Shown: in pieces, positions 1 through 64,000 of the stretch
Layout of the letters: every line of letters begins with the position of its first letter
How positions within the stretch are numbered: the stretch's first letter is position 1
Source: an uncultured Candidatus Micrarchaeota archaeon
Lineage (GTDB): Archaea; Micrarchaeota; Micrarchaeia; Anstonellales; Bilamarchaeaceae
Direction: 5' to 3'
NCBI GenBank assembly: GCA_903835385.1
Contig: CAILMQ010000015.1
Location: 1,252 to 65,251 of the forward strand
Length of the DNA: 64,000 nt
The notes under the pieces: model-generated
Database searches by the model: none
What the model was told of the DNA's origin: nothing
The model's input: the letters and a program-made list of their open reading frames with translations, nothing else
Program-made: the position numbers and the translations under genes

Positions 1-243
1 ACTGGACAGTGCGCTTTATGGGTTAAAATTGCTTTCGGCTGGGCAAGTACTAGGTTTTTCCCATTAGCCGAGAACCGTTGTTTTCTTTCTGCATACTAGG
101 AAGACGTCGTCTCCATCCATGCAAGTGCTCCGTCCGGAGCCACGAAGTGGCGAGGACCCTTGCCCGGTCCGCCGGGCAAGCGGTCAGTCGTTAGGGGGCT
201 GACTTCCGTGTAAAAAATTTTAAGCGCTGTGTTGGGCAGCAGC

Positions 244-552
244 TCACGCTTCCATGACGTGGGAACCGGCGTCGTCCTCCACCGTTATGCGCACCGGGGA
301 CCGGGAAACCGGGAAGCTGAATCTCGCCTCCTCGCCATTCCTGAGGCCTGCGCGGACGAGGCACACGCCCGTTCCATCTCCGCCGCACACCTCGATGCGC
401 CTGACGTCCCTCTTAGCCCTTACGTTTATCACGGTGTTCCCCGCCTCCATGGTTTTCTCAACTGAAACAGGGCCTTTGGGCCTGGTGAGCAGATAGGCTG
501 CCGCGATAATGCATCCCAGGACCGCCAGTGCGGCGCATGCCTCCAGAATCAT
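244..552 (-). CDS. small membrane-anchored hypothetical protein (102 aa from Met MILEACAALAVLG)
   Basis: ORF 244..642. The hydrophobic N-terminal helix begins at the Met at 552. Its ATG overlaps the TGA of the upstream PIN gene (ATGA at 549-552), suggesting translational coupling. No recognisable domain. Confidence 0.45.
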   Translation of the reverse strand: MILEACAALAVLGCIIAAAYLLTRPKGPVSVEKTMEAGNTVINVRAKRDVRRIEVCGGDGTGVCLVRAGLRNGEEARFSFPVSRSPVRITVEDDAGSHVMEA

Positions 553-932
553 ACGAACCCCACTTTGGCCTTCGTCCTCAGGCCCACGACCCTGAGCCGC
601 TCGGCCTTCAGGCGCCGCTTCAGTCCCCTGTCGTTGGTGCACACCACCGCACGGTTCTGCTTTGCGTATTCGAAGAGCCAGTCGTCCACCGGCAGCCCGG
701 ACTCCACCCGCTTCGCCTTTTCTTTTTTGGATTCCAGGAGCTTCAACGCGAAGCGTGCCGCGGCTCCGGTCCTGCCCGGCCGCCTGGCAATGCCCCTGAG
801 CTCTCCCACGACGCAGGAGGGCACCACCAGCGTGAACTGCCCGTCCAGCAGGCGCTCCAGCTCGCTGAACACGTCCACCTTGAACTGAAATGGGACAAGA
901 AGGAAATTTGTATCCATCACGACTTCGGTCAT
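549..932 (-). CDS. PIN-domain protein (Fcf1/VapC-like ribonuclease fold)
   Basis: 127 aa. N-terminal VVMDTNFLL acidic motif, central VVPSCVVGEL, C-terminal VVCTNDRGLKRRL. This is the typical archaeal PIN layout. Confidence 0.75.
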   Translation of the reverse strand: MTEVVMDTNFLLVPFQFKVDVFSELERLLDGQFTLVVPSCVVGELRGIARRPGRTGAAARFALKLLESKKEKAKRVESGLPVDDWLFEYAKQNRAVVCTNDRGLKRRLKAERLRVVGLRTKAKVGFV

Positions 933-1119
933 GGCAGTTATTAGCAGGGAATGGGATTAAAATAGAATAGGAGGGAAATACGGGTTACGGGAGCAAAACA
1001 GGTACTTGTTGGCATAAGCGGTTGAAAGAGGAGTGAAAAGGAATGTTTAAAAATGTTTTGGTCTATAAACACTTTAGTATAAAATTATAAACAAAACTAT
1101 AGAGAGCGGGTGATGCGGG

Positions 1120-2664
1120 ATGAATGAAACAATAAGAAAACAAAAAACAGAAAAACACGAGGTTGGAAGGACAAGCGGGCCGACGGGAAAGAGCCGGTTC
1201 GCTGGAAGGAATGTGCTTCTCTCAGCTGGTCTGGGCCTTGCGCTCACAGCGACGTGCGGCGGCTCCTCGAGTTCGCCGAATACAACCGATGCTGGAGCCT
1301 GCACGATGGTTAAGGGCACTGACGGCCTGAATACCTGCACTCCGGCGGATGTTTGTGAGCTCGGACTGGTTCCGGACAACCCAACAAGCGACGGCGGTAC
1401 GTCCAAGGCGGGATGCGTGCCGAAGCAGAAGAGGGATGCGTCTCCCGTAGAGGCTTCGCAGGGCGAGGTTTCGGAAGATGCAGAGGCGGCGGAAGTTCCA
1501 CCGATTGTCGATACTGCGCCTGTTTCACCGGTCGATGTGGCTGAACCGGATGCAAAGGTTGCTGTTGATACAAGTGTGGATGCGGGCCCTGTGTGCACTG
1601 TGAAAAAGGCGACCAGGGCTTACGTAAAGCTCGGTTCCAACTGGAGGATTGCCGGATACGCGTGCGACACCAATGGCAGCGAGTCCAAGATGGATGATGG
1701 CGTAACCGTAGAGAGGAAAACCGAGACAGGCGACTTCGAGACGTGCGCCGTCGCGGTAACCCCGGGCACGGCAACTTCGGTCACGGCAACTCCGAAAGGG
1801 GTCACTGTCACGTGCCCGACGGTAACGATACAGGCCGGTACCGGCGGATGCACACAGACCGCGGTTGAAGAGACCAGCGCGTGCGCCAATACCAACAGCG
1901 TACTCGTGACTGGCGGCACCACGGTCTCCGCGAACCTCGGTTCGAAGGCAGTGGTCAATGTGGCTGCGACACAGTCCCAGAGGATTTACCTGCCAAAGGA
2001 CTCAAGCTCCCAGGCGGGCAGCGAGGCCGGCACCGACAATCTCAACCTGGCAGGCACGCCCGTCACCGCGAAGTTAGCTTCGCTCGGTGTCGGTGATGAC
2101 GGCAAGGTCGTAGTTGCAGGCAAGGTCCCGGGCCCGACGGGCAAGACCACATGCGGCACTGCGGTGGGCGCTTCGCCTGTGCAAATAGGCGATGTCACGG
2201 TTTCCAGCGTCATCAGCGAGGCTGATGTGAGGGATGACTCGGCGTTCACGGCGGATATGGCCTACGACGCCAACGACTTTAACGGTGTTTCGGAAAACGG
2301 CGCGACGCTCAATTTCGGCGGCGTGCGCGTGACCGTGCCCGGCATAGTCGTGAGCGGCAATTCCGCGGCGGTCGTGCTCAAGGAAGCTGTCAGCTCGAAG
2401 AAACCCTGCGTGGTCCTGACGGGTGAGGGCAGCGATGTTGCGTGCGGCATACAGTACAATGCCAAGCCGGTGAGTGTGAATGCGGGCTACCACAAGAACA
2501 GCTGCGCAGTCAAGACCGGTGATGCGGGTGCCACGCAAACGACCGACACTGCGAAGGCAGGGCCGGTGGTTGACGCGGGCGCTCCTGATGCCGTAGCGGT
2601 GGGTGCGGATGTTTTCGCGCCGTCCGCTCCGGTTGAGGCGGGCGCACCGGCAGAAGCCGATTGA
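1120..2664 (+). CDS. secreted or lipobox-anchored Thr/Gly/Val-rich surface protein, hypothetical
   Basis: 514 aa. N-terminal basic region, then hydrophobic LLSAGLGLALTATCGGSSSS (lipobox-like LTATC). The rest is low-complexity T/A/V/G-rich. A T-rich terminator follows. Confidence 0.6.
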   Translation: MNETIRKQKTEKHEVGRTSGPTGKSRFAGRNVLLSAGLGLALTATCGGSSSSPNTTDAGACTMVKGTDGLNTCTPADVCELGLVPDNPTSDGGTSKAGCVPKQKRDASPVEASQGEVSEDAEAAEVPPIVDTAPVSPVDVAEPDAKVAVDTSVDAGPVCTVKKATRAYVKLGSNWRIAGYACDTNGSESKMDDGVTVERKTETGDFETCAVAVTPGTATSVTATPKGVTVTCPTVTIQAGTGGCTQTAVEETSACANTNSVLVTGGTTVSANLGSKAVVNVAATQSQRIYLPKDSSSQAGSEAGTDNLNLAGTPVTAKLASLGVGDDGKVVVAGKVPGPTGKTTCGTAVGASPVQIGDVTVSSVISEADVRDDSAFTADMAYDANDFNGVSENGATLNFGGVRVTVPGIVVSGNSAAVVLKEAVSSKKPCVVLTGEGSDVACGIQYNAKPVSVNAGYHKNSCAVKTGDAGATQTTDTAKAGPVVDAGAPDAVAVGADVFAPSAPVEAGAPAEAD

Positions 2665-2710
2665 ATTTCTTTTTTATTTATCTTTATTTATTTTAATAAA
2701 AAGAGCACCC
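2665..2710. terminator. T-rich/A-rich bidirectional terminator region between convergent genes
   Basis: Plus strand reads tttcttttttatttatctttatttatttt directly after the stop at 2664. The minus strand reads ctttttatt directly after the ACT gene stop at 2711. Confidence 0.5.
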
Positions 2711-3106
2711 CTACTCCTTGATGCCGAGGACTTCCCTGGCCTTGTCCATGTCGAACGACGCGGGCTTGAACGCGACTTCTGTGTAGTCGTTCTTCTTGGA
2801 GACTATGTAGAGCGATTCGAGGTTGACTCCCCTGTTGGCGAGCTTCCTCGTTATCTTGCCCAGCTCACCGGGCCGGTTCAGCATCTTTATCACGAGGATG
2901 TCGGACTCCTGGACCCGGACTTCGGGAATCTTGGAAAGCGCCTTGTTGGCGCTGGCCGAGTCGGCCGTGAGCACCCTGAAGAACGCCTTCTCGGCGAATC
3001 CGTAGCAGGATATCGCCTCGATGTTCACCCCGACGCCGCCGAGCGCTTCCGCGACCGTGGCGAGCGAGCCGACCTGGTTCTTCGCGGTAATTATGAGTTC
3101 TTTCAT
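2711..3106 (-). CDS. ACT-domain protein (two tandem ACT-like halves)
   Basis: 131 aa. MKELIITAKNQVGSLATVAEALGGVGVNIEAIS, then a second half ILVIKMLNRPGELGKITRKLANRGVNLESL. Both match the ACT beta-alpha-beta-beta-alpha-beta signature. Confidence 0.7.
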   Translation of the reverse strand: MKELIITAKNQVGSLATVAEALGGVGVNIEAISCYGFAEKAFFRVLTADSASANKALSKIPEVRVQESDILVIKMLNRPGELGKITRKLANRGVNLESLYIVSKKNDYTEVAFKPASFDMDKAREVLGIKE

Positions 3107-3185
3107 GGAAAACCACCGAAGGGATATCCAGCACAGAGATTAAATAGGTTGCGATGGAGAAGGGAGTAAAATATAGAGGAAAAGC

Positions 3186-3503
3186 ATGGCAGTGACTAAA
3201 AGGCGGATAATGGGGAAATTATCGGGCGTCGTGGACCCGGAACTCGGGGTTAACATAGTGGACCTCGGGCTGATTTACGAAGTCCGCGTGAAAAAGGCGG
3301 GAAGCGGGGGGAAGCAGAAGGCCGAGGTCGTGATGACGTTCACCACGCCCGCATGCCCGCTCGCGAACTACCTGCTCGGGCAGGTGGAATCCAGGCTGAA
3401 CGAGCTGCCGGACATCGACATAAGCGTCCGGGTGGTGTTCGAACCCGCCTGGAGCCAGGACAGGATGTCCGAAAAGGCGAAGATTAAACTTGGAATGAAA
3501 TAA
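3186..3503 (+). CDS. DUF59/MIP18-family Fe-S assembly protein (SufT/PaaD-like)
   Basis: 105 aa. VVDPELGVNIVDLGLIY and MTFTTPACPLANYL (conserved Cys) are characteristic of the family. Confidence 0.75.
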   Translation: MAVTKRRIMGKLSGVVDPELGVNIVDLGLIYEVRVKKAGSGGKQKAEVVMTFTTPACPLANYLLGQVESRLNELPDIDISVRVVFEPAWSQDRMSEKAKIKLGMK

Positions 3504-3536
3504 TAATCTGAAACTAATGATTGTTGAAGTGATGAA

Positions 3537-4892
3537 ATGAGGCTGACTTTTTACGGGGGCGCGGGCGAGGTGGGAAGGTCCTGCGTGCTCCTCGAGGACA
3601 ATAACAAGAACCTGATGATGGACGCCGGCATAAAGCTCGGCGAGAAGACGGAGTATCCGCTCATAGGCGACATGGAGCTGCGGCGCATCCATGACATAGC
3701 CATAACCCACGCGCACCTGGACCACTGCGGCTACCTTCCGCACGTGTATTCCAAGGACGCGAAGCCCAGGATATGGCTCACCAAGCCCACCCGCGACCTG
3801 ATGGGCATACTGCTTTCCGACTACCACAGGATACAGAATGACAAGATTTCGCGGAATTTCTCAGGCCGCGAGGAATCGCCGGATTCACCGCGCAAGGACA
3901 GGGGGACCCAGAGGCTTTTTGGCATAAAGGACGTGAACGCGGTGATGCAGGACGCCAGGATACTGGAGCCCGGCGAGGAGGCGAAGGGCTCGGACTTCAG
4001 GTTCACGCTGCACCAGACGGGCCACATCATGGGCAGCGCCATGATCAGGGTGCCGGATGCGGGTGGCATAATCTACAGCGGCGACATCTGCATGCGGAAA
4101 ACGCGGATACTGGACGGCTGCGAGCAGGGTCTCTCGGCGCGCACGCTCATAATGGAAAGCACGTACGGCAAGAAGGAGGATATCATACCCAGCTACAAGG
4201 AATCCGCCATGAAGCTGATAACTACGGTGAACAAGACACTCGACGCCGGGGGCCATGTGATAATACCGTCCTTCGCGGTCGGCAGGGGGCAGGAAATACT
4301 CATGATACTGGACGATTACATGCGCTCGGGCGCGCTCGCCCAGTCCAGGATATACATAGAAGGCATGATAGGCAAGGCCACGCGCATCTACAGGCACAAC
4401 GCCTACTATGCGAACGATGACATCAAGAGGCGCATACTGATGTCCGAGGACGACCCCTTCAAGTCCAGCGCGTTCCACACGCCGACCAGCAAGAACCGCG
4501 AGGACGTGCTGAGGGAGCCGTGCATAATCGTGACCACCTCGGGCATGCTGAGCGGGGGGCCGGTGCTGTTCTATCTGGAGAAGCTGGGCACGGACCCGAG
4601 GAACAAGCTCGTTTTCGTGGGCTTCCAGGCGCCGGGCACGCGTGGCGCGAAGATACTGGCCGGAGAGCGGAAGATACAGATAAAAGACAAGGAGATAGAA
4701 CTCAAACTCCAGGTGGAGCAGATAAAGATATCCGGCCACGCGGACTTCAACGAGCTGGTGCAGTTCGTGAAGGGCGTAAAGGGCCTGAAGCGCGTGTTCG
4801 TCATCCATGGCGAGGAAACCGACCTGCCGGAAGCGCTGGGGAACCAATACGAGGTCATAGTGCCGAAGCTGCTGGAGACGTACGGGGTATGA
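3537..4892 (+). CDS. metallo-beta-lactamase / beta-CASP ribonuclease (aCPSF2 or RNase J-like, no KH domains)
   Basis: 451 aa. HAHLDHCG motif 2, later SGDI, ESTYG, and a C-terminal ISGHAD...VFVIHGE beta-CASP/motif C region. Confidence 0.8.
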   Translation: MRLTFYGGAGEVGRSCVLLEDNNKNLMMDAGIKLGEKTEYPLIGDMELRRIHDIAITHAHLDHCGYLPHVYSKDAKPRIWLTKPTRDLMGILLSDYHRIQNDKISRNFSGREESPDSPRKDRGTQRLFGIKDVNAVMQDARILEPGEEAKGSDFRFTLHQTGHIMGSAMIRVPDAGGIIYSGDICMRKTRILDGCEQGLSARTLIMESTYGKKEDIIPSYKESAMKLITTVNKTLDAGGHVIIPSFAVGRGQEILMILDDYMRSGALAQSRIYIEGMIGKATRIYRHNAYYANDDIKRRILMSEDDPFKSSAFHTPTSKNREDVLREPCIIVTTSGMLSGGPVLFYLEKLGTDPRNKLVFVGFQAPGTRGAKILAGERKIQIKDKEIELKLQVEQIKISGHADFNELVQFVKGVKGLKRVFVIHGEETDLPEALGNQYEVIVPKLLETYGV

Positions 4893-4950
4893 TTAGGTTT
4901 TCTCATTAGCCGGTTATTAGCTGCCTTATTACTGTGAACCAAGGGAGCCT

Positions 4951-5152
4951 TAATGTTCGGCGTACCGAACATTAGGCGCCGCCCTATTGTCCGACCGATA
5001 AATCGACGCCTCGATTTATGGTCCATTGGTCGTTGCGACGACCAATCGGACGCATCGGACAATGGGGCACCGCGATGCTGCGGCATCGCGATTGTGTTCG
5101 GATTGCCGAACACGTGCGACGCAGACGAATGCTTGATATATGCTGCGTCAGC
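4951..5152. repeat. array of six short near-perfect inverted repeats (hairpins) plus one enclosing long-range helix
   Basis: HP1 4951-4974 (10 bp, loop CGTA). Helix 4981-4994/5055-5068 (14 bp, one G-U) encloses HP2 4998-5019 (9 bp, loop CGCC) and HP3 5025-5046 (9 bp, loop TGCG). HP4 5071-5090 (8 bp, loop TGCG). HP5 5094-5113 (8 bp, loop ATTG). HP6 5118-5149 (7 bp stem). Lies between convergent gene ends. Confidence 0.6.
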
Positions 5153-5219
5153 CGCTACGGGATTTGAAGAACAGCCTGCTGGCAAATGACTAAAAACAGG
5201 AAGAAAAAAGGTAAAACTA

Positions 5220-8200
5220 CTAGGAGTACGCCAGGCACTGGTATGTTGAGGCTCCGATGTCAATGGAGCACGACTTATCCTTGCCCACGATTGCCACGAG
5301 CTGTGCCGGCACGGTGGTGAACACCTGCACCCTGGTGGTCTTGCTGCCCGGGGAAGTGCCGGTGCTGAGCTGCCATATCACACTGTCGGGATTGCACTGC
5401 TTTAGTTTGCCCGGCGGCCCGCACATCACGCGGTAATAGCCCCTGCCCCCCTCGTCGAATATGGTGCAGTAGTCCGAGCTGGGCCCTGGCCTGCACCCGG
5501 GGCAATCCGGAGGATTTGCCTGCGTGCCGACGTCTATCTGGGTGAAGTTGCACGGCGCAGGCCTCATGTCGAACGCGCACGCCCAGAGCGTCGTGCTTAT
5601 GTTGTCCGTGGTCGCGGTATACACCGTGTCCGGCCCCCTGTCCGGGTTTATGCTGCCAATCACCTGGAAGAGCGGGTCCGGGAAAGGGTCCCACAGCACT
5701 CCGCTGCACGCGACCGGGGTGCCGTTGATTGTACAGCTGGTGTTGAATGTCTGGTTGTCCCCCAAAGACAGGCTTGCGGCCGGGGGGTTTATGGCGAGCG
5801 TGTTGTTCGGCGGAACGACGGTCAGGTTGGACGCGCAGGACACGTTCCCTACCGTGGCGTTCAGCTTGCCCGTGGTGCCGATGTCCGATATGGGGACCAC
5901 GGACGCGCCCGTGGACCCGGTGTCGAATAGTATGCCCTCCATGCCCTGCAGCTCCCAGCTTGCGCTTACGCATGGCACGGTGTTGTTGGTGTTGTTGAAG
6001 CACACCAGGCCGAATGCCGCCACCTCGAGCCTGCCCACGCTGGCCTCTGGCGGCGTCACGTTGCAGCCCATCACTCCCGGCACAGGCTTGGCGCCTACGG
6101 TTATTGATGTGAAATTGCACGGCGTTGGCGCCATGCCGGACGCGCACGCCCAGAGTTCAGTGGCCGTGTTGTCCACGGTCGCGGTGTAGTTCGTCATCGG
6201 GCCCGTATCCGGGCTTATCTCCCCGTCAACTGCGGGAAAGTCCGTGGGATTCCACTGCACTCCGGCGCATGCGACACTGTTGCCGACATGCGTGCAGTTT
6301 GTGTTGAATATCTGGCCGCCCATGAACGGCAGGTCCACTGACGGCGGATTTACCGCGATTGTGTTGGTCGGCGGAACCACGGTCAGGTCGGACGAGCATG
6401 AGACCGGCCCTATGGCCGCGCTCAGCGTGCCAGTGGTGCCGATGCCGGATGTCGTGAATATTGATGCGCCTGTGGGCCCGGTGTCGAACAGCCTGGCGTC
6501 AATGCCCTGCAACTCCCAGTCCACGCTGCCGCACGGCAGGGGATTGCCTGAATCATCAAGGCACTCGAGGCTGAATGGTGTTATTTCGGAGTAGCCCACG
6601 CTGGCAGGCGACGGAGTTATGATGCAGCTCGACACGCCCTGCACGCTTACGGGCTGGCCGCTGTCCGAGTATGCGCAGGACGCCTTGAAATCGCCGGTCA
6701 CGTCCGCGCTCACGTCTCCGGTTCCGGGTGCCGGGAACGTCACGTCCGCGCTCGCGTAATCGTTGGCTCCCAGGGTGCCGAAGTCCGGCGGCGTGATTGC
6801 CCACGCGACGCTGGAACCCGTGCACGGGCCCAGGTCTCCCTTGAGATGGGCGCACTGGACGCTAAATGTCCTGGTTTCGCCGGGGTGCACCGGCATCGTG
6901 CCGTCGGTGATTGCGCACCTGTCGCCCGGGCCCACGTCAACCTGCACCGCGTCTATGTTGCAGGCCGATGCCTGCCTTGCTGCCACATTGCATGCAGGCT
7001 GGTCCGAACTGAAGGAGAATGCGAGCTTGGCGCTGTAGCTGCCTTCGGCCGTGCCCGCAGGAACCGCGACCTGAACGTACAGGGTCCTGCTGCCGCCAGG
7101 GTTGACGGCTCCGGACGGGCCGAAGCCGTTGGACGGCACCGAGGTGCACGACGGCGGGTTCTGGCAGCACTCGGGGTTCGTGGACGGCCTGTCGCCCCCG
7201 CTCTGTGCGCACAGCATGTTGTTGAACGCGGCTGCGGCCAGTGCCGGATTGTCGCTGGTGACGCCGGTGACGTAATTGGCCACCTGGCCGGTGTCGCTTA
7301 TGGTGACGGGTATGACTGTGTAGCTGCCGGCCTGCATGGACAGCGGCTGCGCCCCGGAGAGCCCGCAGGAAAGCGCGTTCTGGCGGTTCTCCACCACTAT
7401 GTTATACACGTTCGTGCCCAGGGCGGCGTCGTATGGCGGTGCGCCTGCGCCTGCCTGGGCTGAAATCCTGGAGTAGACCTCCTCTCCCTGGTATTTGCCG
7501 CATACGGGGTGCCTCACGGTTGCCGCGCAGCCCTTGACCTCATAGGAATCCTTTATGGCATAGCTGCCCAGGTTGCTGAGCGGAACGGTGTTGTGGAATG
7601 ATAAGCCGCTGTCCGAAGGGGAAAGGCCGGGATAGGAGCCCGAGGGCGTTGTCGCCGAGGGCGTTCTCGTGCCCCAGCAGGTCACGGCAACTGTTCCCAG
7701 CCTGTTCGTGATTTGGGTGCCATAATTGTCATAGACGTCTATCTTTTTGTCATTGAGCGCGCCCTCGTGGCCCCAGCACGTCGGGTTGTTGTAATTGCAT
7801 ATGCTCACGGAGCTGATTGCATCGTAGTCTGCCTTGTTCCAGGACACCGGGAAATTGCCCCCTGTCGCAGAGGAAGCCCCCGGGGTGCATGTTTCCCAGA
7901 CCTCGGCAAATGCGTAGAAGTTCGGCGCGGACCATGAGCCGCTCATGGACGAATCCAGCGATGCGGTCGCGCCGGGGCACAGCACCGCGCCGTCGAGCGA
8001 GCCTCCTGAGCCGTACGAGAGCACCTTGGAGTCGTCAATGGAAAGCGTGGACGTGAAGGCGCCGCTGAAACCGGGCTTCAGGTTTATGAACGCATAGCCT
8101 GACGTGGTGTATATCTCGTAAAGGGGAGTGGACTGGTCGTTCCAGGAAAGCGTTTTCTGCTGGCTGGCTGGCCACGCCGCTCCGGCAAGGAGCAAAAAAA

Positions 8201-8237
8201 CGAAGATGGTTAGCGCTCTGGCATGCATTGGAATCAT
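5220..8237 (-). CDS. large secreted Cys-rich surface protein with Ig-like (Big-type) repeats and many N-glycosylation sequons
   Basis: 1005 aa. Signal peptide MIPMHARALTIFVFLLLAGAAWPASQ. Many paired Cys. Two tandem 187-aa repeats (aa 538-724 and 725-911). Dense NxS/T sequons. The start overlaps the upstream gene stop by 4 nt. Confidence 0.7.
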   Translation of the reverse strand: MIPMHARALTIFVFLLLAGAAWPASQQKTLSWNDQSTPLYEIYTTSGYAFINLKPGFSGAFTSTLSIDDSKVLSYGSGGSLDGAVLCPGATASLDSSMSGSWSAPNFYAFAEVWETCTPGASSATGGNFPVSWNKADYDAISSVSICNYNNPTCWGHEGALNDKKIDVYDNYGTQITNRLGTVAVTCWGTRTPSATTPSGSYPGLSPSDSGLSFHNTVPLSNLGSYAIKDSYEVKGCAATVRHPVCGKYQGEEVYSRISAQAGAGAPPYDAALGTNVYNIVVENRQNALSCGLSGAQPLSMQAGSYTVIPVTISDTGQVANYVTGVTSDNPALAAAAFNNMLCAQSGGDRPSTNPECCQNPPSCTSVPSNGFGPSGAVNPGGSRTLYVQVAVPAGTAEGSYSAKLAFSFSSDQPACNVAARQASACNIDAVQVDVGPGDRCAITDGTMPVHPGETRTFSVQCAHLKGDLGPCTGSSVAWAITPPDFGTLGANDYASADVTFPAPGTGDVSADVTGDFKASCAYSDSGQPVSVQGVSSCIITPSPASVGYSEITPFSLECLDDSGNPLPCGSVDWELQGIDARLFDTGPTGASIFTTSGIGTTGTLSAAIGPVSCSSDLTVVPPTNTIAVNPPSVDLPFMGGQIFNTNCTHVGNSVACAGVQWNPTDFPAVDGEISPDTGPMTNYTATVDNTATELWACASGMAPTPCNFTSITVGAKPVPGVMGCNVTPPEASVGRLEVAAFGLVCFNNTNNTVPCVSASWELQGMEGILFDTGSTGASVVPISDIGTTGKLNATVGNVSCASNLTVVPPNNTLAINPPAASLSLGDNQTFNTSCTINGTPVACSGVLWDPFPDPLFQVIGSINPDRGPDTVYTATTDNISTTLWACAFDMRPAPCNFTQIDVGTQANPPDCPGCRPGPSSDYCTIFDEGGRGYYRVMCGPPGKLKQCNPDSVIWQLSTGTSPGSKTTRVQVFTTVPAQLVAIVGKDKSCSIDIGASTYQCLAYS
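5505..6626 (-). repeat. intragenic tandem duplication, 2 x 561 nt (187-aa module)
   Basis: Module 1 (6066-6626) begins CIITPSPASVGYSEITPFSLECLDDSGNPLPCGSVDWELQG. Module 2 (5505-6065) begins CNVTPPEASVGRLEVAAFGLVCFNNTNNTVPCVSASWELQG. They are colinear to ...LWACA..PCNFT..I.VG. Confidence 0.8.
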
Positions 8238-10228
8238 CTCTCCTTCTTGTATATTCCCCTGTGCACGAAGTCCGAGACGTCGACATTGAATATCACCAGG
8301 ACGTTCCCCGGGCCGGTGAACGGAATGCCGGATATGGTCGCCGCCTTGCGGTAGCGCACTTCGGTCCCCATTCTGATGCCGAATAGCTTGACATCAGCGC
8401 CCCCTCCTATCGTGGATTCGGTTTTGACTCCCAGCGGAGTCGGCTCCCCTCCGGAACTCTGCACGTAGTAGAACTTCATGGGGAATGACTCGCCCTTGGC
8501 AGTGCTCGGGGTTATCCCGACTCCGGCGCGCCAGACGAGGTCTGCCAGTGGCTGCGGATAATCAGGGCTGCCTTTCTTGAATTCGCCGCCTATGTCCGCC
8601 ACTATCATGACCGGCCCCAGGCCTTTCAGGCGGCCGATACCCAGGCCGCCGGCGCCTGTGAGCGAGAACGAATTGCTGGGGGTCAGGAAGGAGCCCCTGA
8701 GCGCGTAGTAGAGCGGAAGTTTCAGGTATCCCGCGGTCCTGCCGCTCGCATCCACAAAGGACGCCTCTATGAGCGCCTGCGTCTTGCCCATGTTCATGAG
8801 CCGCGCCTGCCCGGTCGAGTCCCCGCTTTCCACCACGTCGTACTGCGACAGTGCGCCGATGTCGAGCTGAAGCGTCGCGTAGTCCCACGGATGATATTTG
8901 CCTGTGGCTCCGAGGCGGGCCGCCATCTGCTTGCCGGTGTAGCCGGTCGGCTTCATTATCAGGGTGTATATGGTATTTCCATTGGCGTCGGTGCCCGGTT
9001 TCAACTCGGGCTGGTACTGCTGCGACGTGACATGCGACACCCAGGCATGCGGCCCGAGCGTGAGCTTTGCGTTTTTGAAGCGGAACAGCTCCAGGTCCCC
9101 CCCCATGGTAAGCACGGAAATGGGTATGCTTGTTATCATCTGCGGGCATATTTTCCTGACGCCGTCCAGGATGGCGGATTTCAGAACCGACCCGTCGGGC
9201 ATCAGGTTCATGGCTTCGAGATAATTGCCCCTGCGGATTTGGTTCATGACGTCAACGACCTGCTGCCTGCCGCCCTGGCCGCTCGTATCAGTGGCGATGA
9301 GCTGTGTCACCAGGTTCCAGCGGGGATCGGTGGCATTGGTGGCATTGAGGTCGCCGCTTTGCCCAGTGGTCGTATTCAGCCAGTTCATGATGACAGCATA
9401 GTATGTGGTGCCTGCCGTGCTGTTCCTGTTTGGCGCGAAGTAACCGAGGAACATGTCCTTGCTGGCATTGCTCATTGTCGCCACGTCGTTAGGCCCGAAC
9501 ATCCTGGGAAGCACGATGGTCGGGGTTATGTCCGGAGCCTTGGGAGCCGTGCCCACCAGGCGGAATTCCCTCGGAAGGAGGTTTATCTCGGTACGCAGGG
9601 TCTTCGCACTTGCGCTTTTGGAGGATACTTCCTTTTCGACAGCCCCTTCGGCGTGGGCGCTGCTTATTTCGACTTCCACTTCATCCCCTTTGTCCGGAAC
9701 CGGGGTTTTCTCTGCAATCGGCTTCAGCTCGGGCTCGGGTTTTTCCGCAGCCTGCGGTTTCGGAATCACCAATGGCGTGCTGTTCACGAACGAGAGTTCG
9801 GTTGCGGTCAGCCTGCGGCTTATGTCTTTGGCGGCCTTGGTTTTTTTGAGTGCGTCCCCGAATTGGTCGTAGAGCTTCTGTATCTCGAGCAGGTAGAGGA
9901 GCGGCGCCTTGGCGAACGTCTTCAGCGTGCCCATCGCCTCCTGTATCTCCTTGATTTCCGAGACGTCCACCGTGACGTATCCTTTCGGAGCACTTAGCAG
10001 GTAAAGGTCCAGGTGCTGGCTCGGGCTGAGCTTGTCGTATATTCCCCGCTCCGTTGCATCGAATTGCCTCTTCTGCTTGAGCGTCAGGTTCGTTGTGGCG
10101 AGGCGCGCGAGCACCGCGTTTATGTCGCCGAGGTTTTTCACCGGGTCGGCGGAAAGCCTGGTCAGCTCTGCCAGGTCCTTGTTCACATTGCTTACACTAC
10201 CGGCCTTAGCGACGGTTGTTGATCCCAT
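8234..10228 (-). CDS. hypothetical 664-aa protein: helical N-terminus, acidic/Pro linker, beta-rich C-terminal half
   Basis: Long ORF with AGGTGA SD 6 nt upstream of the ATG. No signal peptide or TM seen. The C-terminus shows alternating hydrophobic beta-strand patterns (GADVKLFGIRMGTEVRYRKAATISGIPF...VLVIFNVDVSDF). No family recognised. Confidence 0.65.
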   Translation of the reverse strand: MGSTTVAKAGSVSNVNKDLAELTRLSADPVKNLGDINAVLARLATTNLTLKQKRQFDATERGIYDKLSPSQHLDLYLLSAPKGYVTVDVSEIKEIQEAMGTLKTFAKAPLLYLLEIQKLYDQFGDALKKTKAAKDISRRLTATELSFVNSTPLVIPKPQAAEKPEPELKPIAEKTPVPDKGDEVEVEISSAHAEGAVEKEVSSKSASAKTLRTEINLLPREFRLVGTAPKAPDITPTIVLPRMFGPNDVATMSNASKDMFLGYFAPNRNSTAGTTYYAVIMNWLNTTTGQSGDLNATNATDPRWNLVTQLIATDTSGQGGRQQVVDVMNQIRRGNYLEAMNLMPDGSVLKSAILDGVRKICPQMITSIPISVLTMGGDLELFRFKNAKLTLGPHAWVSHVTSQQYQPELKPGTDANGNTIYTLIMKPTGYTGKQMAARLGATGKYHPWDYATLQLDIGALSQYDVVESGDSTGQARLMNMGKTQALIEASFVDASGRTAGYLKLPLYYALRGSFLTPSNSFSLTGAGGLGIGRLKGLGPVMIVADIGGEFKKGSPDYPQPLADLVWRAGVGITPSTAKGESFPMKFYYVQSSGGEPTPLGVKTESTIGGGADVKLFGIRMGTEVRYRKAATISGIPFTGPGNVLVIFNVDVSDFVHRGIYKKER

Positions 10229-10394
10229 ATATAGTCACCTTTTAGAGAGTGAAAGCTACTGGAACGAGCGCGCTGACTAGCGGCGCCCTGGTATTGCCGA
10301 ATACCGTCGCTGGTGTCGAAAGGCTTGCAAACAACGCAGTTGCTGCCATCGCTTTCGCGGTTTTTTCTCTCCATCCCATTCATATCACCATGCA

Positions 10395-13300
10395 TCATTT
10401 CATTTTGAGTTTCCTGTGCTCGTACTCGTTCATGTACACGCCGGGCGGCCTGTCGTGCCCCCCGTTCGTAAGCTGCCTGGAGAAACTGTAGGAGGTCTGG
10501 TCCGGCCCGAGCTTTTTCGCCAGCTCGTCGCCGTCAAGGCGCACCCGGAACGCGTCCCGCAGCCATGGCACGCTGACTTCCGTGAAATGGAACTTGAATT
10601 CCGGCGCGTCTGTTTTCGGGTTCGGAACCACTTCGTAGACGTGCTCGAACACGAATCTCCTTATTCCTTTCTTTTCGAGTTCCGCGTCCGACGTCCTGGA
10701 AGCTGGGCCGTAGTCGTTCCATCCGGATTGCGCGTCAATGAATCCGACGAGCGCGCTCCTCTTATAGTCCCATTTCACATAGAAATACGCGGCCCTGCTG
10801 CTGTCGTCGCTGAGCCTCGCGATGGCCTTGACGCCGTGGGCCGTCTCGTTGTTGGACATCGCATAATAGCAGTGCACGGGGGACTTCATGTCTTCCTCGT
10901 ACGCCATGTAGGAGAACATCTTGCCTTTGAAAAGCGGCGCAAGCGGCGTCTTCGCGGACCATGACAGTACTGCGAACCTCTTGTCCTGGTTTTCGTAGTT
11001 GGGCCTGTCCATGGCGATTGAATACGCCACCTCGCTGGCCTCTGTTGGCTTCGGCACGGGCGGCACCACCGCCGGCTTCGCCGCCTTGTCCGCATCCTGA
11101 AGGTCCCGGACCGCAGTGGTGAGCAGCTGTATCGCCCTCACCGGGTTGGCCCACGCGCCGTCCACGGAACCGCTGCTAAGGTCTGCGGGCGTGTTGCGCC
11201 TGTAAACCGCGGCAAGGCCTCCCTTGCCGTCCTCTCCCATCACCAGCTTGTACTTGGCCCATGCGCGCTCGTGGAGAAGCCTGACCACGGGGTCGGTTTT
11301 CTCCGCCTCCACTATGCGCGCGGTGGCTCCGGACCCGTCCTGTTTCCTCTTCACCGTGTCCCATGCTGACGCGAGCTGGGACAGGACGTCGAGCAATGCT
11401 TCGTTGCCTGCTTCGACCGGCACGGCGTACTGCGCCTTGAGCGACGCCGGGGAAACCCTCAGCTGCCTCATGTCTATATTGGCGTATGCTTTTGCAACTG
11501 CGGCCTCGGCACGGACGACCGGCTTGAGATTGAGCTCCGGGAACGCGTATCCCTGCCTCTTGAGACCGGCCACGAACGGGGCCCAGACATCTTCGATGTA
11601 CGGCAGCATGCCCCTTGAAAGGTCGTCTATGGCTGCCGTGTCCGCATTCCTGCGGTAGCGCTGCTCTGTGCGCTTGAGCCCCTGCGGAACGGAATCGTCC
11701 ATGAGCTGGAGGGCCGCGGACCTGCCGGATTTGTCAGAAATCGAATCCAGCCAGGGGAAAAAGAGCGGCTTCCTTGCGCCCAGCGCTGCGACCAGTACGC
11801 TCTCCTTGTCGCGCAGGGACCCGTAAACGTCACTCACGTAGTCCTTCCTCTGCGCCGCAGAAATGTCTTGCCTGACGGTGCCGAGGAATACGATGTGTTC
11901 CCATCCAAGGAACGAGTTCTCCATGTTTATCATTGAGTGCGGATATACCGTCACAAGCGATTCCAGCGTGATGTCCGTCATGGTGGCGGAGTGGGCGTCC
12001 AGGTGGTCGGGATTGCCGAATGCGAGCCTGAACAGTTTCATCTCCGCCTCATAGGCGGCCTTCGCGTTCTGGAACTGGGGCGTGCCTTCCACGCCGGGCA
12101 CGAGCTTTGATGCCTTTTCGAGCGCGCTCTCTTTCTCCTGAAGGGCGAGCATGTGCGCGACACCGGCTTCCAGCGCCTCGCTGAGGCGGAACATCTCGTC
12201 CGGCGTGGTTCCCTTGGCCTGCGAAGCGCTCTTGCAGCGCTCTATGAGCTTGGCCACGGTGTCAAGAATCGGGCCCTTTTTCGCATTCCTCACCGCGTCC
12301 TCGGCATAGCCTATGAACTCGTCCAGGTCCTCCCTGGCAACCACCGGGGGGTCTTTTGTGAGGTTAGGGCTGGTGTTGGAGTGGTGTTCCCACCTGGCTT
12401 TGAGGAGGAACCGCGTCACCCTCGGGTCGATGACCTCGCCCGCCGCGGCGTTCTTCTCGAGTATGTGTTCGAGCGCCATCATGGCGTTCTTGCGCGCGTC
12501 TTCGGGTTTCTTTGTGGAGAGCAGGCTCGCCAGGTAGTAATTCAGCTCCTTCACTGCGGCAGCGTAGACTTTCTTGTCCCCGTGATTGCGCTTGTATTCC
12601 TCGGCCGCCGCCCTCGCCTCGGTGAGCGCCTGGAGCGCGCTCGCCCAGCTCTCGAGCCTTACCACGGCCATGCCTGGCACGGTCGTGCCTGGCGCACGGG
12701 CGTTGTTGGCCTCGTCCACGAGCTGCCGTATCGCCGTGACGCTGTCCCTCTTCAAATCGTATTTCTTGGCCTTGCTCGTTTTTTTGCCGTGAACGTTATC
12801 CTTATACCTGAGCGTGTATGAGCCTGTGAAATAAGACGCACTGATGCCGTCTATGACCTGTTCGCCTATGGCGCTGGCAAGGGCCCGCTGCTGTTCCGTA
12901 ATGCCCTCCTGGTAGGATGCGAACCTGGCGGACCGGTCGGCACTGGCCGCGGTTTCGGACTCTTCACTTCCGATTGTTTGGAGCCTCGGCACTGCCGATA
13001 GTTTTTTTCCGGTTTCCGCCCCGGCAGCTTCCCTTTTCGCTGCGGCCCTGGCGTCTTCAATTGACGCCGAAAGGACCCCGGCCCTGCGCCGTGCCGCTTC
13101 CACCTGCGCTTCCCTGTCATTGGCTGCGATTGCAGCTTTTGCCGGTGCTGAGGGCCTGGCAGCAGCTTCGTACTCTTTCTCCGATGCAGCGAGATCGCTC
13201 TCGAGCTTGGCAACCTGTGCTCTCGGTGAAGCGCCCAAAATCTCACCCTTAAGGACACGGTTGGCGGTCCCGAACACGCTCACGAAGCGCGCCGTGGGGC

Positions 13301-13526
13301 TGCCGCCCTTTGCGATACCGAGCTGTGCCAGGACGACGGTAAGTTCCACCACCTGCGGCATGTTCGGGGTTATCCCCTGGAGCCCTTTGGGAATGCTGGA
13401 ATCCATGGTAGAAAGAAGCGTTTTTATGCCGGCCCATTGTTCCTGCGCCATTTTTACGAGTGCGAGTTTTCCAGCCGCCTCTGCTTCCCCATCTGTTTTT
13501 GCCTGAGCAAATGCCTGTCTAGCCAC
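10395..13526 (-). CDS. hypothetical giant mostly alpha-helical protein (about 1044 aa; ORF open to 13721 = 1108 aa)
   Basis: Uninterrupted ORF 10395..13721. I favour the GTG at 13526, preceded by GAGGTG with a 6-nt spacer and a TATA-like ATTTATAAG at 13569-13577. Ala/Glu/Lys-rich helical body. Distinct beta-rich C-terminal ~230 aa after a Pro-rich linker. No family recognised. Confidence 0.65.
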   Translation of the reverse strand: MARQAFAQAKTDGEAEAAGKLALVKMAQEQWAGIKTLLSTMDSSIPKGLQGITPNMPQVVELTVVLAQLGIAKGGSPTARFVSVFGTANRVLKGEILGASPRAQVAKLESDLAASEKEYEAAARPSAPAKAAIAANDREAQVEAARRRAGVLSASIEDARAAAKREAAGAETGKKLSAVPRLQTIGSEESETAASADRSARFASYQEGITEQQRALASAIGEQVIDGISASYFTGSYTLRYKDNVHGKKTSKAKKYDLKRDSVTAIRQLVDEANNARAPGTTVPGMAVVRLESWASALQALTEARAAAEEYKRNHGDKKVYAAAVKELNYYLASLLSTKKPEDARKNAMMALEHILEKNAAAGEVIDPRVTRFLLKARWEHHSNTSPNLTKDPPVVAREDLDEFIGYAEDAVRNAKKGPILDTVAKLIERCKSASQAKGTTPDEMFRLSEALEAGVAHMLALQEKESALEKASKLVPGVEGTPQFQNAKAAYEAEMKLFRLAFGNPDHLDAHSATMTDITLESLVTVYPHSMINMENSFLGWEHIVFLGTVRQDISAAQRKDYVSDVYGSLRDKESVLVAALGARKPLFFPWLDSISDKSGRSAALQLMDDSVPQGLKRTEQRYRRNADTAAIDDLSRGMLPYIEDVWAPFVAGLKRQGYAFPELNLKPVVRAEAAVAKAYANIDMRQLRVSPASLKAQYAVPVEAGNEALLDVLSQLASAWDTVKRKQDGSGATARIVEAEKTDPVVRLLHERAWAKYKLVMGEDGKGGLAAVYRRNTPADLSSGSVDGAWANPVRAIQLLTTAVRDLQDADKAAKPAVVPPVPKPTEASEVAYSIAMDRPNYENQDKRFAVLSWSAKTPLAPLFKGKMFSYMAYEEDMKSPVHCYYAMSNNETAHGVKAIARLSDDSSRAAYFYVKWDYKRSALVGFIDAQSGWNDYGPASRTSDAELEKKGIRRFVFEHVYEVVPNPKTDAPEFKFHFTEVSVPWLRDAFRVRLDGDELAKKLGPDQTSYSFSRQLTNGGHDRPPGVYMNEYEHRKLKMK

Positions 13527-13568
13527 AGAGAACACCTCGTTTCTATTCTTTGTATTACCCCGACAACC

Positions 13569-13577
13569 CTTATAAAT
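13569..13577 (-). promoter_or_regulatory. candidate TATA box for the three-gene ORFan operon
   Basis: Minus strand ATTTATAAG, about 45 nt upstream of the proposed GTG start and about 25 nt upstream of the SD-containing leader. Confidence 0.35.
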
Positions 13578-13825
13578 CTGCTCAGGGAGGGGCAGGGTGC
13601 AGAAAAGCGCCACAGTGACAACCAACTGCCTAAACGTATGCCTGGGCCTGCCAGTCTTCCGGTACGGACTGCCCAAAGTAATGCTCCCTGCCTCTCCCAT
13701 TATTACACCACGATATTCCATTTATAACGAATATTTTAAAAAGGTGCTGCCGAATACACTAATGTAGAATAAGGATAACTTTAGGAATAAGTGTTTATAA
13801 ACGGATATCCCGCGGCGCCCTGCGC

Positions 13826-13990
13826 CTAGGATTTTTCGTCGCTCAGGAGGCGCTTCACGTCATCCTTCCGCTCGCGGAAGCACCTGTCGCAGAACACGTA
13901 GCTGTACCCGATGAGGCTCTTTCCGAAAACCGTTTCCTTTTCCGAGAGCGCCTTCCCGCAGAGGTTGCACGCCCTATCGCCATCAAACAT
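13826..13990 (-). CDS. small zinc-ribbon protein (54 aa from MFDGDRACNLCG)
   Basis: CNLC...CDRC pair of CxxC knuckles. The longer 99-aa ORF form has an implausible N-terminus running toward the tRNA gene. Confidence 0.4.
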   Translation of the reverse strand: MFDGDRACNLCGKALSEKETVFGKSLIGYSYVFCDRCFRERKDDVKRLLSDEKS

Positions 13991-14129
13991 TCCATACACC
14001 GAAGGTGCGTTACACAAAGAAGTAATATAATGGCATAGGGCGGAGCGCGCCCTGGTTTTCAAGCCGGAGGAAAGAGAATGATTATAATGGTAAGCGAGTA
14101 GAAACACAATTCGCATTCGTTCCATTTAG

Positions 14130-14314
14130 GCAGGGGTGGCGGAGTTTTATCCATTCGTGGATAGACCGTAACGGCCAAACGCGTCAGGTTCAGGTGGCTT
14201 TTTGCTCCTCGTTATCCGAGGGCAAAAACCCAGGAAAAAGGTCCTGAGTTCTTCTCGGGCCTTCCGAAGCCTGATGGCTTAGTGCCTTCAGGAGTTCAAA
14301 TCTCCTCCCCTGCA
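14130..14314 (+). tRNA. tRNA-Leu(CAG), interrupted by about 100 nt of intervening sequence (D-loop insert and long anticodon-loop intron)
   Basis: Acceptor GCAGGGG/CCCCTGC plus A73. T-arm AGGAG-TTCAAAT-CTCCT. D-arm GCG...GGCCAAA-CGC split by a ~27-nt insert containing hairpin TATCCA-TTCG-TGGATA. Anticodon stem TCAGG/CCTGA with loop TTCAGG. Long variable arm TGGCTTAGTGCCTTC. Followed by CTTTTT. Confidence 0.75.
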
Positions 14315-14458
14315 CTTTTTCTCCTCCGCCAGTACGAAGCCAGTACGAAGATTTACATACCTATCACACGCTAATTAGCCCCAAGATAGCCTAGCTGTTT
14401 TGAGCCGGGCCGTCTTTTAAGGCGCAAAAAGCGCCTGGAAAAAAAATAGGTGAAATGA

Positions 14459-14599
14459 ATGGCATATGAAGGAGAAGACAGGCAGATGTATGATGCAGTT
14501 TGTGCGAAGTGCGGGCAGCCGTGTCAGGTTCCATTTAAACCGACCGAAGGAAGGCCGGTTTACTGCAGGAACTGCTACAAGCCGAAACCGAGATTCTGA
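14459..14599 (+). CDS. CxxC-x17-CxxC small zinc-binding protein (46 aa)
   Basis: Below the ORF-track cutoff. Hand translation gives MAYEGEDRQMYDAVCAKCGQPCQVPFKPTEGRPVYCRNCYKPKPRF. GGTGA SD lies 6 nt upstream. Matches the widespread CxxC-x17-CxxC mini-protein pattern. Confidence 0.6.
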   Translation: MAYEGEDRQMYDAVCAKCGQPCQVPFKPTEGRPVYCRNCYKPKPRF

Positions 14600-14632
14600 A
14601 AACCCGCCAAAATTGGGCTTGACGAATTTCCG

Positions 14633-15292
14633 TTAATTTTTTTGGGTTTTTGACTTTTTTTCAGCGTTCCCGCGGTCCTGGGAGTGATGGGGCGCGCTCG
14701 CCTGGGTGTTTCCGGACGCGAGTCTGAGCCTGAGTTCGGCGTTCTGGCCCGCTATCCTGAGTTTCTCTTTCACGTTTTCCCAGCACGAGGAGACTTGCAG
14801 CAAGGGCCCCAAATCCATTGACTGGGCTGCCGCACTGTCCAATTTGTACGTGCCTGCCGGAATCATGCGGCCGGATTCGTCGGTTTTGAATGTGACCGTG
14901 CCTGACCGGTATCCTTCGGCATAGTTCATGCCTATCATATACGGGATGGGAGCCCCGAAACGGGCTGCCAGCTGAATGTCCTCGGGGGTTTCCCTTATTT
15001 TCGTGGTGCGGAACTCAACGCCTTTTTCGGTCCTGCCCACGAGCTCGAGGCCTGTCTCATCAGAACACAGTATCCCGACATTATCTTCGTTTGCAGTCTT
15101 TCCCTTTTTTACGGCCATCACGGCCGCTATCGCACCCACGGCAATGACGCCTATGGTCGCGTAAAGGCCGGTCCTGGACCTGTGCTCTTCGGACAGGGGC
15201 CCTATGCACCTCAGGCTTTTCTCCAGGGCCCTGCGCTCCTTATTGCTCAGCGGCCTTACTCCGGCACCGGTATGAACGTCTTTGAAGGTCAT
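14633..15292 (-). CDS. hypothetical single-pass membrane protein
   Basis: 219 aa. One TM (LYATIGVIAVGAIAAVMAV) and a basic C-terminal tail. No family recognised. Confidence 0.5.
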   Translation of the reverse strand: MTFKDVHTGAGVRPLSNKERRALEKSLRCIGPLSEEHRSRTGLYATIGVIAVGAIAAVMAVKKGKTANEDNVGILCSDETGLELVGRTEKGVEFRTTKIRETPEDIQLAARFGAPIPYMIGMNYAEGYRSGTVTFKTDESGRMIPAGTYKLDSAAAQSMDLGPLLQVSSCWENVKEKLRIAGQNAELRLRLASGNTQASAPHHSQDRGNAEKKSKTQKN

Positions 15293-15351
15293 ACTAGTAT
15301 TATGTGCAAAAGTGTTTATAAATATACGCTTTTTTACACTTTCTATTACAT

Positions 15352-16071
15352 TTAGGAGCCTGGAGCCACCCCGAACAGCCCCATCGCAAGCTTCGTCTCT
15401 TCAATCGTCATCTGGCCCGGAGCCACTTCCCCTGAAAGCGAGCAGTAGGTGAAAGGCGAGCCGAACAGGAGGGAAGCGACGCGCGTCATCTTCCCATGCT
15501 GGCCCATGGCGAACGCTGCAAGTGTCACACGCCTGCTTTCCGCTATCTTGAGCAGGCGAAGGACGTCTATGCAGTCGTCGGCGCTTTTCGCCATGGTCGC
15601 GATTTTCACGATGCCGCCCAGCTCCGCGGCCTCTTCCAGCCATTTGACAAGCACGCTCATGCTCGGCGTGCTTTCAAACGAGTGTTTTGACACTATGGTC
15701 CGGCAGCCTTTGCGCTCTGCCATCCTCCTCATGCGTTGTATCGCCTCTGCGCCGGTATCAAGCTCTACGTCCACATAGGCGGCGCCTGCAACGATTGCCA
15801 GCTCGAGCATCTCCAGCCTTTTGCGTTCCAGGCCCCTGTACTGGCCGCCGTCGCGTTCTTTCCTGCAGGTCGCGAATACCGGAAGCGCGCTCTGCCGGAT
15901 TATCCCGCTTATGCTGGGCTCGTAATCAAGAAAATCTATCCTCACCTCTGCAAAATCCGCGCCCTGCTGCCTGGCGGTTCTGGTCGCGGCTACGCACGCG
16001 TCCACGCTTCTCTTGTTTATGCAGGCTACGATTGCCATGTTAATCGGCCTTTTCATTTTTTTCATACCCAC
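15352..16071 (-). CDS. aroD: 3-dehydroquinate dehydratase, type I
   Basis: 239 aa. ADFAEVRIDFL, VDVEL, IVSKHSFESTP, VKIATMA (catalytic Lys region), AFAMG. The start may be the internal Met at 16038. Confidence 0.8.
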   Translation of the reverse strand: MGMKKMKRPINMAIVACINKRSVDACVAATRTARQQGADFAEVRIDFLDYEPSISGIIRQSALPVFATCRKERDGGQYRGLERKRLEMLELAIVAGAAYVDVELDTGAEAIQRMRRMAERKGCRTIVSKHSFESTPSMSVLVKWLEEAAELGGIVKIATMAKSADDCIDVLRLLKIAESRRVTLAAFAMGQHGKMTRVASLLFGSPFTYCSLSGEVAPGQMTIEETKLAMGLFGVAPGS

Positions 16072-16150
16072 AGTAGTATATGACCTTAAACTTTTAAACC
16101 CAACTATATATTGATATTACAACAACTTAAGCTTCACTGGCTGGTCTCTC

Positions 16151-17155
16151 ATGAACCTCGTATCCAAGGAAAATGGCGGGAACCTCGTCGTAGGGGAAAC
16201 GTTCAGGGGCAAGGCGAATCTCGCGAAAAGGCTCCATGCCACCACCCTGCGGCAGGGCCTGTTCGAGCATGCGCAAGGGCTCGCAAGAAAAGGCGCCGAC
16301 AGGATACAACGGATAGAGGATGCCGTGATTCTCAGAACCAAGGGGGAATACGCCATCGGAAAGCTGCTTTATTTAGAAGAGATGCACGGCGTGAGGGTGG
16401 GGCTTGTTGACGTGATTGAAGCCACTCCGATGGCTCCGCCGCTGGCGATATGCGTGCCGGATGTGCCGATGCTGTTCTTCTCCATAAACCCGCTTTTTGG
16501 GGATGATAAAAGCGCGGCGTGCTATCTTGAACTGCTGGGTGGCAAGGAGTTTTGCTATGGCAGGGAAAACACGCCGCATGTCCTGCCCCAAGCCATAAGG
16601 CGGGACCAGATGGAAACACAGGCACTGATGCGGCTCTGCAATGACACCGAAGCAGGCCTCATTGAATTGTACCTTGCATACCATAACTTTGCGAGGTTCA
16701 TGCACACGCTGCCCGACCAGAGCGAAAGGGGACTGGCCACTGGGTTCATAGAGGCGCATCTCCGCTACCAGCTCGCAATATCCCTTTTCATGTGCCATGA
16801 CCGCGCCCGCAGCGGAAAGGACCGGGAGGACCAGGCTGAGCTCATGGAAGAGGCGACCGCCGCGGCCATGCTGCTCTCGCATCCCAATTTCACGGTGGCA
16901 AAAATCATAGACCACGAGTGGGCCGTGGATGACGGTTCCCTGATTGATGGCGAGGTCGGCTTCGTCAAACGGCTTTTCCAGGGCCTTAAAAACCCCGAGA
17001 TGTTCAAGATGCCTTCGTCCGACATGGTGCTCTTTTCCCTTGAGTTCCTAACCGGCTGCCTCGGGAGAAATGAAGCTGGCGACAGGCTGTGGAACATGGA
17101 GCATCAGATTAGGGAGATTTCAAACGTGATATTCCGCGATTCCGGCACGGGTTAG
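16151..17155 (+). CDS. hypothetical protein
   Basis: 334-aa ORF with coding-like composition. No recognisable motif. Confidence 0.5.
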   Translation: MNLVSKENGGNLVVGETFRGKANLAKRLHATTLRQGLFEHAQGLARKGADRIQRIEDAVILRTKGEYAIGKLLYLEEMHGVRVGLVDVIEATPMAPPLAICVPDVPMLFFSINPLFGDDKSAACYLELLGGKEFCYGRENTPHVLPQAIRRDQMETQALMRLCNDTEAGLIELYLAYHNFARFMHTLPDQSERGLATGFIEAHLRYQLAISLFMCHDRARSGKDREDQAELMEEATAAAMLLSHPNFTVAKIIDHEWAVDDGSLIDGEVGFVKRLFQGLKNPEMFKMPSSDMVLFSLEFLTGCLGRNEAGDRLWNMEHQIREISNVIFRDSGTG

Positions 17156-17259
17156 GCGCGGAGCCGTATTTTGATATATACATGTATTACCGTAAATAAG
17201 CACGTTTATAAATATAACCCGGCATAATACCCCATATACGCAGAGGCAGGTGCACGCTC

Positions 17260-17949
17260 ATGAAAACCACTCCGACACAAAGACTCGTCAAAAAAGCGAT
17301 TGCCAGGACAAGGAAGACCGGCTTCAGGCGAACCCATATTTCACTGGAACTGCTAAGGACAGAGCTGGCGGGCTGGAAAGGAGAGGCCGAAGGCGATGGG
17401 AAGCGTTCGGTTTCCAGTGCTGTTGCAACTGTGCGGAGAGACCACAAGAGGGATACCGAGGAAATAGAACGCAAGAGGGAGCATGCAACCGCAGATTCCC
17501 GGATGCCTTTGGGGGGCGATACGGTTGAACAGGTAGGTAAGGTTCACGTGATACCAATCAGTGAGGGAGGCAGATACGTAAGAGGCATGGATGTGAGGAT
17601 CACATCCGACAATACCCCGGAGTTCATGATCCAGACGACGCCTAAAAGAACCTATGAACGCAGGGCACTGAAACGTTACTTCCTGGCATTCGATTTGGCA
17701 GCCGCTGTGACTTTCGTGGCTGGCGCGGCCAGGCATTTGAGTAACTATAGAAATGCCGCATACACGCTGCTTGCAGGGGCCATTGCAGTCGCAGCAACGA
17801 AAGCATTTAACGGGATTCTTAGGTCTGACTTGTTCACCCTTGAGGAATTCAATCGCAGGGTGGTGAAAGCCAGCGGCGCCGTGGAGTCCGCCCTGAAAAG
17901 CATTGAACGGGAAATTGAAGGCAGTGCAACCACGGATGCGAAAAAGTAA
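17260..17949 (+). CDS. hypothetical membrane protein with basic N-terminal region
   Basis: 229 aa. Two hydrophobic helices (YFLAFDLAAAVTFVAGAA, AYTLLAGAIAVAATKAF). Confidence 0.5.
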   Translation: MKTTPTQRLVKKAIARTRKTGFRRTHISLELLRTELAGWKGEAEGDGKRSVSSAVATVRRDHKRDTEEIERKREHATADSRMPLGGDTVEQVGKVHVIPISEGGRYVRGMDVRITSDNTPEFMIQTTPKRTYERRALKRYFLAFDLAAAVTFVAGAARHLSNYRNAAYTLLAGAIAVAATKAFNGILRSDLFTLEEFNRRVVKASGAVESALKSIEREIEGSATTDAKK

Positions 17950-17970
17950 GAGTAGCCTGGCAACTTGTTT

Positions 17971-18414
17971 TCATTCGCGCCTTTTGAGCACCTTGCCTAT
18001 GGGCTGGCCGCTTATCAGGAGGTGCTTGAGCATGTCGCGGTCCGGCACGTCCATGCGGTCTATCTGCCTGAAGCGGTCCGCGTATCTCCTGTAGGCCTTG
18101 ACCGCTGCCGCATAGGCGTCGCGTATGTGAGGGTCGACTATATTCCTGCCCATCATCCTCTTCTGCTCCTTTGTGAGCGATTTCCTCGGATGGAACAGCT
18201 TGAGCTGGTAGCGCGCCGCGACCTTTTGCACGAAATGCGAAGGGGGAGATGTGTCCGAAGCGATTAGCGACGGCGAGCCCACGGAGGATATGATTTTGAC
18301 GATTCGCTCGTCGTTCGCCTCCTTTTCCACCCCGGAGCAGACCAGGCTGCCGGAAAGGTCGAGCATTGCGTAGCCGGTCTTTATCCCCGCGTCAACGCCG
18401 ACAATGAGATGGAT
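17971..18414 (-). CDS. DUF460-like (RNase H-fold) archaeal protein, probable non-canonical ATC start
   Basis: The track ORF starts at Met 18366. However, the conserved N-terminal motif HLIVGVDAGIKTGYAMLDL is in frame upstream with no ATG/GTG/TTG. GAGGATGA plus 4 nt precedes the ATC at 18414. The body matches DUF460 (SPSLIASDTSPPSHFVQKVA...PHIRDAYAAAVKAY). Confidence 0.55.
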   Translation of the reverse strand: MHLIVGVDAGIKTGYAMLDLSGSLVCSGVEKEANDERIVKIISSVGSPSLIASDTSPPSHFVQKVAARYQLKLFHPRKSLTKEQKRMMGRNIVDPHIRDAYAAAVKAYRRYADRFRQIDRMDVPDRDMLKHLLISGQPIGKVLKRRE

Positions 18415-18424
18415 TGAATCATCC

Positions 18425-19660
18425 TCACTCGGTTTCTTCCTTCGCGAACCTGAGCTCCTGCTTCACATAGACGCGCGAGCGCGGCGGGACGTTCTTGTTC
18501 ACCACCACGCCCGAGCTTATCCAGCTCCCCTCGCCGATGAGCTTGCCCGGCATGGTGCAGGAGAGCACGCCGAAGCGCACCCCGTCCCCGATGACCGCGC
18601 CGAACTTGCTCCGGCCGGTGTTCGCCCAGCCGCGCTCGGTCTGCACGTTTATGGTGGAGCCGTCGAAGCGGTAGTTCGCGAGCTGCGTGCCGGAGCCGAA
18701 GTTCACGCCCTCGCCCACCACCGAGTCGCCGATGTAGGACAGGTGCTTCGCCTTTATTCCGTCGAAAAGCACGGAGTTCTTCACGGTCGTGGACTCGCCG
18801 ATTTCGCAGTCCGCCCCGATTGCGTTCACACCCCGCAGGTATGCGTTCGGGCCTATGATTGTGTTCGCCCCGATATAGGATATCCCTTCCACGTAGCTGT
18901 TGATTATCCTGGAGCCCGGCTCCATGACGAGCTTGCCCTTGATGGTGCTGTTCTCCACTGATTCGGTGCGGGCTTCCATCCTTTCCAGAAGGAACTCGTT
19001 GGCCGTGAGAAGGTCCCAGGGGTGGGCGATATCCATCCAGAAGCCGTCCACCACAACCGCTTTCGCGCCAAGGAAAAGGCTGACGATTTCATACTCCCCG
19101 CGCGCGGATTTGGGTATGGTGCGTATTTCCGAGAACACGGACGCGTCCATGCAATAGATGGAGAGGTTCGCGAGGTCGGATTTCGGGTGCTGGGATTTTT
19201 CCTCGAACAGGCTGATGGTGTCGCCCGAAAGCTCAACCACGCCGTAGAGGTGCGGGTTCGCGACCTTTTTCACTCCTATGGTTATCCTGCCCTTGTGGCC
19301 CTTTAGCACCTGTTTTATAACGCCGGAGTCGGTTACCGTGTCCCCTGCGAGCACCAGGAACGTGTCGCTTATCTCCTTCTCCGCCGCGAGTATGGCCGCC
19401 GCGGTGCCGTTCTCCGGGCCCTGTTCCACGAAAGTGAGCCTCATGCCGAGCTCCTTTTCCTTTGCCCGGAAGTAGCTGGCTATCATTTCCTTCTGGTAGC
19501 GGACGACTATCACCGCCTCGGTGACGCCCGCCTTCTTCGCCTCCAGCAGGAGATGGTGCAACATCGGCTTGCCGGCCACCGGAAGCATGACCTTGGGCCG
19601 CGTTGCCGTGAGCGGCAGCAGCCTGACTCCGTCTCCTGCCGCCATGATGACTGCTTTCAT
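18425..19660 (-). CDS. bifunctional sugar-1-phosphate nucleotidyltransferase / acetyltransferase (archaeal GlmU-like)
   Basis: N-terminus MKAVIMAAGDGVRLLPLTATRPKVMLPVAGKP (NTP-transferase G-loop). The C-terminal ~180 aa consists of hexapeptide left-handed beta-helix repeats. Confidence 0.8.
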   Translation of the reverse strand: MKAVIMAAGDGVRLLPLTATRPKVMLPVAGKPMLHHLLLEAKKAGVTEAVIVVRYQKEMIASYFRAKEKELGMRLTFVEQGPENGTAAAILAAEKEISDTFLVLAGDTVTDSGVIKQVLKGHKGRITIGVKKVANPHLYGVVELSGDTISLFEEKSQHPKSDLANLSIYCMDASVFSEIRTIPKSARGEYEIVSLFLGAKAVVVDGFWMDIAHPWDLLTANEFLLERMEARTESVENSTIKGKLVMEPGSRIINSYVEGISYIGANTIIGPNAYLRGVNAIGADCEIGESTTVKNSVLFDGIKAKHLSYIGDSVVGEGVNFGSGTQLANYRFDGSTINVQTERGWANTGRSKFGAVIGDGVRFGVLSCTMPGKLIGEGSWISSGVVVNKNVPPRSRVYVKQELRFAKEETE

Positions 19661-19730
19661 ATGGGGGTTTATGACGCCCGGCAATTATATGGTTTTCTGT
19701 TCCACGCCTTTCCAAAGAATTAAATATTCC

Positions 19731-20792
19731 ATGCCAACAATATCTGATATGCTCGACAGGAAGAAATCAGGAGACGTCCTTTCTAGTTATAAAGGCAAAT
19801 TCACAATCGCCACCATATGCTCGCACTCCTCGCTGCAGATATTCAACGGGGCACGCCGTGAGGGCATAAAGACCATAGGAATCTGCAAGCGGGAGAACCG
19901 GAAGCTCTACGAATCATTCCCGCTCGCGCGGCCCGACGAGTTCCTCATCGTGGACGATTACAAGGATATACCGGTGCCCGAGCTCGTGGCGCGCAGCGCC
20001 ATCGTGGTCCCGCACGGCTCGTTCGTGGAGTACGTGGGCGAAAAATACGACGACCTGGAGGTCCCCATTTACGGCAACCGGGCCTCGATATCATGGGAGC
20101 GCTCCCGCGACAAGATGTTCGAATGGATGAGGAAGGCCGGCATAAGGACGCCCAAGATAATGAAGCCCGAGGAAATCTCCGGTCCAGCGCTTGTCAAGTT
20201 CCCCGGCGCCAAGGGCGGACGCGGCTACACGATAGTGAGCTCCTACGAGGAGTTCAAGAGGCGGGTGGGCGAAAGGAAATGCATGATACAGGAGTTCCTC
20301 ATAGGGGTGCGCGCATACCCCCATTTCTTCTTCTCTCCGATTTCGCAGATAGGGTACCAGACCTCCCATGGGAGGCTGGAGCTGCTCGGCGTGGACAAGC
20401 GGGTGGAATCCAGCGCGGACGAGATTGCCAGGGCGGTGTCGGCGGGGCTCACGCCACGGCTGAGCTTCACGGTGATAGGCAACGAGCCCATGGTGCTCCG
20501 CGAATCGCTGCTCACGGACTACATGGACATCGGCAGGCGCATATCCGACATATCATTTCTCCTGTTCGGCGGCATGATAGGGCCGTTCTGCATCGAGACC
20601 ATAATCACGGAGGACCTGGAGATATACGCCTTCGAGCTGAGCGCGCGCATAGTAGCGGGCACGAACATGTATCCCCTCGGGTCGCCCTATTCCGCCTATT
20701 ACTACAAGGAGCCCATGTCCACGGGCAGGCGCATCGCACGCGAACTCAAGAATGCCGCGAAGAAAAAGAGATTAAAGGAGATTGTATACTGA
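19731..20792 (+). CDS. purP: 5-formaminoimidazole-4-carboxamide ribonucleotide (FAICAR) synthetase, archaeal PurP
   Basis: From the internal Met at 19731: IATICSHSSLQIFNGARREGIKTIGICK..., ATP-grasp body. The 70-aa upstream extension of the track ORF overlaps the divergent gene and is rejected. Confidence 0.85.
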   Translation: MPTISDMLDRKKSGDVLSSYKGKFTIATICSHSSLQIFNGARREGIKTIGICKRENRKLYESFPLARPDEFLIVDDYKDIPVPELVARSAIVVPHGSFVEYVGEKYDDLEVPIYGNRASISWERSRDKMFEWMRKAGIRTPKIMKPEEISGPALVKFPGAKGGRGYTIVSSYEEFKRRVGERKCMIQEFLIGVRAYPHFFFSPISQIGYQTSHGRLELLGVDKRVESSADEIARAVSAGLTPRLSFTVIGNEPMVLRESLLTDYMDIGRRISDISFLLFGGMIGPFCIETIITEDLEIYAFELSARIVAGTNMYPLGSPYSAYYYKEPMSTGRRIARELKNAAKKKRLKEIVY

Positions 20793-20802
20793 TTATGAAT
20801 GG

Positions 20803-21545
20803 GTGTTCGACATCTCCGAAAACATAGTACCGAAGCACATCGCCATCATCCCGGACGGAAAGAAGGCCTTTCAAATTTTTTAAGAAAGACTAAAACCGCA
20901 AACCGGAGATGGGCGCAGAAAAGGGGCATCAGCACCCAGGAGGGCTATGCCATCGGCATCCAGAAGATAGGCGACGTCCTCAAATGGTGCAAGGAAAAGG
21001 ACGTCCACATGCTCACTATGTGGGGCTTTTCCACCGACAACTTCAAGCGTGACAAGAACGAGATAGAGGATCTCTTCGGGCTCTTCAAGGAGAACCTGAA
21101 GAAGGGTCTCGATTCCGATGAAAAAAACAAATACGAGGTGCGCGTGCGGTTCTTCGGCAGGACACACCTGTTCCCGGGCGAAATCCAGCAGATGATAAGG
21201 AAGGTGGAGGAGATAAGCGCCAAAAACTCCGCCTACCAGCTGAACCTCCTGCTTTCCTACGGCGGAAGGGAGGAGCTGGTGGATGCCGTAAATGCCATGC
21301 TGAAGGAGGGGCTAAGGGAGGTGGACGAGAAGACGATATCGGATCATCTTTATACCGCGGGCGTTCCGGACCCGGACATGGTGATACGGACCTCGGGCGA
21401 GCAGAGGCTTTCCGGCCTGATGCCCTGGCAGTGCACATATTCGGAGTTCTACTTCTGCGACAAGCTATGGCCGGATTTCTCCAAGGACGATTTCACGGAC
21501 GCGTTGGACACGTTCAACAAGAGGAAAAGGAGATTCGGGAAATAG
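20803..21545 (+). CDS. uppS: undecaprenyl/di-trans,poly-cis-prenyl diphosphate synthase, coding sequence interrupted by a 41-nt insert (exon 1 about 20803-20860, exon 2 20902-21545)
   Basis: Frame 1 encodes (GTG)FDISENIVPKHIAIIPDG up to 20859/60. Frame 0 resumes with NRRWAQKRG... at 20902. Joining them restores the canonical HIAIIPDGNRRWA motif. The rest aligns along its length with UppS (GFSTDNF, RFFG, YGGR, IRTSGEQRLSG, RRFG). Confidence 0.8.
20861..20901 (+). other. candidate BHB (bulge-helix-bulge) intron within uppS mRNA
   Basis: Exon-exon outer helix 20843-20854/20903-20912. Central helix ACGG(20855-58)/CCGC(20896-99). Two AAA bulges (20859-61 and 20900-02). Cutting after the second bulge nucleotide on each strand removes exactly 41 nt and yields GAC GGA AAC CGG. 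Confidence 0.65.
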
Positions 21546-21560
21546 AAGCAGGATGCGAAC

Positions 21561-21944
21561 CTATGCCTGTGCCCTTACAGGTAACCGCACCTGCGGCAAG
21601 TTCCGCAACGCCTTACACGAGGGACGCTTGGGCGCGAGCGTGCTTGCGATGAGTTTCGACCTTCCATGCGGAAATTGGTCGTGTTTATAGGAGAGGCTCA
21701 GCAGCACGAAACCGACAGCCGTACGCGCTTCGGTCGAAAGCCGGCCACTGCGCAACATGCCGTCGAGCTTATTTGCTGTCTCAGGGCCGCCGTTTTCCTG
21801 CAGCCACTTCGCCGCTCCTGTCCTTTCGTTAAAATTGTTTGAAATAAGCCTGGCTAAGTTCCGCTGCTCCATTGATGCGCCATTTGTGTCGAGCGCAGAA
21901 GGTGGTTCAATCATTAGTCCGACGCAATCAGCCGACGTTGGCAT
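21561..21944 (-). CDS. small hypothetical protein, possibly one HEAT/PBS-lyase-like repeat
   Basis: Only the part downstream of the internal Met is plausible, because the upstream part of ORF 21561..22148 overlaps tRNA-Phe. ERTGAAKWLQENGGPETANKLDGMLRSGRLSTEARTAV resembles a HEAT repeat. Confidence 0.3.
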   Translation of the reverse strand: MPTSADCVGLMIEPPSALDTNGASMEQRNLARLISNNFNERTGAAKWLQENGGPETANKLDGMLRSGRLSTEARTAVGFVLLSLSYKHDQFPHGRSKLIASTLAPKRPSCKALRNLPQVRLPVRAQA

Positions 21945-22035
21945 GGGGTCACCTGCGTTACAATCGACGTGCAGATTTATAATTCTTGCGCTTTTTTCAC
22001 GATTTCCCACCCGGACCAAAAAGGAGGAAAAATAA

Positions 22036-22213
22036 TGCCGCAGGCCTGATTGACAGCTTTGCTGGCAAATTTTGGGCGCCAGCCCAAAGCTTTTGAACAA
22101 GCGACCCCACCGTTTCCGTGGGTCCCGACCGGGACACTTCAGCTTCACAGCTTCTCTTAGTTTTGAAATGCCTAAGAGAAACAGGTGTGCTCTCCCAGCT
22201 GAGCTACTGCGGC
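22036..22213 (-). tRNA. tRNA-Phe(GAA) with three intervening sequences (positions 30/31, 37/38 and T-loop ~59/60)
   Basis: Exons 22213-22184, 22143-22137, 22113-22092 and 22049-22036 assemble to GCCGCAG-TA-GCTC-AGCTGGGA-GAGC-A-CACCG-CTGAAGA-CGGTG-GGGTC-GCTTG-TTCAAAT-CAGGC-CTGCGGC-A. Intron 1 has exact 3-4-3 BHB geometry (bulge CCT, helix CACA/TGTG, bulge AAG, 11-bp inner helix). Confidence 0.85.
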
Positions 22214-22223
22214 ATAAGATTAG

Positions 22224-22895
22224 TCATGAACACGAAGTTTTTATAATAGATTCCATCTTGAGGCGCTTTCTTGGGTGTGAAGACCCGATGACGTTCAACC
22301 AATGCCGCACCATCTTATTTCCATGAATGGCAATCTTGAACGTATTTGTGTTGGATTTGCGAAATGTCGTCTTAAAACCTTCGGCGTCCAGAATTTTTCT
22401 GATGGACAAAAGCAGTTCCAAATTTTCATTTGTTATCTCTATCGTTGGGTAGTCATTTACTCCTTTTTTGTCACTGGTAAAAACCGAACCATCCGTATCG
22501 AAAATACCTCGAATGAAACGCAATCGTAAATTCCGAGATTCTACTACCTTGGATGGAATAACGCCGCAGCTTTTCTCACCACCGATGCCAAAACCAAGAT
22601 ACTTGGTCAAGAAAAGAAATAGCGCCTTTGAGTAAATTGACAATCTGAGACCCCGCCCTCTGACCCGGTAGTACACCGTTGGTTTAATGGCGCGCGTAGC
22701 ATAATCGGCGATAAAATCCATATACCCTTTGTCGTTCGGGTTGCCAGTTATCGTAATTTCATACTTGCGATTATTGGTCCAGAGGTTTCCGTCGCCCATC
22801 AAAACCCCGCAAAATTCTGCCATTTCATTATCTAAAATAAATCCGTTTCCAGAGCAAACCATAAGATTTTCAGTGCAAGGGCGGTTTATAAGCAA
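22224..22895 (-). CDS. LAGLIDADG-family homing endonuclease (double-motif, free-standing)
   Basis: 223 aa. Motif 1 FCGVLMGDGNL, motif 2 FIRGIFDTDGSV. The segment is visibly AT-rich (~40% GC) against ~60% flanks. Confidence 0.85.
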   Translation of the reverse strand: MLINRPCTENLMVCSGNGFILDNEMAEFCGVLMGDGNLWTNNRKYEITITGNPNDKGYMDFIADYATRAIKPTVYYRVRGRGLRLSIYSKALFLFLTKYLGFGIGGEKSCGVIPSKVVESRNLRLRFIRGIFDTDGSVFTSDKKGVNDYPTIEITNENLELLLSIRKILDAEGFKTTFRKSNTNTFKIAIHGNKMVRHWLNVIGSSHPRKRLKMESIIKTSCS

Positions 22896-22932
22896 TACGC
22901 GGGCGGATTTCCGCGGCTTAAGTGAACGGATG

Positions 22933-23153
22933 GGTGAGGGGCATAGTCTGCCTTCTGTGTCCCGGAAACCGGGGCGGCATTATACTAAGCACCGGAAAAC
23001 CGGCTTGCTCCGTCATCAGGAGGGAAACGCTCGTTTCATCCCTTGCGGGTATCGTTTCTGTACCGCTTCCCAGGCCCTTAAAGCCTGTGCCCCCTCGCGG
23101 AGGGCAGAACTTCCTCACTTCCTTGCGGAAGCGTGAGCCGCCTGCCCCTCACC
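22933..23153 (-). ncRNA. rnpB: RNase P RNA candidate (compact, about 221 nt)
   Basis: Minus strand. P1 GGTGAGGGGCA/TGCCCCTCACC. P2 GGCGGC/GCCGCC. P3 hairpin TCACGCTTCC-GCAA-GGAAGTGA. CR-I-like GAGGAAGTTCTGCC pairs with the CR-V-like ACAGAAGGCAGACTA to form a P4 with a bulged U. Internal GNRA hairpins. No ORF. Confidence 0.65.
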
Positions 23154-23207
23154 TGCCAATAGTATGTATGCGCATCAATAAAATCTTTCCCCTCCCCAAT
23201 CCGTCCC

Positions 23208-23798
23208 ATGCCACGCTACAAACTCATCATCTTCGACTTTGACGACACCATCGGCCACCTGACAATCCGCTGGACGGACGTCAAGAAGGAACTTGTTGAA
23301 TGGGCGGAAAAGAACGGCAAGGGGATAAACCCTGCGGAGCATATCGTCGGGATAGCGAACAAGCTGTCCGAGACTCCGGAGGGCAAGAAGAAAGTCGTGG
23401 AATTGTTCAAAAAATACGAGAGCGAATGCGTGGGGAAAAAGGCGTACCTCATGTTCCCGAGCATGGTGGAGCTGGTGAAAGGCCTGAAGAAGGCGGATTA
23501 CAGGCTGGCAATCGCTACCGGCAACAACACGGCAACGGTTTCCGCGATATTGAAGGCCGATGGGCTGCTGGGCCTTTTTGATTCCATATCCGGCATGGAC
23601 AGCGTCAGGCTGAGCAAGCCGGACCCGGAAACCCTTGACGTGATAATGGAAAAACTCGGAATCAAGAAAAAGGACGCGCTTTTCATAGGCAACAGCGAAT
23701 TCGACGTGCTGGCAGGCAGGAACGCGGGGATAGAGACGATAAGGATAAGGACGCTCTGGGAAGACGACGTGGCAATGCTGCGAAAACTCCTGCTATGA
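23208..23798 (+). CDS. HAD-superfamily hydrolase (phosphoglycolate phosphatase-like, subfamily IA)
   Basis: 196 aa. Motif I IIFDFDDT, motif II IATGN, motif III/IV K...GNSEFDVLAGRNAG. Confidence 0.8.
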   Translation: MPRYKLIIFDFDDTIGHLTIRWTDVKKELVEWAEKNGKGINPAEHIVGIANKLSETPEGKKKVVELFKKYESECVGKKAYLMFPSMVELVKGLKKADYRLAIATGNNTATVSAILKADGLLGLFDSISGMDSVRLSKPDPETLDVIMEKLGIKKKDALFIGNSEFDVLAGRNAGIETIRIRTLWEDDVAMLRKLLL

Positions 23799-25121
23799 TC
23801 AGCCCATCTTCATGTTCCCTATCTTGCCGCCCTGGAGCATCTGCTCCACCTTCTTCCGAAAGCCGCGGTTCTTCTGGAACTGGTGCATCATCTTCTCCAT
23901 CTTCTCGAATTGCGTCAGGAACTCCCGCACGTCCTTTTCCGTGCATCCCGAGCCCGCCGCGATGCGCGCCATGCGCGAGGGGTGCGCGCGGATGAGCTTC
24001 GCGTCCTTCTTCTCCGCAGGCGTCATGGAGCTTATCATGGACTCGAATTTCTTCAGCTTGTCCTCGGACTGCTGCACCATCTCCTTGGGGATGTCGGCGG
24101 CCCCTAACATGGAGAACACGTTGCCCAGCGGACCCATCTTCTTGGCCGCCTTGAGCTGCTCGTAGAACGCCTCTATAGTCAGCTCTTCCGTGGCCAGCTT
24201 CTCCAGGTCCTGCTCCTTGGATATCTTTTCTACCTTTTCCATGAGGCCCTTGATGTCGGGGACCCCGAGAAGCCTGCCCACGAACCGCTGCGCGTCGTAG
24301 GCTTCGAAATCATTCATCTTCTCGCCCATGCCGATGAAGGCGATTTTCGCGCCGGTTGAAGCCACCGCGCTGAGCGCCCCGCCGCCCTTGCCCGAGCCGT
24401 CCATTTTCGTTACAACCACTCCTGAAAGAGGCACGGCGGAATTGAATTCCTCGGCCTGCTTGCCAGCCACCTGGCCGATGTCAGCGGAAACGACGAGGTA
24501 GGTTTCCTCCTGCCCGAGTTCCGATGCGATTGCCTTGAGCTCCTCCACCATCTGGCCGTCGAAAGCAGAACGGCCCGCAGAATCTACAATCACGACCTCG
24601 TCCTTGGAGCGCGAGAGCGCGTCCTTCACGATTTTCGCCGCGCTCTTCTCTCCTTTAATGGTGTAGAAATTGGCATTCACCTGTTTCGCCAGCTGCTCCA
24701 GCTGCTCCTGTGCCGCCGGCCGGTCTACGTCAGCGGCGACCATGCCGACCGAAAGCCCCTTTGATTTGTAGTAATTGGCTATTTTCGCGGTGGTCGTGGT
24801 CTTGCCGCTTCCGAACAGGCCGCAGAGCAGTATTTTGTGCCTGTCCAGCCTGGGCGAGTAGCTCTCGCCCATCATTGCCGCGAGCTCCTCGTACACGACC
24901 TTCATCACGTGCTCGCGCAGCGTGAGCGCCTCCAGCTTCTGGCTTTTCAGCGCGCGCTCCTCTATCCTTTTGGAGAGCTGGAACACCATCTTGACATTGA
25001 CGTCCGAGCTGATTAGCACCCTTTGGAGGTCCTTTATGAGCGAGCGCACCGCGTCCTCGTCAACGTAGGGCCGGTTGGTAAGCTTCGCCAGCGCCTCACG
25101 GAGTTTCTTGCCCAGGTCCAT
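23799..25121 (-). CDS. srp54: signal recognition particle protein SRP54
   Basis: 440 aa. N domain, G domain GLFGSGKTTTTAKIA / DSAGR / TKMDG, Met-rich M domain at the C-terminus. Confidence 0.92.
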   Translation of the reverse strand: MDLGKKLREALAKLTNRPYVDEDAVRSLIKDLQRVLISSDVNVKMVFQLSKRIEERALKSQKLEALTLREHVMKVVYEELAAMMGESYSPRLDRHKILLCGLFGSGKTTTTAKIANYYKSKGLSVGMVAADVDRPAAQEQLEQLAKQVNANFYTIKGEKSAAKIVKDALSRSKDEVVIVDSAGRSAFDGQMVEELKAIASELGQEETYLVVSADIGQVAGKQAEEFNSAVPLSGVVVTKMDGSGKGGGALSAVASTGAKIAFIGMGEKMNDFEAYDAQRFVGRLLGVPDIKGLMEKVEKISKEQDLEKLATEELTIEAFYEQLKAAKKMGPLGNVFSMLGAADIPKEMVQQSEDKLKKFESMISSMTPAEKKDAKLIRAHPSRMARIAAGSGCTEKDVREFLTQFEKMEKMMHQFQKNRGFRKKVEQMLQGGKIGNMKMG

Positions 25122-25184
25122 TTCAATATCACACTCATATGGCTAAATATCACAATCGCACGGAGCGCGCGGCGTGGCGGCAGT

Positions 25185-28100
25185 TCATGGGAATATCCAT
25201 GCTGCGACCTGCTGCTGGCAGTTGAACTGCTCTGCGGCGCACATTTCGCCCGGATAGCCCATCTCGCTGTTTATGACGACGTAGTTCTGGTCGTTCCACA
25301 CCGGCACCTGCGTGTCTATGCCGGCATAGGTCATGGAGCGCGGGGATTCGCTGCCGCTCACGTGCGGGCCGCCGTTCTCGGACCAGATTATGTTTCCGTC
25401 TCCGTCGTGTATCTCCACTCCGCTGACCTGCATCGCGGTCCTGCCGTTGGCGGCGATCGCGGTCATGTCCTGGGCAAGGCTCTCTCCGTCGCTGTCGCTG
25501 ACCGCGTTCACTATGGCCGGGCCCGGCGTTATCGTGTATTTGAGGGATTTTATCGTGCGGTCGGCCTGGGTGTATTTCAGCTCGTAGTCCACCCTGTATA
25601 TGCCATACCACACATCAGCCTGCGGGCCGGCTGCCCAGGGCGAGTGGTAATGGTGGCTGATATAGTACTCGGTGCCGGTCTTCGTGCTCATGGGCGGCGC
25701 GTCCGTGACAGCCACCTGGGTGGTTCCCGTTCCGGATACCGCCCCGCTGTCATCCCTGACTACCAGCGATACCGCATAGGTGCCTGCCCTGGAATAGGTG
25801 TGTTCAATTGGCCAGAACCCTTCCCCTGGCGACGAGGAGCCGTCTCCGAAAGTCCAGTCCGCGGACACCACGCTTCCGTCAGGGTCATAGGAGCCGGACG
25901 GATCGAACGACACCGGCTGGTTTGTGTATGCGGTGTACGGGCCCCCTGGATTGGAATATGGCGGCTGGTTCGGCTGGACAAACACCGGGCGGGACGTGGA
26001 CGCGCTGCCACCCAGGAAATCAGTGACATTCAATGTCACGGCATAGGTGCCTGAAGAGGCATAGCTGTGCGAAACCTCGTGGCCGTAGTCCACGTCGCTG
26101 CCATCGCCATAATCCCACCTGCACGCATAGTAGTAGCTGCCCGGGAAATCAGGATCCGTGGAGTTCTCGCAATTGAACGTTATCCATTCGTTCTTTAGCA
26201 CGTTTATCGTCTGGTCCCCGCTGCTTTGGGGCTGCTCAGCGTCTATGGCCGGTAGGGGCGGCTGGTTGGCAACAAGCGAAATGGATGTTGCATCCTCGTT
26301 GTTATCCCTGTTGGCCTCGGTAACCGTGCCCGCAGGGTCCGCTATGGCGCGGACTTCGTGCGTGCCTGGGTTGATCTGGCTGGTCATCGGGAAGCGGTAT
26401 TCCACGCTCGCGCTGGCGCCTGCTGCTATTGAAGGTATTGTCTGCTCCTTGCCCATGTCGCCATCCCTCAGCACGCGCACGAGCACGTTCTGCGCCTTGT
26501 CATTGCCGCCGTTGTGAACCGTCACCGTGAACGGAACCGAGTAGGCATAAGATGAGGAGTCGGGTATCACGGCGCTATCCCTGCCGGAAATTGAAACTTC
26601 CAGGTCGGGAAGCTTCGCATTCAGCGGAAGCGTGCCCCGGTTGTTCCCGAAGTCGGATTCGTATATGGACTTGCCCGGGTTGGCGAAGGCCACGACCACC
26701 GGGTTGGCTGATATGCCCGAGGGCACAGTCCATTGCATGCTCACCGTGCTTTTCGAACCGCTATTGATGGTCACGGTCTTGGTGCCTATGGGCTGCTCTG
26801 AGCCGTCCTGCCCGATATAATAGAATTCTATGGGTATGTTGGCAGCCTTTGCTGAGCCGATGTTGCTCACATTCGCCTTGATGGTAACGTTGTTCCCGAC
26901 CGCCACGCTTCCTGAAACCGATATGTCATTGCCGGACACCTCCAGGTCAGGGAGCAGTATCTTTATCTCGCTTGATGCGTTGTTGTTCCCGTATTCCTTC
27001 TCTCCCACCTTCCTGTCGCTGTTCACGTCCACCAGGAAGTTCGCAGTGCTTATCTTGGACGGGACTGTCCACTCGTAGCTCACCCTGGAACTTGCGTGCG
27101 CAGCAAGGTTGGTTGCGAGCACCGTGCCCACGGGCACAAAGGAGCCGCCGTCTATGGAGACGGAGTAGCGGACAGTGGCATTCTTGACCTTGAGCGTGCC
27201 GAGATTCTTGACCGTGGCCCAGACCTTGAGCTTGTCGCCTGGCACCGGGCCCTTGGGGGAAAAGGTTATGCTGCTCTCGTTTATGGAAAGGTCGGGGTAG
27301 AGCAGGTCCACCGTCATCTGGTGGGTGGCGAGGTTGTTGGATTCGCTTGTTTCCGCGATTGCGTTGTCAGGGTCTGCTGTGACCGAGACAAGGAGTGTTT
27401 CAGTGTCCGCAGGAATGGCATAGGTCGCTTTCGCGGTCTTTGAAGAGCCCGGGCTTATGGGGCCGATTGTGACATCTGCTATCGTCTCGCCGCTCACAGA
27501 GACCTCGCGCTCTTTCTGCTCCAGATTCATGCCGTCTATCAGGCCTGCGATTATCTGGTTGTGCATGCTGTTGGCATCGAACTTTCGCTCCTCCTTATCG
27601 CCGGTCTGGTCCTTTTCATCCTCGTAGTTTTGTATCGCGTCCACTTTCTGGAAGCGGATTTTCGCGCTCTGCACAGTGGAGGTGCCGTTGTTCTTTATGG
27701 TGGCGGTGATGGAAACCGTGCTGCCTGTCTTCAGGTTCGAAGGCGAATGGGTTATGCCCGAATCGGTGACCACCAGGTCCGGAAGCGTTGCGGATTCGGA
27801 TATGGTGTACGAAGCGGCATTGTTCGTCTCGTCGGATTCCGTGATGGTGTTGTTCGGGTCCACGGTTATGGCATAGGTTCCGCTTGCTGTTGGAAGGCTC
27901 ACGGTGGCATAGCCGCGAGAGCCCGCGGATATGGAAGATATCTTGGAATAAAGCGTGCTGCCCGCCCCTTCGGCCTTTACCCATACGTTCGTCGCCTTGG
28001 CAGTGCCCTTGTTGCCGACATATATCTTGAGCGTTGCTTTCATCTGCCCGCCGGCCTCTTTCAACGTGTGCGTGATGCCCGAATCCGTGATTGCCAGGTC

Positions 28101-28775
28101 TGGCATGGGCTGGGCGGCATACGTTATGCTCGTCTGGGCGGCGTTGTTGGTCTCATCGCTTTCGCGGATGGAGTTCATGGCATCCACTGTCGCTGAAACC
28201 GTGTATGCGCCTGTTGAGAACGGCGCAGGGCAGCTGACAAAAACATAGGACGAGCTGCCGGCACTTATGCCCGCTATGGTTTTTGCCTGGGTGCTGGCGT
28301 CTGCGCAAACCACTGAGACGGTGATGTTCGATGCTTTTGCAGTGCCGTTGTTCTTCACTTTCACTTTGATGGTGGCGTTGTTAGCGAGCTGCGGCGATAC
28401 TGGGGTGGAGGACAACTCATATATGTACAGGTCCGGAAAGGTTTCGGCTGTGGTGAAAGTATAATTATCTGAATCGAAATAGGATGACGAATTCACCTTG
28501 CACCTGAGCTTGTAATAGTATTGGGTGTCCGGTGAGAGGCTGGAGAGCTTCACACCGTGCGAGAGCGATTTGGTGGAATTCGTGGCTGTGGACCCGTAGG
28601 AAGAAGTCTTGCCATGGAAAACCTGGGCAGAGCAATTTGTGGCCGTGCTCCATGTGATGTATGCCGCTGATGCGCCGGCATTCACGCTGACATCGTTGAA
28701 CTCAGCCGCGAACGAGGCTGCTGCGAGCAGAACCAGAACCGTGATGATGAATATTGGTTTTGTCATTGCAATCAC
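25185..28775 (-). CDS. giant surface protein with FN3-like N-terminus, about 9 CARDB-type repeats and two PKD domains
   Basis: 1196 aa. Signal peptide MIAMTKPIFIITVLVLLAAASFA. Recurrent PDL.V...V.N.G...A CARDB units. PKD signatures WDYGDGS...HSYASSGTYAVTLNVTD and WTFGDGS...HTYSRAGTYAVSLVVRD. Confidence 0.8.
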   Translation of the reverse strand: MIAMTKPIFIITVLVLLAAASFAAEFNDVSVNAGASAAYITWSTATNCSAQVFHGKTSSYGSTATNSTKSLSHGVKLSSLSPDTQYYYKLRCKVNSSSYFDSDNYTFTTAETFPDLYIYELSSTPVSPQLANNATIKVKVKNNGTAKASNITVSVVCADASTQAKTIAGISAGSSSYVFVSCPAPFSTGAYTVSATVDAMNSIRESDETNNAAQTSITYAAQPMPDLAITDSGITHTLKEAGGQMKATLKIYVGNKGTAKATNVWVKAEGAGSTLYSKISSISAGSRGYATVSLPTASGTYAITVDPNNTITESDETNNAASYTISESATLPDLVVTDSGITHSPSNLKTGSTVSITATIKNNGTSTVQSAKIRFQKVDAIQNYEDEKDQTGDKEERKFDANSMHNQIIAGLIDGMNLEQKEREVSVSGETIADVTIGPISPGSSKTAKATYAIPADTETLLVSVTADPDNAIAETSESNNLATHQMTVDLLYPDLSINESSITFSPKGPVPGDKLKVWATVKNLGTLKVKNATVRYSVSIDGGSFVPVGTVLATNLAAHASSRVSYEWTVPSKISTANFLVDVNSDRKVGEKEYGNNNASSEIKILLPDLEVSGNDISVSGSVAVGNNVTIKANVSNIGSAKAANIPIEFYYIGQDGSEQPIGTKTVTINSGSKSTVSMQWTVPSGISANPVVVAFANPGKSIYESDFGNNRGTLPLNAKLPDLEVSISGRDSAVIPDSSSYAYSVPFTVTVHNGGNDKAQNVLVRVLRDGDMGKEQTIPSIAAGASASVEYRFPMTSQINPGTHEVRAIADPAGTVTEANRDNNEDATSISLVANQPPLPAIDAEQPQSSGDQTINVLKNEWITFNCENSTDPDFPGSYYYACRWDYGDGSDVDYGHEVSHSYASSGTYAVTLNVTDFLGGSASTSRPVFVQPNQPPYSNPGGPYTAYTNQPVSFDPSGSYDPDGSVVSADWTFGDGSSSPGEGFWPIEHTYSRAGTYAVSLVVRDDSGAVSGTGTTQVAVTDAPPMSTKTGTEYYISHHYHSPWAAGPQADVWYGIYRVDYELKYTQADRTIKSLKYTITPGPAIVNAVSDSDGESLAQDMTAIAANGRTAMQVSGVEIHDGDGNIIWSENGGPHVSGSESPRSMTYAGIDTQVPVWNDQNYVVINSEMGYPGEMCAAEQFNCQQQVAAWIFP

Positions 28776-29329
28776 CCCATTACCGCTCCCGTGGCAGCAT
28801 CAACTTTGCACACATCCTGGCCGGCTATCACGGTCCAGACGGGAACTCCGCTCTCCATCTCAAGCGTGCACTGGCCACCGTGGCCGCACGCTTTTGTCGC
28901 CACTGCGCTGTCCTGCCACTGGGCCGGAAGCAGGCGCCGGGCCTGGTATTGGACGTTCCGCGCGTTCAGTTCGGGATCCGGCACCGTAACCGCGTAACCT
29001 GTCATGGCGGCAACCGAATTGAAATAGTACTGCCATTGCCCAGCAGTGCCGTCCTGGGCGCAATCGCCATAAATTGAAACGAGCTTGGAATCCTGCACGA
29101 GCTTCACGGCCGCCGCGGTCGCATTTGCGACTCCGTCCCGGGCTGCGAACGGGGTGGCTGGCGCTTCAATAACGTTGCCAGGGCCCGGCGGTGTTGCTCC
29201 CGGGTTGGCGGTCAGGTTCTCCTGAATCGTTATGTTGGCGCCGCTTTGCGGCACGGAGGGCCCGGTGCATCCCATTACCGCAAGCAGCATCATCCCCAGC
29301 AAAAATAAGGCAATTTCCCGCATAATCAT
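28772..29329 (-). CDS. hypothetical secreted or lipobox protein co-transcribed with the CARDB/PKD giant
   Basis: From Met MIMREIALFLLGMMLLAVMGC (lipobox-like). 4-nt ATGA overlap with the downstream gene. Confidence 0.5.
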   Translation of the reverse strand: MIMREIALFLLGMMLLAVMGCTGPSVPQSGANITIQENLTANPGATPPGPGNVIEAPATPFAARDGVANATAAAVKLVQDSKLVSIYGDCAQDGTAGQWQYYFNSVAAMTGYAVTVPDPELNARNVQYQARRLLPAQWQDSAVATKACGHGGQCTLEMESGVPVWTVIAGQDVCKVDAATGAVMG

Positions 29330-29455
29330 CAGAACTGAGTGTATGTACAAGTTTTTTAAACCTTTTTCGTGAAAATGGTGTTTAGTCAAATTTTCCAGTT
29401 CAGGCGGAAGGAAAGACGGATTCTGCTAAAACGAATGGATTTGTGAGGTGGAATA

Positions 29456-31099
29456 ATGGCAAAACAAGTAAGCGGAGACCAGGTTTATGTGCTCCCTGAG
29501 GGGTCACAGAGGGTTATTGGCCGCGATGCGATGCGGGTCAATATCGCCATAGGGTATGCGGTCGCGAACATAGTCAAGACCACGCTCGGCCCCAAGGGCA
29601 TGGACAAGATGCTCGTGTCGGACCTTGGCGACATCGTGATAACCAACGACGGCGCGACAATACTCGAGGAGATGAACGTGGACCACCCGGCTGCAAAGCT
29701 GATGGTGGAGATCGCCAAGACCCAGGACAAGGAGGTCGGCGACGGCACCACGACCAGCGTCGTGATTGCAGGAAACCTGCTTTATCGGGCAGGCGAGATG
29801 CTCAACCAGAACATCCATCCGACCGTGGTGATAAAGGGATATGAGCTGGCTGCGAAGAAGGCCGAGGAGGCGCTCAACAGGCTGGCGGAGCCGGTCACGC
29901 CCACTGACAAGGACATTCTCAACAAAATCGCGCTTGTCGCCATGGGCTCCAAGGGCATAGGCAGCGACGATGAGAGGAAGAAAATCGCCACGATAATATC
30001 AGATGCCGTCATGCAGGTGTCAACCACGCAGAACGGCAAGCACAAGGTGGACCTTGAGCTCATAAAAATAGAGAAAAAGGCGGGCGGCGAGGTCATGGAC
30101 ACCGAGCTCATCCGCGGCGTGCTTGTTGACAAGGAAATCGTGCATGCGGGCATGCCAAAGGCGGTGAAGAACGCGAAAATCCTCCTGCTTGATGCGGCGC
30201 TCGAAATCGAGAAGACCGAGGTGGACGCGAAGATAGAGATAACCTCCCCTGACAAGATGGAGGCGTTCCTCCAGCAGGAGGAGAAGATGATGAGGGACAT
30301 GGTGGACAAGATTGCGGCCACCAACGCCAACGTCGTTTTCTGCCAGAAGGGCATAGACGACCTGGTGCAGCACTTCCTTTCCAAGAAGGGCATCACCGCC
30401 GTCCGCAGGGTGAAAAAGAGCGACATGGAAAAGCTCTCCAGGGCGACAGGGGCGGCCATGGCATCCACCCTAGAGGACCTCAAAGAGGCGGATCTGGGCA
30501 ATGCGGGCCTTGTGGAAGAGCGCAAGATCGGCGGCGAGGCAATGGTGTTCGTCGAGAAATGCAAGGACCCGAAAAGCGTCACCATATTCGTGCGCGGCGG
30601 GACCGACCACGTGGTGAGCGAGGTGGAACGCGCGGTCGTTGACGCGCGCGGTGCGGTGTCCAGCGCGCTCCAGGACGGCAAGTACGTCGTCGGAGGAGGC
30701 AGCGTTGAAATGGAAATCGCCAGGGAGCTCCAGGCTTACGCGGTGCAGATAGGGGGCAGGGAACAGCTCGCCATCCAGGCATTTGCGGAAGCCCTTGAAT
30801 CAATACCGCGGGCGCTCGCAGAGAACGCCGGCATGGACGTGATAGACACCATCGTCGCGCTGCGGAACAGGCACAAGGAGAGCAACGGCAAAACCGTCGG
30901 AGTGGACGTCCTGGCGGGCAAGGTCGGGGACCTGAGGGCATTGGGCATTTACGAACCGGCAAAGGTCAAGAAGCAGGCAATCGTGTCCGCCACCGAGACT
31001 GCCCGGCTGATACTGAGAATAGATGACATCATCAGCTCAAGGGGCAAGGGCGGCGGAGGCATGCCACCTGGCGGGCCCGGCGGCATGGACATGGATTAG
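29456..31099 (+). CDS. ths: thermosome subunit (group II chaperonin)
   Basis: 547 aa. [41 protein letters not shown]-terminal [16 protein letters not shown] tail. GAGGTGG SD with 4-nt spacer. Confidence 0.95.
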
Positions 31100-31190
31100 C
31101 CTCCTGTTTTTTCTTTTTTCTATTCTTCTTTTTATCTTCTGTTTTTTATATCCTGTTTTTACCTCGTTTTAGTCCCTTCTTATTGTGGTA
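31100..31190 (+). terminator. poly-T terminator tract downstream of the thermosome gene
   Basis: Successive T-runs: ctgttttttcttttttctattcttctttttatcttctgttttttat...gttttta. Confidence 0.5.
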
Positions 31191-31192
31191 AA

Positions 31193-31798
31193 ATGTATAA
31201 AAAGACATATTTAAAAAACCTATCATGCAGTAATTATTGTATGGCAGGCATGACCAGGCAACAGGTTATTTTAGACCCTTACGGACGGCCCGCGAGGCAG
31301 GGCGCAAACCAGCCTGCAGCGCAGCCAGCGCCCCAAGGCCAGGCCGCCTCTTCGAAATCCGCAAGCTACCCGACAAAACAATCAAATCCGGGGAGCGCGC
31401 CGGGCGCAGCGCCCGGTCCAACGGCGCAACAGCAACAGTGGGGCAAATATTTCAGTTTCGGTCCGGGACCATCGGGGCATCATATGAGTGGACACGAGGG
31501 AGAGCGCTTTCGCGAACCGACCCGCGGGGTGGGCCCGGTCAGGCTTTGCGAAAGCTTTAGTACGGTGATGTTCGAACAGACGTATTTTGGTTCTCATGTC
31601 ATGCGATTTGACGGCTTGAAATGCTATAAGATACCGCATGGAACCAGCGACCACGAGTTACCAACCGAGGATGAGATACTGCAGTTCAAGAAAGCAATTG
31701 CCAGGGCAGCGTTCAATGACGCGAAAATAGCCGCACGACTGGCAAAAGAGCCGAAACTCCAGATACCGGACCGTGTCAGGGACTCCGGGGACCCCTAG
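31193..31798 (+). CDS. hypothetical protein with Gln/Pro/Ala-rich low-complexity N-terminal half
   Basis: 201-aa ORF. A likelier start is Met 31241 (MAGMTRQQ). No family recognised. Confidence 0.4.
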   Translation: MYKKTYLKNLSCSNYCMAGMTRQQVILDPYGRPARQGANQPAAQPAPQGQAASSKSASYPTKQSNPGSAPGAAPGPTAQQQQWGKYFSFGPGPSGHHMSGHEGERFREPTRGVGPVRLCESFSTVMFEQTYFGSHVMRFDGLKCYKIPHGTSDHELPTEDEILQFKKAIARAAFNDAKIAARLAKEPKLQIPDRVRDSGDP

Positions 31799-33120
31799 GA
31801 CCCGCCGGTCATCTTCCTTATCAGCGATGACAGTTCCTTTTTCCTCTTTTCCAGCTTCTCCTTTGACTTGTATTCCATGGTGAGCCGCACGAACGGCTCT
31901 GTCCCGGACGCGCGTATGAGGAACCAGCCGTCGTCCTCGTCCACGCGGATGCCGTCCTCTTCCGAGCGCCTGCCCTCTATTCGGATTTCTTTTTTGAGCG
32001 CGTCCACCGCCGCGTATTTCTTATTTGCAGAAAACTTCTCGCGCGCCATTGGATTGGCCTTGAATCCCGAGGCGAGCGCGCCCAGCGGCCCGTTTTCCAC
32101 GAATATCTCCACCAGCTTGGCCGCGGCGAGCGGGCCGTCCGGCACGCGCACGCCCTTTTCGTAGATGTATTCACCGCAGGGCTCGCCTCCGAAAATCGCT
32201 CCCTGCTTCTCCAGCTCTTCGGCGACGTAAAGCGAGCCGACCGGGGTTATTACAACGGTTCCGCCTTCCGACTCCACCGCCTCGCGGACCGCGAGCGACG
32301 CTTCCATCGTGGAAATGATTTTTTTGTTTTTGGTTTTGCATTTGCGAAGCTCATGCTTGCACATCATGGCGAGCTGGATGTCCAGGGGAAGGACGCGGCC
32401 CTTCTCGTCCACCGCGATGGTCCGGTCCGCATCGCCGTCATGGGCGAGCCCGAGGTCTGCCTTGATTTTCGGCACCAGCGCGGACAGCTCGGACAGGTTC
32501 TTCTCGTTGGGCTCCGAAGGCCTGCCGAAGCCGACGGTACCGCCGTTGAGCACCACGACATCGCAGCCCAGGTCCTTGAGCAGGTTCGGCGTCATGGCCG
32601 CGCCCGCGCCGTTGCAGTCTATCACGACTTTCGGTTTTCTTTTCCTGATTGCCGGAGCGTCCACCAATGAAGTTACGAGCGCCATGTGCTCGAAAATCGC
32701 GCCCTTGTCAGAGGAGGATTTTCCGGCCCTGTCCCATTCGCACAGATGGAAATCGCCGCGGCCGTAGGCGGCTTCTATCCCCTTTTCCCTGAGCCTGGAT
32801 ATCTCGTTGCCGCAGGAAAACAGCTTGAGCCCGTTGTATTCCGGAGGATTGTGCGACGCGGTGAGCATGATGCCGTTGCAGGCGCGTTTCCGCGTGGCGA
32901 GGGCGAGGGTGGGCGTGGGAACCAGGCCGAGGGAGATGGCATCCCTTCCCCGCGCCATCACGCCTGCCATGACCGCGCTGGAAAGGGGCATTCCGGCCTG
33001 GCGCGTGTCCCTGGCCACCACGACGTCGCGTTCCGCGAATATGTTGGCTATTTTCAGGGCCAGCTCCTCGGTGATGTCCTTGCCGTAGAGCCCCCTGATG
33101 CCGGATGTGCCGAAGAGCAT
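31795..33120 (-). CDS. phosphohexomutase (phosphoglucosamine mutase / phosphomannomutase family)
   Basis: From Met 33120: MLFGTSGIRG, active-site TASHNPPEYNGLK, metal loop AHDGDADR, GGEPCGE sugar-binding loop. Confidence 0.85.
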   Translation of the reverse strand: MLFGTSGIRGLYGKDITEELALKIANIFAERDVVVARDTRQAGMPLSSAVMAGVMARGRDAISLGLVPTPTLALATRKRACNGIMLTASHNPPEYNGLKLFSCGNEISRLREKGIEAAYGRGDFHLCEWDRAGKSSSDKGAIFEHMALVTSLVDAPAIRKRKPKVVIDCNGAGAAMTPNLLKDLGCDVVVLNGGTVGFGRPSEPNEKNLSELSALVPKIKADLGLAHDGDADRTIAVDEKGRVLPLDIQLAMMCKHELRKCKTKNKKIISTMEASLAVREAVESEGGTVVITPVGSLYVAEELEKQGAIFGGEPCGEYIYEKGVRVPDGPLAAAKLVEIFVENGPLGALASGFKANPMAREKFSANKKYAAVDALKKEIRIEGRRSEEDGIRVDEDDGWFLIRASGTEPFVRLTMEYKSKEKLEKRKKELSSLIRKMTGGS

Positions 33121-33301
33121 GGAGGAATAGTAAGCCCGAAAGTAAAATAAATGCAGGGGGAAGGCGGAATACGGCAGAAGATGCACCGCCAAAGACCGGC
33201 ATGGCGCATGTCAAAACGAAGTCCATGTCTCCCTTGTTCGCAGGAGAAATGCAACGAATTACCAAATAATGGGAAAACGTGAGACGCGCTACAGACGAAA
33301 G

Positions 33302-33311
33302 CTATTTATTA
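33302..33311 (+). promoter_or_regulatory. candidate TATA box upstream of the GS-like gene
   Basis: ctatttatta preceded by purine-rich cgaaag (BRE-like). About 25 nt upstream of the GAGGTGG SD region. Confidence 0.35.
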
Positions 33312-33343
33312 GTATTCTTGTCATTTAAGGCAGAGGTGGTATT

Positions 33344-34714
33344 CTGTCAGCCATAGATGACGTACTAAAGTACATTGCGACGAACGAAATCAGGTGGGTA
33401 GACCTCCAATTTTTCGACATAACCGGCACGCTCCACAAGACATCCCTGTCCAACAGGAAGATATCCGAGGACCTGTTCGGCAAGGGCGCATACGCCGCGG
33501 ACCTCAAAGAGGTGTTCGGCGCATCCCCGCAGGGAGACCTGGCGCTGCTGCCGGACCCGGACACCATGGCGAGGCTGCCCTGGGAGCCGAACACGGTGAG
33601 GTTCATCTGCGACATGGTCGCTGCGAGCAACGGCGATCGGTTCCTCAAAGACAGCAGGTACGTCGCAGAGCGGGTGGAGACCAACCTGGAAGCGGCAGGC
33701 ATCAAGACATGCAAGGTCGGCACCCAGGTGGAATGCTGCATCTTCGACAGCGTCACAACGGATCGCACCGCGCCCGGAAGGGGCTCCGGCACGGTCCTGG
33801 ATTCCAGGGAGGCGAGGTGGGGCCCGTCCCCGCTCTCTTCCATAGGAAAGGGCGCGTGGGTGAGCCAGCCTTACGACAGCATGTATGCGGCAAGGACGCA
33901 GATATGCGAGACCATGGAGGACAGCTTCGGCATGTCCGTGGACGCGCACATGCACGGCAGGTCCCAGACCGCACAGCAGATGTTCGAGCTCAACGAAAAG
34001 CCGCTGAAGACCGCCGCGGACGCGATTTCCACGCTCAAGTTCGTGGTGAGGAACCTGTCCAACGCGGTGAACGCATCGTCCACATTCATGCCCTACCCAG
34101 TGGAGGGCGAAAGGGGCAATGCGCTCAACATCGCGGTGAGCCTGTGGAAGGCGGCTGACAACAACGCCTTCTACGAGGGCAAGGAGGACTACGCGCAGCT
34201 CAGCCAGGCGGGCTACTATTTCGTGGGCGGGCTCCTTGAGCACGCGGCGGCGCTCTCGCTGTTCGTGGCTCCGACCACCAACTCGTATCGGAGGCTGGCG
34301 GTGGACCCGCCGGTCGTGGGCTGGAGCAGCACTGCGGCCAATGCCCTGGTCAAGGTGCCCATGCTCAAGAAGAACCTCAAGGAGACCAAGAGGGTGATGT
34401 ACTGCGGCGGAGACCCGTCCGGAAACCCGCACCTCGCCATGGCCATGGTCGTGGCGGCAGGACTCGACGGCATAAAGAGCAAGATAGAGCCGGGCGAGCC
34501 CATTGAGTCCGAGAAGAAGGCCAAGAGGGTGGCCAAGCCGCTGCCTTCAACGCTCTACGAGGCCATGGAGGCCCTGGAGTCGGACAACAAGTTCATCAAG
34601 GGCGTGGTGCCGTCCGAACTGCTCGGGGACTACCTGGACATGAAGCTCGGGGAGTACAAGGCAGAGAGGAAGGCGATATCGGGCTACGAGCTGCAGAGAT
34701 ACTACAACGTATAA
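33344..34714 (+). CDS. glutamine synthetase-like protein (type I fold, divergent catalytic motifs), probable CTG start
   Basis: The track ORF begins at GTG 33512. The GS N-terminal beta-grasp (SAIDDVLKYIATNEIRWVDLQFFDITGTLH...) is in frame from 33329 with no ATG/GTG/TTG. GAGGTGG plus 4 nt precedes CTG 33344. C-domain motifs include NSYRRL. Confidence 0.75.
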   Translation: MSAIDDVLKYIATNEIRWVDLQFFDITGTLHKTSLSNRKISEDLFGKGAYAADLKEVFGASPQGDLALLPDPDTMARLPWEPNTVRFICDMVAASNGDRFLKDSRYVAERVETNLEAAGIKTCKVGTQVECCIFDSVTTDRTAPGRGSGTVLDSREARWGPSPLSSIGKGAWVSQPYDSMYAARTQICETMEDSFGMSVDAHMHGRSQTAQQMFELNEKPLKTAADAISTLKFVVRNLSNAVNASSTFMPYPVEGERGNALNIAVSLWKAADNNAFYEGKEDYAQLSQAGYYFVGGLLEHAAALSLFVAPTTNSYRRLAVDPPVVGWSSTAANALVKVPMLKKNLKETKRVMYCGGDPSGNPHLAMAMVVAAGLDGIKSKIEPGEPIESEKKAKRVAKPLPSTLYEAMEALESDNKFIKGVVPSELLGDYLDMKLGEYKAERKAISGYELQRYYNV

Positions 34715-34831
34715 CGGCTCTCTTTTTCTTATTTTAATTTGGTTCTTTTTATTATTTTAATTTACGCATAGTTGAACTGTTGCCTGCCATAGGAAGTAAT
34801 AAAATAAGTTGTCAGGCTATTCGTATTCTCC

Positions 34832-34904
34832 GGGCCCGTAGTCGAGTGGTTAAGACGTCGCTCTTACACAGCGAAGACCCCCAGTTCGATCCTGGGCGGG
34901 CCCA
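34832..34904 (+). tRNA. tRNA-Val(UAC), uninterrupted
   Basis: GGGCCCG-TA-GTCG-AGTGGTTA-AGAC-G-TCGCT-CTTACAC-AGCGA-AGACC-CCCAG-TTCGATC-CTGGG-CGGGCCC-A. Canonical 73-nt cloverleaf. Confidence 0.9.
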
Positions 34905-35133
34905 TTTGAAAATCAGTCTGTTTTTGCTCACGCTCCGGGATGAGGGCGGTTGGAATCCCCCGAAAAGACTTCGCGAGCAGAAGAATGGCTTAAGACGAAG
35001 CGATGATAAGAATACAGGAGAGAAGAAATGAATGGCGGGAGTATGTTCAACTAGCAGTTTTGCTCAGCGAGCATAACCTTAAAAGCACTGCCGACTTCCA
35101 TTTTAGGGTTTATACGAATGATGAGGTGAATTG

Positions 35134-37095
35134 ATGATAGACGTAATCACATTCGCATTCCTGGCAGGGGTGGCCGCGCTGCTCTATGCCGGGCTGCTGA
35201 CATTCCAGGTGCTCAGATCACCCAAGGGGAATGACAAGATGCAGGAGATATCAGGCGCCATAAGGGAGGGCGCGAACGCCTTCCTCTCAAGGCAGTACAA
35301 GACTCTGGTGCCCATAGTCGCCCTGCTCGCATTGGTGATTGGATATTTCATAGGCATTAACACCGCCATCGCGTTCCTCGTGGGAGTTGTCTCCTCGGGC
35401 CTGGCGGGATATGTAGGCATGCAGGTCTCGGTGCGCAGCAACGTCCGCGTGGCCGAGGCTGCGAAGGGCGGCCTCGCGTCCGCGCTTTCCCTGGCTTTCA
35501 AGGGAGGCGCGGTGACCGGCATGGCGCTGGTGGGCTTGGGCCTAATCGGCCTGAGCGTGCTCTACAAGACGTTCGGGCTCGTGCCGCTCATAGGCTACGG
35601 GTTCGGCGCCTCGCTCATCTCGCTTTTCGCAAGGGTGGGCGGAGGCATATACACCAAGGCGGCGGATGTCGGCGCAGACCTTGTGGGCAAGGTGGAGGCT
35701 GGCATTCCTGAGGACGACCCCAGGAACCCCGCCGTTATCGCGGACAACGTCGGCGACAACGTGGGGGACTGCGCAGGCATGGCCGCGGACGTGTTCGAAT
35801 CGTTCGTGGTGACCGTCATCGCCGCGATGCTGCTCGGAGCGACCATTTCAGGAGGATACGAAATCATACCCCTCGGCATAGCCGCGCTCGGCGTGCTGGC
35901 CGGCATAGGAGGCTCGGTCTTCGTCAGATTGGGCAAGGACAAGAAAATCATGGGCGCATTCTACAACGGCATAATCGCGTCCACGCTCCTGATGCTCGCC
36001 TTCAGCTACGTGTACCTGAAGGACATGCAGCTGTTCCTGACCGTTTTCCTCGGCATGCTCGTGACACTGTCCATGTTCATGATAACCGAGTACTACACTG
36101 ACAAGGACCGCGGGCCCGTCAGGAGGATAGCCGAGGCGGCGAAGACCGGGGCGGGCACGAATATCATATCCGGCCTTGCAATAGGCATGGAAGCAACCGG
36201 GCTGCCGGCACTGGTGATTGTTGCCGCAATAGCCATCGCGTTCAAGCTCGCCGGATTATACGGCATCGCGCTGGCCGCGGCAGCAATGCTGTCCATGAGC
36301 GGCATCGTGATAGCCGTGGATTCCTACGGCCCGATAACGGACAACGCGGGCGGGATAGCCGAGATGTCCGGGCTTCCGCCCAAGGTGCGCGAGGTCACGG
36401 ACCTGCTGGACGCGGTGGGCAACACCACCAAGGCGACCACCAAGGGCTATGCCATAGCCGGCGCGGCGCTCGGCGCCCTCGCCCTGTTCGTGGCATTCGC
36501 CAACGAGAGCAAGCTCACGAGCATCAACCTGCTCTCGCCACCCGTGGTCATGGGGCTCTTCATAGGAGCCATGCTGCCGTTCGTCTTCTCCTCGCTGCTC
36601 ATGACCGCGGTGGGAAGGGCGGCGTTCCAGATAGTGGAGGAGGTCCGCAGGCAGTTCCGCGAGATAAAGGGGCTGATGCAGGGCAAGGCAAGGGCTGACT
36701 ACGCTAAATGCGTTGACATCAGCACAGCCACCGCGCTCAGGGAGCTTGCGCTTCCCGGAATAATGGCGGTTGTGACTCCGCTCCTGGTCGGCTTCCTGTT
36801 CGGCGCTGCCGCCCTCGGCGGGTTGCTCGCCGGAGTGATAGCGTCCGGCTTCCTTCTGGCGCTGTTCTCCTGCACCTCGGGCGCGGCATGGGACAATGCC
36901 AAGAAGCTGATTGAAGGCGGAGAATACGGCGGCAAGGGCTCTGACACGCACAAGGCCGCAGTGGTCGGAGACACCGTGGGCGACCCGCTCAAGGACACCT
37001 CGGGCCCGGCGCTCAACGCGCTGATAAAGGTGGTGAACACGGTTTCGCTCGTGTTCGGCGCAATGATTGTGGCCAAGAGCCTGAACCTCATCTGA
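35134..37095 (+). CDS. hppA: membrane-bound proton/sodium-translocating pyrophosphatase
   Basis: About 653 aa, about 16 TM helices. GGGIYTKAADVGADLVGKVE, DNVGDNVGD, GNTTKA, DTVGDPLKD signatures. ATG at 35134 follows GAGGTGA with a 4-nt spacer (the track start TTG 35131 is too close). Confidence 0.95.
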   Translation: MIDVITFAFLAGVAALLYAGLLTFQVLRSPKGNDKMQEISGAIREGANAFLSRQYKTLVPIVALLALVIGYFIGINTAIAFLVGVVSSGLAGYVGMQVSVRSNVRVAEAAKGGLASALSLAFKGGAVTGMALVGLGLIGLSVLYKTFGLVPLIGYGFGASLISLFARVGGGIYTKAADVGADLVGKVEAGIPEDDPRNPAVIADNVGDNVGDCAGMAADVFESFVVTVIAAMLLGATISGGYEIIPLGIAALGVLAGIGGSVFVRLGKDKKIMGAFYNGIIASTLLMLAFSYVYLKDMQLFLTVFLGMLVTLSMFMITEYYTDKDRGPVRRIAEAAKTGAGTNIISGLAIGMEATGLPALVIVAAIAIAFKLAGLYGIALAAAAMLSMSGIVIAVDSYGPITDNAGGIAEMSGLPPKVREVTDLLDAVGNTTKATTKGYAIAGAALGALALFVAFANESKLTSINLLSPPVVMGLFIGAMLPFVFSSLLMTAVGRAAFQIVEEVRRQFREIKGLMQGKARADYAKCVDISTATALRELALPGIMAVVTPLLVGFLFGAAALGGLLAGVIASGFLLALFSCTSGAAWDNAKKLIEGGEYGGKGSDTHKAAVVGDTVGDPLKDTSGPALNALIKVVNTVSLVFGAMIVAKSLNLI

Positions 37096-37120
37096 TTTTT
37101 TTCTTTTCACTTTTATTTTC

Positions 37121-37729
37121 TTATTTGTGCTTGTGGTTTTTCAGCGCACGGATATCGGCCTTGTGCTTCCACCTCTCCGCAATCCCCAGTGCGTCCTCCA
37201 GTTCGCCGTTCCTTCCGGCGCCATGCGCAAGAAGCATGCGGATGACGCCTGCGCCGTAAGCTCCGGATGCGGCAGCGATGAGCGGCGTCTCTCCCCTCAC
37301 CCCCTCCGCGTTCACGTCGGCTCCCATTTCTACAAGGCGCCCTGCCTGCTCCTCGTCCCCGCACAAGGAGGCCATGACGAGCGCTTCGCAAAGCACCGCG
37401 CGGCGGTACCTCCCACGCAGCCCGCTTATCGCGTCCGCATCCTGGCCGCGGGCCATCGCATCCAGCGTCTTGCTGACGTCGTCCTGCCCCCCCACCATGC
37501 CCATGAGGTCTGGCTTCCTGAACGTGCACGCGAACCTTAACGCGGCCCACCTGAAATCGAAACGGAGGCCGCAAATCCCATGGATTGTGCTGCTCTCCCT
37601 CACCACCAACCCGAATGCCGCATTGCCGCCGCCATCAAGCGCCTCACGGAGCCTTGCCGGCAGGCCTGCCGGCCCTTCAGAAGAAGACCGTTCCTTTTCC
37701 CTCGCCCAGCTGCACCGCCTGCCCCTCAT
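37121..37729 (-). CDS. ankyrin-repeat protein
   Basis: The C-terminal half has about 2-3 ANK repeats (GADVNAEGVRGETPLIAAA...VIRMLLAHGA). The start is uncertain (possibly MGMVGGQDD). Confidence 0.6.
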   Translation of the reverse strand: MRGRRCSWAREKERSSSEGPAGLPARLREALDGGGNAAFGLVVRESSTIHGICGLRFDFRWAALRFACTFRKPDLMGMVGGQDDVSKTLDAMARGQDADAISGLRGRYRRAVLCEALVMASLCGDEEQAGRLVEMGADVNAEGVRGETPLIAAASGAYGAGVIRMLLAHGAGRNGELEDALGIAERWKHKADIRALKNHKHK

Positions 37730-37889
37730 CCCGGTCTGCCTATCGCCTGACTTCCAACCACCCGTGCGCCATTTTTACACCTCCTGCTATCGCGGTTTCT
37801 ACGTGGGCTTCTGCATCAAAACTTTATAAACCGGCGTAACAAAAATTAATTTTCACTTTCATTTTTATTCTCTTTCCCTTATCCTACCC

Positions 37890-39263
37890 TTGATGTGCTA
37901 CGCGATTCCGGGACGAATTGTTTCCATTCAAGGCAGGACCGCCACCATAGACTATTTCGGCGAGAGGAGGGAAGCTGGCATAATTGAAACCGGAAACTGG
38001 GCACTGAAAACAGGAAACTACGTCTATGCGCAGGGCGGAATCGTAGTGGACAGGATTGCGGAATCCGACGCGCTCGCGATTCTCGAATCGTGGAAGGGGC
38101 GTTTTTTTGAATTGAAGAAAAGGGATGCCGGGATTGCTGAAACAGCAAAAACAAAAAAAATAAAGAATAATGGCTCGCTCGCGTCCGTTCTTGACAAGGC
38201 GGAATCCGGCGCTTTGCTCACGAGAAGGGACATGGAGACCGTAATTACTGCGGAGAAGCCGTCTCTCGAGCCTCTTTATGCGTCTGCGAACCGCGTCCGC
38301 TCGCGCGAGCTCGGCAATTCCTGCTGCGTGCACGGCATAATAGAGTTTTCAAACAACTGCAAGAACGGGTGCGCGTACTGCGGAATAAACAAAAACAACA
38401 CGAAACTCGCCCGCTATCGCATGGGCGCGGATGAGATAGTGGAGCGGGCGGAATATGCGGTGAAGGAGCTCGGGTTCCGCGCACTCGTATTGCAGTCAGG
38501 CGAGGATGACTACTACAGCGACGACGTTCTCGTTGATATTGTGAAGCGGATTCGCGAACAATGCGGCATCCTCATTTTCATGTCAATAGGGGAGCGCCCG
38601 TTTGAGTGCTATAAAAAACTATACGGGGCGGGCGCGTATGGCGCGCTTCTGAGGTTCGAGACGTCAAACCCGAAAATATATTCCATGGTGCGGCCGGGAA
38701 AGCGGCTGGAGGAACGCCTCGCCCTAATCAGGAAGCTGATTGCAGCCGGTTTCGTGGTGGCAACCGGCTTCCTCGTCGGGCTTCCGGGAGCCACGGAGCA
38801 GGACCTGATAAACGACATACTGCTCACCAAGTCCCTCAGGCCGGACATGTACTCGTTCGGACCGCTCATTCCGCATCCGCGGACCCTGCTCGCAGGAACG
38901 AAACCAATCGCCCCCGATTACGCGCTCAGGGCAATTGCGCTTTCGCGTTTCATTGACCCGAAAGCCAAAATCCTTGCAACCACTGCGCTTGAAACGCTCA
39001 ACAAGGGAAAAAAGGACGGGCTGCTCGCAGGGGCGAACTCGCTCATGATAAACCTGACTCCTGATAAGTACAAGCGGGATTATGATTTGTATCCGGGCAA
39101 GACAAAAGGCACGGGACTCGGGACACGAAACCCGAAACCAGGCACACAGGACACCGGACCTGGCACGCAGGATGAAATCCGCGAAACCCTCGGCCTCCTG
39201 TACTCTCTCGGCAGGGCGCCCACTGACATAGGGAAAATGGATGGTAACCATGTATTCGCATGA
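37890..39263 (+). CDS. hydE: HypC/HupF-like domain fused to a HydE-like radical SAM enzyme
   Basis: 457 aa. N-terminal ~75 aa MCYAIPGRIVSIQGRTATIDYFGERREAGI...GNYVYAQGGIVVDRIAESDA is HypC-like (MC.AIPG start). Then the CKNGCAYCGINKNNTKLARYRM radical-SAM CxxxCxxC in HydE/BioB-like context. Confidence 0.7.
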   Translation: MMCYAIPGRIVSIQGRTATIDYFGERREAGIIETGNWALKTGNYVYAQGGIVVDRIAESDALAILESWKGRFFELKKRDAGIAETAKTKKIKNNGSLASVLDKAESGALLTRRDMETVITAEKPSLEPLYASANRVRSRELGNSCCVHGIIEFSNNCKNGCAYCGINKNNTKLARYRMGADEIVERAEYAVKELGFRALVLQSGEDDYYSDDVLVDIVKRIREQCGILIFMSIGERPFECYKKLYGAGAYGALLRFETSNPKIYSMVRPGKRLEERLALIRKLIAAGFVVATGFLVGLPGATEQDLINDILLTKSLRPDMYSFGPLIPHPRTLLAGTKPIAPDYALRAIALSRFIDPKAKILATTALETLNKGKKDGLLAGANSLMINLTPDKYKRDYDLYPGKTKGTGLGTRNPKPGTQDTGPGTQDEIRETLGLLYSLGRAPTDIGKMDGNHVFA

Positions 39264-40620
39264 CGAAAAAAGGATAAACAACGTGCTCGCAGGCGCGAAG
39301 GCGCCGGACGACGCTCAACTGGACAGAATCCTGAAGAAGGCGGAGCTGAAGAAGGGCCTGGACCTGGAGGAATCCGCCGTCCTTCTGCAGGTTCGCAGCA
39401 TGGGGCAGCTGGAGCGCCTTTTCGCCTCTGCGGGAAAGGTGAAGAATGAAATTTATGGAAACCGGGTCGTGCTGTTCGCCCCCCTTTACATATCCGATTA
39501 CTGCGTGAACGACTGCGAATACTGCGGGTTCCACTGCAGGAGGGGGGCAATGGGCCGGAAAAGGCTGTCCGCGGAAGAGATACAAAAGCAGACCAGGGCA
39601 ATCATCGCCATGGGGCACAAGCGCATACTTCTTGAGGCCGGTGAGCATCCGGACACCACCATTGATTATGTGTGCGATGCCATAGGGCAGATTTACAGCA
39701 CGAAGCTGGGCAACGGGGAAATACGGCGCGTGAACGTGAACATCGCCGCCACCACGAAGGAAAACTACGTGAAGCTGAAGCGGGCTGGAATCGGGACCTA
39801 CCAGCTCTTCCAGGAAACGTACCATCGCAGGACATACGAAAAGCTGCACCGTGGGCCGAAAGCGGACTACGAACGCCAGCTTACGGCCCATGGCCGCGCG
39901 TTCGAGGCAGGAATAGACGATTACGGGATGGGCGTGCTGTTCGGCCTCTACGACCACAGGTTCGAGGTCCTTTCGCTGCTGGCCCATGCGAAGTACATGG
40001 AACTGCGATACGGCGTCGGCCCGCACACAATATCCATGCCGAGGTTTTGCCCGGCGCCTTCGGTGGCCTTCAGTCCCGGGTTCCCTGTCTCGGACGCGGA
40101 TTTCCTGAAGCTTATCGCAGTCATCCGGCTTTCGCTTCCCTACACGGGCATGATAATATCCACAAGGGAGACGCCGGAGATCCGCACGCAGGCGTTCCGC
40201 ATCGGCATATCCCAGGCAAGCGCCGCCTCCTGCACCTCGGTCGGCGGATACGGGGATTCCGGGAACGGGATTTTGGGGCAGTTCGAGCTCGGCGACCACC
40301 GGAACGTGGACTCCGTGGTCCGCTCGCTCATGTCCCAGGGCTTCATACCCTCCTTCTGCACAGCCTGCTACCGTTCCAGGCGCACCGGCGACGCGTTCAT
40401 GCGGCTCGCTAAAAGCGGGGACATCCACTATCTGTGCAGGCCCAATGCGATAATGACGTTCAAGGAGTTCCTGATGGACTATGCAAGCGCGGAAACGAGA
40501 AAAGACGGAGAGCGGATGATTGTGCGGGAAATAGAAAAAATCGAAAACACGGAGCGCAAACTCGAGACCAAAAAGCGCCTCGCGAGAATCGAACGCGGGG
40601 AGCGCGATTTGTTTTTTTAA
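39241..40620 (+). CDS. hydG: HydG-type radical SAM tyrosine lyase ([FeFe]-hydrogenase maturase family)
   Basis: 459 aa. YISDYCVNDCEYCGFHC radical-SAM motif plus C-terminal CTAC-x22-C (CX2CX22C), which distinguishes HydG from ThiH. Overlaps the preceding gene by 23 nt. Confidence 0.8.
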   Translation: MVTMYSHDEKRINNVLAGAKAPDDAQLDRILKKAELKKGLDLEESAVLLQVRSMGQLERLFASAGKVKNEIYGNRVVLFAPLYISDYCVNDCEYCGFHCRRGAMGRKRLSAEEIQKQTRAIIAMGHKRILLEAGEHPDTTIDYVCDAIGQIYSTKLGNGEIRRVNVNIAATTKENYVKLKRAGIGTYQLFQETYHRRTYEKLHRGPKADYERQLTAHGRAFEAGIDDYGMGVLFGLYDHRFEVLSLLAHAKYMELRYGVGPHTISMPRFCPAPSVAFSPGFPVSDADFLKLIAVIRLSLPYTGMIISTRETPEIRTQAFRIGISQASAASCTSVGGYGDSGNGILGQFELGDHRNVDSVVRSLMSQGFIPSFCTACYRSRRTGDAFMRLAKSGDIHYLCRPNAIMTFKEFLMDYASAETRKDGERMIVREIEKIENTERKLETKKRLARIERGERDLFF

Positions 40621-40639
40621 CTTGTTTTTTAGGCGATTG

Positions 40640-43387
40640 TCAGCGATACATCTCATTCTTCTTCGGAGCCGGGGGTGGAGGCGCTTCCTCATCGCCGCCT
40701 TCTCCGCGCTCGCCATAGACTGAGAGGAACTCGTCGTATTCGGCCAGCATGCCCTTTGTGATGGACGGCTTCCTCTTCCTGAGCAGCGAGAGCACGCTGT
40801 CCGTGGTCAGCTTCCCTTCCTGGCCCGCTATCCTGCCCCGGAGCACGACCATCTTCGCATCGCGGCAGACCAGGGCGATGTCCGCTCCGCTGAATCCCGG
40901 GGCCGCGTCAGCCAGCGCTTCCAGGTCCATGCCAGAGGCGAACTTGCCCAGATACAACCTGAACATGTCCACCCTTCCTTTCCCATCCGGCGGAGGTATG
41001 TAGAAAATCTTGTCGAACCTTCCCGGCCGCAGAAGCGCCGGGTCGAGCAGGCCGGGCTTGTTGGTCGCGGCCATCACCACCACGCCTTTTAGCTCCTTGA
41101 GCCCGTCCATCTCAGTGAGGAACTGGCCCACGATTTCGGACGAGGTAACGCCCCTGGCAGGCGCGAAGGTCTCTATCTCGTCTATGAATATTATGGCAGG
41201 CGGGTTCTCGCGGCCGCGGTTGAAGGTCTCCTTTATCACGGAGACCGCCTGGGTGTAGCCCCGCTGCATTATCTCGGCCCCTGACAGCGACTGGAACGAC
41301 GCCTTGAGCTCGTTGCAGGCGGCCTTCACTATGAGCGTCTTTCCTGTTCCGGGCGGGCCGAAGAGCAGTATGCCCTTGCTCGGCTTGATTTTCATCTCCT
41401 TCATCATGTCCTCGTGCAGCAGCGGCACCTCTATGGTCTCCAGCAGCGCCCTCTTGACGTCGTCCAGGCCCACCACGTCCCCCCACTTCACGACCTCGTC
41501 CGCTGGTTTCTCGGCCTTCTCGCTTCCCACCCTGCGCTCGAAGTCCAGCTTGAACTGCTCGTACAGGTCAAGGGAGGCCAGGGAGGTGCTGGGCTTGAGC
41601 GCCTCGACCACGGCCATGATGTGGGCCATGTTCACGGGCACGATTGCGTTGGCCTTCATCGCGTCCTTGCTGGCGAGCTTGACCGCCTCGTTCACGACGT
41701 TCTTTATGTCCGCGCCGGAGAACCGCTCGGTCTTCTGCGCAAGCCTGTCGAAATCCACGTCCTTGTCATATGGGAGCCTCTTCAGGTCCACCTTGAATAT
41801 CGCCTCGCGCGCCTTCTTGTCTGGAAGGTGCATGTATATTATCTTGTCCAGCCTCCCGGGGCGCAAAAGGGCGGTGTCAAGCTGCCCGGGCAGGTTGGTC
41901 GTGCCTATCACCAGGAGGGGGACCTTGCTTTTGGTCGCCCCGTCCATCTCGGTCAGAAGCGTGGACAGCACGCGGGGCGCGACATCATCCGAAGAGTATG
42001 CCTCCCTTTTTTTGCCTATCGCGTCTATCTCGTCAAAGAACAGGATTGTGGGCTTGCCCGATTTCCTCGCATCGTCAAACGCGTCCCGGACGTTCTTCTC
42101 GCTCTCCCCGAGCCACTGGGACATTATCTCCGTGGTCTTGATTTCTATGAAGAAGTACCCTATTTCCCTCGCAAGGGCGCGCATGAGCATGGTTTTTCCG
42201 GTTCCGGGCGGGCCGAAGAGCAGCACGCCCGAGGGCGGCTTGATGTTGTACGCGAAGGCGAGTTCCTTCTTGTCCAGGGGCATTGCAATGGAGTCGCGGA
42301 GCTCCGCCTTCACGTCCTCGTAGCCGCCCACGTCGTCCATTGACTGCTCCGCCCCGCCGACGGACATGTCCTTGAATCCGAACTTTCCGAAGCTTTTGAG
42401 GCGCTCCTGGCTCTGCGCCTCCTTTTCCCTGCTTATGTGCAGCCCGAACTGCTCCATGACGCCGAGAACGATTATGGACGCCCCGACTGCAAAGGCGAGG
42501 CCGAAGGGGAAGCCCTGGCCCGAGAAAATCGCCATCACATAGTAGAAAGGCAGGACGCTGAGCAGGGCGAAGGAGGAAATGAGCTGGGGCCTGCGCTTTA
42601 TCAGGCCCGAGAAATAGGACGTTAGCCAGAGCGCGACCGCCCATGCAATCATCTGGAGGAATCCGGAATCGGAAAACAGGATGAGCGAGAGGTTCTTGAC
42701 CACCTGGGCAATGGCATTGTTCGTCTCGGTCAGCACTGCCGGCTTTACCAGCGAGGAAAGCGCGGTGGAAAAGCTTGCCGAGAGCGCCATGATGTCGGCG
42801 GCAGGCCTGGTGAACATGAGCGGCTGGTAGCCTGGCTGGTAGATGACGGTCCTGACCGGCATGTATGCCGAGTTCGGCACCAGCCACAATGAGGACAGCA
42901 GGAGTATGAGCAGGACGGATGGGACGGATATCGTTATGGATTTCTTCGACCCGAAATGCATCGCCGCCATGGCCATGCCCAGAATGGTTATCCATCCGAA
43001 GAGGGGGAACTGTGAGAAGGAGAAGGGCGCGAGCACGAGCACCTCCAATGACGCGAGTATCATCCAGTTCTCCCAGACCTCGAACATCGCCACTGCCAGG
43101 AAAAGAAGGAACACCCAGCCGAACACCGCGGACTGGAACGCGATTGCGGGCAGCGCCATGAGCATGCCCAGGATTACCGCGACCGGCGGCTGCTTGTATG
43201 CCACCGCGCCGCATGCCAGGGCCAGCAACGGCACCAGGTAAAACGGGTAGAACGGCACCGTCCCGAGCAGGAACAGCGCCCCGAAAAACACCAGCACGGC
43301 AGCCCAGAACTTCTCGTTCTCCTGGGCGAGTTTCACGTAGGCCATGACCTTCTGCCCGGCCATGGTCTTGGTTGCAACGACTGGCAT
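40640..43387 (-). CDS. polytopic membrane domain fused to tandem AAA+ ATPase domains (Cdc48/VCP-like D1-D2)
   Basis: N-terminal ~330 aa with about 8-10 TM helices. Two Walker A (GPPGTGKT x2), Walker B (LFFDEID, IFIDEIE) and SRH regions. Start uncertain (Met 43387 or 43363; the ORF is open to 43510 through low-complexity sequence). Confidence 0.85.
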   Translation of the reverse strand: MPVVATKTMAGQKVMAYVKLAQENEKFWAAVLVFFGALFLLGTVPFYPFYLVPLLALACGAVAYKQPPVAVILGMLMALPAIAFQSAVFGWVFLLFLAVAMFEVWENWMILASLEVLVLAPFSFSQFPLFGWITILGMAMAAMHFGSKKSITISVPSVLLILLLSSLWLVPNSAYMPVRTVIYQPGYQPLMFTRPAADIMALSASFSTALSSLVKPAVLTETNNAIAQVVKNLSLILFSDSGFLQMIAWAVALWLTSYFSGLIKRRPQLISSFALLSVLPFYYVMAIFSGQGFPFGLAFAVGASIIVLGVMEQFGLHISREKEAQSQERLKSFGKFGFKDMSVGGAEQSMDDVGGYEDVKAELRDSIAMPLDKKELAFAYNIKPPSGVLLFGPPGTGKTMLMRALAREIGYFFIEIKTTEIMSQWLGESEKNVRDAFDDARKSGKPTILFFDEIDAIGKKREAYSSDDVAPRVLSTLLTEMDGATKSKVPLLVIGTTNLPGQLDTALLRPGRLDKIIYMHLPDKKAREAIFKVDLKRLPYDKDVDFDRLAQKTERFSGADIKNVVNEAVKLASKDAMKANAIVPVNMAHIMAVVEALKPSTSLASLDLYEQFKLDFERRVGSEKAEKPADEVVKWGDVVGLDDVKRALLETIEVPLLHEDMMKEMKIKPSKGILLFGPPGTGKTLIVKAACNELKASFQSLSGAEIMQRGYTQAVSVIKETFNRGRENPPAIIFIDEIETFAPARGVTSSEIVGQFLTEMDGLKELKGVVVMAATNKPGLLDPALLRPGRFDKIFYIPPPDGKGRVDMFRLYLGKFASGMDLEALADAAPGFSGADIALVCRDAKMVVLRGRIAGQEGKLTTDSVLSLLRKRKPSITKGMLAEYDEFLSVYGERGEGGDEEAPPPPAPKKNEMYR

Positions 43388-43600
43388 GACGGGGACTACT
43401 CGGACATGGTTTTTAATAAGTGGTGTCGGGCTGGAACGATAAACAAAACCAAAAACACGAAAAACGAAAAGCGAAAACTGAATTCGGACGAATCGGGCGC
43501 TCGGACGCATGCTCGCACGGACGCGCGGCCGCTCGCGCGCCCGCGTTCGTTTTTTTTTATTTTTTTGTTTTTAGTTTTTTTTTATTTTTTGTTCATTTTT

Positions 43601-43861
43601 TTATTCAATCCTCATGTCCGGCTCAATGCGCCTCCAGCCCCCGTTCATGTACTGCCAGAGCTGCTTCATGCGCGAGTCATACACCAGGCTGTACTTGGAC
43701 GCGTCGTCCATGGGCCTGTCGATTTCAATCAGGACGAACCTGCGCATCCAGTCCATCTCGTCCCTGAACACGTTCCTCTCCAGGACGTAGATGCGGGCGC
43801 GCTCCTTCTTTATCTTCTCGCACCAGTCCATGACCTTCTTTATCTCATCCGGAGTCGGCAT
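43601..43861 (-). CDS. small hypothetical protein (86 aa)
   Basis: From the internal Met MPTPDEIKKVMDWCEKIKKE, 5 nt downstream of the DRG stop. No family recognised. Confidence 0.45.
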   Translation of the reverse strand: MPTPDEIKKVMDWCEKIKKERARIYVLERNVFRDEMDWMRRFVLIEIDRPMDDASKYSLVYDSRMKQLWQYMNGGWRRIEPDMRIE

Positions 43862-43866
43862 GACGT

Positions 43867-44949
43867 CTACCTCTTCACGATGCTTATTATGTCCCCGTCC
43901 AGAAGCGTGTGCTCCAGCCCCACGCGCTGGGCGGCGTGCTTCACGCTCTTGCCCCACACAAGCGCGTAGCGGAAGTTCTCCTTCAGGTCCCTGTGCAGCA
44001 GGGCGCAGAACTCGGCGACCGTGATGCCGGACTTCACTATCATGGGCTCGTCCAGGTCCGCCTTTTCCCTGCGCTTCTTGGTGAAAATCTTTATGAAGCG
44101 GAGCTTGTCGTATATCGCCTCCTTTAACCGCTCCATGCCCTCGTTCTTCTCCGCGGACACGATGACGTAGTCCTTGGGGAACTTCGCCAGCTCCTTCTTG
44201 TCCACCAAATCCGCCTTGTTCACCACGTAGACCGAGGGGATGTAGACTCGGTTGCCTTCCAGCACGTCTATGAATTCGTCGAGCGTGACGTTCTCCCGGA
44301 GCACGACGTCGGCATTGAACATGCGGTACTCGTTGAGCGCCGCCGTTATCTCGTTGTTGGTGATTTTAGTGATGGGCATCGTGGAATTGATGGTTATCCC
44401 GCCGCGCAGCATCCCCTTCACCACGACCGAGGGCCGGCGTGCGTTTATCCTTATGCCGAACCCGTAGAGCTCGCTCTCTATCACCCTGTGCTGCAAGGGA
44501 GCCGCGGCCTCTATCATTATCAGCACCAGGTCGGCGCTCCGGGCCACCGCGATGACCTCCCTTCCGCGGCCCCTCCCGTCCTTCGCGCCCTCTATTATGC
44601 CGGGAAGGTCGAGTATCTGTACCTTGGCCTGCCTGTATTCCATGATGCCGGGTATGCATTTGAGCGTGGTGAACGCGTAGGCTGCGGTCTTTGATTCCGC
44701 GTTCGTTATCCGGTTCAGGAGCGTGGACTTTCCCACGCTGGGCAGCCCGATTATGGCCACAGTGGCGTTGCCGGATTTCTTGACGTCGAAGCCGCCGCTG
44801 GCCGTGCCGTGCTTCTTCGGGCTCACCAGCTCACGCCGCAGCTTCGCGACCTTGGACTTGATTATGCCGATATGGTACTCCGTGGCCTTGTTCTTCTGCG
44901 TACGGCCGAGCTCGTCCTCCAGCTCCTTTATCTTATCCTGTATTCCCAT
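43867..44949 (-). CDS. DRG/Rbg-family GTPase (OBG-HflX superfamily) with C-terminal TGS domain
   Basis: 360 aa. GLPSVGKSTLLN (G1), DLPGII (G3), NKAD (G4), C-terminal TGS-like KSGITVAEFCALLHRDL...GDIISI. Confidence 0.9.
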   Translation of the reverse strand: MGIQDKIKELEDELGRTQKNKATEYHIGIIKSKVAKLRRELVSPKKHGTASGGFDVKKSGNATVAIIGLPSVGKSTLLNRITNAESKTAAYAFTTLKCIPGIMEYRQAKVQILDLPGIIEGAKDGRGRGREVIAVARSADLVLIMIEAAAPLQHRVIESELYGFGIRINARRPSVVVKGMLRGGITINSTMPITKITNNEITAALNEYRMFNADVVLRENVTLDEFIDVLEGNRVYIPSVYVVNKADLVDKKELAKFPKDYVIVSAEKNEGMERLKEAIYDKLRFIKIFTKKRREKADLDEPMIVKSGITVAEFCALLHRDLKENFRYALVWGKSVKHAAQRVGLEHTLLDGDIISIVKR

Positions 44950-44957
44950 GGCCGTCT

Positions 44958-45030
44958 CCTGTTTCCGGTTCCCGGTTTCCAGTTTTCGGTTTCCGGTTCT
45001 CTGTCTCCAGTCCTCGGTTTCCGGTCCTGT
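44958..45030. repeat. four degenerate copies of a CGGTTTCCGGT-like motif in a divergent intergenic region
   Basis: gtttccggtt (44961-70), cggtttccag (44973-82), cggtttccggtt (about 44987-98), cggtttccggtc (about 45015-26). Located between the DRG gene start and the dsbA-like gene. Confidence 0.5.
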
Positions 45031-45207
45031 TTTTGGTTTCGTGCGCTATATTTTAATCCTTATACTGTTGCAATTGGTGTTTTAAGGCATATTTATATGC
45101 TTACCCACGGCGTGAGGCCGCAAAGATTCAAAACATTTAAATATCAGTCGGAAGTAACTATTGAACAATAGTTGCTTTAAGGGAGAGAATGAAAGAGAGG
45201 TGAGATT

Positions 45208-46050
45208 TTGGCTAATGAAACCCAGATTACGCTTAGCAAGGACCACATCTACGGAATCGTGATAGTGGCGCTCGTCGCGCTGCTCACCATATCCGTGTTC
45301 ACGAACGGTTTCGGCATAATGCCGGTAAAGAGCAACAGCACGGCTGTAAACTGCAGTCCGGTAACCGGAAACACTTCCGGCACCGCCGACAAGTTTGCGG
45401 GATTGCAGAACATGCCGCTGACAGTTGGCAATATGCCCGTGCGGGGCCAGGACAGCGCTCCTGTGACCTGGGTGGAGTTCAGCGACTTCCAGTGCCCGTA
45501 TTGCGCGAGGCTTTACACGGACACGGACACGCAGGTGGAAACCGCGTACGTCAACACCGGAAAGGTGAAGATGTACTTCAGGAACTACCCGCTCCCGCCT
45601 TCTATGCATCCGAACGCCGAGGCTGCGGCCGAGGCTTCCAGGTGCGCAAACGAGCAGGGCAAGTTCTGGGCTATGCATGACAAGCTGTTCACGGACCAGG
45701 GAACATGGTCCCCGAAAAGCGCCACCGATGTGCAGACGACCTTCGCCGGATATGCGACCGGGCTCGGGCTTGACGGCACCAAGTTCACGTCCTGCATGAC
45801 ATCCGCCAAGTACTACAACGACGTGCAGGCAGACCTTCAGGCCGGCGGGACCTTCGGAGTCAGCGGCACGCCGGGCGTGTTCGTGATGCTGCCCAAGTCC
45901 AAGACGGACTTCACCGCGCTTAAGAACGTGGTGGCCGCATCCAGCGGGGCGTTCCAGCTCTACCAGGACACAGACAGCCTGATAGTGTTCGTGGCAGGCG
46001 CGTACCCGTATTCCTCGTTCTCCCAGGTGCTGGATACGGTCACGTACTAG
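45208..46050 (+). CDS. DsbA-family thiol:disulfide oxidoreductase, membrane-anchored
   Basis: 280 aa. TTG start 4 nt after GAGGTGA. N-terminal TM IYGIVIVALVALLTISVF. Thioredoxin-fold active site FSDFQCPYCARLY. Confidence 0.8.
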   Translation: MANETQITLSKDHIYGIVIVALVALLTISVFTNGFGIMPVKSNSTAVNCSPVTGNTSGTADKFAGLQNMPLTVGNMPVRGQDSAPVTWVEFSDFQCPYCARLYTDTDTQVETAYVNTGKVKMYFRNYPLPPSMHPNAEAAAEASRCANEQGKFWAMHDKLFTDQGTWSPKSATDVQTTFAGYATGLGLDGTKFTSCMTSAKYYNDVQADLQAGGTFGVSGTPGVFVMLPKSKTDFTALKNVVAASSGAFQLYQDTDSLIVFVAGAYPYSSFSQVLDTVTY

Positions 46051-46088
46051 GAATAAGCCTTTCTTTTTTTTTCCTTAATTTTCTATTT

Positions 46089-47744
46089 TTAGCGGGTTTG
46101 CTTGTTCCCAGTGCCAAACGGGGGAAGCGGCCTGCCCGCGGTCTTTCTCGCAATCTGTTGCAGGAACTCCCTGGTGCGCGCCGGCTCCGGAAGATGGGGC
46201 CCTGTTCCGAACATCTGCCTCTGAATCTGCATGAACGTCTCCATGCGCCTCTCTGATTCCAAGGCCGTGCCGGCCTGCGGCTCGCTGCAGAGCCAGCGCA
46301 CGAGGCACTCGGACGCGATCCTGGACACTGCCGAGTCTTCCGCACCTATATTGGACGATCTCATGGCAATCTTGCAGAAAAGCGGTGACATGCCGAATAA
46401 GGCCCTGCCGTCAAATTTATCAAGCGGGAGGTGCTTTGGATGGGCGAAAAGCAGTCCCATGGCGTCCTCGGCCTGGAAAGGCTGGATCGCGGGATTGCGG
46501 CTCAGCAGCTCGAGAAGGGTGTAGTTCACCAGCCCCATCGCTCCCCTCACGCTGGGCTCCCGGATTTCCACGCCTTGGGGCCCGACGCTGTGGATATGAG
46601 GCACCACGAGCTCCGTCACGCCACGCACCGCGGCAGCCAAAGCTTCCGGGGATGGCATAGCGGCAAGGGAAAGGAACGCGGCTACTTGGATCCCTTTTGG
46701 ATCAAATGTGGGAATCGGAAAAACGTCCCTCTCACCGGGCTTCTGGAACCACGGGTGGGGAAGCTCCTTCAGGCTGAGGATGTGCCTGAACCCCAGGACG
46801 ACTTTCCGGTGCACCTCGTTGCCGACCAGGGCATAGGGGTCGCCCCGCGCGAGGGCCATGATTATGGATTTGCCTTCCAGCGGGTCTATTGCCGCGCCGC
46901 TCCGGACGAGCGCGTCCAATACCCCCTCCAAAGCCTGGTCGGGCACCAGCTCGGACGGGACCAGGCCAGCGCCGGCCGTCAACCAGGGTGAGCTCGCATC
47001 CAAGCCGGGCCTCAGAGCCGGCAGGGCCCGGGACCTGAGCGAGTGCGCCATGAGCGCAGCCAGGACGATGGGCTCCTCGCCTATGCCCGCGAGGGCGATC
47101 GACCCCCTCTGCTCGCGTTTCCGGTTCAGGCTGGTGAAAAGGGACCCGCAGAGCGCTTCCATGAAGAACTCCATCTTGCGGGCGCCGGTCATTATCTGGG
47201 AGCACGTCTCCCTTTTGCTCGATTCCGAGGACCGCACATGAATCGCCGAGAGGCAGCAGACGCAAATCCTCTCCAGGGCGGTTCCCGCAGGGCCTGGCAC
47301 GCCCCTTCCGTAGAGCGGGGTGGCGAGAATGTTCATCGCCTCCCTCCAGACCTTCTCGTCTTTCGAGCGCACCGCTATCTCCTCTAGGAGTTTGCAACAG
47401 ACGAGCAGCTTCGGAAGAGGGGTTTTTGAATTCTTGATCTCCTCTCCGACCGGCCTGAACTCATCCGGAGTGAAATTCCCGGATTCCGCGGCTTCAACGG
47501 CATCCCTCAGGAGGCTGTTGAAACGACGGGTGGAAACGGTTCTGAACAACAGACTGCCAGGGTCCTTTACGAATAGCGTTCCGTGGAGCGAAAAAAGGTC
47601 CGTGGAAAAGATTGTGCCTTGAGTCAGGCTCAGACCCGGGGAGAAGGCAATGTCAAAGCTCTTTGCCTCGCTGATGAGAGCGATAAATCTCGTGTTCATG
47701 TATAATACCCGGAGGATTGTTTTTATAAAACTATTTATTTCCAC
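46089..47744 (-). CDS. hypothetical protein (551 aa, helical)
   Basis: Long ORF beginning 2 nt after the stop of the upstream ORFan. No motif recognised. Confidence 0.5.
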   Translation of the reverse strand: MEINSFIKTILRVLYMNTRFIALISEAKSFDIAFSPGLSLTQGTIFSTDLFSLHGTLFVKDPGSLLFRTVSTRRFNSLLRDAVEAAESGNFTPDEFRPVGEEIKNSKTPLPKLLVCCKLLEEIAVRSKDEKVWREAMNILATPLYGRGVPGPAGTALERICVCCLSAIHVRSSESSKRETCSQIMTGARKMEFFMEALCGSLFTSLNRKREQRGSIALAGIGEEPIVLAALMAHSLRSRALPALRPGLDASSPWLTAGAGLVPSELVPDQALEGVLDALVRSGAAIDPLEGKSIIMALARGDPYALVGNEVHRKVVLGFRHILSLKELPHPWFQKPGERDVFPIPTFDPKGIQVAAFLSLAAMPSPEALAAAVRGVTELVVPHIHSVGPQGVEIREPSVRGAMGLVNYTLLELLSRNPAIQPFQAEDAMGLLFAHPKHLPLDKFDGRALFGMSPLFCKIAMRSSNIGAEDSAVSRIASECLVRWLCSEPQAGTALESERRMETFMQIQRQMFGTGPHLPEPARTREFLQQIARKTAGRPLPPFGTGNKQTR

Positions 47745-47745
47745 T

Positions 47746-48453
47746 TTAAGCGACTAATTCACGCTCATGCCCGGCATCCACTACCCGGCGGTCTATCCTT
47801 TTCATGAAAAGGTTGGCAGCCTGATTCGTCCCGGGGCCGTATCCAGGGCTTCTCAGCGGTGAAACTTCGCAGTACACGCGCCAAATGGCCCCGGCCGATT
47901 CCAGGCTTAACCCGTTGCACATCCGCGCGAGCAGGGAGGCGGCTTTCAGCTTCTTTACATCAAGGCCTTTGTGGATAATCTCTGGCGCGTCGCTGACGTG
48001 GCTGAGTATTTCTTCAGTAGACACTCTCGGAAGGATGTCCTCCATGAAGCGGATGGCATCCAGGACATGCGCGGTGTTGAGGCGGACGCGTCCGTATCTG
48101 AAATCGGCATCTGTCAGTAGCCTGAATGCAGCGTCGAATAGCAGGTCCGTTTTTTCGCCCGGTTTGATGGCGAGCGCTTCTGCGCGGAACCCGGCCGAAT
48201 AGCCTTCCCGCGAGAGCAGGGCTCCCAGGCTATCTTCCATGGCGCCCGTCTTGTCTGCGGTCTTATGCCTCTGGAATCCGCGCTCCAGCCGCGTCATGGG
48301 GCTCGCAGGCTCTCCGCTTATTCTTTCCAGAAGCGTAGCTTCATACGGATGAACGGGCTTTACCCGAACCCCGTGTACTGGAACTGGCGTTGGCGTAGCC
48401 TGCTTATCCGATCCATGCAGCAAGTGGCGCCTCTGAACCTGTAAACCCGCCAT
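47746..48453 (-). CDS. hypothetical protein (235 aa)
   Basis: ORF tightly coupled to 46089..47744. No motif recognised. Start uncertain. Confidence 0.45.
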   Translation of the reverse strand: MAGLQVQRRHLLHGSDKQATPTPVPVHGVRVKPVHPYEATLLERISGEPASPMTRLERGFQRHKTADKTGAMEDSLGALLSREGYSAGFRAEALAIKPGEKTDLLFDAAFRLLTDADFRYGRVRLNTAHVLDAIRFMEDILPRVSTEEILSHVSDAPEIIHKGLDVKKLKAASLLARMCNGLSLESAGAIWRVYCEVSPLRSPGYGPGTNQAANLFMKRIDRRVVDAGHERELVA

Positions 48454-48519
48454 GATTAGATTACGATTTTCTCATTTATAATGGTGAGTGTTTGTGCCCT
48501 TTTGGAGCGGGTAGGGGGC

Positions 48520-49083
48520 CTATTCCAGCCTCTTGAGCCCTGCCCACCAGGAGTTAGATTTCATTGTCCTGAGTTTCGAATGCAGCCTCTTCGCGCTGCT
48601 GGTTTTGAGCCTTTTGCCTATGATGCCCACCCAGCGCATGGTGCCGGAATTGCCCGCGTCCGCGTATTCCTTTGCTTGTATGGCGCATTCCAGGTAATCC
48701 GCGTCCTTGAGAATGGTTTTTTCGCTTTCGCTGAGTTTCAGGGCTGCTGAGAGCGCCTTTCGCATTTCTGCCGGCATGGCTTCGGTCTGCTCTGCCTCTA
48801 TTTTGCGCTCCAGTTCTTCCGTGGTGTGCACATACCTGGAGGCTATCTTGTTCATGTCCCCCAGGCGCGCCTCGAGCATGTCGTGGAACACTGCGGCCGT
48901 GCAGAGCTTTTCCGGGTCCGCGCCCTCCGTTTTCGCGAGCACGAACGCGATTATCGCGGTGCGGAACGAATGGTCGGCCACGCTTTCAGGATGCTTTATC
49001 CCTTCCGCCCACCATCCGCTCCTGGCAGTCCTTTTCAGCATGCCTGCCTCGAAGAAATACCGGACTATCGAGTCTTCGCCCAT
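48520..49083 (-). CDS. HD-domain phosphohydrolase (YfbR-like 5-prime-nucleotidase family)
   Basis: 187 aa. RSGWW...ESVADHSF (H), FHDMLEARLGD (HD). Confidence 0.8.
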   Translation of the reverse strand: MGEDSIVRYFFEAGMLKRTARSGWWAEGIKHPESVADHSFRTAIIAFVLAKTEGADPEKLCTAAVFHDMLEARLGDMNKIASRYVHTTEELERKIEAEQTEAMPAEMRKALSAALKLSESEKTILKDADYLECAIQAKEYADAGNSGTMRWVGIIGKRLKTSSAKRLHSKLRTMKSNSWWAGLKRLE

Positions 49084-49150
49084 TGTGACACCCTCTTAGG
49101 GAGCGATAGGTCGTTTCTTTTATTAATATTGCCTGCGCCTATTGGATTGA

Positions 49151-49705
49151 ATGGTCCAGCACGAGAAGGCGATTCTCAGGCAGGAGATGCTCGCGAAGAG
49201 GAACTCGCTCAGCGAGGCTGAGCGGAAAGAGAAAAGCGATGCCATAATGGAGAAATTGTTTGAAGAGCATCATTTCCGCGAGGCGAAATGCGTCTCGTTT
49301 TACATGCCCATCGGCAACGAGGTGGACACGCGGCAGATGATAGCCCGCTCCGTAGCCGCGGGGAAGGGGGTCCTCCTGCCGGCCGTGGCTTCGGACCACC
49401 ACCTGGAGCTGCGCAAATTCGAGTCTTTCGAGAACATGAAAAAGGGCAGGTTCGCCATAATGGAGCCAATCAGCGAGGAGCGGCCCGATGAGGACCCGCA
49501 CGTCATAATCCTGCCCGGCGTGGCATTCGGCTTGTGCATGCACCGCCTCGGCTACGGGAAGGGATATTACGACCGGCTGCTCGCGCGGCTCCCGTCATTC
49601 CGCATAGGAATCTGCTTCGACCTCCAGGTGCTGGAGCGGCTGCCGAGGCATTCCGACGACCAGCGGATGAACATGATAATAACCGAGAAACGGGAGATTG
49701 TGTAA
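49151..49705 (+). CDS. 5-formyltetrahydrofolate cyclo-ligase (MTHFS)
   Basis: 184 aa. ILRQEMLAKRNSLS, VSFYMPIGNEVDT, ILPGVAFGLCMHRLGYGKGYYDR. Confidence 0.8.
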   Translation: MVQHEKAILRQEMLAKRNSLSEAERKEKSDAIMEKLFEEHHFREAKCVSFYMPIGNEVDTRQMIARSVAAGKGVLLPAVASDHHLELRKFESFENMKKGRFAIMEPISEERPDEDPHVIILPGVAFGLCMHRLGYGKGYYDRLLARLPSFRIGICFDLQVLERLPRHSDDQRMNMIITEKREIV

Positions 49706-49763
49706 GGGCACGGCATAAGGAAGTTTTATAATCCTTGAACGAGAAGGGAAGGATGGCGATTCT

Positions 49764-50063
49764 ATGGTTGAGCTCCGAAGAAGCATAAAATGTTCCAACT
49801 GCGGCACGGAAACCACGCTTTACCTGGCCAGCGAAATGGTCCTGAGCGAGCTGCTGGTGCATGGAAAGTGCCAGAGGTGCGGCAATTCCCTGCAGCTCAA
49901 TTTCAACATAATAGATTCCAGCGGCCAGTCCGTAAAGTCCGACTCCGCCCAGTCGCCCGCATCGCAGGGCGCCGAATCACCTGCCGTGAACCTGGATGAG
50001 ACGCTTTTCAACGAGCCGGCGGACATCCCCAGCGATACAATAAGGGACTTGATTGAGAGTTAA
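49764..50063 (+). CDS. small zinc-ribbon protein with acidic disordered tail
   Basis: 99 aa. CSNC...CQRC. Confidence 0.45.
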   Translation: MVELRRSIKCSNCGTETTLYLASEMVLSELLVHGKCQRCGNSLQLNFNIIDSSGQSVKSDSAQSPASQGAESPAVNLDETLFNEPADIPSDTIRDLIES

Positions 50064-50074
50064 GGCCAGACAGG

Positions 50075-50863
50075 TCACAGTTTGGAAAGCAGGCCCGGAA
50101 GCCCGGCAACGGATTCCAGGACGAAATCAGGGCGCTCGCGCATTTTCAATTTTTTCAAGTCCTCTTTTTTTGCGACTCCGGTGAGCACGAGAACGCTCCT
50201 TATCCCGGCATTCTTGCCAGTGAGCACGTCCGTCTCAATCACGTCCCCGACTATCAGTGTTTCTTCCTTTTTCAGCTTGTTCTCGCGCAGCAGGAGTTCC
50301 ACGCCGTACCTGTTCGGCTTGCCCAGCACAATCGGCTTTTTGCCCGTGCACTTCTTCATCGCCGCGACTATCGCGCCTGCGCCGGGAAGGAAACCGCCCT
50401 CCACCGGAAACATCATATCTTCATTGGAAGCGATGAAGAGCGCGCCGCGGCGTATGGCCTTGAACGCCGTGGCAAGCTTTTCGTAGGTGAATTTCCTGTC
50501 CAGCCCCACGGCGACTATGTCCGCGTGCTCGTCCCGTACCACTTGCACGCCCTTGTCCAGGAGCTCGTCCTGCATGCCTGCTTCCGAGATGCAGAACACC
50601 TTCCTGCCAGGGTATTTCGTGGCGATGTAATCGGCAATCATGTAGGAGGAGCAGAAAACCTCGCTCTCCCTGGCAAAGAGCCCCGCGGCTTTGAGTTTTT
50701 TCACGGTGCTTTTCCTGGTGTGCGTGGATGCGTTCGTCAGGAAGAATATTTTTATGCCAAAGCCGCGCATTTGCTCCAGCGCCCTGGCAGCGCCGCTAAT
50801 AGCGGTCCTGCCCCGAAGCAGAGTGCCGTCCAGGTCGAGCAGTACGACTTTTATCCCAATCAT
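50075..50863 (-). CDS. HAD-IIA hydrolase (NagD / sugar phosphatase-like)
   Basis: 262 aa. VLLDLDGTL, FLTNAS, GKP, GDVIETDVLTGKNAGIRSVLVLTGV. Confidence 0.8.
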   Translation of the reverse strand: MIGIKVVLLDLDGTLLRGRTAISGAARALEQMRGFGIKIFFLTNASTHTRKSTVKKLKAAGLFARESEVFCSSYMIADYIATKYPGRKVFCISEAGMQDELLDKGVQVVRDEHADIVAVGLDRKFTYEKLATAFKAIRRGALFIASNEDMMFPVEGGFLPGAGAIVAAMKKCTGKKPIVLGKPNRYGVELLLRENKLKKEETLIVGDVIETDVLTGKNAGIRSVLVLTGVAKKEDLKKLKMRERPDFVLESVAGLPGLLSKL

Positions 50864-50898
50864 AAGGGATTTAATCGCCTCTTAACAAATTAAAACGT

Positions 50899-51534
50899 AT
50901 GCGAGTCGCGGTTCTTTTCTCGGGAGGCAAAGACAGCTGTTTCGCCGCGTCCTGGGCCATTGGACAGGGCTTCGAGACGATGCTGGTGACAGTGGAGCCC
51001 GAGGAATATTCCATGATGTTCCACCACCCCAATATCCGGGCTACGAAGATGCAGGCAGAGGCAATGGGCCTGGAGCAGGTGTTCGTGAAAACCGATGACA
51101 GGGACTGGGAAAAGAACCTGAAGGCGGCGCTGAAGAAGCTGGATGCCAGGGCTCTCGTGACCGGAGCGGTTGCGAGCACGTATCAGCGTACAAGGATAGA
51201 TAATCTGGCAAAGGAGCTGGGGGTTCCCGCTTATTCACCACTCTGGCATGCCGGGCCCGAGGTGATGGAGGAGATGCTCCGGACCATGGAAATATACGTA
51301 TCTGCGGTCTCGGCAGAGGGCCTCGGGCCCGAGTTCCTGGGAGAGCCGCTCGAAAAGCTCGTGCGCGCGAAAAAGCCGGACGTCCATCTTTTTCTGGAGG
51401 GAGGCGAGGGCGAGACGTTCGTGGCAAACGCGCCGTTTTTCAAAAAACGGATAGTGATAGAGGAATGGAAAAAGACCTGGGACGGCGTGCGCGGCGTGGC
51501 TGAGATAAAAAAGGCGAGACTGGCCGCCAAATAG
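50899..51534 (+). CDS. PP-loop ATPase of the MJ0570 / diphthine-ammonia ligase (Dph6-like) family
   Basis: 211 aa. RVAVLFSGGKDS PP-loop, GAVASTYQRTRI, EGGEGETF. Confidence 0.7.
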   Translation: MRVAVLFSGGKDSCFAASWAIGQGFETMLVTVEPEEYSMMFHHPNIRATKMQAEAMGLEQVFVKTDDRDWEKNLKAALKKLDARALVTGAVASTYQRTRIDNLAKELGVPAYSPLWHAGPEVMEEMLRTMEIYVSAVSAEGLGPEFLGEPLEKLVRAKKPDVHLFLEGGEGETFVANAPFFKKRIVIEEWKKTWDGVRGVAEIKKARLAAK

Positions 51535-51564
51535 CAATATAAGCCTGCTTTCGGAAAGCCCTTC

Positions 51565-52485
51565 ATGGCCCGCAGGACGTATTCGGATCCCGAATTGATG
51601 CGACTCCTAGAGGTAAACGCGAAAACGCTCGCGATGTTCAAGAAGGTCAGGGCGGACGCCATCAAGGAGGCCAAAACGCTCGCCGCACCGAGGAAGGGCA
51701 AAATCAAAGTGCTGGGCATATCCGGCTCTGCGCGCGACGCCTTTGACATGGCGCGCGAGGACTCCAATTCCGAGGAGCTGCTCAGGCGCTGCCTGAAGCA
51801 CTGCGAGGGGATGGGCGCGCAAACCGAGCTGCTCGCGCTGCGCAAACACAGCATAGGGCACTGCAAGGCTTGCTACTCCACCACCAACACCCAGTGCCAT
51901 TTCTACTGCTCCTGCTATCCCAAAGGGACTCCTGCGGGGGACGACATGACGAACATAATCTATGACAAGCTGCTGGCCGCGGACGCAATAATCTTCGCAA
52001 CTCCGGTGAACAACTTCAAGATATCCACGCTCATGGCGGCCTTCATAGACAGGTGCATAAGCATGGACGGCAGCCTGGGCCCGGCTGACCCCAAAGACCC
52101 GAAGAACGCGGAACTGAACAGGAAGCACATGAGGTTCATAGAGCTGACCGCGGACCCGGAGGTTCCGGGAAGCGGAATGCTCAGGAGGTTTCCCGGCAAA
52201 ATCGCCGGCGTCATCGTGTGCGGCCACGAGGCCGGCGCGGGCATGACCATAAGCAACCTGTTCATGACGCTCAATCACTACGGCATGCTCTTCCCGCCCT
52301 TTTCCAACATGTATGCGATGAGTTCCATCTGCAATTCCACCTACTCGGACAAGGGGAACATACTGGGGAACTGCTATGGCGGGGAAGTGATGGCCGTTGC
52401 GAAGAACGTCATGGCGGCCGCGAAAGCGGTGAGAAAGCAGGGCGTGCGGTTCAGCGACTGGTCCTACGACAACAGCAGGAACTAG
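51565..52485 (+). CDS. flavodoxin-fold FMN reductase / iron-sulfur flavoprotein-like protein
   Basis: 306 aa. KVLGISGSAR, Cys cluster CKACYSTTNTQCHFYCSC, IFATPVNNF. The N-terminal ~45 aa may not be translated. Confidence 0.65.
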   Translation: MARRTYSDPELMRLLEVNAKTLAMFKKVRADAIKEAKTLAAPRKGKIKVLGISGSARDAFDMAREDSNSEELLRRCLKHCEGMGAQTELLALRKHSIGHCKACYSTTNTQCHFYCSCYPKGTPAGDDMTNIIYDKLLAADAIIFATPVNNFKISTLMAAFIDRCISMDGSLGPADPKDPKNAELNRKHMRFIELTADPEVPGSGMLRRFPGKIAGVIVCGHEAGAGMTISNLFMTLNHYGMLFPPFSNMYAMSSICNSTYSDKGNILGNCYGGEVMAVAKNVMAAAKAVRKQGVRFSDWSYDNSRN

Positions 52486-52512
52486 GATTTAAAAAAGAGG
52501 AAATCGGCCTTG

Positions 52513-53073
52513 TCACCTGGTAGCCAGCCCGCACTGGTAGTCCTGGGCCAGCCATTTGTCCGCGGTCGGGCCGAATGTGCACACCTGCGTGTTGTCGCCC
52601 GTTGCGGCACAGATGCTGCCCTGGATGCACCATTTGCACTCCCCGGGAACTGTTTTCAGGCAGGACGAGCAGTCGGTGTGCACCGAGCATGCGGACGGCG
52701 CCGGAGCCAGGGGCATGCAGTCGGTGTCGGAGGAACAATCATCGGTTCCTGCACCCGGCACATGCACGCATGCGTTGTTCAGGCAGGCCAGGTGGGTGGC
52801 CAGGGGCTGCGCTGGAGCCGCGGCAGTGCAGTCGTAATGGCTGGCGCATTCGTCCGGGCCCGCGCCCGCGGTCTCCACGCACAGGGAGTTTTCGCAGGCG
52901 AAGTGAGTGGCTACGGTCTGGTTCGACTGATTGTTTGTAGGATTTGGAAGTGGGGCCGCGGTCGCGTTCCCGACAGTGAGGTATTTCTCCAAAAAGCCGC
53001 ATGGCCCGCCGACTGCCAGGATAACGAATGAGAACGCGAAAAACGCGAGTTTTTCATTACTCATATCTTCCAT
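52513..53073 (-). CDS. secreted Cys-rich protein with repeated TH.AC.N..CV...GAG.D.C..DC units and a PSI-like C-terminal module
   Basis: 186 aa. N-terminal hydrophobic anchor LAFFAFSFVILAVGG. Two similar Cys-rich units, then CSVHTDCSSCLKTVPGECKWCIQGSIC. Confidence 0.5.
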   Translation of the reverse strand: MEDMSNEKLAFFAFSFVILAVGGPCGFLEKYLTVGNATAAPLPNPTNNQSNQTVATHFACENSLCVETAGAGPDECASHYDCTAAAPAQPLATHLACLNNACVHVPGAGTDDCSSDTDCMPLAPAPSACSVHTDCSSCLKTVPGECKWCIQGSICAATGDNTQVCTFGPTADKWLAQDYQCGLATR

Positions 53074-53082
53074 GCACCCACC

Positions 53083-54069
53083 TCATATCGCCAGGTCAAT
53101 CTCCTTCTTCCCGTCACTGAGCCATATCCCCTTTTTGTCCGTGACCGCGCCGATTACCTGCGCCGGCACGTTGTGCTTCTTCGCGATGTTCAGCACCGTG
53201 CCCTCGGCATCCTGGGGCACTATGACCACCATGCCGACGCCCATGTTGAAAGTCCTGTGCATCTCGGAGAAGTCGGTGACCTTCTCGCGGAGCGCCTCGA
53301 AAACCGGTGCCGGCTTGGGCAGGCGGTCTATGCGGTAGCCGACCTCCTTGTTCAGCCGGTTTATCTTGGAGAACGCGCCTCCGGTGATGTGCGCCAGGCC
53401 GTGTACCTCCGATGCGTCTATCATCTCCAGCACCGCGCTGCAGTATATTCTCGTGGGAACGAGCATCTCTTTGCCCCATTTCTTCACGTCCAGCGCCTTG
53501 CGCGCGAGCGTGTAGCCGTTGGAATGCAATCCGGAGCTCTCCAGGCCTATGATGGCATCGCCCTTCCTGACCTGGTCGCCAAGTATCTTCTTCTTCACGC
53601 GGCCGACCACCGTGAAGGTGAGGTCGAACGGCTTTTTCCCGCCCTTTATGATGTCCGGTATGACCGCGGTTTCGCCACCCACGATGGCGCAGCCCGATTC
53701 CTCCGCGCCCTTCACCAGGCCCTTCATGACCTCGTCCACCAGCGAGCCGTCCTCCTCCGCCAGCGCGATGTAATCCACGCCCACCAGCGGCTCGGCGCCG
53801 ACGCAGAGTATGTCGTTCACCGACATGGCGATGGCGTCTATGCCCACGGTGTCGTACTTGTCCATGTCCTGTGCCACGAGCAGCTTGGTGCCCACCCCGT
53901 CCGTATGGATGACCAGGTCCTCCACGCCGCAGCGGAACAGTCCGCCGTAGTGCCCGAACACGGGGAGCGCCTCGCCATAGCCCTTCCTGAACGAAAATGT
54001 GGACCTTATCCTGTCCCATATGCCGGCCTGTATCTTCCTGACGTGGCCGACATCGATGTCGTATTTCAT
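53083..54069 (-). CDS. purM: phosphoribosylformylglycinamidine cyclo-ligase (AIR synthetase)
   Basis: 328 aa from MKYDIDVGH (alternative Met at 54093). DGVGTK, VNDILCVGAEP, GGETA, GLHSNGY, AHITGGG-like AHITGGAF. The 111-aa N-terminal extension of the track ORF is rejected. Confidence 0.9.
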   Translation of the reverse strand: MKYDIDVGHVRKIQAGIWDRIRSTFSFRKGYGEALPVFGHYGGLFRCGVEDLVIHTDGVGTKLLVAQDMDKYDTVGIDAIAMSVNDILCVGAEPLVGVDYIALAEEDGSLVDEVMKGLVKGAEESGCAIVGGETAVIPDIIKGGKKPFDLTFTVVGRVKKKILGDQVRKGDAIIGLESSGLHSNGYTLARKALDVKKWGKEMLVPTRIYCSAVLEMIDASEVHGLAHITGGAFSKINRLNKEVGYRIDRLPKPAPVFEALREKVTDFSEMHRTFNMGVGMVVIVPQDAEGTVLNIAKKHNVPAQVIGAVTDKKGIWLSDGKKEIDLAI

Positions 54070-54124
54070 AGTCTGCACTTTGCCATGATACATATTTAAT
54101 AATATTAGCGGCTCTATCCCACTC

Positions 54125-54544
54125 ATGAAGATAGGCGACGCTTTCCGCAGTTTTGCGCAGCGTGTTCTGGAAGCGGCCGGGAAGGGCGGGCTCCCGAAGC
54201 TGGAGCAGAAAAAACTGGACCACCTGCTCTCACGCACCGGAAAGCGGAACACCATACTCGCCAAGGGAATCCTCACCGCGCTCGACGCCGGCGGCGCGAC
54301 CAAGTCGGACATCGCGAAGCTGAGCGGGCTGCTGGCCGCGGCCAACGAACGCATCCTTGACGAGCGGACGCCCTTCACTTCCAGGGAAAAAACTGAACTC
54401 ACCGATATTTTCCGCAGGGCCTACATACCCAGGAAGACAACCGGCTGGTTCTCCAGCCACATAGACGAGCTGCTCGCGGAGCAGATAAAGGACGAAATAA
54501 CGGCCGGGCGGGCGACGGGCGTCCCTAAAAAGCTCAAAGCCTGA
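54125..54544 (+). CDS. hypothetical protein (139 aa)
   Basis: ORF divergent from purM. No motif recognised. Confidence 0.4.
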   Translation: MKIGDAFRSFAQRVLEAAGKGGLPKLEQKKLDHLLSRTGKRNTILAKGILTALDAGGATKSDIAKLSGLLAAANERILDERTPFTSREKTELTDIFRRAYIPRKTTGWFSSHIDELLAEQIKDEITAGRATGVPKKLKA

Positions 54545-54563
54545 CTTTAGGAGGGAACCCTGC

Positions 54564-55127
54564 ATGAAAATCAAGCTCACACCGGAGCTTTCCTACATAA
54601 TCGGATTCTGGCGCAAGAGGCGCACTTTCGAGGGCATCGGCATAAAGGGCGACGGGCAGCACCTGGAGGTCTTCACCAAGGAGGTGCTGGACAGGGGGCT
54701 AACCACTTCGGACAAGCTGCTATCCGAGGGCGAGAGGGTCTGGTTCTTCCACAGCGCGTATCGGAGATTCTTCCAGGATATAGAAAAGGAGCAGCTGGAG
54801 AGGTTCAGGTACCTGAACGAGTACGCGGCCAACTATCTCGGAGGGACGTTCGACTCGGTGGGCGGCATAGACGAGCGGGGCATCGTCTACCTTGAGAGGG
54901 CGAACAAGCAGGACGAGATGCTGCTAATCCGGCTCGGTTTCGGCTCCCGCTGGCAGAAGGAGCGGCTCGCCGTAGAGAAGCCCAAGGCGTTCCTGACCTT
55001 CATAAAGAATTACGTCAAGATTTTCGCGGGGCATAAGATTTTCGATTACCTCAAGAAAAACAGCGGGAAAAAGAGGAAACGAAAAACGGGCGCCAGTGGA
55101 GCGGATGCGCCGCCAGCAACCAATTAA
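54564..55127 (+). CDS. hypothetical protein, possibly a degenerate double LAGLIDADG fold with a basic tail
   Basis: 187 aa. ELSYIIGFWRKRRT and AANYLGGTFDSVGGID sit where LAGLIDADG helices would lie. The first lacks the acidic residues. C-terminal KKRKRK. Confidence 0.4.
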   Translation: MKIKLTPELSYIIGFWRKRRTFEGIGIKGDGQHLEVFTKEVLDRGLTTSDKLLSEGERVWFFHSAYRRFFQDIEKEQLERFRYLNEYAANYLGGTFDSVGGIDERGIVYLERANKQDEMLLIRLGFGSRWQKERLAVEKPKAFLTFIKNYVKIFAGHKIFDYLKKNSGKKRKRKTGASGADAPPATN

Positions 55128-55182
55128 AACTCACTACTATATTATTCCCCCGCCATTTGGGGCATTTGCGGGTGCATTTGTT

Positions 55183-57066
55183 ATGAGGATACTCACTGTC
55201 CACGCCGACTACATGGAAATCGAGCCGCTCACCAAGGCGATAAAATCAGCGGAGCAGATAGAAAAGGGGAAACGGCGCTATGACGAGGTGCTCGTGGTCT
55301 TCACTGCCGTCGAAAAAGGCGACGAGAACGTCGGCGCCATGGCCCAGAAGCTGGCAAAGGAAGCCGAGGCGGTCGCGAAGCAGGTGAAAGTGAACAACGT
55401 GCTGCTCTATCCGCTCGTCCACCTTACGTCAAACCCATCGGACCCCGCCACCGCGCAGAAGGTGATGGAAAAGGCCGAGGAACTGCTCAAGAACAGGGAG
55501 TACAAGGCGGCGCACGCGCCGTTCGGATGGTACAAGGGCTACACGCTCAAATGCAAGGGCCACCCGCTGAGCGAGCTGAGCCGGGAGCTCAAAGCGTCCG
55601 GAGACGACGGCGAGATAAGGGAGGAAGGCGGCAGGAAACCCGGCGAAGTGGTGTCCGAGAGCCTGAAAGCCGAGGAAAAGATGAAGAACAGGTTCTATAT
55701 AATGGACCTGGACGGAAAGCTCTCAGACCCGGAGACTTTCGATTACGGCAGCCACGAAGGCCTGAAAAAGTTCGCGCAGTACGAGACCAAGAAGGTGCGC
55801 GCCTACGAAAAGGAGCCGCCGCACATAAAGATAATGAAGGCCCACTCGCTCATAGACTACGAGCCCGGCTCCGACTCCGGAAACTTCAGGTTCCTGCCCA
55901 AGGGCAGGCTGATAAAGAAGCTGCTGGAAAACGCCATAACCGACTACTGCGTGGGATGCGGCGCCATGGAAGTGGAGACGCCCATCATGTACGACATGGC
56001 GCACCCGACCCTGAAGAAATACCTGGACCGCTTCCCCGCCAGGCAGTACACGGTGCTGAGCGACGACAAGAGGCTGTTCCTGAGGTTCGCCGCGTGCTTC
56101 GGCCAGTTCCTCATAGCCCATGACCTGGTGATTTCCCACAGGCACCTGCCGCTGAAGATGTTCGAGCTCACGAAATACTCATTCAGAAGGGAACAGGGCG
56201 GCGAGCTCGCGGGCCTCAAGCGGCTCCGGGCGTTCACCATGCCGGACATGCACACCTTCACGATTGATATGGAGGCTGCGAAGGCCGAGTTCTGGAAGCA
56301 GCTGGAGATGAGCCTGCAATGGAACCAGGGCCTGGACCTGGAGACCGAGGTCGGGTTCAGGATACTGGAGGAATTCTACGAGAAGAACAAGGACTGGTAC
56401 CTGGGCATGGTGAAGAAGGTGGGCAAGCCGGTGCTGGTGGAGATGTTCAGCGAGCGGTACGCGTATTTCATCACGAAGTTCGAGTTCAACTTCGTGGACT
56501 CCATGCACAAGGCGAGCGCGCTGTCCACGGTGCAGATAGACGTGGAGAACGCGGACACCTACGACATCAGCTACGTTGATGACAAGGGCGAGAAGAAGAG
56601 GCCCCTCATACTCCACGCGTCGCTGAGCGGCTCGCTCGAGCGCGTGATATACGCGCTGCTGGAAAGGGAGGCCATGAGGATAGAGCAGGGGAAAAAGCCG
56701 GTGCTGCCCATATGGCTCGCTCCCACGCAGCTGCGGCTCATACCCGTCAGCGACGGGCAGAAGGATTATTGCGAAAAGCTGCTGGAGCAGCTCCGGGGAA
56801 AGCGCGTGCGCATAGACCTGGATGAGCGGAACGAGACCCTGGGCAAGAAAATCAGGGACGCGGAACACGAGTGGGTGCCCTACATCGCGGTCATAGGCGA
56901 AAACGAGATAAAGTCCGGAATGCTCAACGTGCGGGTGCGCACGACCGGCGAGAAGAAGGATTACAAATTCGAAGAGCTTGTTGCGGAGGTGGAGAAAACT
57001 TCCAACAACCAGCCCTTCGAATTGCTCTCCCTGAGCCCCTACATGTCCAAAAGGCCAGTGATATAG
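55183..57066 (+). CDS. thrS: threonyl-tRNA synthetase, archaeal type with N-terminal editing domain
   Basis: From Met 55183: MRILTVHADYMEIEP (archaeal editing domain). Class II motif 2 FRREQGGELAGLKRLRAFTMPDMH. C-terminal anticodon-binding domain. Confidence 0.9.
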   Translation: MRILTVHADYMEIEPLTKAIKSAEQIEKGKRRYDEVLVVFTAVEKGDENVGAMAQKLAKEAEAVAKQVKVNNVLLYPLVHLTSNPSDPATAQKVMEKAEELLKNREYKAAHAPFGWYKGYTLKCKGHPLSELSRELKASGDDGEIREEGGRKPGEVVSESLKAEEKMKNRFYIMDLDGKLSDPETFDYGSHEGLKKFAQYETKKVRAYEKEPPHIKIMKAHSLIDYEPGSDSGNFRFLPKGRLIKKLLENAITDYCVGCGAMEVETPIMYDMAHPTLKKYLDRFPARQYTVLSDDKRLFLRFAACFGQFLIAHDLVISHRHLPLKMFELTKYSFRREQGGELAGLKRLRAFTMPDMHTFTIDMEAAKAEFWKQLEMSLQWNQGLDLETEVGFRILEEFYEKNKDWYLGMVKKVGKPVLVEMFSERYAYFITKFEFNFVDSMHKASALSTVQIDVENADTYDISYVDDKGEKKRPLILHASLSGSLERVIYALLEREAMRIEQGKKPVLPIWLAPTQLRLIPVSDGQKDYCEKLLEQLRGKRVRIDLDERNETLGKKIRDAEHEWVPYIAVIGENEIKSGMLNVRVRTTGEKKDYKFEELVAEVEKTSNNQPFELLSLSPYMSKRPVI

Positions 57067-57153
57067 ATGCATGGCCCCTTGGCAGCCGCAAGGGTCGGCG
57101 CCGCGTCCGGGAAAGAAGCCCGTCGCCGCGAATTCCCCACGCCTGCCAGGGCC

Positions 57154-58998
57154 ATGGAGACCTACCAGGTGCTCGGGAGGACGCTCACCACTTTCGTGTC
57201 CCGGGGCATGACAAAGGAGCAGTCGTTCATCAAGGCCGTGGAGGAGGCGGGCGGCAGGGTGTTCAGGAAATTCTATTCCCAGTTCAACAAATACGAGATA
57301 ACCGCCATCGTGTTCCAGGACGCCGCGCTGGTCAAGAACGACCCGGAGCACATCGCTTCGCAGGATTTTTCCTTCTTCGGAAAGGGCGCGGAACGCATAA
57401 GGCGCATGGCGCTGAAAGAAGCGAGGAAATCAAAGGGCGGCGTGCATTTTTTTGAAGACGGGGCGGGCATACCGATCCAAAAAGGCAAGGGCGGCGACCT
57501 GGTTTTCCTGAGCCCTGACGAGATGCTGGCCGGCGGAGGAAGGGCCATGAATGTCCGGGTGGTGGACACGAACATAGACCCGAAAACGCTCGATGAATTC
57601 AGGGAAGGCGCGCGGGCGCTGCGCGAGGGGGACCGTGCAACCCTCGAAAGAATGACGAGGGCCGCGGGGGCGCACTCCCAGTCAAGGGAAAGGAGCATAG
57701 ATCCGCTGGCGACTTACACGCTGCTGGATGCGAGAACCGGCGAGGAGATGGGCGCGGCGGCCGCCAATTCAAAGCTCGGCCACACGCTCCGGGTTGCGCG
57801 CGAGGATGTTTTCGTCCCGGAGAACTTCCTCATCAGCAGGTTCATTGCAGACGCCGCGCGATTAGCGCCTCAGCGCACGGAAAGGGCGGCATGGGAGATG
57901 CTCTACGTCCTTCCAAAGCCTCCGGACGACGATTCGGACGGGCGTTTCGCAATGAAGGTGTACAGCGTGTGCAGGTTCGGGCAGGCTTCGCAGGAAGATG
58001 CGCATGGGGCTCCGATTGAACAATGGAAAGCGAATGCACGGGAGTCCGTAAGCCATATGGCGCTTTTCGATGCGTTCCCCCAAACCCAGGTTCCAGCAAA
58101 GGAGCGCGTCGCCGGAGCCCCGGCTGCGCAGAACCCGCAGGCAATGATGTTCGACGGGTTCGCTCCGCTGCCCAAGCCCGCGGCATCCGGGGTTCCAGGA
58201 CCGTCCGTGACGGCAATGGAAAAACCTGAAACGAAAAGGGCGCCCGCTCCAGCAGAAACCCCGCAGGCCATGACCCGCGCACGCTTCGAAAGGCACGCGA
58301 TTGTCCCGAAAGCGGAGGCAATAATCCCGGCGCATAAGACGGTGCTTGCGAATGCAGGCAACGCAGAGCGAAAACCGCTCAGGCGCAAAATGCCGGAACA
58401 GCCGGTTGAATACGGGCCAGGCGGGATGAAAAATGAAACAATGCCGCTCCCGTCCCGGCGGCCGAGAAGAAGGAAGAGGAAACCTGAAGAAAAACTGATG
58501 GAACGCCGCCCGGCTGCCCTTGTTCCAGGCAATCAGAGTCCAAGGAAGATTCAGGAAAAGAAAAAGGGCAATGAAAAAATACGCAAAACGCCGAATGGAA
58601 AATCCAGGACTCCGGGAGCGGCAACACAAAATCCGAAAAAACCAGCATCGCCAAAACAAACAAAATCTAATCGTCCGAATCGCGCCGCAAAGCGCCCGGA
58701 ACAGGGATTGGGAACGAAACCGCAGGCGCCGAGGAAACAAAGCAGGCACAAAAACAAAACCGCAATCCCGCAAACAAAGGAAAAGAAAACCGGGACACCG
58801 GTTCAAGCAAGTGAAAAGAAGGCGAAACTGCCGGAAACCTGGAAAAGGCGAGATGGCAGGGAAACGGGGAAAATGCGGCAAAGGAAAATGCCGGAATCAA
58901 GGAACACGCGCGCGCTGCAGGAGCTTCTTCCCTTGTTCACTTCGCGAAAAACCAGGGCAGCAGGTTCATCAGGAAGGCGGCGAGCGTCAGGAGCATGA
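57154..58998 (+). CDS. hypothetical protein with ~200-aa extremely basic Lys/Arg/Pro-rich C-terminal tail
   Basis: ORF 57067..58998. Met 57154 (METYQVLGRT) is the plausible start. The last ~60 nt overlap the convergent S2P gene. Confidence 0.45.
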   Translation: METYQVLGRTLTTFVSRGMTKEQSFIKAVEEAGGRVFRKFYSQFNKYEITAIVFQDAALVKNDPEHIASQDFSFFGKGAERIRRMALKEARKSKGGVHFFEDGAGIPIQKGKGGDLVFLSPDEMLAGGGRAMNVRVVDTNIDPKTLDEFREGARALREGDRATLERMTRAAGAHSQSRERSIDPLATYTLLDARTGEEMGAAAANSKLGHTLRVAREDVFVPENFLISRFIADAARLAPQRTERAAWEMLYVLPKPPDDDSDGRFAMKVYSVCRFGQASQEDAHGAPIEQWKANARESVSHMALFDAFPQTQVPAKERVAGAPAAQNPQAMMFDGFAPLPKPAASGVPGPSVTAMEKPETKRAPAPAETPQAMTRARFERHAIVPKAEAIIPAHKTVLANAGNAERKPLRRKMPEQPVEYGPGGMKNETMPLPSRRPRRRKRKPEEKLMERRPAALVPGNQSPRKIQEKKKGNEKIRKTPNGKSRTPGAATQNPKKPASPKQTKSNRPNRAAKRPEQGLGTKPQAPRKQSRHKNKTAIPQTKEKKTGTPVQASEKKAKLPETWKRRDGRETGKMRQRKMPESRNTRALQELLPLFTSRKTRAAGSSGRRRASGA

Positions 58999-60094
58999 GC
59001 GCCTTCACAAAAAGCTTGTTCTTCATGTTCACGTCTATTATCCTGTAGCCGTCAAAGAAAGGCAGGGGCAGCAGGTTGACGGACCCGATTATGAAATTCA
59101 GGGCGAACGCCATGCCGAGCACCAGGAAAATTGACAGGGCAATTGATGGCGAGCCCAGCGACAGCACGACGCCCAGGTTTTTGAGTATTATCGCGTAGAG
59201 CATGAACACCACGAAGAAGAACAGGGATGCCATGAGATTTGCCGTAGAGCCGGCCACGAGCACGCGGGTCTGGGCGACCTTTTCCGCCCTTGCCAGCCTG
59301 CCTTCGTCCGGCTCCACGAACGCGCCTATTGGGATGACGCCGAAGAGCACGACTCCGGTGGAAAGCAGCGGGACGCGCGCGAGCCTGCCGAGTATGGCAT
59401 GGGCGTACTCGTGCACCGCCATTATTATCACGAGCGCGGCTATTCCCTCGAAGAACGGGAGGTTCACGCCCGGCAGGAGCATTGTCGCGCCCGGGCTGGT
59501 CGATGCCATGGCATTGGTGCCGGAAAGTATGGTGCTCGCGAGCGCGGAGAGCACGACCAGCCCGTAGAAAAGCAATCCCGCCAGGAGGAGCAGGAAGAAG
59601 CCGCCCAGCAGGAGCGCGATTGTCGCCACCAGGGAAATCATGGACGAGGGCGACGTGCCGAGCTGCTGCTTCGCCTTTTCCATCACGCTCAGCTTGAGCA
59701 CCTGGGTGAGGAACGGCAGTATGGAAGGTGACACGAAGAAAGCGACCAGGAGAAGGAGGCACATGCCGCAAACCACGGATTTGAAGGACACGTTGCCCCT
59801 CATAAGCGGGATGCTGAGCAGGCCGTAGGACATCGTGGCCCCGGTGTCAGAAAAGAATTTCCAGAAGCCGGCGTTTTTCGCCAGGCCGTCTATGACCGCA
59901 AGCCCCTTCCTGGACCTGAGCATTATCAGGCCCCACTCGCCGTCCAGCCCGAACCTGCTGATGAGCAGCTGGCCTGTTGCGAACATCTCGGCGGCGCAGA
60001 GCGCGAACTTCCAGAGCCCGGGCAGGGGAAGCTGCAGTATCACGTAGAAAAGCGCGAATGCGAGTATTACCACTAAGAGCAGGAGCTTATTCAT
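58937..60094 (-). CDS. site-2 protease family (M50) intramembrane zinc metalloprotease
   Basis: 385 aa, polytopic. HEYAHAILG (HExxH) and NLLPLPFFDGYRI (NxxPxxxxDG). Confidence 0.8.
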   Translation of the reverse strand: MNKLLLLVVILAFALFYVILQLPLPGLWKFALCAAEMFATGQLLISRFGLDGEWGLIMLRSRKGLAVIDGLAKNAGFWKFFSDTGATMSYGLLSIPLMRGNVSFKSVVCGMCLLLLVAFFVSPSILPFLTQVLKLSVMEKAKQQLGTSPSSMISLVATIALLLGGFFLLLLAGLLFYGLVVLSALASTILSGTNAMASTSPGATMLLPGVNLPFFEGIAALVIIMAVHEYAHAILGRLARVPLLSTGVVLFGVIPIGAFVEPDEGRLARAEKVAQTRVLVAGSTANLMASLFFFVVFMLYAIILKNLGVVLSLGSPSIALSIFLVLGMAFALNFIIGSVNLLPLPFFDGYRIIDVNMKNKLFVKALMLLTLAAFLMNLLPWFFAK

Positions 60095-60147
60095 GGTTAC
60101 CGCTTACTCCGAGGGGGTTTAAATAAATTTGGAATTAATAAGGCGTC

Positions 60148-60636
60148 ATGAAACTCAGCTGTGACATCTGCGGCAGGCCCGATGCCAGGGCGGTCATACT
60201 GATAGAAGGGGCGAAGATGGTAGCCTGCGGGGGCTGCATGCGCAATGGCAAGGTCCTCTACAGGCTTGACGAGGGCGTGGAGGAGGAGGTGGACCTCCGC
60301 TCGCTCCCGGCAAGGAAAAGCCCGATGGACGAGGGCGAGGAGCTCATCGACGGCTACGGGAACCTCATAAAGAAGGCGAGGGACCGCATCGGGGTCAGGC
60401 TCTCGGTGATAGCGGAGAAGATAAGCGAGAGGGAAAGCTACCTGGACGCCATAGAGAACGGAAGGATGAAGCCCACCATTACTGTCGCGAAAAAGCTCGA
60501 GCGGGAACTGGGAATAAAGCTTGTCGAGAAGGCATCGGAGGAGACCGTCTCGTCCTCGGACAGGCCGTCGGGGAGATTCAGCGAGCCGACGCTGGGCGAC
60601 GTGATTGTGGAAGCCAAAAAGAAGAAAGGGAAATGA
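60148..60636 (+). CDS. mbf1: archaeal MBF1-type transcription cofactor (zinc ribbon + XRE-type HTH)
   Basis: 162 aa. CDICG...CGGC ribbon, then IKKARDRIGVRLSVIAEKISERESYLDAIENGRMKPTITVAKKLEREL. Confidence 0.8.
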   Translation: MKLSCDICGRPDARAVILIEGAKMVACGGCMRNGKVLYRLDEGVEEEVDLRSLPARKSPMDEGEELIDGYGNLIKKARDRIGVRLSVIAEKISERESYLDAIENGRMKPTITVAKKLERELGIKLVEKASEETVSSSDRPSGRFSEPTLGDVIVEAKKKKGK

Positions 60637-61680
60637 ATGGGCGTAGACCTCGGCGACCTCTGCGTAAAACGCGCCATAACGCTGGAATCGCTATCCGGCA
60701 GGGTCATTGCCATAGACGCATTCAACGTGCTCTACCAGTTCCTCGCGTCCATAAGGCAGGAGGACGGGACGCCGCTCATGGATTTCAAGGGCAGGACCAC
60801 CGCCCACCTCTCCGGGCTTTTTTACAGGACGTCAAAACTCATACAGAACGGCATCCGGCCAGTCTATGTGTTTGACGGCATGCCGAGCGCGCTCAAGGAA
60901 AAGACCAGGGAGGCGCGCACTGAAGTGAAGCGCAAGGCCGAGGAAAAGTGGAAGCAGGCGCTCAGCGAGGAAAGGTTCGAGGACGCGAAAAAATACGCGG
61001 CCGCGACGTCCAGGCTGACAGGTGGCATGGTGGAGGAGAGCAAAACCCTGCTTTCCGGCATGGGCATACCCTGGATACAGGCGCCGGGCGAGGGCGAGGC
61101 GCAGGCCGCCATGATGGTGCAGAAAGGGCAGGCATACGCGGTCGGTTCCCAGGATTTCGACGCCCTGCTTTTCGGCGCGCCGGTGCTGGTGCGCAACCTT
61201 TCCATAACCGGCAGAAGGAAGGTTCCCAGGCAGGACAGGTATGTCATGGTGGAGCCGGAGGAGATAGTCCTGAGGGATACCCTCAACTCGCTGCAAATGA
61301 CACGCGAGAAGCTCGTTTGGATAGGCATTCTTCTCGGCACTGATTTCAACGAGGGCGTGCCGCGTGTGGGGCCCAAGACCGCGCTGAAGATAATGAAGGA
61401 AGTCGATAGCCTGGACGCGCTCCGGGCGTACGTCAAGACGAAATATGATTACGAATTCGAGGTGGAGCCTGAGCGCGTGATGGAGCTTTTCCTGAGGCCG
61501 TCCTATGTGGAGGTCGCGGAAAACCCGAAATGGGGCGCCATAAACGACTCCGAAGTGACAAGGATAATGGTTGACGAGCACGATTTCGCGCGCGAACGCG
61601 TGGAAAAGATACTATCCGACATAAAGCTCTCGTTTCGGGAAAAGGGCGCGCAGAAGAAGCTCGGGGACTGGTTTGAGTAA
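60637..61680 (+). CDS. fen: flap endonuclease 1
   Basis: 347 aa. MGVDLGDL, IAIDAFNVLYQFL, VYVFDG, APGEGEAQAA, SQDFDALLFGAP, C-terminal PCNA-interaction-like KKLGDWFE. Confidence 0.92.
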   Translation: MGVDLGDLCVKRAITLESLSGRVIAIDAFNVLYQFLASIRQEDGTPLMDFKGRTTAHLSGLFYRTSKLIQNGIRPVYVFDGMPSALKEKTREARTEVKRKAEEKWKQALSEERFEDAKKYAAATSRLTGGMVEESKTLLSGMGIPWIQAPGEGEAQAAMMVQKGQAYAVGSQDFDALLFGAPVLVRNLSITGRRKVPRQDRYVMVEPEEIVLRDTLNSLQMTREKLVWIGILLGTDFNEGVPRVGPKTALKIMKEVDSLDALRAYVKTKYDYEFEVEPERVMELFLRPSYVEVAENPKWGAINDSEVTRIMVDEHDFARERVEKILSDIKLSFREKGAQKKLGDWFE

Positions 61681-61794
61681 ATTACAGAAGTCAGGCACCG
61701 ATTGACTTTCGGAGCATGGGCCAAATTTAAGACGACGAACAATTGGAATACAGGAAGAAAACAACGAATTACCGCACGAATGGGAAAACAGAAG

Positions 61795-62397
61795 TCAGCG
61801 CCCAGACAGGTCTATGCCCGAGACTCCCTGCCTTATTATTTTCTTTTCCACCAGGTCCACCACCGCCGAGGGGCCGTGGTATTTCGTGACGCCGTCGTCT
61901 ATTGCCAGGTCCACGGAGCCCAGTATCTTCGGGTCCACCTCATCGAACCTGGTGGGCGCGCTCTTGCCCGAAGGGTTCGCCGAAGTGGATATCACGGGCA
62001 GGTCCGCGATGCCGGCCAGCATGTGGGCGAAGGAGTAGTCCGGGATGCGCACGCCGAGCTTTCCTTCGGATGCCACCGGGATTTCGGTTTTCGTCCTGAG
62101 CAGGAACGTGAACGGGCCGGGCAGGTTCTTGTTCAGCACCTCGCGCTGCCATTCGTCCACCTCGCAGTAGCGCTCTATCATGACGATGTCCGACATGGTC
62201 ACGGACATGGGCTTGTTCGGCTCGCTGCCTTTTATCTGCAGTATCCGCTCCGCGACCTTTTGCGATAGCGCGTTGCCGCCCAGGCCGTAGAGCGTGTCTG
62301 TCGGGTAGAGTATCACTCCGCCGGCCCGCACCACCTCTGCCGCTTTCTGTAGCGCGCCCCTGTAATGGTGCCTGCTTATGCGTATTGTCTCGACCAT
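61795..62397 (-). CDS. tsaC: L-threonylcarbamoyladenylate synthase (YrdC/Sua5 family, YrdC domain only)
   Basis: 200 aa. ILYPTDTLYGLGGNA, KGSEPNKPMSV, LPGPFTFLL, STSANPSG. Confidence 0.85.
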   Translation of the reverse strand: MVETIRISRHHYRGALQKAAEVVRAGGVILYPTDTLYGLGGNALSQKVAERILQIKGSEPNKPMSVTMSDIVMIERYCEVDEWQREVLNKNLPGPFTFLLRTKTEIPVASEGKLGVRIPDYSFAHMLAGIADLPVISTSANPSGKSAPTRFDEVDPKILGSVDLAIDDGVTKYHGPSAVVDLVEKKIIRQGVSGIDLSGR

Positions 62398-62450
62398 GTT
62401 ACCGGAATATACTCCCCTCCACCATTTTTAATCTTTTACGTCGTTCTATC

Positions 62451-63038
62451 ATGATGAGCGACCAACCAGCCCCAGAGAAAGCATTGGGGGAGAAGGAGCG
62501 TTTCTGGCTCCAGAAATGCATAGAGGCATTCAGGGCCGAGGATTACGACTCGCTGCTCAGGAACGCGCTGGAGCTGGAAAAGGCTGGCGGCGACCCGGCC
62601 ACTTCCGCCATGTACGTCGGCATAGCCTACTACCACAGGGGCATGTTCAGCGAGGCGAGAAAGACGTTCTATGCCATATATCTCCGCCAGCTCACCAAGG
62701 AGAAGCATGTGGACGCCAATGTCATGTTCTACCTTGCCATGTGCGACCTTTATCTGGGGCGGCTGGACAGCGCCATCCAGATACTCAAGAAGCTGGAGGC
62801 CAAGTTCCCGGAGAACACGGATTACAAGATGATGCTCTACCTGGCGTTCTACATGAATGGCGAGCCGGAAAACGGGAATTTCGAGCTCGCCGGGGCCTTT
62901 GCCGTGGACCCGAAAAAGGCCGGTGAGACGCTGGAGAACATGATGCTTAAGGCCCTGGAGCACGGGAAGCTGAGCGGCACGTCGAAGGTGCTCATCATGG
63001 GGCTGCTGAAGAAGCTGAAGGCCGGCGAGCCCGGCTAA
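62451..63038 (+). CDS. TPR-like repeat protein
   Basis: From MMSDQPAPE. Helical repeats with TPR-like spacing (AMYVGIAYYHRGMFSEARKTF, VMFYLAMCDLYLGRLDSAIQILKKL). Confidence 0.45.
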   Translation: MMSDQPAPEKALGEKERFWLQKCIEAFRAEDYDSLLRNALELEKAGGDPATSAMYVGIAYYHRGMFSEARKTFYAIYLRQLTKEKHVDANVMFYLAMCDLYLGRLDSAIQILKKLEAKFPENTDYKMMLYLAFYMNGEPENGNFELAGAFAVDPKKAGETLENMMLKALEHGKLSGTSKVLIMGLLKKLKAGEPG

Positions 63039-63724
63039 TGCCTCAGCGGCGCCTGTTTCTGCGGCTGGCCCTCCTGGACCGCCTTTTCTATGGACTGCAC
63101 CGTGATGCGGTACAGCTCTTTCTCGTTGGCGCCTAAGCTGGGGACGTCCTGCAGCCTCCGCAGCGTGGGTATCAATTCTGACGCCTTTATCAGCGGAGCG
63201 ATTATGGTGGATACGGTCACGCTATTGTCTATGTTCCCTTGTCCCCTCAGGAAAACCGAGTTCATCCTCGCTATGACGGATTTCCTGAACACGGGATCCT
63301 CGTCCGCGAATTTGACCAGCAGCCCGGAGCACGTCATCAGGATGCCTTGCTCGAATCCTTTCATGGCGGCGCGCTCGAAGAAATAATCCTTGAAATTCCC
63401 CTTGAAATTGCCGAAGAACGCCTTTCCGGCAGCCCGGTTCATCTTCTGGTCCTCGCTGAGTTCCGTGAATTGGTTCGCCCTGAAAAGTTTCTCGGCCGTG
63501 ATCGTGAAAATTATGGCGGCGGCCTTGGGGTCCTTCATCACCGCATCCTGCTGGCTTTTGGCAAATTCCTCGGCAATGGCGACTTTGTCGTCCTTGTCCT
63601 TCGCGTCCGTTATCCTACGCGGATACACCACGACCTCGGCGTATTTCGCGTCCACCAACCTCAGCTCGGCCGTGGTGTAATTGTTCTTATTATACTTTGT
63701 TTCCGGGTCTGCCATACCAATCAC
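63035..63724 (-). CDS. hypothetical protein (229 aa)
   Basis: ORF with coding-like composition, directly downstream of 63724..63963. No motif recognised. Confidence 0.45.
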   Translation of the reverse strand: MIGMADPETKYNKNNYTTAELRLVDAKYAEVVVYPRRITDAKDKDDKVAIAEEFAKSQQDAVMKDPKAAAIIFTITAEKLFRANQFTELSEDQKMNRAAGKAFFGNFKGNFKDYFFERAAMKGFEQGILMTCSGLLVKFADEDPVFRKSVIARMNSVFLRGQGNIDNSVTVSTIIAPLIKASELIPTLRRLQDVPSLGANEKELYRITVQSIEKAVQEGQPQKQAPLRH

Positions 63725-63963
63725 TACTCAAAGCTGTTCGCTTCAGATGCAACCTGCTCGGTTCCTTTTTCATGGTTCCCCTCGATACCATGTGCCGCGG
63801 TTTTCGCAACTTTCGCGCTCTTTCCGATAACCTCGGCGGTTTTTTCTGCCTTTCCGACAACCTCGGCGGTTTTTTCCATGGAGCGCGCCGCGGACGTGAT
63901 GCTCTCGAGTGTCGTCGCGCCCTCCTCTGCGGCCATTGCGACGCGCCCTCCCATGCCGACCAC
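63724..63963 (-). CDS. small hypothetical protein with 10-aa tandem repeat (KTAEV.GK..), possibly extending beyond the window
   Basis: 30-nt tandem duplication at 63821-63850 and 63851-63880. Near the window edge, so the start is not secure. Confidence 0.35.
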   Translation of the reverse strand: MVGMGGRVAMAAEEGATTLESITSAARSMEKTAEVVGKAEKTAEVIGKSAKVAKTAAHGIEGNHEKGTEQVASEANSFE

Positions 63964-64000
63964 CGCGCCGACCGTGCCGGTCGCAGCAGTCGCTTCTACC

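Follow-up and report, generated by a model that had tools for sequence, protein, structure and literature searches.

The locus analysed here raises the question of whether three very large adjacent genes, g1, g2 and g3, are unrelated ORFans or parts of one system, and where in the cell such a system would work. They lie in a 64,000-nucleotide stretch of DNA (the window), which originates from the chromosome of a micrarchaeote (DPANN) and contains an archaeal RNase P RNA and PurP. Its nearest genome is OY970229.1 ('uncultured Candidatus Micrarchaeota archaeon'). The original prediction of three co-directional reading frames on the minus strand (5220-8237, 1005 aa; 8234-10228, 664 aa; 10395-13721) was confirmed, as was the overlap of 4 nt between the stop of g2 and the start of g3. 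All three are real genes, because each has orthologues and pairwise dN/dS ranges from 0.31 to 0.47. Two corrections concern the coordinates. Neither of the g1 starts proposed earlier (13721 or 13526) is supported, as the conserved start is M8 at 13700 (MGEAGS..., 1101 aa). Furthermore, the 166 nt that seemed to separate g1 from g2 contain a conserved open reading frame for 45 aa, p45 (Table 1).

Table 1. Features of the cluster and its upstream region in the window.
Feature	Position	Strand	Description
s	13826..13990	minus	54-aa CxxC...CxxC zinc-ribbon-like protein, MFDGDRACNLCGK..., from translation; precedes the operon, same strand
promoter-bearing spacer (putative)	13701..13825	minus	before g1; alignment of five lineages
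g1	10395..13700	minus	1101 aa, pI 9.0; start M8 agrees with called protein P0005 and orthologue N-termini
p45	10242..10379	minus	45-aa mini-protein MGWREKTAKAMAATALFASLSTPATVFGNTRAPLVSALVPVAFTL; conserved ORF
g2	8234..10228	minus	664 aa, pI 9.1, without signal peptide
g3	5220..8237	minus	1005 aa, pI 4.3, signal peptide ..AAWPA|SQQ, 41 Cys

Conservation of synteny had been named as a check in the original prediction. The order g1-p45-g2-g3 was found in all related contigs that span the cluster (L002, L003, L004, L005, L006, L009, L011, L013, L014 and the P0017 contig), and it holds down to about 20% identity of g2 across lineages of 37-60% GC, some of them at 37-41%. Across these lineages the cluster occupies the same chromosomal position by Beta-CASP, ACT and PIN genes, and the convergent Beta-CASP gene lies beyond g3 in every related contig reaching that far. 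Since the gene order recurs in relatives and Beta-CASP follows it, the cluster is a vertically inherited operon and not a mobile element. The integrase-bearing elements of L001 and L005 lie outside it, directly at the 3' ends of tRNA-Leu genes on its flanks. The conserved order, the tight packing, the Shine-Dalgarno-led starts and the 4-nt overlap bear out the earlier claim of a functionally linked unit. A Shine-Dalgarno sequence precedes p45 (GGTGAT) as well as g2 (AGGTGA), and p45 ends 13 nt ahead of the g2 start; together with the g2-g3 overlap, this spacing points to coupled translation.

Conserved TATA-like boxes occur in the cluster upstream of g1 only. The spacer before g1 contains the BRE/TATA-like block CCGTTTATAAAC (~13794-13801) and the conserved blocks TTTTTAAAATA..TTATAAAT (~13720-13742), with GGTG preceding the ATG. 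The TATA-like blocks are invariant across the five aligned lineages, and their match to the archaeal TATA consensus makes the spacer a putative promoter. The small gene s further upstream has orthologues of about 90% identity in L002, L003 and L005, is still recognisable in L011 and shows a dN/dS of 0.05-0.10; against Pfam it yielded zinc-finger traces only, all below threshold. As no copy of s was detected ahead of g1 in L013 and L014, this gene lies outside the universal core. The cluster itself shares 72% nucleotide identity with L002, whereas the flanking housekeeping genes share 84-87%. This low identity, the dN/dS values of g1-g3, the variable length of g1 and the variable repeat number of g3 suggest an evolution of the kind seen in surface proteins. 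With a pI of ~9-10 for g1 and g2 and of ~4-4.7 for g3, the proteins are complementary in charge in most lineages. This is not universal, since g3 of L014 is basic (pI 9.2).

As had been claimed for g1 and g2, no known family was identified. Searches of g1, g2 and g3 against Pfam, NCBIfam, PHROGs, PADLOC and PDB sequences gave nothing above threshold, and no S-layer domain was found in them with Pfam or NCBIfam. The PADLOC anti-phage defence models matched neither these proteins nor s, and Foldseek searches with AF2 models returned nothing significant. The family is extremely rare (its clusters contain 1-3 sequences each in a set of 15 billion proteins) and is absent from most Micrarchaeota. 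A Pfam scan of the reading frames on both sides identified the neighbours as housekeeping genes, with no MotA/ExbB or ExbD families among them. A tail module of a tailed virus was considered and rejected, given these neighbours, zero matches of the cluster proteins to PHROGs and zero relatives of g2 or g3 in IMG/VR (2.9 million contigs).

The g1 protein begins with a basic stretch followed by a hydrophobic signal or anchor segment (residues ~14-40). A signal peptide had been denied to g1, but the basic stretch and a hydrophobic segment of 14-18 aa are present in every orthologue, and in L013 the N-terminus has the classical form of a signal peptide that is cleaved (..MPMVDAWA|QD). Downstream lies a long alpha-helical region with conserved motifs (~60-875), followed by a Pro-rich linker (~876-892; AVVPPVPKP in the window, a run of ~45 residues in L014) and a conserved C-terminal alpha/beta domain (~893-1101). 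AF2 secondary structure and the alignment agree with the prediction of an Ala/Glu/Lys-rich, helical protein in which a Pro-rich linker leads to a separate terminal domain; this domain comprises ~210 aa. Orthologues range from 722 to 1214 aa, and the differences are confined to the helical part. The AF2 model is poor (mean pLDDT 49); the best Foldseek matches were CAMP-factor pore-forming toxins, none of them significant and all based on a model too poor to give them meaning.

In its architecture g1 resembles TolA and TonB. The conserved basic and hydrophobic N-terminus would form the membrane segment, the Ala/Lys/Glu-rich helices and the Pro-rich linker correspond to the spacer, the small globular domain is C-terminal, and the next large gene, g2, may encode a beta-barrel-like protein. 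However, no Pfam match was obtained for g1, including TonB_C and TolA_C, there are no ExbBD/TolQR motor genes nearby, and Archaea do not possess an outer membrane. The resemblance is therefore architectural only, and g1 was rejected as a TolA/TonB tether for want of the terminal domain and the motor partners.

The mini-protein p45 starts with basic residues, continues with a hydrophobic core and finishes with a conserved tail (RAPL..P.PV.F), and its signal-peptide architecture is found in all lineages. In L013, L014 and the P0017 contig its counterpart is called as a gene of 46-50 aa. Conservation of p45 is unusually strong. The C-terminal part of the window protein shares ~70% identity with its L011 counterpart, compared to just 27-43% for g1, g2 and g3, and the dS of p45 is 0.15-0.19 compared to ~0.7-0.8 for the adjacent genes.

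The layout predicted for g2 was recovered: a helical head (12-148), an acidic, Pro-rich disordered linker (~150-240), a second helical region (~255-360) and a C-terminal region of ~290 aa. The latter contains roughly 12 amphipathic strand-like segments with Gly-rich turns, recognised by their hydrophobic/polar dyad pattern. In agreement with the prediction, g2 of the window and all close orthologues begin with MG..TVA.. and have no hydrophobic segment, and g2 may thus be cytoplasmic. In P0021, the most distant relative, a signal peptide is fused in frame and no separate small ORF precedes the gene, although this fusion is seen in one 4-kb short-read contig and could be produced by an assembly or sequencing error. 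The gene upstream of P0021 ends in a recognisable g1 C-terminal domain. The AF2 model of g2 is poor as well (mean pLDDT 39), and the C-terminal half is unfolded in it (pLDDT ~22).

The predicted signal peptide of g3 was verified. About 60 Cys had been expected, but the actual count is the lower one given in Table 1. For sequons, 15 N-x-S/T motifs compare with 11.5 expected from composition, and all of them lie within residues 647-897. A conserved Cys-rich N-terminal region (~25-430) is followed by repeated modules of ~90-95 aa. Among these is a tandem duplication of 187 aa, whose two copies (residues 538-722 and 725-908) share 55% identity. The protein has the conserved end YQC[LI].YS. Neither a TM segment nor a sorting tag was found in the sequence. 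Orthologues have 743-1011 aa and differ in repeat number. Among Ig-like and E-set profiles the sole Pfam trace was NPCBM_assoc (E=0.1, 13.2 bits compared to a cutoff of 24.4), and g3 is a putative 'Ig-like adhesin'. A further large surface protein, containing CARDB and PKD domains, is encoded in the window; when it was compared with g3 by hhalign, the signal peptides alone aligned.

The original prediction saw g1 and g2 as large cytoplasmic proteins that serve the assembly or export of a single adhesin. This is not supported, as g1 carries a signal or anchor, p45 precedes g2, and P0021 has a signal peptide. Most or all of the cluster products are therefore probably extracytoplasmic. We propose, with a probability of about 0.5, that this operon, restricted to one Micrarchaeota clade, encodes a cell-envelope or surface complex that assembles outside the cytoplasmic membrane and whose likeliest role is attachment or contact. 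Gene content, operon layout, conservation and the export signals of g1, p45 and g3 are observed, whereas the complex, its topology and the attachment role are inferred. The g1 protein would be exported, or anchored by its N-terminal segment, and would form a long helical tether that continues through the Pro-rich linker into a globular docking domain. If the segment is cleaved, no product of the operon is demonstrably membrane-anchored. The acidic, disulfide-rich and repeat-built g3 would be secreted by Sec and form the exposed distal part. As it has no anchor of its own, it would be held by a partner, likely the basic g1 and/or g2. The p45 protein, made just before g2, probably holds g2 at the membrane or directs it there. 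Cultivated DPANN archaea have an episymbiotic lifestyle, and by analogy attachment to or contact with a partner cell or surface is the likeliest function. For Nanobdella aerobiophila, lineage-specific surface proteins with predicted Ig/PKD folds were described (bioRxiv 10.1101/2023.10.27.564410). Like g3, these are DPANN-specific, secreted, rich in sequons, built from repeated modules (in g3 putatively beta-sandwich-like), invisible to homology annotation and presumed to act in symbiont-host contact. However, no homology was detected, and g3 belongs to a conserved operon of four genes, whose other products are a helical tether, a mini-protein and a beta-rich protein lacking a signal peptide.

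Other explanations were weighed against this surface complex. The cluster might instead encode a two- or three-component structural S-layer or sheath, with g1 as helical stalk and g3, possibly together with g2, as outer canopy lattice, and no host-contact device. In Sulfolobales, the adjacent genes of SlaA and SlaB encode a large beta-rich glycosylated canopy protein and a coiled-coil stalk whose hydrophobic segment is C-terminal. The likeness consists in a long helical exported or anchored protein encoded in one operon beside a large acidic, repeat-rich secreted beta protein with sequons and without anchor. On the other hand, g1-g3 show no sequence or profile similarity to SlaA/SlaB, the hydrophobic segment of g1 is N-terminal, the operon has p45 and g2 as extra members, and g3 is Cys-rich and belongs to a family limited to a rare clade. 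Conservation and vertical inheritance of the operon would suit an S-layer, and a glycosylated S-layer is known in Micrarchaeota, but in the SLP_Mh-type protein described there, S-layer domains can be recognised and sulfur-containing residues are nearly absent, with very low Cys/Met (bioRxiv 10.1101/2021.04.28.441871). Membership of g1, g2 or g3 in this type was rejected because of the missing S-layer match and the Cys content of g3. In addition, one would not expect the phylum's main wall protein to be so rare, and the window carries the CARDB/PKD surface protein besides. An S-layer is thus unlikely. There is a slim chance that g1 and g2 are, as originally proposed, cytoplasmic or membrane-proximal chaperones or export and assembly factors dedicated to g3. 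The signal-less close orthologues of g2, the basic g1 and g2 facing an acidic g3, and the tight operon linkage would fit this role. Against it stand the conserved g1 signal or anchor, classically cleavable in L013, the ordinary Sec signal peptide of g3, which makes a dedicated exporter unneeded, and the signal peptide of P0021; moreover, the cluster proteins match no ATPase, transporter TM bundle or chaperone family. Very improbable, and largely refuted, is the idea that the cluster was left by a virus or other mobile element and then domesticated, for example as a helical protein of tape-measure type together with baseplate and receptor-binding proteins. Sizes and order loosely recall a tail module (long helical, mixed alpha/beta, repeat-rich binding protein), the proteins are fast-evolving ORFans, and integrase-bearing elements adjoin the cluster in two contigs. 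However, these integrases inserted outside it, the chromosomal site is fixed, capsid, portal and terminase genes were not found near the cluster, the viral databases gave no matches, and virion tail proteins would not be expected to carry Sec signal peptides like those of g1, p45 and g3.

A membrane-perforating or channel system, in which the C-terminal half of g2 forms a barrel like those of outer-membrane proteins or pore-forming toxins, g1 delivers it and g3 targets it, is distinctly unlikely. It is suggested by sub-threshold Pfam matches of two g2 family members, P0015 to PF13505 OMP_b-brl (E=8e-5, 23.3 bits) and P0017 to OpcA (E=0.1), by the dyad-patterned strands with Gly-rich turns, and by the aromatic last residue directly after the final strand in three distant members (P0018, P0019 and P0021; ..VGVGFRF, ..YFKLEW and ..LKEFF among them). 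The CAMP-factor matches of g1 point the same way, but the model is too poor for them to count. In these traits g2 resembles bacterial outer-membrane barrels. Yet the OMP_b-brl match stays under the gathering cutoff of 28.7 and concerns one of 12 members, while the other 11 have none and g2 of the window has no Pfam match at all. A profile of the C-terminal region (14 sequences) gave hhalign probabilities of <0.1% to E. coli OmpX, OmpA and OmpW, a comparison of low power because the targets were single sequences, and it found no PDB barrel. The window g2 was rejected as an OMP_b-brl member, as it has neither the Pfam score nor a signal peptide nor an aromatic beta-signal, its C-terminus, ..VIFNVDVSDFVHRGIYKKER, placing a 10-aa basic tail after the last strand. 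Soluble beta-sandwiches fit the dyad pattern equally well, the organism is archaeal, and to our knowledge neither a BAM-type insertase nor an outer membrane occurs in Archaea. A slimmer chance still is given to a variant in which g2 is an archaeal membrane beta-barrel whose signal peptide was split off as the coupled mini-gene p45, which would target or escort g2 across or into a membrane; g2, with g1 as tether and g3 as adhesin, would then form a symbiont-host channel. This variant builds on the sub-threshold matches, the aromatic C-termini of distant members, the P0021 fusion without p45 and the strong conservation of p45. If g2 does form a channel, it would represent a nutrient conduit needed by DPANN symbionts, inserted in the symbiont envelope or the host membrane, and if its signal was indeed split off, g2 and p45 would pair a porin-like protein of an archaeon with a signal peptide acting in trans.

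The three long minus-strand ORFs g1, g2 and g3 are present and represent genuine genes, because each has orthologues in public assemblies and pairwise comparison of these orthologues gave dN/dS values of 0.31-0.47. Alignment of the orthologues places the start of g1 at the second methionine (MGEAGS..., position 13700, 1101 aa) and not at the start originally assigned, in agreement with the ENA-called gene P0005. The original prediction had also described g1 as devoid of a signal peptide, whereas every orthologue carries an N-terminal targeting segment in which 14-18 hydrophobic residues come after a basic stretch (RHTMKRVIARLICLGAFAGAYLMG in the L011 orthologue). The g1 N-terminus of locus L013, ..SSMPMVDAWA|QD, is a signal peptide of textbook form. 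For g3, 41 cysteine residues were counted instead of the reported 60 or so. The glycosylation sequons of this protein, described as dense, number 15 versus 11.5 expected from composition, all of them within residues 647-897. The 166-nt gap between g1 and g2 is not intergenic but houses the mini-gene p45, which had previously been missed, as had the 54-aa gene s upstream of g1 and a tRNA gene with two apparent introns.

Features of the window and of related loci
Feature	Sequence	Coordinates	Strand	Remarks
g1	window	10395-13700	-	
p45	window	10242-10379	-	45-aa ORF, MGWREKTAKAMAATALFASLSTPATVFGNTRAPLVSALVPVAFTL; own Shine-Dalgarno GGTGAT
g2	window	8234-10228	-	
g3	window	5220-8237	-	
s	window	13826-13990	-	54-aa CxxC...CxxC zinc-ribbon-like protein; dN/dS 0.05-0.10; ~90% identity among close relatives
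tRNA-Leu(CAG)	window	14130-14312	+	two insertions versus the uninterrupted orthologue in L002, L001 and L005
ORF, 514 aa	window	1120-2664	+	no Pfam match; related loci have equal-sized, Pfam-less counterparts in the same place
ORF	window	14633-15292	-	no Pfam match
ORF	window	16151-17155	+	no Pfam match
ORF	window	17260-17949	+	no Pfam match
tblastn match	window	18518-18796	+	weak similarity to g2 residues 557-659, in its C-terminal region (104 aa aligned, 27% identical, E=0.001); probably chance
RNase P RNA	window	22933-23153		archaeal type
SRP54	window	23799-25121		adjoins the CARDB/PKD protein gene
CARDB/PKD protein	window	25185-28775	-	large surface protein, 1196 aa; seven CARDB and two PKD domains, N-terminal signal-like sequence
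ORF, 205 aa	window	28772-29389		no Pfam match; overlaps the start of the CARDB/PKD protein gene
Integrase-bearing element	L001	912-6095		
Integrase-bearing element	L001	20523-21977		
Integrase-bearing element	L005	about 2876-9408		

The p45 gene occurs in every related locus and was called by gene finders as a gene of 46-50 aa in L013, L014 and the contig of the g2 family member P0017. Its product is laid out like a signal peptide to which a short tail, conserved as RAPL..P.PV.F, is added, and in L013 it reads ..IPMAHA|QDVKKNQVII. The nucleotides of the g1-g2 spacer are better conserved than the surrounding coding regions, even where the g1-g3 proteins are only 27-43% identical. In p45, synonymous divergence (dS 0.15-0.19) amounts to only a quarter to a fifth of that in its neighbours (0.68-0.80). 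Such a deficit of synonymous changes relative to the flanking genes implies an additional constraint at the nucleotide level. A hairpin covering the ribosome-binding site and start codon of g2 is not supported as its basis: in the RNAalifold consensus all pairs are invariant and show no covariation, and single-sequence folds are no stabler than shuffles (z -0.7 to -1.0). A recoding fusion of p45 and g2 was likewise dismissed, as their frame relation differs by lineage (+1; in frame with stops; 4-nt overlap; 6-nt gap).

The g2 gene starts 13 nt after p45 and has its own Shine-Dalgarno sequence (AGGTGA), and the g2 stop and g3 start overlap by 4 nt. Conserved archaeal TATA-like boxes are confined to the spacer upstream of g1; thus g1-p45-g2-g3 looks like one operon. 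The s gene is far more constrained than the operon downstream of it. No copy was detected in the loci of greatest divergence, and the mechanical ORF list contains the gene only inside a longer 99-aa ORF. A conserved signal-peptide-like mini-gene ahead of a signal-less partner is a cell-biological puzzle. In locus L012 the most distant g2 relative, P0021, possesses an in-frame N-terminal signal peptide (MNGMRTRKTRALVVATVLLFKSMLPLTSAAE..) and is preceded by no separate small ORF, while the C-terminal domain of g1 can be recognised at the end of its upstream neighbour. This fusion-type arrangement, seen on one 4-kb short-read contig, hints that p45 may supply membrane targeting for g2.

The window is archaeal, as it contains an archaeal RNase P RNA and PurP; undecaprenyl-diphosphate-synthase-type, thermosome and SRP54 genes are also present. 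Members of the g2 family are extremely scarce: three relatives came out of a k-mer-seeded search against 5.8 billion protein clusters, and an HMMER profile run exhaustively over 1.84 billion cluster representatives gave nine matches, with 1-3 sequences per 90% cluster. Among species-representative genomes a relative was found only in OY970229.1 ("uncultured Candidatus Micrarchaeota archaeon", a 1.57-Mb chromosome), to which the flanking housekeeping genes show 84-87% nucleotide identity but the cluster just 72%. The order g1-like, small ORF, g2-like, g3-like is kept on all relatives' contigs long enough to show neighbours (in L006, L009 and L012 the contig ends within g1). Where the contig reaches, a convergent Beta-CASP gene follows g3 (L002, L003-L006, L009, L011, L013, L014). 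Even the g2 family member P0019 (~20% identity, E=2e-4) lies in the same neighbourhood of Beta-CASP, ACT, PIN_9 and Peptidase_M24 genes, and the conserved order extends to lineages of 37-41% GC. The synteny that had been proposed as a check on the original prediction was thus borne out, with the four-gene order retained down to this distant relative. Because gene order and chromosomal neighbourhood are kept across divergent lineages, the comparison shows a pattern of vertical inheritance for the cluster. No paralogue of g1-g3 was found inside the window, and no description of the operon was found in the literature searched.

The g1 protein (pI 9) is mostly helical according to AlphaFold2 secondary structure and contains the conserved motifs ENSF.GW and AWANPVRAIQLL..A..LQDA. 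Its helical part varies from ~500 to ~1000 residues across orthologues and is followed by a Pro-rich linker (~45 residues in L014) and a C-terminal alpha/beta domain of ~210 aa, the sole region that can be aligned in every lineage. The g3 protein (pI 4.3) has a signal peptide, a conserved N-terminal region of ~400 aa with invariant cysteines, a variable number of ~90-aa modules including a 187-aa tandem duplication (55% identical), and a conserved end, YQC[LI].YS; it possesses no TM segment or sorting tag. When its Ig-like character was checked with hhalign, a g3 profile and the CARDB/PKD protein of the window aligned in their signal peptides only. The g2 protein (pI 9) opens with a helical head, which a disordered acidic linker joins to another helical block; in the ~290 C-terminal residues, ~12 strand-like segments, each with a single hydrophobic face, and turns rich in Gly can be discerned by eye. 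Scans of all proteins against Pfam, NCBIfam, PHROGs and PADLOC gave a sub-threshold OMP_b-brl match in one orthologue as the sole result, and neither single sequences nor profiles of 8-12 sequences retrieved anything from the PDB sequences. The AlphaFold2 models of g2 and g1, built on 4-sequence alignments, were poor (mean pLDDT 39 and 49). Foldseek searches of these models against PDB gave no match with E<=0.001; the matches to CAMP factor and cyanase are not credible.

One alternative reading is a pore or channel system whose core would be a barrel formed by g2. The bona fide family member P0015 matched Pfam OMP_b-brl with E=8e-5 and 23.3 bits, below the cutoff of 28.7, P0017 matched OpcA with E=0.1, and three distant members have a terminal F or W straight after the last strand. 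However, a 14-sequence profile of the g2 C-domain gave no hhalign signal with E. coli OmpX, OmpA or OmpW, no PDB barrel was found with the g2 profile, and g2 of the window lacks both a signal peptide and an aromatic residue at its C-terminus. The barrel is therefore kept only as a low-probability lead, and we regard the channel as improbable. As to where g2 resides, the signal-peptide fusion in P0021 says more than these barrel leads. A lineage-specific S-layer or sheath is the leading alternative but still an unlikely one, as the Cys content, the absence of S-layer domains and the rarity of the family speak against it. The original prediction, in which g1 and g2 are cytoplasmic helpers of an exported Ig-like adhesin, agrees with the signal-less g2 but not with the targeting segment of g1, and is slightly less probable still than the channel.

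A viral remnant appears very improbable. In L001 and L005, elements with an integrase lie next to the cluster and begin precisely where tRNA-Leu(CAG), upstream of the cluster, has its 3' end; the second L001 element begins at the 3' end of tRNA-Leu(TAA). One of the integrase elements also carries a reverse-transcriptase (RVT_1) gene, with an MmeI-type restriction-modification gene beside it. The 14.4-kb segment between the two tRNA-Leu genes is 100% identical in L001 and L002, which come from the same sample and are therefore strain variants differing by the tRNA-Leu insertions. A mobile-element origin was rejected on these grounds, the integrases lying beyond the tRNA 3' ends; they are tRNA-targeted insertions and do not belong to the cluster. 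No PHROGs or PADLOC matches were found, and a search of IMG/VR gave no relative of either g2 or g3. The tRNA-Leu(CAG) gene of the window, missed by ARAGORN and Rfam, has insertions of ~27 nt in the D-arm region and ~74 nt just 3' of the anticodon and looks like a multi-intron archaeal tRNA; L003 has the shorter insertion only.

The four genes make up a tightly packed, vertically inherited operon in which g1, p45 and g3 bear export signals and whose products show the fast evolution and length variation of surface proteins. With a probability of about one half, we take it to encode an envelope or attachment complex. The products of g1, p45, g2 and g3 would form an extracytoplasmic assembly, with g1 as the tether, p45 as the membrane link for g2, and g3 bound non-covalently as the distal, exposed part. 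By analogy with how cultivated DPANN archaea live, this complex may serve attachment or contact (PMC11329633; bioRxiv 10.1101/2023.10.27.564410). Among known systems, its closest parallel in kind is with archaeal envelope protein pairs consisting of a stalk and a canopy or adhesin, with a slight chance that the operon is something less familiar. As judged by the searches, each of its four proteins represents a new family restricted to a rare clade of Micrarchaeota, and no relatives are known outside this one clade.

How DPANN archaea attach to their hosts and draw resources from them is an open question, and according to cryo-ET and surface-protein studies the molecular players are still unidentified (PMC11329633; bioRxiv 10.1101/2023.10.27.564410). 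The operon provides a concrete candidate, with four co-inherited, co-translated and mostly exported proteins, and its length variation and fast evolution are features expected of a surface-contact structure. Even if it were merely a lineage-specific wall component, it would still add four new protein families and a corrected gene map.

Follow-up and report, generated by a model that had tools for sequence, protein, structure and literature searches.

The uppS locus and its insert

The window, a 64-kb stretch of Micrarchaeota DNA, contains a uppS gene whose reading frame is interrupted close to its start (Table 1). Read from GTG 20803 (or TTG 20782), the frame gives ...ENIVPKHIAIIPDG, with GAC at 20854-56 and GGA at 20857-59. 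Past this GGA the same frame runs on as KKAFQIF and reaches a TAA. Coding resumes at AAC 20901 with NRRWAQKRGIS... and continues to the stop at 21543-45. The two coding segments are separated by 41 nt (20860-20900) with a G+C content of 32%, compared to 57.7% for the window. Excision of 20859-99, 20860-900, 20861-901, or 20862-902 gives an equal product. The start codon is probably GTG 20803, with TTG 20782 as the alternative; a GTG start is also found in two loci with a homologous insert (L003 and L005) and in intron-less homologues beginning VF... (P0005).

In-silico excision of the insert gave the junction GACGGAAACCGG, and the spliced junction ...CATCATCCCGGACGGAAACCGGAGATGGGCG... is absent from the DNA. 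The spliced protein matched PF01255 as a full-length cis-prenyltransferase (profile 1-219/219, E = 8.9e-76) and aligned over the junction with solved UppS structures (IIPDGNRRWA vs. IIMDGNGRWA). The sole uninterrupted ORF over the junction (ATG 20799, 248 aa) reads ...HPGRKEGLSNFLRKTKTANRRWA, and the first PF01255 profile positions are lost in it. Within the gene's 90% protein cluster, no member has the spliced sequence of the window. No second Prenyltransf match was found within the 64-kb window, in which the 58 longest non-overlapping ORFs were annotated. Gene callers give the essential uppS either as a truncated protein (182-220 aa) or as the wrong-frame ORF of 248 aa.

The original prediction had described a frame that breaks after ...HIAIIPDG and resumes 41 nt later with NRRWA, and had named the ATG 20799 frame as the only uninterrupted ORF, devoid of the Asp. 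Direct reading confirmed the former, and the latter reads as claimed. In the profile alignment it had proposed for the spliced translation, the N-terminal motif is unbroken and the catalytic D-G-N-R-R-W is spanned.

Table 1. Features of the interrupted uppS gene and of the predicted fold (window coordinates)
Feature	Position	Strand	Basis or remark
uppS exon 1	20803..20860	+	probable GTG start; 19 codons to ...HIAIIPDG, plus first A of Asn codon (BHB cut rule)
Putative BHB intron, 41 nt	20861..20901	+	assumes cuts after 20860 and 20901; carries exon-1-frame stop
uppS exon 2	20902..21545	+	AC of Asn codon, RRWAQKRG..., stop codon; PF01255, solved-structure alignment
TAA stop of exon-1 frame inside putative intron	20881..20883	+	direct reading
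Helix h, 5' strand CGCC..CAUCCCGG	20841..20854	+	RNAfold, RNAalifold, pair counts
Helix h, 3' strand CCGG.GAUGGGCG, A20907 bulged	20903..20915	+	RNAfold, RNAalifold, pair counts
Central helix H, exon strand ACGG	20855..20858	+	RNAfold; 3/4 positions paired in window
Central helix H, intron strand CCGC	20896..20899	+	RNAfold, pair counts
5' splice-site bulge AAA	20859..20861	+	predicted cut after 20860; cut rule PMC12397907
3' splice-site bulge AAA	20900..20902	+	predicted cut after 20901; cut rule PMC12397907
Intron hairpin AG..CUUUC / GAAAG.CU	20864..20891	+	RNAfold; purine-rich internal loop parts hairpin from H

Bulge-helix-bulge fold around the insert

Unconstrained folding of the flanks with RNAfold gave an energy of -21.3 kcal/mol (z = -2.0), which was matched by 4 of 200 shuffles; at about 2 standard deviations better than shuffles, this single-sequence statistic is only modest. 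The exon-exon helix (h) pairs 20847-54 with 20903-11 (8 bp, A20907 bulged) and 20841-44 with 20912-15, in the segments CCGG/CCGG, CAUC/GAUG, and CGCC/GGCG. The central helix (H) has four positions, of which CGG 20856-58 pairs with CCG 20896-98 and A20855 stands opposite C20899 (three pairs plus A·C), and it lies between two AAA bulges on opposite strands. For the inner helix (h') beside the 5' bulge, 0 of 4 pairs can be formed in the window lineage, and an internal loop followed by a hairpin occupies this place.

The bulge-helix-bulge (BHB) geometry of the original prediction was retained in part: H and the two AAA bulges appeared in the RNAfold structure as described, but for the exon-exon helix the fold gave a better register than the proposed one. 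Because no helix lies directly beyond the 5' bulge, the modelled motif of the window is assigned to the relaxed (hBH-like) form and not to the strict hBHBh'. The relaxed hBH is a recognised subclass of BHB motifs (PMC5829648). In the crystal structure of ARMAN-2 EndA with RNA, cleavage falls after the second bulged nucleotide (PMC12397907). Cuts at this position on both strands, which had been predicted for the uppS insert, restore the frame in silico with the junction and the complete PF01255 alignment given above.

Inserts and exon constraint in orthologous loci

Inserts at exactly the same codon boundary were found in 10 uppS loci from about six sequence-distinct lineages with 65-99% protein identity. 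These loci stem from independent assemblies. The insert is 41 nt long in the window and in L003-L007, 21 nt in L001 (with an in-frame TAG), 23 nt in L091/L093, 26 nt in L094/L096, and 35 nt in L002 as well as in L009. L003-L007 carry the same 41-nt intron as the window, with substitutions. Among the approximately six families the inserts are unrelated in sequence, and each one either shifts the frame or brings a stop: the exon-1 frame ends 1-7 codons past the junction in 10 of 10 intron-bearing loci. In each locus, both exons are intact and of full length. Conservation does not extend to the read-through ATG ORF, whose ATG is missing in 5 of the 10 loci. In L001, no canonical start codon is available for exon 1 downstream of the preceding stop. 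Close intron-less relatives exist.

A protein-based scan of genome contigs returned three Micrarchaeota loci among the matches listed, which were mostly bacterial; L009 was the one with the intron. L091, L093, L094, L096, and L100 (the contig of L007) were found by a DNA pattern that fixed exon bases. The scan of metagenomes with this pattern yielded 13 stretches, of which five were uppS introns (L100 among them) and eight were chance matches in unrelated sequence.

The unconstrained minimum-energy folds of all 10 sequences share one layout, consisting of h, H, two A-rich bulges of 3 nt, and an intron hairpin. The intron strand of H reads ACGU, CCGU, or UCGU in the orthologues; all four positions pair in L002 and L009, and the five loci with ACGU have three pairs plus G·A. 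A helix h' beside the 5' bulge is present or nearly so in L001, L091/93, L094/96, L002, and L009, the fold of L002 being near-canonical hBHBh' and that of L009 coming close. In L003/L005, an A-to-G change turns a C·A mismatch of the hairpin into a C-G pair, which gives a stem of 8 bp. In the orthologue comparison suggested by the original prediction, several divergent Micrarchaeota had the same fold around inserts (21-41 nt) of unrelated sequence, all placed at the one codon boundary. The significance of the insert rests on this comparative evidence, which we regard as decisive.

Imposing the structure gives 94.4% paired cells, compared to 24-35% with partners slid. In helix h, 99% of cells are paired over the 10 sequences (RNAalifold, pair counts). 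The outer pair 20841-20915, which involves third positions of Ile and Ala codons, covaries as C-G, A-U, and U-A. The exon bases of h and H (CCGGACGGA|AACCGGAGAUGG) are identical in all four intron-bearing lineages that the protein search yielded; in L091, L093, L094, L096, and L100 the invariance is by construction, because the search pattern fixed exon bases. None of six intron-less Micrarchaeota neighbours has this string, and CCC/CCA, CGC/AGG, and ATA/ATT are found instead (Fisher exact, 4/4 vs. 0/6, p ~0.005). The CGG codon at the junction is kept in AT-rich intron-bearing genes in which CGG otherwise accounts for 0/13, 0/11, 1/14, and 0/17 Arg codons. The helix-forming exon bases are frozen in the intron-bearing genes, whereas they drift at synonymous sites in the intron-less nearest neighbours. 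Across the 10 intron-bearing loci, the amino acids of exon 1 are conserved and its synonymous sites vary; exon 1 is under purifying selection.

Proposed splicing and its alternatives

The sequence, the fold, the restored frame, and the conserved and covarying positions of the orthologues are all consistent with an intron, and the 41 nt very probably represent a genuine BHB pre-mRNA intron in uppS. In the transcript, exon-1 codons 13-18 would pair with the first exon-2 codons to form helix h, and helix H would arise between the last four bases of exon 1 (ACGG) and the four intron bases that immediately precede the 3' bulge. Together, h and H would set out the two AAA bulges on opposite strands, four positions apart. 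The archaeal splicing endonuclease EndA would cut each bulge after the second A, and an RtcB-type ligase would join ...GACGGAA to ACCGG.... This join would restore P-D-G-N-R-R-W-A and bring the catalytic Asp into one frame with the remaining enzyme. Without splicing, the mRNA would yield only a peptide of ~26 residues or the Asp-less read-through product. As the 5' splice site in the window is relaxed (no abutting helix, A·C in H), a broad-specificity endonuclease would be needed. From these data we infer EndA cleavage, ligation, and translation of the spliced mRNA.

Cleavage at the BHB without productive rejoining, which would make the motif a destabilising or regulatory element of the mRNA, is very unlikely. 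Haloferax EndA does process non-intron BHB motifs of precursor rRNA and of the 5' UTR of an mRNA (PMC7714728), but removal of the insert restores the frame and the invariant catalytic motif exactly in every lineage and at any insert length. An active enzyme could not be made if the exons were left unligated, and the conservation of exon 1 would have no reason. That uppS is a pseudogene killed by a palindromic mini-element with a duplicated AAA, its role being taken by another cis-prenyltransferase, is likewise very unlikely. An AT-rich insert with a hairpin or palindrome and AAA at both sides would fit this reading, as would the treatment of the gene as truncated by gene callers. However, the exons are open, of full length, and under purifying selection in 10 loci with identities down to 65%, the inserts occupy an identical phosphodiester bond yet differ in sequence and length, and synonymous sites of the exons are constrained to pair, with one covarying pair. 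Other lesions are missing, as is a second Prenyltransf match in the window.

A structured gap between two coding segments could also be crossed by the ribosome on unspliced mRNA, by a bypass of 41 nt as in T4 gene 60 or by frameshifting, and the cbf5 introns were initially mistaken for frameshifting (PMC2738675). Such recoding is extremely unlikely for uppS, since 41 nt cannot be skipped by a ±1 shift, AAG, not a stop, comes after the take-off codon (GGA 20857-59), and the one GGA further downstream (20905-07) lies in another frame, where landing would cost N-R-R-W. Furthermore, the gaps of 21-41 nt have unrelated sequences and share neither a stop nor a stem at a constant distance, and the conserved element is a BHB, not a bypass signal. 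The window is probably metagenome-assembled, which would favour an assembly or sequencing artefact. The same ORF or a variant differing in a few residues nevertheless occurs on several NCBI and ENA contigs, a homologous 41-nt insert occurs in five further contigs (JGI, ENA, and Logan samples), and other lineages have their own inserts at the same site; to judge from these independent assemblies, an artefact, almost certainly not the cause, can be taken as already refuted. A self-splicing group I or II intron was rejected, as the inserts measure 21-41 nt, a ribozyme core takes hundreds of nucleotides, and no Rfam match was obtained in the region at E <= 1.

Short non-spliceosomal introns in coding regions are known from HAC1/XBP1, where an endonuclease and an RtcB-type ligase bring about a frame change (26 nt are removed in XBP1). 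These introns are cut by Ire1 at twin stem-loops, and their splicing is stress-regulated. The BHB intron proposed in uppS would likewise be short and frame-changing, with EndA acting at a BHB in place of Ire1. By analogy, it might be a maintained functional switch and not a tolerated passenger: as it lies 19 codons into the message and its fold needs exon codons, translation and BHB formation would compete, and EndA and RtcB would gate the lipid-carrier synthase. Its persistence at a single codon boundary in deep Micrarchaeota lineages would then be due to selection for this control, or to a mobile BHB intron that re-inserted at this site again and again. We consider this unlikely. If it applied, further 'pseudogenes' of DPANN archaea would be unrecognised spliced genes.

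A BHB intron in the cbf5 pre-mRNA of Crenarchaeota was reportedly described by Watanabe in 2002. Yokobori et al. (2009) described such cbf5 introns of 16-44 nt (PMC2738675). Papers up to 2020 name cbf5 of Crenarchaeota as the sole archaeal protein-coding sequence with an endonuclease-type intron (PMC7714728), and a paper from 2025 cites only the cbf5 work for such introns (PMC12397907). The novelty claimed for uppS therefore holds in the literature searched, in which coding-region BHB introns were reported only for crenarchaeal cbf5 (PMC2738675, PMC7714728). The proposed uppS intron resembles that of cbf5 in being a short BHB intron in a coding sequence (21-41 nt vs. 16-44 nt) with an often relaxed motif, in its patchy phylogenetic distribution, which implies gains or losses, and in that the gene is routinely annotated, wrongly, as frameshifted or truncated. 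Unlike cbf5, a pseudouridine synthase gene of TACK archaea, uppS encodes a cis-prenyltransferase and belongs to DPANN Micrarchaeota; it lies outside the cbf5 set and would work alike. The endonuclease class is probably different (epsilon2 in Micrarchaeum, (alpha-beta)2 for cbf5), just 19 codons separate the proposed uppS intron from the start, and its splicing is predicted from sequence.

The non-canonical tRNA introns of ARMAN-2/Micrarchaeum cut by epsilon2 EndA (PMC3239211, PMC12397907) come from the same phylum and share strict hBHBh' and relaxed hBH forms with A-rich 3-nt bulges, whereas the proposed uppS substrate is the coding region of an mRNA. Because its helices are built from codons, protein and RNA-structure constraints would overlap, and the intron would represent a natural system in which this overlap is seen as frozen and covarying synonymous sites. 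In Haloferax volcanii, EndA acts on the mRNA of HVO_1309, but its BHB intron lies in the 5' UTR and leaves the frame uninterrupted, and the host is a euryarchaeon with an enzyme of strict specificity (PMC7714728). With a second gene, another superphylum, and probably another endonuclease architecture, mRNA splicing by the tRNA machinery would not be a crenarchaeal curiosity.

The proposed uppS intron also sharpens the question of how splicing fits with coupled transcription and translation. Under coupling, an intron 19 codons from the start would call for very rapid excision or for a delay of translation. As uppS is miscalled, dolichol/undecaprenyl-phosphate synthesis of DPANN archaea may be wrongly scored as defective in metabolic reconstructions.

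Search for splicing enzymes and further introns in the window

Neither EndA nor RtcB was found within the 64-kb window (58 longest non-overlapping ORFs, annotated by Pfam or, for the two genes upstream of uppS, via the loci of annotated relatives). In vitro, the epsilon2 EndA of Micrarchaeum cleaves strict as well as relaxed BHB motifs (PMC3239211). The EndA sequence of M. jannaschii matched PDB 1A79 and also the ARMAN-2 enzyme 4FZ2.

Two custom scanners for a second mRNA BHB intron joining window ORFs gave only noise (8396 and 811 hits), and the three best candidates, at ~10228-10255, 13712-13759, and 29391-29435 (minus strand), were unconvincing on inspection. An intron in the RNase P RNA, suspected from an adjoining LAGLIDADG ORF, was discarded: no part of the gene is missing, relatives have one just as short, and the LAGLIDADG ORF is located in the spacer. 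The matches of ARAGORN and Rfam (gathering and E <= 1) in the window were limited to tRNA-Val and RNase P RNA. An acceptor/T-arm search and a comparison with relatives revealed the intron-bearing tRNAs. Of the two tRNAs with non-canonical introns in the original prediction, tRNA-Phe (22213->22036) was rebuilt with confidence, while the second, at 14130-14315, is only probable. The genome is rich in BHB introns: the tRNA-Phe of the window has three (30/31, 37/38, and 59/60), where close relatives have one. The introns at 30/31 and 59/60, one of which has only 2 of 4 central pairs, indirectly support a host endonuclease that can cut relaxed motifs away from the anticodon position. The bulges of the three tRNA-Phe introns are AAA, AAU, and AAG.

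Frame interruption and predicted fold of uppS

The window comes from an archaeon; the homologues of its UppS carry the name Micrarchaeota (DPANN). Read directly, the exon-1 frame of uppS encodes FDISENIVPKHIAIIPDG as far as GGA and continues with KKAFQIF to a TAA stop, and the exon-2 frame runs from AAC with NRRWAQKRGIS... The gap between the two frames is 41 nt long, with 32% G+C vs 57.7% for the window. Joining GGA to AAC results in a protein of 233 residues with an unbroken N-terminal motif, which matched the entire Pfam Prenyltransf profile (PF01255; 1-219/219, E = 8.9e-76) and aligned continuously over the junction with the solved structure 7JLI (pkhiaiipdgnrrwaqkr to PEHIAIIMDGNGRWAKKR). 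The sole uninterrupted ORF lacks the Asp-Gly pair, the Asp of which is the catalytic one of UppS, and its profile match begins at position 5. The frame break put forward in the original prediction was therefore right in every coordinate that matters. The coordinates are summarized in the table.

Features of the uppS region and of other parts of the window
Feature	Position	Strand	Remarks
purP-like gene, stop	20790-92		upstream of uppS
Uninterrupted uppS ORF	ATG 20799		248 aa
Exon-1 frame	GTG 20803 to GGA 20857-59		stop TAA 20881-83
Exon-2 frame	AAC 20901 to stop 21543-45
Exon-exon helix	20841-44 with 20912-15; 20847-54 with 20903-11		RNAfold; A20907 bulged
Central helix	CGG 20856-58 with CCG 20896-98		RNAfold; A20855 opposite C20899
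Unpaired bulges	AAA 20859-61; AAA 20900-02		RNAfold
Intron hairpin	20864-91		RNAfold
Probable tRNA-Leu(CAG), class II	14130-14315	plus	184-186 nt
tRNA-Phe(GAA)	22213 to 22036	minus
tRNA-Phe intron 30/31	22183-22144	minus	40 nt
tRNA-Phe intron 37/38	22136-22114	minus	23 nt
tRNA-Phe intron 59/60	22091-22050	minus	42 nt
LAGLIDADG_3 ORF	22224-22895	minus	free-standing
Archaeal RNase P RNA	22933-23153	minus	L003 3726-3946; L005 3689-3911
Three very large ORFs in succession	5223-13721	minus	1057, 666, 1108 codons stop to stop
CARDB/PKD repeat protein	25188-28799		1204 codons
HupF/HypC and Radical_SAM ORF	37830-39260	plus	residues 22-88 and 171-328

Unconstrained folding of 20835-20920 (RNAfold) gave −21.3 kcal/mol with z = −2.0, and 4 of 200 shuffled sequences were equally stable; by itself, this single-sequence fold is suggestive but not compelling. 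The proposed bulge-helix-bulge (BHB) geometry was recovered as far as the exon-exon helix (h, 4/4), the central helix (H, 3/4) and the two 3-nt bulges are concerned. An inner helix h' adjoining the 5' bulge is absent from the predicted window fold, so the motif is, as modelled, of the relaxed hBH type. In the crystal structure of the splicing endonuclease EndA from ARMAN-2 with RNA, the scissile bond 14/15 follows the second nucleotide of the bulge A13-U14-A15 (PMC12397907). By analogy, cuts are predicted after 20860 and 20901; with AAA in each bulge, all symmetric cuts would lead to the identical product GACGGAAACCGG.

Inserts in orthologous genes

Inserts at the same site, the comparison suggested in the original prediction, were present in the uppS loci L001-L007, L009, L091, L093, L094, and L096 of other contigs. 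A protein search with the spliced window sequence returned mainly uninterrupted Micrarchaeota orthologues (225-240 residues, 69-81% identity) and three clusters (P0001, P0032, and P0109) with aberrant N-termini starting exactly at NRRWA; in the underlying DNA, an insert interrupts precisely the bond that is interrupted in the window. L001 has 21 nt (AATTAGCAATTGCTAAACGTA, creating an in-frame TAG) and L002 has 35 nt at this bond. The close window relatives L003-L007, whose samples come from ENA, NCBI, Logan, and JGI and which include contigs 0.5 and 1.57 Mb in length, share a homologous 41-nt insert with substitutions, one of which (A to G) mends the C·A mismatch of the intron hairpin. L009, the GTDB representative Ca. 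Micrarchaeota NC_groundwater_1742 (68% identity), carries a different 35-nt insert, and a DNA-pattern scan of metagenomes added inserts of 23 nt (L091, L093) and 26 nt (L094, L096).

In all ten intron-bearing genes, both exons are open and full length, the exon-1 frame stops 1-7 codons beyond the junction, and unconstrained folds have the same architecture. Insert lengths equal 2 mod 3, the sole exception being the 21-nt insert with its TAG. The fold of L002 is near-canonical (hBHBh', the strict form, with 4/4 central pairs) and L009 is close to that; opposite the A of H, the intron strand has U in seven sequences (A-U pair) and C in the window (mismatch). At the sequence level, this comparative evidence is decisive for reading the insert as a putative intron.

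The exons also appear to be constrained as RNA. The h/H bases CCGGACGGA|AACCGGAGATGG are identical in 4/4 intron-bearing lineages from the protein search, which are free of DNA-sequence bias because they were found by protein similarity. The full string occurs in 0/6 of the nearest intron-less relatives (L008 with 91% identity, L102-L105, and L015; Fisher exact p ~0.005), where Pro is encoded by CCC/CCA, Arg by CGC/AGG, and Ile by ATA/ATT, and the junction has GGC or AAT. Intron-bearing genes keep CGG as their junction Arg codon even where they are AT-rich and otherwise poor in it (0/13 other Arg codons in L001, 0/11 in L002, 1/14 in L009, and 0/17 in L091). Imposing the structure on the alignment of all 10 sequences gave 94.4% paired cells vs 24-35% in slid controls. 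Exon invariance among the five pattern-scan loci, four of which count among the ten (L100 duplicates L007), is partly by construction, as the retrieval pattern fixed 22 exon bases; the outermost pair 20841/20915, at third positions of Ile and Ala codons, falls outside this pattern and changes on both strands, from C-G to A-U and U-A.

Outside its own family, the closest relatives of every intron family are intron-less (L001-P0031 87%, L094-P0102 82%, L002-P0108 81%, and window-P0122 91% identity), and the distribution is therefore patchy. Either an old intron was precisely lost many times or it was repeatedly gained at a single site. The introns of L001 and L091/93 have AAUUAGCA...UGCUAAACGUA in common and look related, which favours common descent, at least locally.

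Splicing, alternative explanations and precedents

Motif, restored frame, conservation, and covariation all point to an intron; we infer that EndA would cut the uppS pre-mRNA at the BHB, the ligase RtcB would join the exons, and the spliced mRNA would be translated. Intact exons under selection in many lineages contradict a pseudogene, and the presence of the insert in independent assemblies contradicts an assembly artefact. Cleavage without ligation would offer no route to active enzyme and leave the conservation of exon 1 without reason, while ribosomal bypass is at odds with the absence of an in-frame landing codon and the variable gap lengths. A self-splicing intron was rejected, the inserts being far too short and without Rfam match. 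Splicing itself poses a kinetic difficulty: with the intron 19 codons into the gene and codons 13-18 forming helix h, a ribosome trailing the polymerase would unwind the motif and end translation at TAA 20881. Either splicing has to outrun translation, or initiation, at a GTG, has to be slow. A regulatory role of the intron, though conceivable, found no support.

In L001 (1600-1640), exon 1 consists of 11 codons after an in-frame TAG with no ATG, GTG, or TTG start, which could reflect a non-standard start codon, a sequencing error or decay of the copy. P0125, an ENA contig member of the window gene's 90% cluster, is a variant of the window's uppS ORF with a frameshifted C-terminus (...RRKGDSGNRNRMRTYACALAGNRA) running into the downstream spacer, probably through an assembly or strain indel.

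The introns of crenarchaeal cbf5 (16-44 bp) likewise lie within coding sequence, disrupt a catalytic-residue codon and are patchily distributed (PMC2738675), whereas the BHB intron of Haloferax is in a 5'-UTR (PMC7714728). In line with the novelty originally claimed, the searchable open-access literature reports BHB introns inside coding sequence only for Crenarchaeota cbf5; reviews and structural studies published through 2025 mention, in their open-access text, only these two cases, and no open-access text was found that links an archaeal intron to uppS or undecaprenyl. Hence, strong comparative evidence suggests that endonuclease-type pre-mRNA splicing extends to uppS, as its second family of protein genes and its first example in DPANN.

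Neighbouring RNA genes and further ORFs

Two tRNAs with non-canonical introns had been predicted. One, tRNA-Phe, is invisible to ARAGORN and Rfam and was delineated by comparison with relatives; in silico excision of its three introns yields a canonical 73-nt tRNA recognised by ARAGORN. The other is probable: 14130-14315 retains its acceptor stem (GCAGGGG/CCCCUGC) and T-arm intact, and Leu(CAG) came out as favoured when excisions were tried by brute force; the gene probably carries two or three insertions (in the D-loop, anticodon loop, and variable region) with approximate boundaries. The tRNA-Phe motifs have A-rich bulges (AAA, AAU, AAG), one with 2/4 central pairs. Given these positions and relaxed motifs, the host must own an endonuclease accepting both. 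Among the 58 longest non-overlapping ORFs annotated in the 64-kb window, none encodes a splicing endonuclease; Ca. Micrarchaeum has an epsilon2 EndA that cleaves strict as well as relaxed motifs (PMC3239211). The tRNA-Phe gene of L003/L005 has a single intron of 16 nt, so BHB introns appear to turn over quickly in this lineage.

The RNase P RNA measures only ~221 nt, two internal regions of the archaeal model being shrunk (45 positions to 2, 36 to 5), and this form is conserved in relatives. The homing-endonuclease-like LAGLIDADG_3 ORF between it and tRNA-Phe interrupts neither gene; the spacer is 719 nt vs 86 nt in L003, which points to a recent insertion. None of the three very large ORFs had a Pfam match at E ≤ 1e-5. 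The unusual pairing of HupF/HypC with Radical_SAM in a single stop-free frame may represent either a fusion or two separate genes sharing a frame.

Follow-up and report, generated by a model that had tools for sequence, protein, structure and literature searches.

A locus in the window, by which we mean the whole 64,000-nucleotide stretch of DNA analysed here, is very probably a functional Micrarchaeota (DPANN) tRNA-Phe(GAA) gene that carries three protein-spliced introns of the bulge-helix-bulge (BHB) type, at tRNA positions 30/31, 37/38 and 59/60. This reading draws on the sequence of the locus and on its comparison with related genomes. The minus strand from 22213 to 22036 reads GCCGCAG...CTGCGGCA and is divided as follows, where L followed by a number denotes a locus used for comparison:

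22036..22213, minus strand: tRNA-Phe(GAA) gene, a 178-nt precursor body with no encoded CCA
22184..22213, minus strand: exon 1, tRNA positions 1-30, 100% identical in L042, L048, L053 and L118
22144..22183, minus strand: intron 1, 40 nt, at 30/31, a strict hBHBh' motif (bulge CCU, helix CACA/UGUG, bulge AAG, 11-bp inner helix)
22137..22143, minus strand: exon 2, positions 31-37, GCUGAAG, with the anticodon GAA and G37
22114..22136, minus strand: intron 2, 23 nt, at the canonical 37/38 position, a relaxed motif (3' bulge AA↓A, 3-bp central helix plus an A-A mismatch, 5-bp hairpin GUCCC/GGGAC)
22092..22113, minus strand: exon 3, positions 38-59
22050..22091, minus strand: intron 3, 42 nt, in the T loop at 59/60, a relaxed motif (T stem as outer helix; GCUUUG/CAAAGC extended by a second stem)
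22036..22049, minus strand: exon 4, positions 60-73

The four exons, of 30, 7, 22 and 14 nt, join into a 73-nt product, which ARAGORN called as a tRNA-Phe(GAA) with a regular cloverleaf. The spliced product has the acceptor stem GCCGCAG/CTGCGGC, A73, the anticodon arm CACCG-CTGAAGA-CGGTG and the T arm GCTTG-TTCAAAT-CAGGC, and the residues U8, A14, G18G19, G15-C48, G37, T54-T55-C56, A58 and A73 are all readable in it. The unspliced locus gave no match in ARAGORN, run with and without introns, or in Rfam, searched at the gathering threshold and at E <= 10, so that automatic annotation would not show the gene. Such misses by tRNA finders are expected when introns are non-canonical and are not counted against the gene. 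The initial annotation had described perfect acceptor halves without a contiguous cloverleaf, and three removals that would leave a flawless tRNA-Phe; these searches bear it out, in that the spliced 73-mer was called while the raw locus went unmatched by both programs.

A 195-aa frame (21561-22148), as an ORF caller would set it, crosses the tRNA gene's 3' half. The conserved start of this frame is the ATG at 21944, which has a TATA-like element before it, and L053 is arranged alike; no real coding sequence therefore overlaps the tRNA.

Two candidate transcription signals flank the gene:

22238..22246, minus strand: TATA-box-like TTATAAAAA, at -33 to -25 from tRNA position 1, within the last codons (S-I-I-K) of an upstream LAGLIDADG ORF
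22016..22035, minus strand: T-rich trailer UUAUUUUUCCUCCUUUUU, read from the sequence

Both the motif and the position of the TATA-like element are kept in L118, L121, L122, L125, L127 and L128, consistent with a role of TTATAAAAA as the tRNA promoter, and the trailer UUAUUUUUCCUCCUUUUU is likely an archaeal terminator. Transcription would probably start from the gene's own TATA box and end at the T-run. The 5' leader would then be trimmed by RNase P, an archaeal splicing endonuclease would cut the six splice sites, an RtcB-type ligase would join the four exons, and CCA would be added post-transcriptionally. No EndA or RtcB gene was found within the window (48 ORFs scanned; no Pfam match, no tRNA_int_endo). 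A broad-specificity splicing endonuclease would fit the lineage, judging from the phylum (PMC3239211): the epsilon2 EndA of Micrarchaeum (ARMAN-2) cleaves both strict and relaxed motifs in vitro, including a 59/60 T-loop intron (PMC3239211, PMC3488258).

Intron 1 forms a strict 3-4-3 bulge-helix-bulge, in which C25-A28 pair with UGUG between the bulges CC↓U and AA↓G, and in which the outer helix is only 2 bp long. The motif fold lies 1.5 kcal/mol above the minimum free energy. The textbook BHB that had been described at 30/31, with CCT, CACA-TGTG, AAG and an 11-bp inner helix, was recovered here with its exact geometry; the label suits intron 1 only, introns 2 and 3 being relaxed motifs. A naive strict-BHB scan returned about 1.3 matches per shuffled 178-mer at lenient thresholds, so that a motif scan by itself proves nothing, and it is the comparative evidence that carries the argument.

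The same 30/31 design occurs in 24 tRNA-Phe genes from Micrarchaeota, Bathyarchaeota and Thermoprotei. In an alignment of the junction segments of these 24 genes, 99.5% of the cells were paired, with both-side changes at six of the nine pairs (45 cells). None of 500 shuffles paired as well, and sliding the 3' partner left only 26-49% of the cells paired. These patterns suggest that intron 1 belongs to a widespread class of 30/31 introns. Within this class, the L118-type intron 1 differs from that of the window at about one-third of positions, with a rewritten loop, and its 11-bp inner helix still pairs, by way of a double change from A-U to G-C and several changes between U-A and U-G.

Because it takes up nucleotides 25-28, the intron 1 motif excludes both the D stem and the anticodon stem. 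This competition implies refolding of the precursor and probably an ordered course of splicing. The calculated folds are consistent with such an order: forming the intron 2 motif costs +4.9 kcal/mol in the full precursor and +0.9 kcal/mol after removal of intron 1. On the basis of folding, the intron 2 motif probably forms only after intron 1 has gone, and the T-arm intron appears structurally independent of introns 1 and 2. The intron 2 of L118 differs from that of the window by one loop base, and L053 carries a different intron, of 16 nt, at the same 37/38 site.

Intron 3 is the weakest part of the proposed structure. Its central helix has Watson-Crick pairs at only two of four positions (C56-G and A57-U), forcing the strict geometry takes 4.6 kcal/mol, and a symmetric 6x6 internal loop stands in its place in the minimum-free-energy fold. 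Cuts at 57/58, 58/59 and 59/60 would yield an identical mature sequence, and only 59/60 fits the flanking helices. The intron was found only in L118-120 and L132-133, where it is identical at 39 of 42 positions, so that with the window it is represented in just two distinct organisms; it is absent from L053, from L121-L128 and from the other LAGLIDADG-linked tRNA-Phe genes. This distribution suggests that the T-loop intron was a recent gain of one sublineage.

If only introns 1 and 2 were genuine, the T-loop insert would stay in the transcript and give an aberrant or non-functional tRNA. The poorly paired central helix, the energetic cost of the strict fold and the confinement of the insert to a single sublineage would all agree with this, and we nevertheless consider it improbable. 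The 4+3 spacing between the 5-bp T stem and the 6-bp inner helix GCUUUG/CAAAGC, which the initial annotation had pointed out, is indeed exact on both strands. The 59/60 position is also that of the introns in tRNA-Cys and tRNA-Pro of ARMAN-2, and the relaxed tRNA-Cys intron is cleaved in vitro (PMC3239211, PMC3488258). Finally, the exons that flank the insert in L118 are identical to those of the window despite three substitutions within the intron.

To compare the gene with its relatives, tRNA-Phe loci were collected by an exact-pattern scan for the opening 25 nt of the gene, two positions of which were left free, in one genome per species, yielding 117 loci. The loci whose exons are nearest to those of the window, together with the syntenic L053, are all from Candidatus Micrarchaeota. 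L053 lies on OY970229.1, a 1.57-Mb Micrarchaeota chromosome, and its nucleotide identity to the window is 83% across 4 kb to one side of the tRNA and 79% across 0.7 kb to the other side. Other genes of the window are archaeal as well, including those for a thermosome subunit, an archaeal ThrRS editing domain, SRP54, PurP and a Cdc48-like ATPase. A second, putative interrupted tRNA was noted at 14130-14314 of the window.

The three introns, their positions and the mature product set out in the initial annotation are borne out by this comparison. L048, also from Micrarchaeota, has an uninterrupted tRNA-Phe that is identical to the spliced product of the window at 71 of 73 positions. Both differences fall in one compensatory T-stem pair, 52:62, where A-U is turned into U-A. 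The syntenic L053 has the same exons and a single 37/38 intron of 16 nt, and L042 has a 37/38 intron only, of 47 nt. Five loci from other metagenomes, representing a second organism (L118-120 and L132-133), have the same three introns at the same positions, with exons identical at 73 of 73 positions.

These data also bear on whether the locus might be a decaying pseudogene, whose inserts remain unspliced while another tRNA-Phe copy does the work. Such a pseudogene could account for the rejection of the locus by automatic tools and for the imperfect motifs of introns 2 and 3, and the view available here is limited to one window of the genome. It is nonetheless exceedingly improbable, since two organisms with diverged introns and flanks have exons that are 100% conserved, the changes in the intron 1 stem keep its pairing, the TATA box and the T-run are intact, and introns at both 30/31 and 37/38 recur in the LAGLIDADG-adjoining tRNA-Phe genes of nine further genomes. 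Conserved exons combined with introns that drift and yet still pair point to a spliced gene, and a pseudogene would not show such a pattern. Pseudogene and assembly artefact were both rejected, as the same structure with conserved exons recurs in independent samples.

The loci from the 25-nt pattern were sorted by intron state using a spliced alignment whose consensus was one base short, so that 30/31 introns were placed at '25' and intron 3 of the window was missed; junctions were re-derived separately. Many of these tRNA-Phe loci have no intron and many have a 37/38 intron only. An intron at 30/31 only was found in Thermoprotei and Bathyarchaeota, the combination of 30/31 and 37/38 in Micrarchaeota, and a 37/38 intron together with a T-loop intron in one Thorarchaeota locus. 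The three-intron state was seen in none of the tRNA-Phe loci from this pattern, as sorted by an alignment that missed intron 3 of the window itself. When the three introns were searched with blastn-short against the window and 228 loci, no paralogous copies were found, only the orthologous L118-type copies. With no like intron copies in the other tRNA genes searched, there is no sign at this locus of the 'intron transposition' pattern of the Thermoproteales.

The gene immediately upstream, which went unremarked in the initial annotation of the tRNA, encodes a LAGLIDADG protein, and the region is organised as follows:

22224..22862, minus strand: LAGLIDADG endonuclease gene, 212 aa plus stop (Pfam LAGLIDADG_3), with its stop 10 nt upstream of the tRNA
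22884..22892, minus strand: TATA-like CTTATAAAC, about 20 nt upstream of the LAGLIDADG start codon
22933..23153, minus strand: RNase P RNA, 221 nt (Rfam RNaseP_arch, 104.5 bits), the upstream boundary of a putative inserted cassette

The start codon of the LAGLIDADG gene was set by comparison with P0002. An element similar to CTTATAAAC lies upstream of the ORF in L118, suggesting a promoter-like function. A sequence search against the PDB gave only a marginal match, to PI-PfuI (E = 0.08), and a fold search was therefore needed. The predicted structure (pLDDT 91.7, pTM 0.90) has a pseudo-dimeric alpha-beta-beta-alpha-beta-beta-alpha fold, for which the best Foldseek matches were I-DmoI, PI-PfuI and I-Tsp061I, with E-values of about 1e-10. 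Both LAGLIDADG motifs and the catalytic Asp residues D24 and D124 are invariant in 22 homologues of 29-85% identity, the invariant segments being G23-D24-G25 and R118-G119...D122-T123-D124-G125.

Alignment with L053 revealed how the two loci differ. In L053, the RNase P RNA lies about 85 nt from the tRNA-Phe gene with no ORF between them; in the window, the LAGLIDADG ORF and its TATA-like element take the place of an 83-nt spacer. The window further differs in the presence of introns 1 and 3, in its intron 2, which is not that of L053, and in the 52:62 swap, while the flanks on both sides are near-identical. This comparison suggests that a cassette of about 0.9 kb, made up of the LAGLIDADG gene and the intron-laden tRNA-Phe gene, has replaced the spacer and the one-intron tRNA-Phe gene of the close relative.

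In all contexts examined among the close homologues of the protein (L010, L118, L121, L122, L123, L125, L126, L127 and L128), the gene adjoins a tRNA-Phe with introns at 30/31 and 37/38, mostly in head-to-tail orientation and twice convergently. A metagenome scan returned at least 500 wider relatives. Among the best 80 of these, ARAGORN placed a tRNA within 100 nt downstream of the ORF end, or overlapping it, in at least 43 cases, and within 100 nt upstream in two; a stricter, intron-tolerant detector, applied to the same 80, gave 37 downstream, three with the ORF inside the tRNA and two upstream. Many isotypes are represented among the adjoining tRNAs, including Phe, Arg(GCG), His, Trp and Tyr, among others, and often an isotype is specific to one subgroup. 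As a negative control, 17 distant relatives on viral contigs were inspected, none of which had a tRNA nearby. As the relatives on viral contigs are only 24-29% identical and have no tRNA nearby, the family is not obviously virus-borne.

In at least one of these relatives the ORF resides within a tRNA intron. The L147 ORF lies inside a 760-nt 30/31 intron of a gene read as tRNA-Thr(UGU), and this intron shares the signature of intron 1 of the window, with an H helix CACC/GGUG, a 3' bulge AA↓U and a 10-bp closing stem. In L180/L181, the ORF was placed by manual reading in a 30/31 intron, with a slightly relaxed motif, of a tRNA read as Lys(CUU); ARAGORN puts this intron at 38, and it was missed by the automated 30/31 check. 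The ORF of L118 is flanked by a perfect 40-nt repeat, made up of exon 1 and the 10 nt with which intron 1 begins. Such a repeat would fit an ORF that once was, or still is, in the intron, or a one-sided repair event.

From these observations we tentatively advance, as a possibility held at less than even confidence, that the three-intron state is a by-product of DNA-level homing by a tRNA-dedicated, I-DmoI-like LAGLIDADG family widespread in Micrarchaeota and other uncultivated archaea. The LAGLIDADG protein would be an active homing endonuclease with its target in or beside tRNA genes, the 40-nt intron 1 would be the ORF-less form of a mobile 30/31 intron, and the cassette would spread by double-strand-break repair. 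In some genomes the enzyme is encoded inside a 30/31 BHB intron; elsewhere, the window included, it is free-standing next to a tRNA gene that retains a 30/31 intron without an ORF. Alleles of the tRNA gene that lack the intron or the cassette would be cut by the enzyme, and repair would carry over the endonuclease gene along with the interrupted tRNA gene, as in 'collaborative homing'. The introns might also shield the resident gene from cleavage. Full-text literature searches brought up no paper that links homing endonucleases with archaeal tRNA introns or with the tRNA genes of DPANN archaea, nor one on such a mechanism of spread.

The same protein could instead be domesticated and vertically inherited, for example as a WhiA-like DNA-binding regulator or as an aid to the expression or splicing of tRNA-Phe, in which case its linkage to the gene would say nothing about the origin of the introns. 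We judge this unlikely, though it stays a serious rival, because the close homologues, about 37 in number, are all intact and of similar length and share one PurP/UPP-synthase neighbourhood. The tRNA promoter is moreover embedded in conserved C-terminal codons of the ORF, and WhiA appears among the fold matches, at rank 50. Several observations run counter to domestication: the two catalytic Asp residues do not vary among homologues of 29-85% identity, active endonucleases encoded in introns or inteins head the fold matches, and the gene shows presence/absence polymorphism against the 83%-identical L053 locus. The unit of LAGLIDADG gene and tRNA is also inverted in L123, L126 and L010/L011, a relative sits inside a 30/31 tRNA intron in L147 (and, by manual reading, in L180/L181), and the exon 1 repeat flanks the ORF of L118.

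Both the splicing and the homing parts of our reading can be set against known systems. Archaeal tRNAs with up to three introns have been described, mostly in the Thermoproteales (PMC4033280), and tRNAs with multiple introns are also known in ARMAN-1 and ARMAN-2 (PMC4033280, PMC3488258). The multiple-intron tRNAs of the Thermoproteales (Sugahara et al. 2007/2008, via PMC4033280) would share with it a dependence on a broad-specificity splicing endonuclease, but their hosts are crenarchaeotes, whereas the host of the window gene belongs to the DPANN phylum Micrarchaeota. With a DPANN host, the expected endonuclease would be of the epsilon2 type and not the (alpha-beta)2 type of the Thermoproteales. 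The nearer comparison is ARMAN-2 (Ca. Micrarchaeum acidiphilum), in which pre-tRNA-Cys(GCA) has a 59/60 intron and pre-tRNA-Pro(GGG) has introns at 53/54 and 59/60 (PMC3239211, PMC3488258). The phylum and the 59/60 T-loop position are the same as for the window gene, and the tRNA-Cys motif is likewise relaxed. The window gene differs from these in being of another isotype and in having three introns spread over three arms, and cleavage is known for the ARMAN-2 substrates only.

For the neighbouring gene, the archaeal rRNA BHB introns that encode LAGLIDADG enzymes (I-DmoI, I-Tsp061I) provide the same monomeric two-motif fold, and relatives of the window protein likewise occur inside BHB introns closed by a long stem (L147 and, by manual reading, L180/L181). 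The host gene here is a tRNA, however, and the ORF of the window lies outside the intron, 10 nt upstream of the gene, with the 40-nt intron itself ORF-less. 'Collaborative homing' has reportedly been described for F-CphI, acting with an ORF-less cyanophage psbA intron. Phage T4 SegB is a free-standing homing endonuclease in a tRNA gene cluster (PMC2330249). Taken together, the two phage systems resemble the window locus in having an endonuclease beside a tRNA gene, presence/absence polymorphism and an ORF-less intron in a possible target site. Their enzymes are phage GIY-YIG or HNH proteins, in contrast to the LAGLIDADG protein on an archaeal chromosome, and the likeness is one of analogy only.

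Three-intron tRNAs, though rare, and 59/60 introns are already published, and the window gene stands at the known maximum, in a phylum with worked-out enzymology. What it adds is a clean, comparatively documented case of a three-intron tRNA outside the Thermoproteales, together with a natural allele series with no, one, two and three introns, which is useful for benchmarking tRNA finders and for the study of splicing order. The larger value lies in the neighbouring gene. Published proposals for intron gain in archaeal tRNAs invoke 'transposition' by an unspecified mechanism or protection from integrating elements. The present locus offers several handles on the gain of non-canonical tRNA introns: an enzyme with intact catalytic residues 10 nt from the tRNA, a close relative (L053) without the enzyme and with two introns fewer, an intron-encoded relative at the same 30/31 site, and at least 43 of 80 homologues that adjoin tRNA genes. 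A single protein and a handful of PCR products would suffice to test the homing hypothesis directly; if true, the hypothesis would give the non-canonical tRNA introns of archaea a concrete mechanism of spread.

Besides the three-intron tRNA-Phe(GAA) gene (22036-22213, minus strand), the window contains several other features:

22224-22862, minus strand: LAGLIDADG (I-DmoI-like) endonuclease gene, ending 10 nt upstream of tRNA-Phe
22933-23153, minus strand: RNase P RNA, with a length of only 221 nt
21561-22148, minus strand: ORF overlapping tRNA-Phe, with its conserved start at the ATG at 21944
14130-14314, plus strand: second heavily interrupted tRNA, with acceptor stem and T arm
5220-13721, minus strand: three large ORFs in succession (1005, 664 and 1108 aa)

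The TATA-like box of tRNA-Phe is located within the LAGLIDADG gene, which is absent from L053, a syntenic Micrarchaeota locus with 83% identity. LAGLIDADG homologues lie systematically next to tRNA genes: this holds for all close homologues examined and, among the 80 best relatives from metagenomes, for at least 43. In a distant relative (30% identity) from a Nanoarchaeota MAG (L130:2501-3640), the LAGLIDADG gene and the 5' end of a gene for tRNA-His overlap, and another tRNA-His lies ~230 nt beyond the first.

Two loci from one MAG (CAIXOA01), L010 and L011, carry near-identical two-intron tRNA-Phe genes in opposite orientations beside the same flanking sequence, a pattern suggesting that the LAGLIDADG/tRNA unit is polymorphic for an inversion within the population. 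The tRNA is also convergent with the LAGLIDADG ORF in two further loci of close relatives (L123 and L126).

Among the wider relatives, a LAGLIDADG ORF was found inside a tRNA intron. At L147:1272-2126, it lies in a 760-nt bulge-helix-bulge (BHB) intron at position 30/31 of a gene that we read as tRNA-Thr(UGU). L180:1397-2189 and L181:431-1223 look the same, with the ORF in a ~720-nt intron of a tRNA that we read as Lys(CUU); this intron placement is manual and was not recovered by an automated check. Each of these three tRNAs also contains a second, small anticodon-loop intron. In L118, a locus from another metagenome with the same three-intron tRNA-Phe, the LAGLIDADG ORF is flanked by a perfect 40-nt direct repeat (L118:2887-2926 and L118:3650-3689), consisting of tRNA-Phe exon 1 and the initial 10 nt of intron 1. 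The upstream copy has a TATA-like box of its own; if transcribed from this promoter, the ORF would sit in a ~800-nt intron at 30/31.

A T-loop intron also occurs alongside a 37/38 intron in a Thorarchaeota tRNA-Phe (L075:4497-4628), at a site different from that in the window.

The tRNA at 14130-14314 was not detected by ARAGORN or Rfam. Its acceptor stem reads GCAGGGG/CCCCTGC-A and its T arm AGGAG-TTCAAAT-CTCCT. It is probably a tRNA-Leu(CAG) interrupted by two introns with putative boundaries, one of 27 nt in the D loop and one of 47 nt in the anticodon loop. The putative D-loop intron was placed after G15 and has a motif of the relaxed HBh' type, comprising an H helix (GCGG/CCGU) and an 8-bp inner hairpin without an outer helix. 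At 42 nt, the variable region is longer than usual and could conceal a third intron.

Because ORF 21561-22148 has its conserved start codon at 21944 (ATG), preceded by a TATA-like element, its overlap with tRNA-Phe is an annotation artefact. The three large ORFs at 5220-13721 gave no Pfam matches at E ≤ 1e-5.

Finally, Rfam alignment of the RNase P RNA revealed that stretches of 45 and 36 model positions in the specificity domain have shrunk to 2 and 5 nt, respectively. The counterpart region in L053 aligns at 79% nucleotide identity and likewise lies directly upstream of its tRNA-Phe. The RNase P RNA of this Micrarchaeota lineage thus appears to be a minimised form.
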